A program made the translations under genes and the position numbers. The notes beneath the pieces are model-generated. The model was not told where the DNA came from. It ran no database searches and saw only the letters and a program-made list of their open reading frames with translations. This document shows positions 1 to 59,033 of a DNA stretch of 59,033 nt, in pieces; the first letter of the stretch is position 1; each line of letters starts with the position of its first letter. The DNA comes from an uncultured Clostridium sp. Lineage in GTDB: Bacteria > Bacillota > Clostridia > TANB77 > CAG-508. The stretch is from contig CANSOY010000003.1 of NCBI GenBank assembly GCA_947648765.1, forward strand, positions 1 through 59,033, written 5' to 3'.

Positions 1-9426: not shown

Positions 9427-10425
9427 ATGAAACAAACAGAAAAAGCGTCAGTGCCGCTGAAAAAGATTTTATGTATTAGCGTAATCTTTTTCCTAATTTT
9501 AACAGGAATTGGAGCAGTAGCAGCAAACGCCGAACTAAACCAGGTAAAGATTATTCTAGCCAATGGCTATGAAATGAATGTACTTACCACAAAGACACAA
9601 GTAGGAGAAATCTTACAAGACAACCACATTATTCTATTACCAGAAGAAAAAGTTGTACCTCAAACAGAAGAAGAATTAGCTGACAACAACACAATCCGTA
9701 TTTTAGCCAAAGAAGAAGAACACGAAGAAGTTGCGGAAGAAAACCAAGAAGATATTAGTGTAGAACATCTATTAGAAAATTATTATGCTGAGATTACAGA
9801 AAAGATTGTAACTGAGCAAATTGAAATTCCATTTGAAACCGTAACAAAAGACGTTTCAGACAAGGAAGACGAAAAACAAGAAGAAGTCATCCAAGAAGGC
9901 GAAAACGGTATCAAGGAAATTACGTATAAAGCAAAATACCAAAATGAAGAAGAGATTGAAAGAGTTGAAATCTCGTCAGAAATCATCAAAGAACCAGTAG
10001 AAAAAATTGTAGAGGTACGAACCAAAACAGTTACATCAAGAGGTTCTGTTGACAGAACAAAAGCAACAACTAACCCGGCAAAAACAAGTGGTTCATCGAT
10101 TGCAGCATCTGTGCAAGGAATTGAACCAGTGAAGAAAACCTTAAACGCATCTGCGTATTCTGCACAAGAAAAAGGTGTAACCAATAAAACCGCATCTGGA
10201 GCAACTGCAAGAGAATGGTATACCGTAGCAGCAGGAAAAGGTTATGCCATGGGAACCGTTATCTATATCCCATACTTCAAAAATGCACCAAATGGTGGAT
10301 GGTTTGTTGTACAAGATAGAGGTGGCGCAATTTCCAATAGCAAAATTGATATTTATATGGCAACAAAATCCGAATGTAATCAATTCGGAAGAAGAAACCT
10401 AGAATGTTATATTTATGAGAAATAA
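9427..10425 (+). CDS. yabE: YabE-like cell-wall protein (DUF348-G5-3D domains)
   Basis: N-terminal TM helix, DUF348-like 'VKIILANGYEMNVLTTKTQVGEIL', G5-like 'IPFETV...ENGIKEITYKAKYQNEEE', C-terminal 3D domain 'FVVQDRGGAISNSKIDIYM'. The tatD-yabE order matches Bacillus. Confidence 0.8.
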   Translation: MKQTEKASVPLKKILCISVIFFLILTGIGAVAANAELNQVKIILANGYEMNVLTTKTQVGEILQDNHIILLPEEKVVPQTEEELADNNTIRILAKEEEHEEVAEENQEDISVEHLLENYYAEITEKIVTEQIEIPFETVTKDVSDKEDEKQEEVIQEGENGIKEITYKAKYQNEEEIERVEISSEIIKEPVEKIVEVRTKTVTSRGSVDRTKATTNPAKTSGSSIAASVQGIEPVKKTLNASAYSAQEKGVTNKTASGATAREWYTVAAGKGYAMGTVIYIPYFKNAPNGGWFVVQDRGGAISNSKIDIYMATKSECNQFGRRNLECYIYEK

Positions 10426-10475
10426 GAGAAAAAAGGAACTACAAAACGTAGTTTCTTTTTTATGCAAAAAAATGC

Positions 10476-10522
10476 TTGACAAAAATTAAAATCATAGTAT
10501 AATTGTATTAAGACAGTAATAC
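10476..10522 (+). promoter_or_regulatory. promoter plus GntR-type operator
   Basis: TTGACA (10476-10481), 16-nt spacer, TATAAT (10498-10503). Immediately followed by the inverted repeat GTATTA-N6-TAATAC (10505-10522). Confidence 0.6.
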
Positions 10523-10538
10523 ATTGAAAGGAGGAAAA

Positions 10539-10919
10539 ATGGAGTGGAAATTTGAAAATGACAGACCAATTTACCTACAACTAGTGGAACAACTGAAACT
10601 AGCAATCACCTCTGGCATTTATCCACCAGGCGAGCGATTGCCATCGGTTCGAGATTTAGCAGTAGAAATTAAAGCAAATCCGAATACGGTGCAACGAGCC
10701 TATAGCGAACTAGAAGAGTTAGGACTAATCTACACGCAAAGAACGAATGGCAAATTTGTAACCGAAAACCAAGAGCAATTACAACAAATGCGAGAGAAAA
10801 TAGCCAAAGAGGAATTTTTGCGATATATCGAAAATATGAAAAAACTAGGCTATACGGCAAGGGAAATCAAAGCATATATCCAAAAAAATGAGAAAGAAAT
10901 TGGAAAGGAGAATGGATAA
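10539..10919 (+). CDS. GntR-family (YtrA-subfamily) transcriptional regulator
   Basis: ATG at 10539 after AAGGAGG. wHTH motif 'LPSVRDLAVEIKANPNTVQRAYSELEELGLI'. Short C-terminal helix pair typical of YtrA. Confidence 0.85.
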   Translation: MEWKFENDRPIYLQLVEQLKLAITSGIYPPGERLPSVRDLAVEIKANPNTVQRAYSELEELGLIYTQRTNGKFVTENQEQLQQMREKIAKEEFLRYIENMKKLGYTAREIKAYIQKNEKEIGKENG

Positions 10920-11621
10920 ATGAATTTAATCACTTGTAAAAATCTTGGCAAATCTTACGGACAGAAGAAAGTGCTAGAAAATGTGAACCTTACCATTGAA
11001 AGTGGAAAAATCTATGGCTTACTTGGAACTAATGGAAGTGGAAAAACAACTTTGATAAAACTAATCAATGGACTATTAGTGCCAACCAAAGGAGAAATCC
11101 AAATTAAGGGAAAAAGACCAGGAATTGAAAGCAAAAAGGTAATTTCCTACTTGCCAGAAAGAACTTATCTACCAAATGAGAAAAAAGTAAAAGAAGTAAT
11201 TGCCTATTTCAAAGACTTTTATGCAGACTTTCAAGAAGAAAGAGCTCTTAGTCTATTACAACAATTAAAAATTGATACCAATAGCAAGCTTGCAGAATTA
11301 TCCAAAGGAACGAAAGAAAAGGTACAATTAGTACTTGTTATGAGCCGTGATGCGGATTTCTATCTATTAGACGAACCAATCGGCGGAGTAGATCCAGTAG
11401 CAAGGGATTTTATTTTAGATTTAATTCTAAAAAACTTCAAAGAAGGTGCTAGTATTTTAGTATCGACCCATTTAATCGCCGATGTAGAGCGTATTTTAGA
11501 CGAAGTTATTTTCCTTCAAGAAGGAAAAGTTATTTTAGCAGATAGTGCTGAAAAAGTAAGGGAGCAAAACGGTACATCGATTGAAGCAGTATTTAAGGAG
11601 GTGTTTCGCCATGTTTTGTAA
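10920..11621 (+). CDS. ABC transporter ATP-binding protein
   Basis: Walker A 'GTNGSGKTT', signature 'LSKGTKEKV', Walker B 'FYLLDEP'. Confidence 0.9.
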   Translation: MNLITCKNLGKSYGQKKVLENVNLTIESGKIYGLLGTNGSGKTTLIKLINGLLVPTKGEIQIKGKRPGIESKKVISYLPERTYLPNEKKVKEVIAYFKDFYADFQEERALSLLQQLKIDTNSKLAELSKGTKEKVQLVLVMSRDADFYLLDEPIGGVDPVARDFILDLILKNFKEGASILVSTHLIADVERILDEVIFLQEGKVILADSAEKVREQNGTSIEAVFKEVFRHVL

Positions 11622-12402
11622 ATTATTCAAATATGATATGAAAGAATTATGGAAAAAAGTATGGCTTATGTATTTTTTTCTTCTCATAACCGCTATGATT
11701 GCACGAGGAACCAATCTATTAGGAAAGCAAGTTTCCTTCTTCTCGTATATTAGCACAGGAGCAAGTATCCTTTTAATCATTGCTTCTATCGTGATTGCAA
11801 TCTGGGCATTTATCACAGGAATTCGCCATTTTTATCAAAAAATGCTAACCGATGAAGGATATCTTACGCATACACTACCAACTAGTCCTTCTACTATCCT
11901 AACTGCTAAAACTTTATCCATGATACTAATGATGGCAATAACCATTGTGGTAATTATCGCAAGTGTATTCATTACTTTTTATGAGAAAGAAGCATGGGAA
12001 GGAATGTGGAACATGGCAAATGCAGAATTTGCAGCAGAAGGACTTTACCTTCCATACTTCCTTACCTTTATTCTTAGCATTTGTGCTTTCAACTTAATTA
12101 CAACACAGCTGGTAATTCAATGTTCCCTAGCGATTGGACATAGTTTTAGCCAGAATAAAATGGGATGCTCGATTGGAATTGCATTTGGTTTTTATGCAGC
12201 TTATCAAATCTTAAATGTAATTGGATTAGGAGCCACTTTCCTTTTCAAACCAAACCTATTAGACATTATAAATGAAACTATTCCACCAAATGAAATTCTT
12301 GTACCAATCTTTGGTGTTGTTGCAACAACCTTATCTGTTCTAAGTTTGGTAAGCATTATTCTAACCCATCACTTTATGAACAACAAATTAAATTTAGAAT
12401 AA
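11611..12402 (+). CDS. ABC-2-type membrane permease-like protein
   Basis: ATG at 11611 after AAGGAGG, overlapping the ATPase stop. Six or so TM helices. Operon context with the YtrA regulator and ATPase. Confidence 0.6.
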   Translation: MFCKLFKYDMKELWKKVWLMYFFLLITAMIARGTNLLGKQVSFFSYISTGASILLIIASIVIAIWAFITGIRHFYQKMLTDEGYLTHTLPTSPSTILTAKTLSMILMMAITIVVIIASVFITFYEKEAWEGMWNMANAEFAAEGLYLPYFLTFILSICAFNLITTQLVIQCSLAIGHSFSQNKMGCSIGIAFGFYAAYQILNVIGLGATFLFKPNLLDIINETIPPNEILVPIFGVVATTLSVLSLVSIILTHHFMNNKLNLE

Positions 12403-12444
12403 AAATAAATTGACAGTTATCTTTTGATAGAGTAAGATAGATAT

Positions 12445-12542
12445 AACAAAGATGTTCTCGCTTTATGGTGGCGCGAGTAATAAGTTATCCATTTCGATAA
12501 ATGTTTAGCCTTCTATACTAAGTTGTAGAAGGCTTTAATTTT
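12445..12542 (+). ncRNA. candidate small RNA (promoter-to-terminator unit, ~100 nt)
   Basis: TTGACA (12410-12415), 17-nt spacer, TAAGAT (12433-12438). Terminator AGCCTTCTA-N10-TAGAAGGCT (12507-12534) plus a T-rich tail. The only ORF is 18 codons with no RBS. Confidence 0.3.
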
Positions 12543-12678
12543 ATTCCATTATATCTTTTTATTACCAAACCAAGATAACAGTGAAATGCAAACAAATGCT
12601 ATCTGACCTAGGTCTTGGATGGAATTCAATAAAAAATACAGACTAGTATTTCTTTCAAAATCTAGCCTATATCTTTTC

Positions 12679-13947
12679 TTAAATATATTCAATTGGAATC
12701 ATATAGTCTTTATCACTAAGAGCATGAATATCCTTACATAAGCAAAGGACAATACCATTTGGAGACTTCATTTCGAATTTGCTTACAACGGAAAAGTTTT
12801 TTATCGCATCTTTTCCAGGATTTGCTCCCTTTTTTATTTCGACTGGATAAATAGAGTCTTCATGAAGCACAAGCAAATCAATTTCTCTTCCGTTATTATC
12901 TCGGTAATAATATAGATGCTTTCTAGGATCTCTTTGGTGGTTCGTATAACTCTTTACAATTTCGGAGATTAGATAGGTTTCAAAGATTTGACCGCTATAT
13001 GCGCTTTTTTCTAAAGTCTGACTACTTACATACCCTGTTAGATAACAAGCAAGACCTGTATCCATAAAGTAAATTTTAGGTCTTTTGATAATACGGTTAA
13101 TATTATTATTGCTATGTGGTTGTAATAGAAAAATGAGGTAGGTATTGCTTAAAATTCCAGTCCATTTAAGAACTGTTTCAGAGTCAATACCAACATCTTT
13201 AGCAATATCCGAAGCATTGAATTCTTGTCCTGTCCTAGCAGCAAGACTCGAGATAAATTTCATAAACTTAGGCTCATCTTGAATAGCAATAATCTTACGG
13301 AGGTCACGTTCAACATAAGTACGAAGATATGAGGAGAAAAAAGCCTCTAAACTAACATTTGTATTTTTATAGAGCTCTGGATAACTACCACGGAAGATTC
13401 GGTCAAAAACTTTGTCTAAATATTCATATTTCAAAGGTTCTTTTTGTTTTAGAATTTCAATATCTGGAATAAAAATATCTTCTTTTTTTTGTTGAATTTC
13501 TCGTGTCGTTAGTGGATATAAATCAATAATACCAACTCTGCCAGCTAGAGACTCCGTAATGTTTTCCATTGTTTCGAAAACTTGCGAACCAGTTAAATAG
13601 TATAAAGTTCCGACTTTTGTTCCATCTCCAAACATCTCATTTTTTCGTGCCTCATCAATCGCAATCTTAATATAAGAAAGTAAATTTGGAGCATATTGAA
13701 ATTCGTCAATAATCAAAGGGACGCCGTGTGTGCGTAAGAAACTTTCAGGGTCTTCCAATGCATGAGTTCGTTCTGTTAAATCATCTAAACTAACTTCATG
13801 TAAGACTTGTTTTTTCTTTGTCGCTAAATATTGAAGGACTGTGCTTTTGCCAGACTGTCTAGAGCCAGTAACTAAGATGGAAGGAAAGTTACCATCCATT
13901 TCTTCCAACTTTTTTTCGATTGTTCGGTGAATATATTGTGTTTCCAA
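12679..13947 (-). CDS. AAA-family ATPase with C-terminal DUF4143-like domain (paralogue of 3678-4958)
   Basis: Walker A 'GSRQSGKST', 'IIDEFQY', and a C-terminal 'EIDLL...YPVEIK' restriction-endonuclease-like fold motif. Confidence 0.75.
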   Translation of the reverse strand: METQYIHRTIEKKLEEMDGNFPSILVTGSRQSGKSTVLQYLATKKKQVLHEVSLDDLTERTHALEDPESFLRTHGVPLIIDEFQYAPNLLSYIKIAIDEARKNEMFGDGTKVGTLYYLTGSQVFETMENITESLAGRVGIIDLYPLTTREIQQKKEDIFIPDIEILKQKEPLKYEYLDKVFDRIFRGSYPELYKNTNVSLEAFFSSYLRTYVERDLRKIIAIQDEPKFMKFISSLAARTGQEFNASDIAKDVGIDSETVLKWTGILSNTYLIFLLQPHSNNNINRIIKRPKIYFMDTGLACYLTGYVSSQTLEKSAYSGQIFETYLISEIVKSYTNHQRDPRKHLYYYRDNNGREIDLLVLHEDSIYPVEIKKGANPGKDAIKNFSVVSKFEMKSPNGIVLCLCKDIHALSDKDYMIPIEYI

Positions 13948-13967
13948 AAAATCGCCTCATTTCTTTT

Positions 13968-14006
13968 TTTATACAAATTCCGACTTGCTATCGGAATTTG
14001 TATAAA
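13968..14006. promoter_or_regulatory. 16-bp-arm perfect palindrome at the 5' end of the DUF4143 ATPase transcript
   Basis: TTTATACAAATTCCGA-CTTGCTA-TCGGAATTTGTATAAA. It lies just downstream of a minus-strand TTGCGT-17-TATAAT promoter. No T-run on either side, so it is not a terminator. Confidence 0.5.
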
Positions 14007-14104
14007 TTATACTATAAAAAAGAAAAAAACGCAAGAGGAGATTTTGCGGAAACCTTGAAAAAAGCGTGAAAATATAATATAATGCAAACCTAAGGAGGAT
14101 GCCA

Positions 14105-14860
14105 ATGAAATTTGTATCTTGGAATGTAAACGGACTAAGAGCAGTTATGGGAAAAGGCTTTTTGGATTTCTTTGAAAAAACAAACGCAGATTTTTTCTGT
14201 ATCCAAGAAACCAAAATGCAACCAGAACAACTAGAACTCGAACTAAAAGGATATGAGCAATACTGGAATAGTGCAGAAAAGAAAGGCTATTCGGGAACAG
14301 CTATATTCACCAAACATAAGCCAATCAGTGTAACTTATGGAATTGGCAAAGAAGAACACGACAAAGAAGGTAGAGTAATTACCTTAGAATATGAAAAATT
14401 TTATTTAGTCAACAGTTATACCCCAAATTCGAAACGAGAACTAGAAAGACTAGACTACCGTATGATATGGGAAGATGAAATCCGAGACTATTTAAGCAAA
14501 CTGGACCAAACCAAACCAGTCATCTATTGTGGGGACTTGAATGTAGCCCATCAAGAAATTGATCTAAAAAATCCAAAAACCAATACACACAGTGCAGGAT
14601 TTACGCAAGAAGAACGAGAAAAAATGACACAACTATTAGGGACAGGATTTATCGATACTTTCCGCTATTTCTATCCAGACCAAGAAAACGCATATACGTG
14701 GTGGTCCTATATGTTCCATGCACGTGAAAAAAATGTGGGTTGGAGAATTGACTATTTTATTACCTCGGAACGACTAAAAAAGAACTTGAAAGATAGCAAA
14801 ATCTATGCAGACATCTATGGAAGCGACCATTGTCCAATCGAGATTGAAGTAGAATTTTAA
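14105..14860 (+). CDS. xth: exodeoxyribonuclease III
   Basis: 'MKFVSWNVNGLRA', 'FCIQETK', 'CGDLNVAH', 'GSDHCPI' motifs. Confidence 0.93.
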   Translation: MKFVSWNVNGLRAVMGKGFLDFFEKTNADFFCIQETKMQPEQLELELKGYEQYWNSAEKKGYSGTAIFTKHKPISVTYGIGKEEHDKEGRVITLEYEKFYLVNSYTPNSKRELERLDYRMIWEDEIRDYLSKLDQTKPVIYCGDLNVAHQEIDLKNPKTNTHSAGFTQEEREKMTQLLGTGFIDTFRYFYPDQENAYTWWSYMFHAREKNVGWRIDYFITSERLKKNLKDSKIYADIYGSDHCPIEIEVEF

Positions 14861-14869
14861 GGAGGAACC

Positions 14870-16003
14870 ATGAAAGATAAAAAAGAAAAATGGCTAAAAT
14901 ATTTTAGCCTAGGAGTAGCCTTGATTTTTGTATATCAAATATGCAATAACCTAGAAGGCGTAATGGAATGGTTAAAAGGATTTACAGTTGTATTAGCACC
15001 ATTTCTATGGGGGATTTTAATCGCCTATCTATTCTATATCCCATGCCGAGGATTAGAGAAAAAATTGAAAAAAACCAAAAAGAATGGACTACTTAACCGA
15101 AAAGCAAGAGGAATTAGTGTACTAGCAGTGTATTTAATCGCCTTGTTAATCTTAATTTTGGTATTTCAATATATTATCCCAATTCTAGCACAAAGCATTG
15201 GCGACTTAATTAACAACTTCCAATCCTATTACACAGCAAGTATTGAAAAACTAGACCAAAAAGAGCCAGACGAATTTTTAAGCAATCCAATTGTACAAGA
15301 AGTAATAAAACGACTCAAAGAAGTAGACTGGAGCCAATTTACGACTTTTGAAAATATTGTGATTTATGCTAAAGGTGCAGTCAATGCAGTAACCGGTATC
15401 TTTTCTTCCTTTGTAGCAATCATTGTATCCGTGTATATTTTGCTTGGAAGAGGAGAAATTGTTGCCTATTTATGCCGACTTGGAAAATCTATTTTCAAAC
15501 CAAAAACATATAACCTGCTATATAGTTATTTTGAAAAAGGAAATGAAATCTTTTTCAAATATGTAGGAAGCCAATTTTTAGATGCAATTTTAGTGGGATC
15601 CATTGCCTCCGTAGCATTATCCATTTTAGGTGTAAAATATGCAGTGCTACTTGGCGTTATGATTGGTCTATCCAATATGATACCATACATAGGAGCTATT
15701 GTAGGAATTGGAATTGCGGCGATTATTACACTAATTACAGGAGGACTAGGGCAAGCGATTGCTATGCTTGTTACCATTATCATTTTGCAACAACTTGACG
15801 CTAATATTATCAATCCAAAGATTGTTGGAGATTCTCTAAAAATTAGTCCATTACTTGTCATCTTTGCTGTAACAGTCATTGGAGCATACTTTGGTATTAT
15901 TGGAATGTTCTTATCTGTTCCAATTATAGCACTTGCAAAACTAATGTTAGAACACTTTATGGCAGCAAGAGCAGAGCAAAAACAAGAAAAAATAGAAGAA
16001 TAA
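14870..16003 (+). CDS. AI-2E family transporter (PerM/YtvI-like)
   Basis: 377 aa, about 8 TM helices, conserved 'IPYIGAIVG' and 'INPKIVGDSL' segments. Confidence 0.85.
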   Translation: MKDKKEKWLKYFSLGVALIFVYQICNNLEGVMEWLKGFTVVLAPFLWGILIAYLFYIPCRGLEKKLKKTKKNGLLNRKARGISVLAVYLIALLILILVFQYIIPILAQSIGDLINNFQSYYTASIEKLDQKEPDEFLSNPIVQEVIKRLKEVDWSQFTTFENIVIYAKGAVNAVTGIFSSFVAIIVSVYILLGRGEIVAYLCRLGKSIFKPKTYNLLYSYFEKGNEIFFKYVGSQFLDAILVGSIASVALSILGVKYAVLLGVMIGLSNMIPYIGAIVGIGIAAIITLITGGLGQAIAMLVTIIILQQLDANIINPKIVGDSLKISPLLVIFAVTVIGAYFGIIGMFLSVPIIALAKLMLEHFMAARAEQKQEKIEE

Positions 16004-16191
16004 AATATATTCCAATAATTGTAATTTTATTTGACAAAGCAAAAGAAATATGACAAGATAAAAACAGAAAAAGGGTTGAACATCGCTAATATTCAAACCA
16101 TAATAATGAGAAAGTATGTGTAGCTGTGAATACACATACTTTTTTTATGAAAAAAATAGAGCAGGCTGTGACCTACTCTACCGATTATGTA

Positions 16192-16323
16192 TTAGTCTTG
16201 GGATTGTTTTTGCTTTTCAACTTGTTGACTTTGTTGTAATTGCTGAAGTCGAAGCATAAAGTTTTCCTCTTTTTCTGCAATAAGCCTGTCAACTAAGTTC
16301 GGTATAATATCACTGGTGGTCAA
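16192..16323 (-). CDS. small hypothetical protein, 43 aa, Gln-rich C-terminus
   Basis: TTG start 7 nt after GGAAAGGAGGG. Own TTGTAA-17-TATCAT promoter. Sequence 'MTTSDIIPNLVDRLIAEKEENFMLRLQQLQQSQQVEKQKQSQD'. Below the ORF-track size cut-off. Confidence 0.35.
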   Translation of the reverse strand: MTTSDIIPNLVDRLIAEKEENFMLRLQQLQQSQQVEKQKQSQD

Positions 16324-16516
16324 AGCAAACCCTCCTTTCCGCCCTTTTGAAAGGACTAGCCTTTGACGCGTCAGGATAGTATCTATGATACAATATCTAC
16401 CAATATTTTACAATTACTATTTTCGTATCTCAAAAAGTTCTTAAAAAGAAAGAAGAACCTTGTCGAAAGTGCCAAGAAAAATGTTTCCAAAAACTGATTT
16501 TTTCTTGCAAAAATCA

Positions 16517-16546
16517 TTGACAAGCCAGTGTATAATGATATATAAT
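16517..16546 (+). promoter_or_regulatory. sigma-A-type promoter upstream of rpoB
   Basis: TTGACA (16517-16522), 18-nt spacer, TATAAT (16541-16546). Confidence 0.55.
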
Positions 16547-16656
16547 AATTAAGCATATTTTAGAAAAAAGAGATAACTTAACTACAAAGTCAATGAAAAG
16601 GACGGTAAATGTGGTTAAAAAACGCGTGATGAAAAATAAATTAAATCAAAGAACAA

Positions 16657-16708
16657 AAGCAAAAAAGTAGTTGGTAAAAAAGAGAAGTTTACCAACCTGC
16701 TTTTTTGT
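16657..16708 (+). terminator. intrinsic terminator/attenuator inside the rpoB leader
   Basis: Stem GCAAAAAAGTAGTTGGTAAA / TTTACCAACCTGCTTTTTTG. Core stem GTTGGTAAA/TTTACCAAC, then CTGCTTTTTT, about 175 nt before the rpoB start. Confidence 0.6.
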
Positions 16709-16881
16709 TGCTATTTTGTGTTCATTATGTAAATGATAAAGAAGAGGAATTGGTTCTTAATCTTCTTACGGAAATTCGGTTTCAAAGCAGAAAAATCGAA
16801 ATTTTTGTAACAAGATAGGAAAAACAAGAAGGACTTCTTTACATCCATATAGATCTTTTTTCTGCTTAAATTTTTATAGGG

Positions 16882-19800
16882 GTGATTGATTTGTTAAAAG
16901 ACGTCAAATACGAGAAATGTACTCGTAAAACTTTTGCAAAAATTGGTGATTCAATCGAAATGCCAAATCTAATCAAAGTACAGAAGGACTCTTATGATTG
17001 GTTTGTAGAAGAAGGGCTTGGAGAAGTATTAAAAGATATTTCCCCAATCATAGACTATTCTGGAAATTTAGTTCTTGAATTTATCGACTACTACATGGAA
17101 GAAAAAACAAAGTACACACAAGAAGAAGCCAAAGAAAGAGATGCAACATACTCCACAAGACTTCATGTGAAAGTACGCTTAATTAACCGTGAAACAGGGG
17201 AAATTAAGGAGCAAGAAATCTACTTGGGTGACTTCCCGCTTATGACCGAAAGTGGAACTTTCATTATCAATGGAGCAGAAAGAGTTGTTGTCAGCCAATT
17301 AGTACGTTCACCAGGATGCTACTATGCTTCTGACTATGACAAAACCGGAAAGAAAATCTATACCTCAACCGTAATGCCAATTCGTGGAGCATGGATTGAG
17401 TACGAAACCGATGCCAATGATGTATTTTATGCACGTGTTGACCGTACCAGAAAAATTCCAGTAACGACATTACTTCGTGCTATTGGAATTACGACGGATG
17501 AGCAAATGATGGAACTATTTGGAGAAGAAGCCAAACTAACCGCAACCATTCAAAAAGATCCAATCAAAACACAAGATGATGCTTTAATTGAAATCTATAA
17601 AAAATTAAGACCAGGAGAACTCCCAACCGTAGATGCTGCTAAAAATTTATTTGACGGTTTATTCTTCGATGAAAGAAGATATGATCTAGCAAAAGTTGGT
17701 CGTTACAAATTTAACCAAAAGCTAAGCCTTGCCACACGTATCACAGGCTGTATTTCCTATGCGGATATTATACATCCAGAAACAGGCGAAATTTTGGTAG
17801 AAAAAGGAGCTGTTATTTCTGAAGAAGTAGCAGAAGAAATCCAAAACACAGGAATTAACATTGTCGATGTAGAAATCGCAGAAAAACCAGTTCGTGTGAT
17901 TGGAAACGGAACGGTAAACATCTATAAATTCCTAGCAGATGTAGACCTAAAAGACTTACATATTAAAGAATACGTAAATTATGAAGTATTAAAATCCATT
18001 ATTGATACCACGGATAAAAAAGACTTAAAGAAAGTATTAAAAGAAAGAGTACAAGATCTAGTACCAAAGCACATTACTACCGAAGATATGATTGCATCGA
18101 TCAGTTATGTGTTCAACCTAGACCATGGACTTGGCAATATTGACGATATTGACCACTTAGGAAACAGACGTATCCGTTGTGTTGGTGAATTATTACAAAA
18201 CCAATTCCGTATTGGTTTAACCAGACTTGAAAGAGTAGTACGTGAGAGAATGACCATTCAAGACTTAGACATTGTAACACCACAAACGCTTATCAATACG
18301 AAACCAATTACATCAGCAATCCGTGAATTCTTTGGAAGTTCCCAACTTTCTCAATTCATGGACCAAACGAACCCGTTATCTGAATTAACGCATAAAAGAA
18401 GAATATCTGCTTTAGGACCAGGAGGATTATCTCGTGAAAGAGCTGGTTTCGAAGTTCGAGATATCCACTATACCCACTATGGTAGACTATGCCCAGTTGA
18501 GTCCCCAGAAGGACCAAACATTGGACTTATCTCTGCACTATCTTCTTTTGCAACCATTAACGAATATGGATTTATTGAAACACCATACCGCAAAGTAGAT
18601 AAAGAAACAGGCAAAGTAACCGATATTATTGAATATATGCCAGCAGACTTAGAAGATAAATACATCATTGCCCAAGCATCTGAACCATTAGACAAAGATG
18701 GGAAATTTGTTAACCATAGAATTAAAGTAAGACATAAAGAGGAAATCACGGAAGTAGACCGTGAACAAGTAGACTATGTAGATGTATCGCCAAAACAACT
18801 TGTATCCGTTGCAGCAGCTATGATACCTTTCCTAGAGCACGATGACGTAAAACGTTCTTTAATGGGATCCAACATGCAACGTCAAGCTGTACCACTTCTA
18901 ATTCCAGAATCTCCACTTGTTGGAACAGGAATTGAATACCGTGCAGCTAAGGACTCCGGCATTACCATTACTGCTAACAATGAAGGTGTGGTAGAAAAAG
19001 TAGCCGCAGACGAAGTTCGTGTACGTAACAAAAAAGGAGAAGTAGATGTTTACCACCTAAGAAAATTCAAAAGAACCAATGGTGGAACTTGTATCAATCA
19101 AAGACCAGTTGTATTAGAAGGCGAAAAAATAAAAGTAGGGGACATCATTGCAGATGGACCATCTACCAAAAATGGAGAAATGGCACTTGGACGCAACGTA
19201 CTTGTAGCCTATACCACTTGGGAGGGATACAATTACGAGGATGCTGTTTTAATCAGTGAGAGACTTGTCAAAGAAGATGTCTATACCTCCATCCATATCG
19301 AAGAATATGACTGTGAATGTAGAGATACCAAACTTGGACCAGAAGAAATCACAAGAGACATCCCAAATGTTGGTGATGACGGATTAAAAGACCTAGACGA
19401 AAACGGTATTGTCCGCATTGGTGCAGAAGTACGCCCAGGCGATATCTTAGTTGGAAAAGTAACTCCAAAAGGAGAAACCGAACTAACGGCAGAGGAAAGA
19501 TTACTTCGTGCCATCTTTGGAGAAAAAGCAAGAGAAGTAAGAGATACCTCTCTTCGTGTACCACATGGAGAAGCGGGAACGATTGTAGATGTTAAAATCT
19601 TTACCAGAGACAATTCAGACGAATTAGGACCTGGTGTGAACCAAATTATCCGTTGCTATATTGCAACCAAGAGAAAAATTTCAGTTGGAGATAAAATGTC
19701 TGGTAGACATGGTAACAAAGGTGTTATCTCTCGAATTCTACCAGAAGAAGATATGCCATTTATGCCAGATGGAACTCCAGTGGATATTGTATTAAACCCA

Positions 19801-20598
19801 CTTGGTGTACCTTCTCGTATGAACCTAGGGCAAGTACTCGAAGTACACTTAGGAATGGCAGCACGTGCACTTGGTTGGCATGTAGCAACACCAGTATTTG
19901 ACGGTGCAAAAGCATCTGAAATTGAAGAATTACTAGAAAAAGCTGGTATTTCAAAAGACGGAAAAACTACACTATATGACGGAAGAACCGGAGATCCATT
20001 TGATAAGCCAATCACGGTTGGAGTTATGTATATGTTAAAACTACACCACTTAGTAGACGACAAAATCCATGCTCGTTCAACTGGACCATACTCTTTAGTA
20101 ACGCAACAACCACTTGGAGGTAAAGCACAATTTGGTGGACAACGTTTTGGAGAAATGGAAGTATGGGCACTCGAAGCTTATGGTGCAGCTTATACCTTAC
20201 AAGAAATGCTAACCATTAAATCTGACGATGTTGTAGGAAGAGTAAAAACCTATGAAGCAATCGTAAAAGGTGAGAATGTACCAGAACCTGGTGTACCAGA
20301 AAGCTTCAAGGTACTTATCAAAGAACTACAATCATTAGGATTAGACATTAGATTATATTCCGAAGACAATAAAGAACTAGAACTCAAAGAAAACATTGAC
20401 GACGGAATTGACTTCAACATGGAAAATGAGAAAAAATTACAAGAAGAAGCAGTTTTAGACGAAGAAGAACTTGCAGCAGAAGGATATATGGAAGAGTCTG
20501 AATTAGAGGACGAGGAGGACGATACCATTTTCCCAGACCTAGATGACGAATTGGACATTGAGGACCTAGGTCAAGACGATTTATTAGACGAAGAATAA
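16882..20598 (+). CDS. rpoB: DNA-directed RNA polymerase subunit beta
   Basis: 1238 aa with unmistakable RpoB sequence ('[25 protein letters not shown]', 'SRHGNKGV', '[18 protein letters not shown]'). Acidic C-terminal tail. The start could instead be TTG at 16891. Confidence 0.99.
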
Positions 20599-20714
20599 AC
20601 TGAATAAAGGAGTATTTTGGCAGGGGCAGATGACAACAAAAGTATGCTCGAGCAGTGGTAAATTCTGCTTCTCTGCAAATGCCTTACCAAATTATCTTTA
20701 AGGGGGCTAAATTC

Positions 20715-23700
20715 GTGGACGAATTAGAAATCTTTGATAAAATCAAGATTGGACTCGCATCCGATGAAAAAATTAGAGAATGGTCAAAGGGAGAAGTTAA
20801 AAAACCAGAAACCATTAACTACCGTACATTAAAACCAGAAAAAGATGGATTATTCTGTGAGAGAATTTTTGGACCAACCAAAGATTGGGAATGTCATTGT
20901 GGTAAATATAAAAGAGTACGTTACAAAGGAATTGTTTGTGACCGTTGTGGAGTAGAAGTAACCAAAGCAAAAGTGAGAAGAGAAAGAATGGGTCATATCG
21001 AACTTGCTGCACCAGTTGCACACATTTGGTATTTCAAAGGAATCCCTTCTCGTATTGCTTTAATGTTAGACATCTCACCAAGAAGTTTGGAAAAAGTTAT
21101 TTACTTTGCATCTTACATTGTTGTAGATAAAGGAACAACAACACTTGCTAAAGCACAAGTATTAACCGAAAAGGAATACCATGAAGCAGTTGAAAAATTC
21201 GGAAAAGGATCTTTCAAAGCAGAAATGGGTGCAGAAGCAATCCGTAAACTATTAGAAGAGATTGACTTAGATAAATTAGCAACAAGTCTAAAGAAAGAAT
21301 TAGACCATGCAAGCGAGCAAAAGAAAGCAAAATTGGTAAAACGTTTAGACACGGTTGAGTCTTTCAAACTTTCAGATAACCGCCCAGAATGGATGGTTAT
21401 GAATGTTATTCCAGTTATCCCACCAGAAATTCGACCAATGGTACAATTAGATGGTGGAAGGTTTGCAACTTCGGACTTAAACGACCTTTATCGTCGTGTA
21501 ATTAACCGTAACAACCGTCTAAAAAGACTATTAGAATTAGGAGCACCAGAGATTATTGTACGTAACGAAAAAAGAATGTTACAAGAGTCTGTTGATGCCC
21601 TAATCGATAACGGAAGACGTGGAAGACCAGTAACAGGAGCTGGAAACCGTGCCTTAAAATCCTTGTCAGATATGTTAAAAGGAAAACAAGGACGTTTCCG
21701 TCAAAACTTACTTGGAAAAAGAGTTGACTACTCTGGTCGTTCGGTTATTGTTGTAGGACCAGAACTAAAAATCTATCAATGTGGACTTCCAAAAGAAATG
21801 GCAGTTGAATTATTCAAACCATTTGTTATGAAGGAACTTGTTGGTAGAGGAATCGCACATAACATTAAAAACGCAAAAAGAATGGTAGAAAGATTACGCC
21901 CAGAAGTATGGGATATCCTAGAAGACGTTATCCAAGACCATCCAGTTATGCTAAACCGTGCACCAACACTACATAGACTTGGTATTCAAGCATTTGAGCC
22001 AGTTCTAGTAGAAGGAAGAGCCATCAAACTACATCCATTAGTTTGTACAGCATTTAACGCAGACTTCGATGGAGACCAAATGGCAATTCACGTACCACTA
22101 TCTCCAGAAGCACAAGCAGAAGCAAGATTTTTAATGCTATCTGCAAACAACCTATTAAAACCACAAGATGGTAAGCCAGTAACGGTACCAACCCAAGATA
22201 TGATTTTAGGAAGTTACTACCTAACCATGGATGTTCCAAATGAACAGGGAGACGGAAATTACTTTGCTTCTCCAGAAGAAGCAATTATTGCTTACGAAAA
22301 CCACTCTTTGGGATTACATGCAAAAATTAAAGTACGTATTACCAAAGAACTAGAAAATGGTGATATCCGTCAAAAAACCATTGAAACAACCGTTGGTAGA
22401 ATTATCTACAATAGCGGAATTCCACAAGATTTAGGCTTTGTAGACCGTACCGACCCAGAACATGAATTAGATTATGAAGTAAACTTTGCCATTACGAAAA
22501 AGAATATTGGAAAAATCATTGGAAAATGTATCAATATTCATGGTTTAAGCAAAACAGCAGAATTACTAGACTATATCAAAGCAACTGGTTTCAAATATTC
22601 AACAACTGGTGGTATTACAGTATCCGTAGATGATGTAAAAGTACCAGAAGAAAAGAAAACTATCTTAGCAAAAGCAGACGAAGAAGTAGCCAATGTCTTA
22701 AAACAATACAAAAGAGGTTTAATTACTGAAAACGAGAGATATAACTCCGTTATTAAAATTTGGGAAAAAGCAACAGATGATGTAACCGCTAAAATGAAGG
22801 AAAACTTTGAAAAAGAAGACCTAAACCCAGTATTTATGATGAGCCAATCTGGAGCCAGAGGTAACATTAACCAGTTAAGACAAATTGCAGGTATGCGTGG
22901 AATGATGGCATCTACAACTGGTAAAACAGTTGAAATTCCAATCAAGTCCTGTTTCCGTGAGGGACTTGACCCACTTGAATACTTTATCTCTGCCCATGGT
23001 GCTAGAAAAGGACTTGCCGATACAGCACTTCGTACAGCAGACTCTGGTTACCTAACCAGAAGACTTGTTGATGTATCGCAAGACATTATTGTAAGAGAAC
23101 ATGACTGTGGAACCACAGAAGGTGTTGAATTAACAGATATTATGGATGGAAACCAAACCATCGAAAAATTATCTGAGAGACTACTTGGAAGATATCCACT
23201 ACACGATATTATCCATCCAGAAACCAAGGAAGTGCTTGCTACAACGGATACCTTAATTACCGAAGCAATCGCAGACAAGATTGTTGCAGCCGGAATTAAG
23301 AAAGTAGAAGTTCGTTCTGTTTATGGCTGTCATACCAAACATGGTGTATGTAGCAAATGTTATGGAATGGCACTTGCAGGACGTGAAGAAGCAAACATTG
23401 GTGAAGCTGTTGGTATTATTGCCGCACAATCCATTGGTGAGCCAGGTACACAGCTTACCATGAGAACCATCCACTCTGGTGGTGTTGCTGGTGTAGCAGA
23501 TATTACACAAGGTCTTCCTCGTGTAGAAGAGTTATTTGAAGCGAGAAAACCAAAGGGTCTTGCTATCATTTCGGAAATTGATGGTAAAGTAAAAATTTCA
23601 GATAACAAAAACAGAAAAGAAATTACCGTAACATCAAAAGATAATAGCAAGAGCTATCTAATCCCATTTGGTGCAAAGATTGCCGTAAAAGAAGACCAAG

Positions 23701-24299
23701 AAGTAGAAGCAGGCGACCCATTAACCGAGGGTTCCATCAATCCAAATGAAATTCTTATCATTAAAGGGGCAAAAGGTGTATTTGAATACCTTGTACAAGA
23801 GGTACAAAAAGTATATCGTAACCAAGGTGTTGATATTAACGATAAACACATTGAGGTTATTGCAAGACAAATGCTTAAGAAAGTTCGTGTGGAAGACAAT
23901 GGAGATACCGACCTATTCCCAGGTTCTTTAATCGATGTTTACGAACTAGAAGTAAAGAACAAAGAAATGGAAGCAGAGGGCAAACGCCCAGCAACTGCAA
24001 AACAAGTGCTACTTGGTATTACCAAAGCATCACTTGCAACAGACAGTTTCTTATCTGCTGCATCTTTCCAAGAAACCACAAGAGTATTAACAGAAGCAGC
24101 AATCAAAGGTAAAGTAGACGAGTTAGTAGGATTAAAAGAAAATGTTATCATTGGTAAGTTAATCCCAGCAGGAACTGGAGTAAACCCATACAAGAATACA
24201 CGCATTAGCACAGACTATGACGAAGTAGCAACCGAAAATGTGGAAGAAGCGGAAAATCCAGTAGAAGAAACCGAAACACCAGAAGGTGTAGAAGAATAA
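20715..24299 (+). CDS. rpoC: DNA-directed RNA polymerase subunit beta'
   Basis: GTG at 20715 after AAGGGGG. Zn-finger '[23 protein letters not shown]' and catalytic '[10 protein letters not shown]'. The ORF-track start at 20655 is an upstream extension. Confidence 0.99.
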
Positions 24300-24307
24300 A
24301 AAGGAAA

Positions 24308-24335
24308 GAAGGAGTAAAAATACTCCTTCTTTTTA
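24308..24335 (+). terminator. rho-independent terminator of rpoC
   Basis: AGAAGGAGTA-AAA-TACTCCTTCT plus T-run. Confidence 0.8.
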
Positions 24336-24631
24336 TATGTAGAAACAGGAATTTTTTTACAAACAACAATAGTGCTTAAGAATTCAAGCAATTTGACAAA
24401 AAAATAAATTAGCAGTAAAATCCTTGAAGAAGGAGGTTTTGTAAAAAGCAGAAAAACCTAAAATTCTGCGTGCATGGGGTAATCTAATTAAACTTCATGC
24501 TCATGGTATTTTTCTTTGGTACGATTGAAACTTAGAAAATACTGTGAAAAATTTTGGTATTAGGAGGGATAATCTAACCAAAAAGTAAATTAACTAACCA
24601 CACATTTAACGAATTAAAAAGGAGTATCAAA

Positions 24632-27600
24632 ATGAAAACCAATCTTAGCGAGCGGATGATAAGCCTTATTCTGGCTATCGTTTTGCTGGTCGGTGTTTTA
24701 CCGACAGCTGCCTTCGCAACCGAAGAAGAGGAAGCAACGACGACTACCACTGAAAACGTGGAAATGGTACCTGTGGGCGACGACGAAGAAACTGTAACGG
24801 ATGAAGTTACAGAGGACACCGAACTGCCTGCCGAAGAGGTTATCGAAACCACAACCGAACCTGTAGAAGAAGAGGCGGAAAATGTAACTACTCCCGCTGA
24901 ACAAGATGCAGTAAATACCATTGTAACTACTGCTGAAGCGGACGTGGTAAATGTAACCAACGGAAAAACCTTCACTATGCAAGGTAGGTATCTTGATTTG
25001 CTGCACAATCATAGTGAATATGGTGTGCAGGACTACCTCATTAGCGAATGGCAGGATGAAATTCGCATCTATTTTATGGAAGGCGACACCAGCAGTATAA
25101 CGTTCAAGGTGTGGGACAGCGGAAGCGACAGCCTTGCCAATAGCTTTGGTGTACGTGCTACCACGAACGTCTGGTTTATGAGTTATATCTATGATAAAAA
25201 CACTCTAACCCAGATTCGGTCGTCAAGACAGCTGATGCCCACAACGGACATGCGCATCTATAGTTACTCTTTTGCAGCGAGCTTTGACATCTATAAGACG
25301 AGTGCTTTGGATGGAAATTTCAAAGAGTTTTTCTATGATGCCAACAATACTCGGCCCGGCGTTCCTGATACGACTATTCCAGAGGATGCTGTAACAGTAA
25401 CCAATGGAAAGACCTTCACTATGCAAGGCAAATATCTCAAACTATTGCAAAGTCATAACTACTATGGCACGAGAGATTACATTGCGAGTGAATGGCAGGA
25501 CGAGATTAGGTTCTATTTCTTTGAAGACATAAGCAATGTAGAGTTTAGTGTCTGGGATAGCGGAAACGACGGCCTTGTCAGTAGCTTTGGCGCGCGGCCT
25601 TCGCGAAATGTATGGGCTATAGAGTATGTGTATGATAAAGATACTCTGATTCAAAAACGTTCGTCGAGACAGTTGTTTTCTACGGGCGATGCACGTACCT
25701 ACAGCTATTTTTTCGTTTCAAGTTTTAACATCTATGCAAATACCAATTATGAGGATGCTAACTTGTTTTTCGACCGCAGTGGCACTTTGCCCGGAATCGT
25801 GCCTGGGAATCCACCAGAAGATTTATGGAATTTCACAAGTGGAACTACCTTTTCGGCAACGGGTACTCTTTTGTGGCTACTTCAAAACCACAGTGAATAT
25901 GGTGCGGAAAATTACATTGCGTATGAGGGAGATACGGAATTCAGAATCCTATTTTTCCATAATGCAAGTAATGTGAAGTTTACGGTATGTAACAATTCCG
26001 TTACTTCTTTTGGAATTAGCCCATCACAAGATGTACCATTTACAGAGTATGCCTACAATAAGGATACCCTGCGGCTGAAACGGGCAAGAGAAAAGACCTT
26101 TACCGTAGAAAATGACTATGTCTTTAAGAACCCATTTACAGCAAGTATCGTTATTTATGCAGATGGTTCTGATGGCAAAAAATTCTTTGACCCTAATCAG
26201 AACTTGTCGGAGAACCCAACCCTGCATCCTTCCGAGGATATTTCCTTCACGACTAATCGCAAGACATTTACCCTGCCGGGAGCATATGCTTGGTTGTTAT
26301 TAAACCAAGAAGAGTATGGGAAGAAAGACTATTTTGCTTACCAAGATGGTAATAGTTTCGTAATTTCTTTCTTTGATAACATAAGCGGGGTAAAGTTTAC
26401 CAGAAGGAACAACGGCCACTATGATTCTTTTGGCATGAAAGTTTCTGCTCAGGTAAAGTTTGTAGAGTATACTTACGACACAAATACTTTTATGCTAAAA
26501 AGTCTTACGAACAGAACGATAGACGCAGGTGGCGAAATCACTTGTGCAGAACGCAATTTCATAGCAAGTTTCGATATTCGTATGGCCGATGCCGATGACC
26601 AGTATTTCTATATGGTTAACGGTGAACAATTACCTACTCTTCCTCCGAAATATGAAAAAAAAGAGTGGAAAGAGGAGAATGCACAAAAGTTCCATATGGA
26701 TGAAGTGTACTGTAAGAAGATTAGGGAATGTCCCGAATATAAGCAAGGACAGCGTTATCTTGCTTATCTGTGGTTAAACGACTTCGTGATTTGGTTTTTC
26801 GATGACCCTAATGTACAATTTAGTGTATGGGACAGAAGTGGAAACAAACTTAGAAACTCCTTTGGAGTAAATCCGTCTGTTGATACACAGTTTAAGGCAT
26901 ATGTGTTCAGTACAACGACATTAAACCTGAAATCTGAAGCTGTTAATCCCCTAGGGAAAAACAGCGGATACATACTTGTCTACGACTTTGTATCCAACAT
27001 CGACATCTACACGGATGAAAGCTACCTGAATTACTTTTATAAGGGAAATGGCGATTATGTGAAGAATACGACGGATGGCAGAACTTTTGCCATCCCGAAT
27101 GCTGCATATGAGGAAGTCAAGGACCTTATAAGTGATTTGCGCGGAGGCGATGAAAATAGTGAAAATTATATAGCCTTTGCGTCAGGCGACGAATTCAAAG
27201 TATGGTTCCTTAACGACAATGACGTACGATTTTGTGTAAAGGAGAGTGATACGAGTACCTTTAAGTTGCAGCCCGCTTCTAACACACGAGCTACGGAATA
27301 TGTGTTTGATAGAACTACTCTGACACAGAAAGAAGAAGGACTTCAAATTGTTGCATTGCAAAAGTCCGGAGAGTATCCGTTCAACAATAATTTTTTCGCA
27401 AACTTTAATATCTATTCGGACGATACCTACTCGGAGTATTTCTATAACGCAGCACATAGCAATGTTGAGTTTACCCGAACGTTCCAACCGCTCAAACCAA
27501 AGGAAGCTGAAGCGTTTTTGAGGTTCCTTACAGATGTTGGCTGGCTCGTTAACGTCAAGAAGGAGATGCCTGAATATTACAATCTCCTCATTGGCGAAAT

Positions 27601-28243
27601 TAAAGACCCGAAAGAAGAATTAAGGACAAGAGCAGAGTTTCTATTTTTTGCCGGACATTGTATAAGTCTTCAGCAGGCACAGTGGAAGTATCAAATGAAT
27701 TGGGGTACTAATAATTTGCAAACTTGGTTAAATAATCGAGACAACTTACACGAGTTTTTGCTCATTGATCCCTATAGTCCACAAAGTCTCGCAGACGAAA
27801 ATAATTCCGGAAATGAAGAATTAACCGAAGCAGAGAAAAAAGCAAAGATTGAAGAAAACATTAAAGGTATCATTATAGCTTCACTTCAACGCTTGGAGGA
27901 CTTGCTTAAACTAAAGTATAATCAAGATAAAGTCAAAGAAATACTTGCCGGTGTCGAAGATCCGACTAATGCACTGGACTTGATGAGTGTTGGTTTTGCA
28001 TTAGTAAACGGGTTAGGTGTAGCAAGAGCAGAGAAAAATATGAGTGATATCAACCTCTTAGCTGCACACAGGAGAATTCTAGGAGCAATTGAGGGTGGCG
28101 ATGAGTTGGCAATCGAAAGAGCAAGGGCAGAATACGCTCTTGTTGAAACCTATAAAGCCACGTTCTCAAATCCTGACAAAGCAAAAAAATACGCTGAATA
28201 CCTATTTTCAATTGAGCGGAGTATGTTTAATTATCCCTTTTAA
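24632..28243 (+). CDS. secreted protein: signal peptide, acidic T/E linker, six ~140-aa repeats of an unrecognised domain, ~260-aa helical C-terminal domain. G+C-enriched, probably acquired.
   Basis: Signal peptide 'LILAIVLLVGVLPTAAFA|TEE'. Repeats start near 24944, 25388, 25823, 26240, 26670 and 27061 ('NGKTFTMQG(R/K)YL.LL...EYG..DYIA...F.I.FF......F.VWD.....SFG.....V...YVYDK.TL......'). Uses CGG, CTG, GCC and CCC codons that are rare in flanking genes. Confidence 0.8.
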   Translation: MKTNLSERMISLILAIVLLVGVLPTAAFATEEEEATTTTTENVEMVPVGDDEETVTDEVTEDTELPAEEVIETTTEPVEEEAENVTTPAEQDAVNTIVTTAEADVVNVTNGKTFTMQGRYLDLLHNHSEYGVQDYLISEWQDEIRIYFMEGDTSSITFKVWDSGSDSLANSFGVRATTNVWFMSYIYDKNTLTQIRSSRQLMPTTDMRIYSYSFAASFDIYKTSALDGNFKEFFYDANNTRPGVPDTTIPEDAVTVTNGKTFTMQGKYLKLLQSHNYYGTRDYIASEWQDEIRFYFFEDISNVEFSVWDSGNDGLVSSFGARPSRNVWAIEYVYDKDTLIQKRSSRQLFSTGDARTYSYFFVSSFNIYANTNYEDANLFFDRSGTLPGIVPGNPPEDLWNFTSGTTFSATGTLLWLLQNHSEYGAENYIAYEGDTEFRILFFHNASNVKFTVCNNSVTSFGISPSQDVPFTEYAYNKDTLRLKRAREKTFTVENDYVFKNPFTASIVIYADGSDGKKFFDPNQNLSENPTLHPSEDISFTTNRKTFTLPGAYAWLLLNQEEYGKKDYFAYQDGNSFVISFFDNISGVKFTRRNNGHYDSFGMKVSAQVKFVEYTYDTNTFMLKSLTNRTIDAGGEITCAERNFIASFDIRMADADDQYFYMVNGEQLPTLPPKYEKKEWKEENAQKFHMDEVYCKKIRECPEYKQGQRYLAYLWLNDFVIWFFDDPNVQFSVWDRSGNKLRNSFGVNPSVDTQFKAYVFSTTTLNLKSEAVNPLGKNSGYILVYDFVSNIDIYTDESYLNYFYKGNGDYVKNTTDGRTFAIPNAAYEEVKDLISDLRGGDENSENYIAFASGDEFKVWFLNDNDVRFCVKESDTSTFKLQPASNTRATEYVFDRTTLTQKEEGLQIVALQKSGEYPFNNNFFANFNIYSDDTYSEYFYNAAHSNVEFTRTFQPLKPKEAEAFLRFLTDVGWLVNVKKEMPEYYNLLIGEIKDPKEELRTRAEFLFFAGHCISLQQAQWKYQMNWGTNNLQTWLNNRDNLHEFLLIDPYSPQSLADENNSGNEELTEAEKKAKIEENIKGIIIASLQRLEDLLKLKYNQDKVKEILAGVEDPTNALDLMSVGFALVNGLGVARAEKNMSDINLLAAHRRILGAIEGGDELAIERARAEYALVETYKATFSNPDKAKKYAEYLFSIERSMFNYPF

Positions 28244-28251
28244 TACCTAAT

Positions 28252-28287
28252 GGGCGGGGGTGCATTTTAACAAATGCGCCCCCGCCC
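28252..28287. terminator. GC-rich bidirectional terminator between convergent genes
   Basis: GGGCGGGGGTGCATT-TTAACAA-AATGCGCCCCCGCCC. Confidence 0.8.
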
Positions 28288-28311
28288 TTATATTTTATTA
28301 TTGTACTTAAT

Positions 28312-29067
28312 TTATAATTTGGGTTCTGCCAAATCGATATCTTTCACAGTGCCGAAAGATAAGTTTTTTATTGTGGAGTCTGGTTCAGAAGGAGTAGCAT
28401 TTGAGTCTATGCGCTCCCTACCAACATAAAAGCCGGTCGATTTTTCTATCCAATATGCGTAATATTTTTTTGTATCATAACGATATGCTTTTACAATAAT
28501 ACAACTTCTTCCGTCTAAAATATCGTCTTTTACATAGGCAAAATCTGGCAGGTGTCTATCTTGGTGTTCAATTAGTTCGACTAATTCTTCTTGAAATAGA
28601 CTCTTACTTCCTATGGCATAGTTTGCAGTATTCTTAATTTTATCTACATGATTAAATCTATTGGTTATATCTTTATCAAAATTTACTATATCAGTAGTTA
28701 ATCTTTCAGCATTTTCAATAGACGCGATGGTAGAAGATAGACCATAACTTTCACGTTTCAATTTTGAACTTTTGTAATATTGTTTATAAAGGAGACTACT
28801 CGAATGAATTTCATAATATACATTGTCTTTTTCTCGTATTGTTTCTTTCCCTTTTAGAATTAACTTCTCAATATCTTCACTTGAATAACCAGAAGAACTG
28901 GAAGGAGTGGAGAAATCAGAGGAATTAGAAACATTGCTGAGACTAGAAATTGGTGCTTCTGGTGTTGGTGTGGGAGAATTTGCTGAAATATTTCCATTCA
29001 TTTTGAAATATAAGATAATGGCTAATACTGCAATCAATGCAAGTAGAGCAAGCACAAATTTTTTCAT
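28312..29067 (-). CDS. hypothetical membrane-anchored extracytoplasmic protein
   Basis: 251 aa. N-terminal TM 'FVLALLALIAVLAIILYF', an S/P/T-rich linker, then a globular domain. Low G+C like the host. Confidence 0.55.
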   Translation of the reverse strand: MKKFVLALLALIAVLAIILYFKMNGNISANSPTPTPEAPISSLSNVSNSSDFSTPSSSSGYSSEDIEKLILKGKETIREKDNVYYEIHSSSLLYKQYYKSSKLKRESYGLSSTIASIENAERLTTDIVNFDKDITNRFNHVDKIKNTANYAIGSKSLFQEELVELIEHQDRHLPDFAYVKDDILDGRSCIIVKAYRYDTKKYYAYWIEKSTGFYVGRERIDSNATPSEPDSTIKNLSFGTVKDIDLAEPKL

Positions 29068-29199
29068 AATTCTTCCCCCTTTTTTTACATATAAAAAGTA
29101 TATCTTAGCCCAATGGGATTGTCAAGTTATCGAAAGCCTGATTGGTGTTTACTATCTTTTCACATTTATGATACAATAGAGAAAAAAGTGGAGGAAAGT

Positions 29200-30381
29200 A
29201 TGAAAAATAGTTTGATTGAAGTAGCAGCCAATGAGAAAAATCCAAAATGGGAAAATATTATTCGTCGTAAACAACCGCTATATGTTAGAAATAACGAAAT
29301 GCGTTCGGAATTTGGACGAGATTATACAAGAGTAATCCATAGTTTGGCATATCGCAGGATGAAGCATAAAACACAAGTCTTTTTCTCCCCGCAAAATGAC
29401 CATATTTGTACAAGAATAGAGCACGTTACGCACGTCGAGTCCATCAGTTATACCATTGCTAATTACCTAGGACTTAATGTAGAACTTACCAAAGCCATTG
29501 CAACAGCCCATGATATTGGGCATAGTCCTTTTGGACACCAAGGGGAAAAGTTTTTATCTAAACTTTCCCAAAGAGATATTGGAGAACGTTTTTGGCACGA
29601 GAAAAATGGGTTAGAAATGGTAGATAAAATTGAGTTACTAGAAGACCCAAACGGAAACAAGCAAAATATGAACTTAACGTATAGTGTGCGAGATGGTATT
29701 ATTTCACATTGTGGCGAGATTGACGAAAACAAGGTAAAACCAAGAGAAGAGTGTATTTCCCTAGATGAATATGTACGACCAAACCAATTCGCTCCCTACA
29801 CGTGGGAAGCATGTGTGGTAAAAATAGCGGATAAGATTTCCTATCTTGGTCGAGATATATCAGATGCCATTACACTTGGAATTTTAGACAGCGACCGAAA
29901 AGAATTAAATGGCATTTTGCACCCAGACAATGACCGTATTATTAACAACACTAATATTATTAACGATTTCATTTTTGACTTATGCAATCACTCGAACCCA
30001 GAAGATGGACTATGTTTTTCAGACGAAATGTTTCAACTAATGAATCAACTAAAACGATTTAATTATGAGAAAATCTATTTATCTGAAAAATTAGTAAAAT
30101 CCACCCATTATTTCGAACTCATTTTAACAACCATTTATGATGTGCTCAAAAAATCTTTTGCAGACAGAGAAGGAGCAAGAAAAATTTGTCCAGAATTGCT
30201 TACAGATTTTGAACAATGGTTAGTCGATTATTGGGATGGAGAGCGACCAGAAACGAACCAAAATGAAGTATTTATTCATAGGAAAGACGAAAAAAGTTAT
30301 ATTCAAGCCATTTTATATTATATTGCAGGAATGACGGATAACTATGCAACGAATATGTATTACAAGATTATTCAATATTAG
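29200..30381 (+). CDS. dgt: dGTP triphosphohydrolase-like HD-domain protein
   Basis: ATG at 29200 after GGAGGAAAG. 'RDYTRVIHSLAYRRMKHKTQVF', 'TRIEHVTHV', 'AHDIGHSPFGH', 'YIAGMTDNYA'. Confidence 0.85.
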   Translation: MKNSLIEVAANEKNPKWENIIRRKQPLYVRNNEMRSEFGRDYTRVIHSLAYRRMKHKTQVFFSPQNDHICTRIEHVTHVESISYTIANYLGLNVELTKAIATAHDIGHSPFGHQGEKFLSKLSQRDIGERFWHEKNGLEMVDKIELLEDPNGNKQNMNLTYSVRDGIISHCGEIDENKVKPREECISLDEYVRPNQFAPYTWEACVVKIADKISYLGRDISDAITLGILDSDRKELNGILHPDNDRIINNTNIINDFIFDLCNHSNPEDGLCFSDEMFQLMNQLKRFNYEKIYLSEKLVKSTHYFELILTTIYDVLKKSFADREGARKICPELLTDFEQWLVDYWDGERPETNQNEVFIHRKDEKSYIQAILYYIAGMTDNYATNMYYKIIQY

Positions 30382-30386
30382 ATCTA

Positions 30387-30412
30387 AAAGCCTTGTGGAA
30401 ACAAGGCTTTTT
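30387..30412 (+). terminator. rho-independent terminator
   Basis: AAAGCCTTGT-GGAA-ACAAGGCTTT plus TT. Confidence 0.8.
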
Positions 30413-30665
30413 GTTGGATATATGGTAAGCATGCCAAAATCTTACATCTCTCAGGTTTCCCCTGTTTGCCATCGGCGTGTGGTCGGCACAATATTTTACC
30501 ACCACATATATCTGTTAGAAAAGTATAGCATAAATTGGGAAAAAACACAAAAATTTGAAAAACGTACCAAATTGGTGTATAATAGAAGGTGCTAAGCACG
30601 TTGTAGCAAGGCTTCGAGAAAGTCCAAAGAAGCCAAAATGTAGCACACGAGAAAGAGAAGGAGAA

Positions 30666-30983
30666 ATGCCTGTGGACACCATTGCAATGTTATATCTCTT
30701 TTTGAGAAAAGCAATCACTACCCTCTGTTTCTTTTATGCAATCTTAACCGTGTTAGAAATCCTTGCAGGGAGAAAGAGGGACAAGAAAAGTTGTACCATA
30801 GCAATCTTTTTATGCGACGCCATCTTTGGGATGGGGCTTGCCCTACTTTTCCTTTGCCAATATTTCCAAATGCCAATCGATATGAGTATATTTCTCTTGC
30901 TGATTGCTTCAGCGATGGGGGCACTCATGAACTATGAGGCATACAAGGTTATAAAGCAAGTGGAAGACGACCAGAAAAAGTAA
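30666..30983 (+). CDS. small hypothetical membrane protein (3 TM helices)
   Basis: ATG at 30666 after GAAGGAG. 105 aa. Preceded by a TTGAAA-17-TATAAT promoter (about 30555-30584) and an ~80-nt leader. Confidence 0.45.
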   Translation: MPVDTIAMLYLFLRKAITTLCFFYAILTVLEILAGRKRDKKSCTIAIFLCDAIFGMGLALLFLCQYFQMPIDMSIFLLLIASAMGALMNYEAYKVIKQVEDDQKK

Positions 30984-31123
30984 CGAAAAATGGTGTGTGC
31001 TACAAAGGAAAACCGAGCAGGAGAAAAAATTCCTGCTCGGCTTCCTTTTTTGAATGCTAAATGAAAATCAAAATAAATTCACAAATGCCCAATAGATAGA
31101 ACAAGTATAGAAAAAAGATTTTG

Positions 31124-31300
31124 TTACTCTTCCAAGTTTGCTAAACCATATTCAATTACTTGATTAATGACTGCGTTAAAGCTTAAATCATATTCTTCTG
31201 CCAATTCGTTAATTTTGTCAAAGGATACACCATTGATGCGAATGGTTCTAGTTACCGTATCGCGCGATTTTTTCTGACTTACTATTTTGAGTTTGTCCAT
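31124..31300 (-). CDS. small ribbon-helix-helix-like DNA-binding protein, 58 aa
   Basis: RBS AGGTGGTG. Sequence 'MDKLKIVSQKKSRDTVTRTIRINGVSFDKINELAEEYDLSFNAVINQVIEYGLANLEE', i.e. a basic beta-strand followed by two helices. Below the ORF-track size cut-off. Confidence 0.5.
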   Translation of the reverse strand: MDKLKIVSQKKSRDTVTRTIRINGVSFDKINELAEEYDLSFNAVINQVIEYGLANLEE

Positions 31301-31349
31301 CTATTTCACCACCTACACATAATAGTACACAAAACAAATTCATAAATAA

Positions 31350-31376
31350 GTACACTAAAATGTACATTTTGTGTAC
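31350..31376. promoter_or_regulatory. operator-like inverted repeat upstream of the RHH gene
   Basis: GTACAC-T-AAAATGTACATTTT-GTGTAC, with a perfect 14-bp core palindrome at 31357-31370. A third GTACAC half-site lies at 31325-31330. Confidence 0.5.
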
Positions 31377-31410
31377 CTCTAATCATAATTGAAAAAAATT
31401 GAAAAAAACC

Positions 31411-31589
31411 TTGAAATTTGTCGACGGATTCGATAAAATATGGGAGGGTGTAAAAAATGCAAAATCTTAATGGAAAAAACGGAAATAACTTAACAAAGAA
31501 AAAAGGCAGAAGAGTGCGTTTATTTGCGTTTTCATCTTTTTCGATACGATACGAAAACTAAAAGTGTTTTAGTGTTTCGTATTTTTTTT
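31411..31589 (+). promoter_or_regulatory. uraA-upp leader: promoter, 34-codon leader ORF and intrinsic terminator (attenuator)
   Basis: TTGAAA-17-TAAAAT (31411-31439). Leader ORF 31457-31561 with RBS GGGAGGG ('MQNLNGKNGNNLTKKKGRRVRLFAFSSFSIRYEN'). Hairpin ATACGAAAACTAAAA-GTG-TTTTAGTGTTTCGTAT (31549-31582) plus T8. The ORF stop lies inside the left arm. Confidence 0.6.
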
Positions 31590-31631
31590 GTACTTTTTTA
31601 CAAAAAAGCCCAAGAAAAAAAGGAGGATTTT

Positions 31632-33032
31632 ATGAGTAATCAAAGCAAAATGATGTTAGACGTACACGAAAAGCCAAGTATTCCAAAATGGATTATACTT
31701 GCCATTCAACACGTGTTTGCCATGTTTGGTGCCACCATTTTAGTACCAATTTTGGTAAACTCTGCAGCAGGAGAAACGGTACTTACCATTCCAGTTGCAT
31801 TAGTAACCTCAGGAATAGGAACCTTAATTTACATCTTGTGTACCAGAGGAAAATCACCTGTATATCTAGGCAGCTCCTTCGCCTTTATTGCACCACTAGC
31901 CGCTGCTTATCTCAAAGGTGGAATTGGGGGAGCCATGACAGGAACTTTAGTCGTAGGACTAATCTATGTCATCACTGCTCTTATCATTAAATTAGTGGGC
32001 AAAAAATGGATGGACAAAGTACTGCCACCACTTGTGATTGGACCAATGATTATGATAATTGGATTAGGACTTGCACCAAGTGCCATATCCCAAATGGGAC
32101 TTTCAGCCGAAGTCATTCAGTGGAAAGAAGTATTTGTTGCTGTCGTAACCTTCCTTGTAACCGCTATTGTAATGGTTCGTGCAAAAGGATTTGCTCGAAT
32201 TATCCCATTTCTAATTGGAATTGTAGTAGGATACTTAACGGCTTGCGTGGTTGGATTAGTAAACTTTGCTCCAATTGCAGATGCAGCATTCTTTAGTATG
32301 CCAAGCTTCATGATTCCATTTGTCAACTATACACCAAGTCTTGGTGCGATTCTAACCATTGCACCGATTGCTTTAGTAACCATGGCAGAACATATTGGAG
32401 ATCATACAGCACTTGGACAAATTATTGGAAAAGACTTATTAAAAGACCCGGGCTTGGATAAAACTCTATTAGGAGACGGACTTGCAACCATAGCAGCAGG
32501 ACTATTAGGAGGACCAGCAAACACCACTTATGGAGAAAATACTTCTGTTGTGGGAATGACAAAAATTGCATCGGTTTGGGTTATTGGACTTGCCGCTATT
32601 TTTGCTATCTGCCTTGGATTTTTAGGAAAATTTACCGCTATCGTATCTAGTATTCCAAATGCAGTACTTGGAGGTGTATCCCTCATCCTATATGGCTTCA
32701 TTGCTGTAAATGGACTAAAAGTACTGATTCAAAACCAAGTAGACTTTAGTAAATCCAAAAATGTAGTAGTAGCCGCAACCATGCTTGTATTAGGACTTGG
32801 TGGAGCTGCTATCTCCTTTGTTAGTGGCGACTTTTCACTTACCATTTCTGGTATGAGTTTAGCAGCTGTCATCGGTGTTGTATTAAACCTTTGCTTACGC
32901 GAAAGAAAAGAAGAACGAGAAGAACTAAAAAAATTAGAAGAGAAAAAAGAAGAGAAAGAAGACACCAAAAAAGAGGAAAAAGTAGAAGCAAAACCAGAAA
33001 AGAAAACCAAGAAAGTAGCAAAGAAGGGGTAA
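31632..33032 (+). CDS. uraA: uracil/xanthine permease with K/E-rich C-terminal tail
   Basis: ATG at 31632 after AGGAGG. 'LAIQHVFAMFGATILVPILV', about 12-13 TM helices. Operon with upp. Confidence 0.9.
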   Translation: MSNQSKMMLDVHEKPSIPKWIILAIQHVFAMFGATILVPILVNSAAGETVLTIPVALVTSGIGTLIYILCTRGKSPVYLGSSFAFIAPLAAAYLKGGIGGAMTGTLVVGLIYVITALIIKLVGKKWMDKVLPPLVIGPMIMIIGLGLAPSAISQMGLSAEVIQWKEVFVAVVTFLVTAIVMVRAKGFARIIPFLIGIVVGYLTACVVGLVNFAPIADAAFFSMPSFMIPFVNYTPSLGAILTIAPIALVTMAEHIGDHTALGQIIGKDLLKDPGLDKTLLGDGLATIAAGLLGGPANTTYGENTSVVGMTKIASVWVIGLAAIFAICLGFLGKFTAIVSSIPNAVLGGVSLILYGFIAVNGLKVLIQNQVDFSKSKNVVVAATMLVLGLGGAAISFVSGDFSLTISGMSLAAVIGVVLNLCLRERKEEREELKKLEEKKEEKEDTKKEEKVEAKPEKKTKKVAKKG

Positions 33033-33035
33033 GAA

Positions 33036-33662
33036 ATGAAAGAAATTGTATTAAACCATCCATTAATTCAACACAAGTTATCCATTTTACGAGATAAAAA
33101 AACAGGTACCAAAGAATTTCGAGAAATCATTGGAGAACTTGCGATGTTCCTCTGTTATGAAGCAACCAAAGATGCTACTTTGCAAGAGGTAGAAATTGAA
33201 ACACCGATTACCAAAATGAAAACGGGAAGATTAAACGAAGACCAATATGCTTTTTTACCAATCTTGCGAGCGGGAACTGGTATGCTAGATGGAGTTATTC
33301 GTGTCATTCCAAATGCTAAAATTGGGCATATTGGAATGTACCGCGACGAAACTACTTTTGAGCCACAAAGGTATTACTATAAAGTGCCAGCAGATATTAA
33401 AAACCGAGAAGTAATTGTATTAGACCCTATGCTTGCAACTGGTGGTTCTGCAATGGATACCATTGAGCAACTAAAAAAAGAAGGGGTAACCAAAATTAAA
33501 TTCTTGTGTATTATTGCGGCACCAGAAGGACTAAAGAAAATTGAGGAAAAGCACCCAGATATTCAAATCTATTGTGCAGTTGTAGACGAAAAACTAAATG
33601 AAAATGCGTACATTGTACCAGGATTAGGCGACGCAGGGGACCGCATTTTTGGAACCAAATAG
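33036..33662 (+). CDS. upp: uracil phosphoribosyltransferase
   Basis: 'NHPLIQHKLSILRDK.T', 'LPILRAG', 'VLDPMLATGGS', 'YIVPGLGDAGDR'. Confidence 0.96.
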   Translation: MKEIVLNHPLIQHKLSILRDKKTGTKEFREIIGELAMFLCYEATKDATLQEVEIETPITKMKTGRLNEDQYAFLPILRAGTGMLDGVIRVIPNAKIGHIGMYRDETTFEPQRYYYKVPADIKNREVIVLDPMLATGGSAMDTIEQLKKEGVTKIKFLCIIAAPEGLKKIEEKHPDIQIYCAVVDEKLNENAYIVPGLGDAGDRIFGTK

Positions 33663-33698
33663 CATTTGAAAAAGATTGCAAAATATGATAATGTATAC

Positions 33699-33733
33699 GA
33701 AAAGGATTAGCGTAAAGTCTAATCCTTTTCATA
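33699..33733 (+). terminator. terminator hairpin after upp, also in the 5' region of the next ORF
   Basis: AAAAGGATTAG-CGTAAAGT-CTAATCCTTTT, then CATATT. Confidence 0.6.
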
Positions 33734-33758
33734 TTCGCAAAAGAAAGGAAATAATCGT

Positions 33759-34157
33759 ATGGTATCTTATGCAAGGTCAACGTATGCGAAAGCAAAAAAA
33801 TTTCAAGAAAAATTAGAAGAACTACAAAAAACAATTCAGCCAGCCACTATTCGAGCATACTTATTCACAAAACAAGAACAAAATGTGGAAAACGTAGCCG
33901 AAAAATTGCAATTAAGTGAAGAACAAATTGCCCAAATCGACGAATTAGAAGCAATCCGAATGAGTGGTATTCAAGCAGAAATGCAATATGCACTTGCACA
34001 AGCCGAAAAAAATGGAATTTTCCTATCAGAAGAAATTGTATCAGGAGAAGCAATATTTCCATCGATAGACAAGGAATTACTAAAAAAAGTACCAAGTTTA
34101 GGTGTTTACAATCTTTTTTTGCTGTTCACAAAGGAGGAATTGGATACAAAAGGATAA
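33759..34157 (+). CDS. hypothetical protein, 132 aa
   Basis: ORF with a weak RBS, helical and E/Q-rich, no recognisable motif. An upstream promoter-like element (33666-33694) resembles those of the next three small ORFs. Confidence 0.4.
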   Translation: MVSYARSTYAKAKKFQEKLEELQKTIQPATIRAYLFTKQEQNVENVAEKLQLSEEQIAQIDELEAIRMSGIQAEMQYALAQAEKNGIFLSEEIVSGEAIFPSIDKELLKKVPSLGVYNLFLLFTKEELDTKG

Positions 34158-34178
34158 AAGAAAATACGTTGGCGTGGT

Positions 34179-34207
34179 TTGAAAACGTTATGTAAATATG
34201 ATATAAT
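34179..34207 (+). promoter_or_regulatory. sigma-A promoter of ORF 34293
   Basis: TTGAAA-ACGTTATGTAAATATGA-TATAAT. Confidence 0.6.
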
Positions 34208-34292
34208 AGTGGATAGAAACCTTTCGCAAAACTCCGTTTCAACTATGTTCCTATCAACTTACGACCGTGCTAATGCACAAGGAGGAAGGAAA

Positions 34293-34730
34293 ATGGCAAA
34301 GTTTGAGAATGAGGGTTGGTGCCCGAACAACACAGTTTGCAGAAATCTGCTGGGAGCAGAGGATAATCGGCTACTCGGCCTGTGGTCCATCATTGGACCG
34401 AGCGTGGTATGTGCCCGTGTCGACCAGGAGCAAATCGATGTTGACACAGAGGCTGTCAACGAGATGTTCACGAGCGACCCCATCGCCTACCGGCTCATGC
34501 AGAGCATTATCACGTACAGCCACAAAATGGACAAAATCCGTATCTTCCAGAGCCACAAGGACGGCTGCAACAATATGCAGAACTTCCGAGGCGTTTTGGA
34601 AACCATCCAAAAGGCGAGGAACCCGTTTCTGGTGGTGGAAAACCGGAGCCGGTTCGCTGTGATTATCACGGGAAGTGAGGACGAAACTATTGTTGACTTG
34701 TATGTGTGGGACCTTGCCAACTGCTGGTAA
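34293..34730 (+). CDS. hypothetical protein, 145 aa, strongly G+C-enriched ORF
   Basis: ATG at 34293 after AAGGAGGAAGG. 'MAKFENEGWCPNNTVCRNLLG...'. I count 34/60 G+C in 34381-34440 against 17/60 in 33781-33840. Four in-frame CGG codons. Confidence 0.6.
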   Translation: MAKFENEGWCPNNTVCRNLLGAEDNRLLGLWSIIGPSVVCARVDQEQIDVDTEAVNEMFTSDPIAYRLMQSIITYSHKMDKIRIFQSHKDGCNNMQNFRGVLETIQKARNPFLVVENRSRFAVIITGSEDETIVDLYVWDLANCW

Positions 34731-34849
34731 ACCGAGCCAGGAGCCTCAGAGCAGAACTTTTGCTCTGGGGCTCTACCCTTTTTGAGAAAAATGTGATACA
34801 ATAAAAATATCTAAAAAAAAGAAGCATAGAATGGTAAAAAGATCAAAAA

Positions 34850-34878
34850 TTGAAAATCAACATAAAATATGATATAAT
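34850..34878 (+). promoter_or_regulatory. sigma-A promoter of ORF 34912
   Basis: TTGAAA-ATCAACATAAAATATGA-TATAAT. Confidence 0.6.
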
Positions 34879-34911
34879 CATAACGAACGAAGCATTTAGG
34901 AGGAGAAAATT

Positions 34912-35346
34912 ATGCAGTTAGATGATAACAGCATAATCCGAATGAAAGAAGTCCTAGCAAAAGGAGAAACCATTCCTTTTGGTTCACAAGATGAGATGCT
35001 TACGGCGGTAGCAGGGCTTCTAGCAAGTGGATACCAAGATAATTTAGAAAACTGGAAAGTAGCTGCGGCAAATGACCGTATCGAACAACAATATTGGACA
35101 CAACGTATCCAAAAAGAAGTTGTGCCTTTTGCAGACGCGGTTAAAGAAGCGATTACAGAAGAGGCAAAGGCCCAAAGCCCGATTTACCAAAACCAAGTGA
35201 TTAAGATAAATAGTCAAAAAAGCCCAAAGGTAATCGAAGCAGGACTAAAAGCAGTCCAATCCAGCATGCCAGTGGGCAGTATCTTCCCAAGAAATGCGAC
35301 TTATGTAGTAGACTTAAAAGAAAATAAAATCCGAAGAGATCGCTAA
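34912..35346 (+). CDS. hypothetical protein, 144 aa (low-GC paralogue of 41985-42434)
   Basis: RBS AGGAGG. 'MQLDDNSIIRMKEVLAKGETIPFGSQDEM...SPKVIEAGLKAVQSSMPVGSIFPRNATYVVDLKENK' aligns end-to-end with the 41985 ORF. Confidence 0.65.
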   Translation: MQLDDNSIIRMKEVLAKGETIPFGSQDEMLTAVAGLLASGYQDNLENWKVAAANDRIEQQYWTQRIQKEVVPFADAVKEAITEEAKAQSPIYQNQVIKINSQKSPKVIEAGLKAVQSSMPVGSIFPRNATYVVDLKENKIRRDR

Positions 35347-35381
35347 AAAGAAACTAGAAAGCAAAAACTAGTTTCTTTTTT
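35347..35381 (+). terminator. rho-independent terminator
   Basis: AAGAAACTAG-N10-CTAGTTTCTT plus T-run. Confidence 0.8.
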
Positions 35382-35493
35382 GATGAAAAATCGTCATAAA
35401 AAGTGGCAAGGAAAAGTATTTTTGATATTGTACAAAACCAATGGATATGCTACAATAAAATTGTGATAAAATGTAAAATAGGGAGAGATTTCG

Positions 35494-38400
35494 ATGAAAA
35501 AAACACACAAACGAGGAAAAATCTTTTTAATTAGTTTTTGTATGTTATTATTAGCCGGTATTGGGCTTTATTTTGTTAGCACAAAAGCCCGTTACAAAGA
35601 AATACCGCCATATAATCTATTTACCTATCAAACCGGCAGTAGTGAAATTGCAACGGGAGAAGAAACCATAGTAGCCACAGAAAAGCAGACTGCCGAGCCA
35701 ATGGCAGAGGCGACCAGTGAACCAGAAGCAGAAGAAGAAACTGACACGCCAAGTGAAGAGAAAGAATTTATTTACTTATCCGATATTAACTATCTAAGAG
35801 CAACTGTTGGTTGGAGTACTGTCTTTTTTGATAAAAACAATGATAACACACCACTTAACCTAAAAATCAATGGTTCCAACTTAGAAGTCAAAAAAGGAAT
35901 TTGGGCGCATGCTACCTCTACGGTTGATTATGATATTAGCGAATATAGTGAGGATTACACACACTTTATTACCTACTATGGCATTAGTACCAAGGTAGCC
36001 AACGCAGGAGATGGTGTAAAATTCTATATCTATACCTCCAATGACGGAGAGCACTGGGATTTACGTACCGAAGAAAATCCACAACCAATGAAAAGTGCAG
36101 ACAATGCAGTTTACTGCAAAATCCCACTCAATGGAGCCAAATATCTTAGACTATATGCCCATCAAAACGGAACCACTGCACAAGATAACTCGGTATGGGG
36201 CGATTGTAAACTAGTAAAAAGCACCTATCAAGACAATATCATGATGACCGTAGAAGAATTTGACGAAATCCTAAGACCAACCTATCAAAGAGGGCAAATT
36301 CGTGAAGACGCTGTCCTTCCTCTATTACAAAGAGAATTTATTAAAAATGTAGGACAATACCAATTACGTTGTTTTGTAGACGAGAAACCAGAGCACAAAG
36401 AAACCTTGGAATGGTTTTTACGTGACGAAAAAGCACTACGCTTATGGACAATGGGTGGTCCACCAAATGGAAGCTATTTGCAATCCTTACGTGTATTAAA
36501 CAATCTCTACCATGCACATGGAGAAGACCTAGAAGCAACAGGAGAAACTGCAAACGGAGTACCATATAAAGACTTATACCTAAGAATGATGTTATCGTTA
36601 TCCTTATCCCATTCCGTTAATGTAAGTCTATGGGCAGGAAATAATCCACCATCTAATCCAGTTACAAGATATGAAATCTATAAACAAATGCACTTAGATG
36701 GACTACTTGCCAATAGCCGAATGTTTGAAAACTTTACTGTCGAAGAAATGAGAATTGTACTGTTTACGAATATTGATGACGAAGAAATTATGTGGTTACA
36801 TGACTACTCCAAAAAATTCTCCAGTACAGTAGACCGTTTCAATCCATTCAAATACATGGACTATGTCATGCCACAATATTATAATTACTATAGACCACAA
36901 TACTATAGTGCGGAAAACTACGATAAATGGAACCAAAAATATAACCTAGCCAAATATAACATTACTTATCAATCAGGTGTTCCAAAACTATGGATTGTTT
37001 TTGAAGAAGGAGCAGTTTGTGGAGGACTTTCCAAAACAGCCGCTAACCTCTATGGCGTATGGGGTTACCCAGCCAAAGTTTGTGGGCAACCAGGACACGC
37101 AGCATATATCTACCTAGCAGATGCAGGTGGTGGAAGAAATACTTGGCGTCTATCGTATAACGTTGTAGGAGGTGCTTGGGCAAACACTGGTAGTGGAGGA
37201 CGTATTCCAAACGGTTGGGGACATCGTTATGCAACCAATGGAGGAGGCATCCAAAACGCATCCTACCACTTCCTAGCACAAGATGCACAAAACGAATACG
37301 ACAAATATGAAAAATCAGAATTGATCTTATTACAAGAAAATATGTATCAAGATGACCGTGCAAAACTAGAAAATATTTACCGAGATGCACTAGAAGAAGA
37401 AATCATTAACCTTGACGCATGGATTGGTTTAGTGGATTTATGTATTACAGACCCATCTGCAACAGAAGAGGATGTACTAGAACTAGCCGAAGAAATTGCG
37501 GATGTTATGAAATACCACCCATTACCAATGTACGATTTAACCAGAAGACTAGAAACCAAACTAACCACACCACAAAATCGTAGCCGTTTGATGTTATTAC
37601 AAGAAAACACATTGAAAAATGCGACCCATGCACCAGCATCTGCCACCCTTTATGCTTCTGAAATTAAAGTGGTAGCAGAACAACTATTAGGCATTAAAAA
37701 TCCAAGCCTTGCCAATTTCTCTTTTGATGGAGCAAATGCTGGAAAAATTATGCTATCCAGCCAATTAAGAAGTGCCCAAGTAAATTGGAGTTACAGCCTA
37801 GATGGAGGAAGTTCTTGGACGGATTGCTATGAGCATGATGCCATCTTGACACCAGAAGAAATCGCAAGTATTACAGCAGAGCAAGACATTAAAATCCACA
37901 TTTCTGGATTACCAATGACAGAAGCCAATATTTACACCATCGATATTACCAAAAGAGCTTTCCCAGGCGGTGTTACTATGAATGACGAAGAAGACCGCTT
38001 GTATGGGGCAACCAATGAAATGGAATGGACATTAGACCAAAGTAAAGGTTGGAATTCCTTTGATGGTAGCAACCCAATTTTTGAAGGAGAAAAAGTGGTA
38101 TACGTCCGTATTGTAGGAACTGGAACACAATTACCAAGTAATCCAGTCGTCTTCACTTTCCATAAAAACAATTCAGATGATACAAAATGGTATATCAAAC
38201 CAAAATTCCTACAAATACACGAAGTAAATGGAACATGGTCAGGAGATCCAAACAATCTTTTAGATGGAAACTTAAATACCTATTGGCGTTCTACCAAAGG
38301 TCAATTACCAGCCCATGTATCAGTTAAACTAGACCAACCAAGATATATTTCTAAACTAGAATTTGCACCAGATAAAAACGCGAAATATTTGAATTTTATC

Positions 38401-40344
38401 CCATATGGAAGACCGAGCAAAGCAGATATTTATGTCAGCATGGATGGAGAAACCTGGGAATTAGCAGCAACGGGAACAAATTTAGGCGATAGTGATGGAC
38501 TAAAAACCATCAATTTCGCAGAGCCGAAAAAAGCACTATACGTTAAGTTTGAATGTACAGCAATCTACTCGGGAGATTATACAACCCTCGCATTATCGGT
38601 CTTAAAACTATATGAAAATGTTGTTGTCAACGAAAAACCAAGAGCAGATGTCAACTACAGTATTACTACTCCAACCTGTCAAGATGTAACCGCAGAATTA
38701 GTCAATTTAATTCGACCAATCACGGTAACCAACAACAATGGTTCCTTAACCCACACTTTTACCGAAAATGGTACCTTTACTTTTGAATTTGTGGACGAAG
38801 ACGGAAATACCGGTAGTGCGACAGCAACGGTCGATTGGATTGACAAAACGGTACCAAACGCAATCGTTAAATTTAGTACCACAGAGCCAACCAATCAAGA
38901 GGTTATAGCAACGATTACCTTTGATAAACCAAATGTAACGATTTTATCCAATAATATTCAACCAACGGAAACGGGAGAATATAACATTACCTTTGAAGAA
39001 AATACACAATACCAACTCAGATTTTCCGATGCACTTGGAAATATTGGAACCCAAACCGTTGGTGTTGATTGGATTGATAAAGAACCACCAACAGCGGATT
39101 TAGTTTACAGCACCACACACTTAACAGACCAACCAGTAACGGTAACATTAGAGCCAAACGAACCAATTACGGTAACGAATAACAATCACTCTTTAACCCA
39201 TACTTTCATGAAAAACGGAGATTTTACGTTTGAGATTGTAGACCGTGCTGGCAATACCAACACCATTACAGCAAGTGTCAACTGGATTGCTAAAATGCCA
39301 GAATATACCTTGACCTATTCTACCCAAGAATGGACAACAGGAAATGTTACAGTAACACTTGAAATCGAAGACGGATACACCATTATTAGCAATGGTGGTA
39401 GCAAAGTATATACTTTTACCAAAAATGGAGAAGATGGTTTTGAATTCCGTTCTCCAGACGGAAATACCGGAAGAATACCAATCCGTGTGGACTGGATTGA
39501 CCGCGAGAAACCAACCGCAGAAGTAGCATTTAGTACAACGAATAAAACCAATCAACCAGTAAAAGCAACGATTACACCAAATGAACCAGTAACTGTGCTA
39601 AGTGAAGGCGGATTATCTCATACCTTCACCCAAGATGGTACCTTTACCTTTGAATTAGAAGACCGTGCTGGAAACCGTAACACCATCCCAGTTACTGTCG
39701 ATTGGATTGATATGGTAAAACCAAATGCAACCCTATCCTATGATAAGACTGAAAAAACAGACACCGATGTAACCGTAACCATCACTTTCGATAAACCTAA
39801 TGTAACGGTTACGAATAACAACCATGCTACCACATATACCTTTACCAAAAACGGAAAATTCACGTTCCAATTTGTGGACGAAGCAGGAAACACCAACAGC
39901 ATAACAGCAGAAGTTACTTGGATTGAAAAGAAAGAGCCAGTAACACCGCCAGAGGACATTACATCCAGCAAGTATGAAATTAAAGACAAGAAAATCCGAA
40001 ACGTGCCATTAGATTTAGCCGTTAGTGAATTCCGCAAAAATATCCAATCCACGGAAAAAGTAATTCTAAAAGACCGAAACGAGAAAGTCTTAGCAGAAAA
40101 TGCGAAGATTGGAACAGGAAGTAAAGCCTATGTCGGAAAAAATGTCTATACCTTTGTGGTAAAAGCAGACATTGATGGAAACGGAAGTATTAACTTAACC
40201 GACCTTGCTAAAATCTGCTTGCACTATATCGAAGACGAACTTTTGGAAAATGAATACTTTGAAGCAGCAGACTTAGACGATAACAAGAAAATAAGCATAA
40301 CGGACTTAGCAAAAATACAGTTAATGCTAATTGAAAGCAATTAA
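35494..40344 (+). CDS. 1616-aa extracellular multidomain protein: signal anchor, NPCBM-like module, uncharacterised Cys/His-containing core, F5/8 type C (discoidin) domain, ~6 Ig-like repeats, C-terminal dockerin
   Basis: NPCBM-like 'FIYLSDINYLRATVGWS...IWAHATSTVDYDI' (about 35764-36230). Discoidin 'NLLDGNLNTYWRS'. Repeated '(V/I)(D/N)WI(D/A/E)K..P.A' Ig-type units (about 38640-39950). Dockerin 'DIDGNGSINLTDLAKI...DLDDNKKISITDLAKIQ' (about 40130-40341). Confidence 0.8.
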   Translation: MKKTHKRGKIFLISFCMLLLAGIGLYFVSTKARYKEIPPYNLFTYQTGSSEIATGEETIVATEKQTAEPMAEATSEPEAEEETDTPSEEKEFIYLSDINYLRATVGWSTVFFDKNNDNTPLNLKINGSNLEVKKGIWAHATSTVDYDISEYSEDYTHFITYYGISTKVANAGDGVKFYIYTSNDGEHWDLRTEENPQPMKSADNAVYCKIPLNGAKYLRLYAHQNGTTAQDNSVWGDCKLVKSTYQDNIMMTVEEFDEILRPTYQRGQIREDAVLPLLQREFIKNVGQYQLRCFVDEKPEHKETLEWFLRDEKALRLWTMGGPPNGSYLQSLRVLNNLYHAHGEDLEATGETANGVPYKDLYLRMMLSLSLSHSVNVSLWAGNNPPSNPVTRYEIYKQMHLDGLLANSRMFENFTVEEMRIVLFTNIDDEEIMWLHDYSKKFSSTVDRFNPFKYMDYVMPQYYNYYRPQYYSAENYDKWNQKYNLAKYNITYQSGVPKLWIVFEEGAVCGGLSKTAANLYGVWGYPAKVCGQPGHAAYIYLADAGGGRNTWRLSYNVVGGAWANTGSGGRIPNGWGHRYATNGGGIQNASYHFLAQDAQNEYDKYEKSELILLQENMYQDDRAKLENIYRDALEEEIINLDAWIGLVDLCITDPSATEEDVLELAEEIADVMKYHPLPMYDLTRRLETKLTTPQNRSRLMLLQENTLKNATHAPASATLYASEIKVVAEQLLGIKNPSLANFSFDGANAGKIMLSSQLRSAQVNWSYSLDGGSSWTDCYEHDAILTPEEIASITAEQDIKIHISGLPMTEANIYTIDITKRAFPGGVTMNDEEDRLYGATNEMEWTLDQSKGWNSFDGSNPIFEGEKVVYVRIVGTGTQLPSNPVVFTFHKNNSDDTKWYIKPKFLQIHEVNGTWSGDPNNLLDGNLNTYWRSTKGQLPAHVSVKLDQPRYISKLEFAPDKNAKYLNFIPYGRPSKADIYVSMDGETWELAATGTNLGDSDGLKTINFAEPKKALYVKFECTAIYSGDYTTLALSVLKLYENVVVNEKPRADVNYSITTPTCQDVTAELVNLIRPITVTNNNGSLTHTFTENGTFTFEFVDEDGNTGSATATVDWIDKTVPNAIVKFSTTEPTNQEVIATITFDKPNVTILSNNIQPTETGEYNITFEENTQYQLRFSDALGNIGTQTVGVDWIDKEPPTADLVYSTTHLTDQPVTVTLEPNEPITVTNNNHSLTHTFMKNGDFTFEIVDRAGNTNTITASVNWIAKMPEYTLTYSTQEWTTGNVTVTLEIEDGYTIISNGGSKVYTFTKNGEDGFEFRSPDGNTGRIPIRVDWIDREKPTAEVAFSTTNKTNQPVKATITPNEPVTVLSEGGLSHTFTQDGTFTFELEDRAGNRNTIPVTVDWIDMVKPNATLSYDKTEKTDTDVTVTITFDKPNVTVTNNNHATTYTFTKNGKFTFQFVDEAGNTNSITAEVTWIEKKEPVTPPEDITSSKYEIKDKKIRNVPLDLAVSEFRKNIQSTEKVILKDRNEKVLAENAKIGTGSKAYVGKNVYTFVVKADIDGNGSINLTDLAKICLHYIEDELLENEYFEAADLDDNKKISITDLAKIQLMLIESN

Positions 40345-40351
40345 AACGAAA

Positions 40352-40385
40352 AAGGAACAAGACGAAAATCTTGTTTCTTTTTTTC
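40352..40385 (+). terminator. rho-independent terminator
   Basis: GGAACAAGA-CGAAAA-TCTTGTTTC plus T-run. Confidence 0.75.
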
Positions 40386-40422
40386 GTAAGCCATGCTATA
40401 ATATCCCTCAGAGGTTAGAAAT

Positions 40423-59033: not shown

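Follow-up and report, generated by a model that had tools for sequence, protein, structure and literature searches.

Directly downstream of rpoC in an uncultured Clostridium sp. (GCA_947648765.1, contig CANSOY010000003.1) lies a gene for a large, modular protein with an export signal, which we will call X. We tentatively read X, at somewhat less than an even chance, as a cell-surface protein, abundant and antigenically variable, that docks to a co-inherited membrane partner encoded next to it. The window that we analyzed is the whole 59,033-nt stretch of this contig, and all positions refer to it.

The X ORF (24632-28243, + strand) is present exactly as the sequence-only reading had it, starts with ATG, and encodes 1203 aa; the mature protein has a computed mass of 135 kDa, a pI of 4.6, and 0.5% Cys. 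The signal peptide (24632-24718, + strand; aa 1-29), with cleavage after AFA and before TEE, is the sole TM-like segment of the protein (Kyte-Doolittle 2.62; next 1.34). An acidic, low-complexity linker rich in Thr, Glu, Val, and Pro follows (24719-24943, + strand; aa 30-104, pI 4.05, no aromatic residues), and then six repeats and a helical C-terminal domain. That reading had seen no anchor, dockerin, or sortase signal, and Pfam and motif scans agree. Motif and hydropathy scanning returned no lipobox, no C-terminal LPXTG, and no second hydrophobic segment; the full protein matched no Pfam family at E ≤0.01, including dockerin, SLH, and cohesin; and the wall-binding modules SLH, CWB2, LysM, and LPXTG were absent by Pfam and motif scan. 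A separate test for SLH (PF00395) and CWB2 (PF04122) gave no recurrent weak match in 17 C-terminal domains or 34 repeats, and an NCBIfam LPXTG subfamily match of X was insignificant (E 0.2) and confined to the signal peptide. An LPXTG/sortase-anchored, MSCRAMM-like adhesin was rejected on the missing C-terminal motif and second hydrophobic segment.

The position of the gene is as unusual as had been supposed: directly 3′ of rpoC there is no str operon (rpsL-rpsG-fusA), and past X and its partner come dgt, a uracil permease gene, and upp. X also has a transcription unit of its own. Beyond the rpoC terminator hairpin (24305-24332, + strand), which forms the left edge of the conserved backbone, there is a sigma-70-type promoter, TTGACA-17 nt-TAAAAT (24393-24421, + strand; 11/12 consensus match), and a structured 5′ leader of ~200 nt with three hairpins (24429-24631, + strand; fold z-score −2.15). 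The leader has an SD-like AAGGAGG at its 5′ end and the true RBS AAAGGAG, and its conservation, which sets in at ~24431, extends to the mobile-element copy L005 and to L011 and L012, despite diverged coding regions. A riboswitch (e.g., for c-di-GMP) was considered for the leader and set aside, with no Rfam match at the gathering score or at E ≤10. The GC-rich terminator described earlier together with the promoter region is a hairpin between the X and partner genes (28252-28287; 16-bp stem, 11 GC pairs). In four mouse-gut metatranscriptomes, RNA contigs over X start at 24440-24451 and end at 28221-28253. Contig depth, which is a poor measure of expression, is 8-20 for X versus 0-10 for rpoC (0-5 in three of the four runs) and 0-3.5 for the partner. 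X RNA ranks with the most abundant of the window in these metatranscriptomes; of the other genes in the first 31 kb, just two reach comparable depth. This high in vivo expression had escaped the earlier note.

The six ~140-aa repeats are genuine. BLASTP between units gives E values of 1e-6 to 6e-57, with R1 and R2 56% identical and other pairs 23-39%, and an HMM built from the X repeats detects four to seven copies in each of six homologues. The number of repeats first proposed holds, their proposed starts were right within a few nucleotides, and the proposed consensus agrees with a 34-unit alignment. All units are on the + strand. R1 (24944-25387) has 95% amino acid identity to R1 of the mobile-element copy P0003 and a dN/dS of 0.04 versus L005; R2 (25388-25822), the unit used for modeling, is 83% identical to R2 of P0003; R3 (25823-26239) is closest to R4 of the syntenic allele P0002 (60%) and R4 (26240-26665) to R5 of the same allele (50%). 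The penultimate unit, R5 (26666-27058), has a Cys pair (C694 and C700) and a dN/dS of 0.07; at 63-87% identity in six of seven homologues, all in one cluster, it is the most conserved part of X. R6, the last unit (27059-27460), has an insertion after the first helix. The allele is a mosaic, in which R1-R2 resemble P0003 and the remainder is closest to P0002, a structure that had gone unnoticed.

According to the AlphaFold2 model of R2 (pLDDT 88.6, pTM 0.82), the repeat is a confidently predicted beta-rich domain of 11 strands and one helix. Foldseek with this model against 350,542 PDB chains gave nothing at E ≤0.001 (best TM 0.30), a search of BFVD folds gave no match, and the repeats had no Pfam, NCBIfam, or PDB-sequence match. 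Almost all conserved columns of the 34-unit alignment are Phe/Tyr/Ile core positions, and aromatic residues make up 17% of the repeats. Familiar modules were tried in turn. Cohesin/scaffoldin (PF00963; a nine-stranded jelly-roll) was rejected on the missing Pfam match and the empty Foldseek result. For Ig-like (Big_1-Big_13), FN3, PKD, or similar repeats, a Big_8 match appeared in only 2 of 34 units (E 0.036), and the best Foldseek TM of the model against Ig-like chains was 0.17-0.24. A phrog_12964 match to aa 95-162 of X (E 2.6e-6) was treated as spurious, since a PHROG search of the 34 isolated repeats was empty at E ≤0.01, as was tblastn of R1 and the single-repeat protein P0032 against 50,697 phage records. 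Five proteins (P0014-P0018) combine ~235-aa “type-2” repeats with the same C-terminal domain as X; kinship of the two repeat types was rejected (hhalign probability 1.9%, not significant).

The C-terminal domain (27461-28243, + strand; ~215-260 aa) has conserved ends and a variable middle. Its N-terminal motif, F.PL.P.EA..FL.F...LP.YY.LL.G, is conserved, as is a C-terminal one. The ~260-aa helical C-terminus of the sequence-only reading becomes, in the AlphaFold model, an all-helical domain with 11 helices (pLDDT 77.8; core >90, middle low). PDB searches gave no fold or sequence match, and Foldseek matches to alpha-pore-forming toxins were insignificant (TM ≤0.18). Both the repeat and this domain had been called unrecognized, and so they are by Pfam, NCBIfam, PDB sequences, and PDB and BFVD folds. 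Every C-terminus aligns within a single family (HMM E 1e-20 to 1e-105), and exhaustive hmmsearch with the family profile finds the domain alone, after other repeat types, or internal in SLH, Big_2, Flg_new_2, aBig_2, and LRR_5 proteins; hosts of the internal form also carry GLUG and BspA-LRR domains. Because it occurs inside proteins with SLH, Big_2, Flg_new_2, aBig_2, GLUG, and BspA-LRR domains, the helical domain is, judged by the company it keeps, an extracellular surface-protein module. Its reuse in SLH-anchored surface proteins is a further observation absent from the earlier note.

The partner gene (28312-29067, − strand), which also went unmentioned there, is convergent with X and has its own promoter, TTGACA-17-TATACT (29097-29125, − strand; 11/12 consensus match). 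Its 251-aa product has an N-terminal signal-anchor TM segment, a Ser/Thr/Pro linker, and an ectodomain of ~180 aa with the invariant core C..WIEK.TG. No Pfam or PDB-sequence match was found. The motif W.(D/E)K.TG ... F..P..Y, which we took to be a LolA-like or DUF4367-type lead, was abandoned: LolA, LolB, and DUF4367 do not occur among the weak Pfam matches of 20 family members, and PDB sequences gave no match. A member of the partner family lies convergently downstream of X relatives wherever that DNA was recovered, namely in the rpoC-locus strains and in L005, L010, L012, and L104; one such context is a one-repeat X homologue beside an IS256-type transposase. The partner diverges in step with the C-terminal domain of X (r 0.85), which physical linkage alone could explain. 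Distant members of the partner family exist without an X-like neighbor.

Between conspecific strains RpoC is 99.6-99.8%, Dgt 97-99.5%, and Upp 100% identical; X is 46-57% and the partner 50-62% identical. The dS of X alleles is ~1-2 versus 0.097 for rpoC and 0.012 for dgt, and the dN/dS of X is 0.04-0.5. The left flank has ~96% nucleotide identity to strain L001 up to 24950, and on the right, homology with the mobile-element copy stops at ~29125. A 21-nt inverted repeat brackets the two genes (left arm 24329-24349; right arm 29078-29098, inside the partner-gene leader). Its arms are 90% complementary, it is found at both edges in four of four rpoC-locus strains, and none of 300 flank shuffles reached 19/21. 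The distinct composition claimed for X is real and clear at GC3 (0.42 vs. 0.25-0.27), and the gap in bulk GC is only modest (41.3% vs. 37.9% for rpoC). The GC3 excess comes from G-ending codons (AAG, GAG) and not from C-ending NNY, so translational selection was rejected as its source; the codon usage of X is foreign in every host examined. The sequence-only reading had named, as evidence against itself, the same gene at this locus in all relatives with host-like composition. Half of this is found: an X homologue sits at the rpoC locus in every conspecific strain seen, yet the gene there has non-host codon usage. The objection falls because conspecific alleles are deeply divergent (46-57% amino acid identity, dS ~1-2) and non-host in codons within a backbone that is 97-100% identical. 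The idea of an insertion needs more care. Among 80 metagenome loci with Dgt relatives none had an empty rpoC-dgt site, and rpoC-dgt adjacency was seen only in two conspecific loci; because this synteny stops at the species boundary, the pre-insertion state is undefinable and “insertion” in the strict sense is not demonstrable.

Relatives of X are rare: a search of 1.84 billion proteins yields only 28 related cluster representatives, and one of 185,579 GTDB species representatives yields 2 loci. There were no loci in IMG/VR (2.9 million viral contigs) or PLSDB (72,556 plasmid records). The R1-R2-like copy (P0003, L005) lies on a conjugative-element-like region of another host, in a context of PcfJ, ArdC-N, SSB, DUF3846, and N6-MTase genes, and three separate contexts place other relatives beside a large serine recombinase, a Mob_Pre relaxase, and an IS256-type transposase. 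These copies on mobile elements had likewise been missed. Chromosomal and element copies have the leader and transcribed unit in common, not the promoter. In the 59-kb window itself there are no transfer or recombinase genes apart from unrelated ATPases.

The reading of X as a docked surface protein would run as follows. The locus, ~24431-29125, may be a two-gene, horizontally exchangeable surface-variation cassette. X would be produced abundantly from a consensus promoter of its own, with the long structured leader probably stabilizing the mRNA, exported by Sec, and relieved of its signal peptide. Outside the cell its six beta-rich modules could form a beads-on-a-string rod, each with aromatic core residues that do not vary and surfaces that change fast, and the helical domain would be the foot, held non-covalently at the envelope by docking to the ectodomain of the partner, a putative type-II membrane protein whose Ser/Thr/Pro stalk would span the wall. 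X might then act as an adhesin or coat. Recombination in the conserved flanks, rpoC and dgt, would exchange the divergent mosaic alleles, with copies on integrative, conjugative, or mobilizable elements as a supply, and the resulting pattern is what would be expected of an exposed structure under frequency-dependent selection by phages and/or host antibody. In favor of this reading are the export signal without a covalent anchor, the six true repeats with their conserved core and confident beta-rich model, the occurrence of the helical domain inside surface proteins, the signal-anchored partner beside X relatives, the strong divergence of X and partner within a near-identical backbone, the mosaic allele, the mobile contexts, the foreign codon usage, the separate and strongly transcribed unit, the acidic, Cys-poor mature protein, and a population pattern parallel to that of the C. 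difficile S-layer cassette types.

Several observations weigh against this surface-coat reading: X lacks the known wall-binding modules, the helical domain is internal in proteins already anchored by SLH and so need not be an anchor, partner RNA lies far below X RNA (0-3.5 vs. 8-20), a poor fit to a 1:1 anchor, distant partner-family members have no X-like neighbor, and linkage alone could account for the co-variation of partner and C-terminal domain. That co-variation (r 0.85) would also suit a secreted polymorphic toxin or large bacteriocin with the partner as membrane-anchored immunity protein, serving strain competition and the upkeep of carrier elements. So would a co-inherited pair of a large secreted and a small membrane protein, ancient alleles extremely divergent in both genes within a near-identical backbone, and carriage on mobile elements. 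We nevertheless consider it unlikely. The C-termini are one homologous family rather than unrelated toxin modules, and the helical domain occurs mid-protein in multidomain proteins with SLH anchors, an unusual place for a toxin tip; the repeats vary too, and the most conserved part is R5, not the N-terminus. The neighbor is convergent, is not co-transcribed, and is much less expressed than X, no toxin, immunity, or defense profile matched in Pfam or NCBIfam, and the pore-forming-toxin matches were insignificant (TM ≤0.18).

The mobile contexts could instead mean that X is a mating adhesin, and the partner a surface- or entry-exclusion factor, of Gram-positive ICEs or mobilizable elements, with the rpoC copy a domesticated remnant. 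Three to four independent relatives at the edge of relaxase, PcfJ, ArdC-N, SSB, DUF3846, or serine recombinase regions point this way, as do the shared leader and transcribed unit without a shared promoter and the codon usage that is foreign everywhere. This seems rather improbable to us, given a window bare of transfer and recombinase genes apart from unrelated ATPases, constitutive and high expression in the gut, no PrgB/PrgA-type similarity or LPXTG, and no match in the plasmid records or viral contigs searched. Least probable, and in our view very doubtful, is a soluble protein, secreted but not attached to the envelope, that would bind glycans or polymers to capture nutrients or form a matrix, with the aromatic repeats as a new carbohydrate-binding module. 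The 17% aromatic content and the missing anchor motif are in keeping with it, and a dockerin-bearing NPCBM/F5-F8-type-C glycan-binding protein encoded in the same genome region shows that this organism handles glycans outside the cell. However, the conserved aromatics behave as a buried core, invariant in 34 units while surface positions vary, no CBM, lectin, or cohesin matched by sequence or fold, and the co-inherited partner and ancient allelic diversity are left unexplained.

Most gut Clostridia remain uncultured, and little is known of their surface biology. X ranks among the most strongly transcribed genes of its mouse-gut species, its two domains have no relative by sequence or by fold, and its behavior is that of a classical target of frequency-dependent selection. 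Should X be the cell's main exposed structure, it would be a candidate for a phage receptor, an IgA target, or an adhesin, and a natural strain marker. It would also bring a new repeat fold and a new principle of envelope attachment to the few known from Gram-positive bacteria (SLH, CWB2, LPXTG, and LysM), and mobile elements would be seen to carry surface-variation cassettes. A bolder proposal, which we hold to be possible though not probable, is an undescribed Gram-positive surface system in which one to seven copies of a new-fold beta module, a new helical “foot,” and a dedicated membrane receptor form an abundant non-covalent coat or fibril, with alleles and single modules traded among gut Clostridia by ICEs and IMEs, re-painting the host surface and altering phage and antibody recognition. 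A solved role for the helical domain would annotate a wider set of proteins, because SLH-anchored proteins in other Firmicutes of gut and rumen have the domain too.

Among known systems, Sec-dependent polymorphic toxins of Firmicutes such as WapA/WapI of Bacillus subtilis are large proteins with a signal peptide, repeats, and a small adjacent partner, in strain-specific pairs. X resembles them in all of this and differs in its one conserved C-terminal family, also internal in other surface proteins, in its convergent partner, and in having no YD/RHS repeats or known toxin domain. Cellulosomal and amylosomal scaffoldins are, like X, secreted proteins with tandem ~140-aa beta modules and Pro-rich linkers, and the X host encodes at least one dockerin-bearing protein; unlike them, X has no Pfam cohesin, and its repeat model has no PDB fold at E ≤0.001 (best TM 0.30). 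P0022, P0025, P0027, and P0029, which are SLH-anchored proteins with aBig_2, Flg_new_2, or Big_2 domains, carry the helical domain (hmmsearch E 1e-20 to 6.5e-12) and are all extracellular; they differ from X in lacking the ~140-aa repeat, in their recognized anchors and Ig-like or LRR domains, and in having the helical domain internal and followed by a beta domain. Unlike the S-layer cassette of Clostridioides difficile (slpA and flanking genes), X has no CWB2 or SLH and no sequence or fold similarity to it, is built of four to seven tandem ~140-aa modules and a helical domain, and has a membrane-anchored partner and relatives on conjugative or mobilizable elements. The likeness lies in an abundant secreted surface protein with many deeply divergent allelic cassettes, exchanged by recombination inside a conserved backbone. 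The S-layer protein is also acidic and Cys-poor with its own strong promoter and terminator, and X shows the same S-layer-type traits in its high RNA depth, own promoter (11/12), pI of 4.6, and 0.5% Cys. In the C. difficile cassette types, variation is greatest in the exposed part of the S-layer, which phages use as a receptor (PMC10100898).

The open reading frame at 24632-28243 on the forward strand was found intact and encodes X, the 1203-aa secreted repeat protein proposed in the sequence-only reading. Its N-terminus is a typical Sec signal peptide (MKTNLSERMISLILAIVLLVGVLPTAAFA|TEEE), which is also its sole TM-like hydropathy segment, and motif inspection of the sequence revealed neither a lipobox nor a C-terminal LPXTG. 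An acidic Thr/Glu/Val/Pro linker (aa 30-104, pI 4.05) leads into six repeats, R1-R6. These had been delimited with an error of a few nucleotides at most, and as units of 130-148 aa they are significantly similar to one another (BLASTP E 1e-6 to 6e-57). R1 and R2 share 56% identity, the remaining unit pairs 23-39% (BLASTP). A six-unit HMM detected 7, 5, 6, 6, 4, and 5 units in six full-length homologues, and in a 34-unit alignment the invariant or near-invariant columns are nearly all Phe, Tyr, or Ile, meaning that the hydrophobic core is conserved and the surfaces vary. An all-helical fold is predicted for the C-terminal ~260 aa, in line with the earlier suggestion. The promoter (TTGACA-17-TAAAAT, 24393-24421) and GC-rich terminator (28252-28287, with 11 GC pairs in a 16-bp stem) were likewise correctly described.

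The earlier remark that no known family is recognizable also stands: neither the repeat nor the C-terminal domain is matched by profile or fold. Full-length X had no Pfam match at E ≤ 0.01, no meaningful NCBIfam match, and none among PDB sequences; no family recurred when 34 repeats and 17 C-terminal domains were scanned singly at E ≤ 5, and profile searches against PDB sequences gave no match. A PHROG match of full-length X was not reproduced with isolated repeats and was set aside. AlphaFold2, given the 34-unit alignment as input, produced a confident model of R2 (pLDDT 88.6, pTM 0.82) with 11 strands and one helix, for which Foldseek returned nothing at E ≤ 0.001 among PDB chains and BFVD (top TM ~0.3). 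The C-terminal domain model (pLDDT 77.8; termini >90, variable middle low) had no PDB fold match.

The X family is extremely narrow. A word-indexed search across 5.8 billion proteins returned 7, the query's own cluster included, and 28 of 1.84 billion cluster representatives reached E ≤ 0.001 in an exhaustive hmmsearch. Relatives occur on two contigs only among 185,579 species representatives, and there are none in IMG/VR, phage GenBank records, or PLSDB. One relative, at 31% identity, is on a 2.9-kb contig of 26% GC (CAVFFR010000059.1) that was binned to a Bacteroidaceae MAG, probably in error, the contig being more likely of Firmicutes or mobile-element origin.

Directly downstream of X, and convergent with it, lies the partner gene (28312-29067, reverse strand), which has its own promoter (11/12 consensus). 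At the N-terminus of the 251-aa product is a single hydrophobic helix that lacks a signal peptidase site, and beyond a Ser/Thr/Pro linker comes a ~180-aa domain whose invariant core reads C...WIEK.TG. Its family is small (18 proteins) and has no relative in Pfam or PDB. Wherever DNA downstream of an X-family gene was recovered, a partner-family gene stands convergent beside it: in the rpoC-locus strains and at four further loci (L005, L010, L012, and L104). At L104, where an IS256-type transposase lies upstream, the paired homologue (P0011) has one repeat. More distant partner-family members have no X-like gene nearby.

The helical C-terminal domain is an independent module. It stands alone in P0012 and P0030, follows one repeat in P0011, and in P0014 and P0016-P0018 (loci L102 and L103) sits behind 1-3 copies of a ~235-aa beta-rich repeat (HTVQN.G.TY.LP...). 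This second repeat is apparently unrelated to the ~140-aa one (the hhalign link was not significant), so the helical domain looks constant and the repeats interchangeable. The domain is also internal in large proteins with aBig_2, Flg_new_2, Big_2, GLUG, BspA-type LRR, and SLH domains; its four settings, SLH-type proteins among them, mark it as an extracellular surface-protein module.

The window and the loci L001 and L015 come from strains of one species, and identities were compared among these three. RpoC is 99.6-99.8% identical, Dgt 97-99.5%, the uracil permease 99.8-100%, and Upp 100%, whereas X reaches merely 46-57% and the partner 50-62%. Between the window and L001, dS is ~1-2 for X and 0.45 for the partner, against 0.097 for rpoC and 0.012 for dgt, and dN/dS is 0.04-0.5 throughout. 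The alleles are old functional lineages in a young backbone rather than products of fast local evolution.

The window's X allele itself is a mosaic. Across the leader, signal peptide, linker, R1, and R2 (~24431 to 25736), it has 85.6% nucleotide identity to L005, a mobile-element copy in another host, and R1 and R2 are 95% and 83% identical in amino acid sequence to the protein encoded there (P0003). For R3-R6 and the C-terminal domain, the nearest relative is the syntenic allele P0002. Conservation is concentrated in the penultimate unit (R5 type, carrying a Cys pair), which in 6 of 7 proteins keeps 63-87% identity. The GC3 of X is 0.42, versus 0.25-0.27 for rpoB and rpoC; the excess is carried by G-ending codons, and X homologues likewise lie above the GC3 of their hosts.

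Related loci have mobile neighborhoods. At L005 (31% GC host), the pair follows N6-MTase, DUF3846, SSB, PcfJ, and ArdC-N genes and precedes HTH regulators; at L010, HTH genes, a large serine recombinase, and then the housekeeping genes ctsR-mcsA-mcsB-clpC come after it; at L013, X comes after a Mob_Pre relaxase, an HTH gene, a sigma-70 region-4 protein, and RadC-DUF3846. The window and L005 are homologous from ~24431, close to the probable transcription start at about 24429-24440, as far as ~29125; the transcribed units are shared and the X promoter is not. In the window, the cassette is bracketed by a 21-nt inverted repeat (24329-24349 and 29078-29098; 19/21 complementary) that beats 300/300 shuffles. 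All four rpoC-locus strains have a conserved arm at each edge, and the mobile-element copies lack the repeat. No empty rpoC-dgt site was found, because that synteny is confined to this species. Neither the rplKAJL nor the rpsL-rpsG-fusA cluster adjoins the rpoB-rpoC pair (14099-24299), and an Exo_endo_phos gene and an AI-2E transporter lie upstream of rpoB; the odd gene order is therefore not confined to the downstream side.

Several other features of the window deserve mention. Between dgt and a 142-aa ORF there is a skipping-rope RNA (Rfam; 30417-30512, reverse strand; 45.5 bits against a gathering score of 36.7), which is polymorphic between strains, since L001 lacks 78 nt (30447-30524) within the motif. 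Weinberg et al. 2017 (PMC5737381) report an association of this motif with certain protein genes in its vicinity. The 142-aa ORF (30555-30983, forward strand) has no Pfam family and weak holin-like PHROG/NCBIfam matches; its counterpart in L001, called as a shorter ORF, shows only 75% identity, and L015 has no such call. The region is another variable spot beside the RNA. Some 5 kb (35382-40349), flanked by similar terminator hairpins, is missing from L001 and L015. It holds an ORF (35494-40344, forward strand) for a 1616-aa protein with NPCBM, F5/8 type C, DUF4073, and Big_3_2 domains and a near-threshold type I dockerin match at its C-terminus, which implies a cohesin-dockerin system in the organism. 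The APH-like kinase at 40423-41553 (forward strand) is 100% identical in L001 and 90% in L015, with neighbors at 100%; this could mark a further recombined segment. Two paralogous AAA_14/DUF4143 ATPase genes (3615-4958, forward; 12679-13947, reverse) and a WG_beta_rep repeat protein (5090-6613) are also encoded.

The sequence is present in mouse-gut and faecal metagenomes and also in metatranscriptomes. In four runs, X RNA contigs start at 24440-24451 and end at 28221-28253, with no coverage from the end of rpoC to 24440. Contig depth, which is a rough gauge of expression only, was 8-20 for X versus 0-10 for rpoC (0-5 in 3 of 4 runs) and 0-3.5 for the partner. Only two genes in the window's first 31 kb, the part compared with the four runs, have a depth comparable to X: a 231-aa ORF without a Pfam family (53-748) and a G5-3D (YabE/Rpf-like) wall protein (9427-10425), both on the forward strand. 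Alleles differ less in the ~200-nt leader than in the coding sequence. The leader begins with an SD-like AAGGAGG, contains three hairpins (fold z -2.15), and has no Rfam family; it may be akin to the stabilizing leaders of strongly expressed genes in Gram-positive bacteria (STAB-SD type, S-layer mRNAs).

Taken together, several features of X fit a cell-surface component that is exposed, abundant, and subject to frequency-dependent selection: export without a covalent anchor, modules with a fixed core and variable surface, a helical domain also used in SLH-anchored surface proteins, a membrane-anchored partner that is always co-inherited, ancient mosaic alleles in a clonal backbone, and very high in vivo expression. 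The pairing and diversity could also be explained by a toxin and its immunity protein, but we consider this unlikely: the C-termini form a single homologous family, the C-terminal domain is used internally elsewhere, and the partner is convergent and weakly expressed. That the two are an adhesin and exclusion pair of conjugation seems improbable to us, and that X is a soluble glycan-binding protein very improbable.

For the surface component, the helical domain (aa 944-1203) might dock a rod of beta modules onto the partner ectodomain (aa ~60-251). The low level of partner RNA weakens this proposal, as does the fact that SLH proteins carry the domain internally. As an analogue, the C. difficile S-layer cassette comes closest; there, the exposed part of the S-layer is most variable and acts as a phage receptor (PMC10100898). 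The kind of locus, a variable surface-protein cassette, is already known. Its building blocks are new, the X domains and the partner being without sequence or fold relative, and an association with ICE/IME-type elements is unusual.
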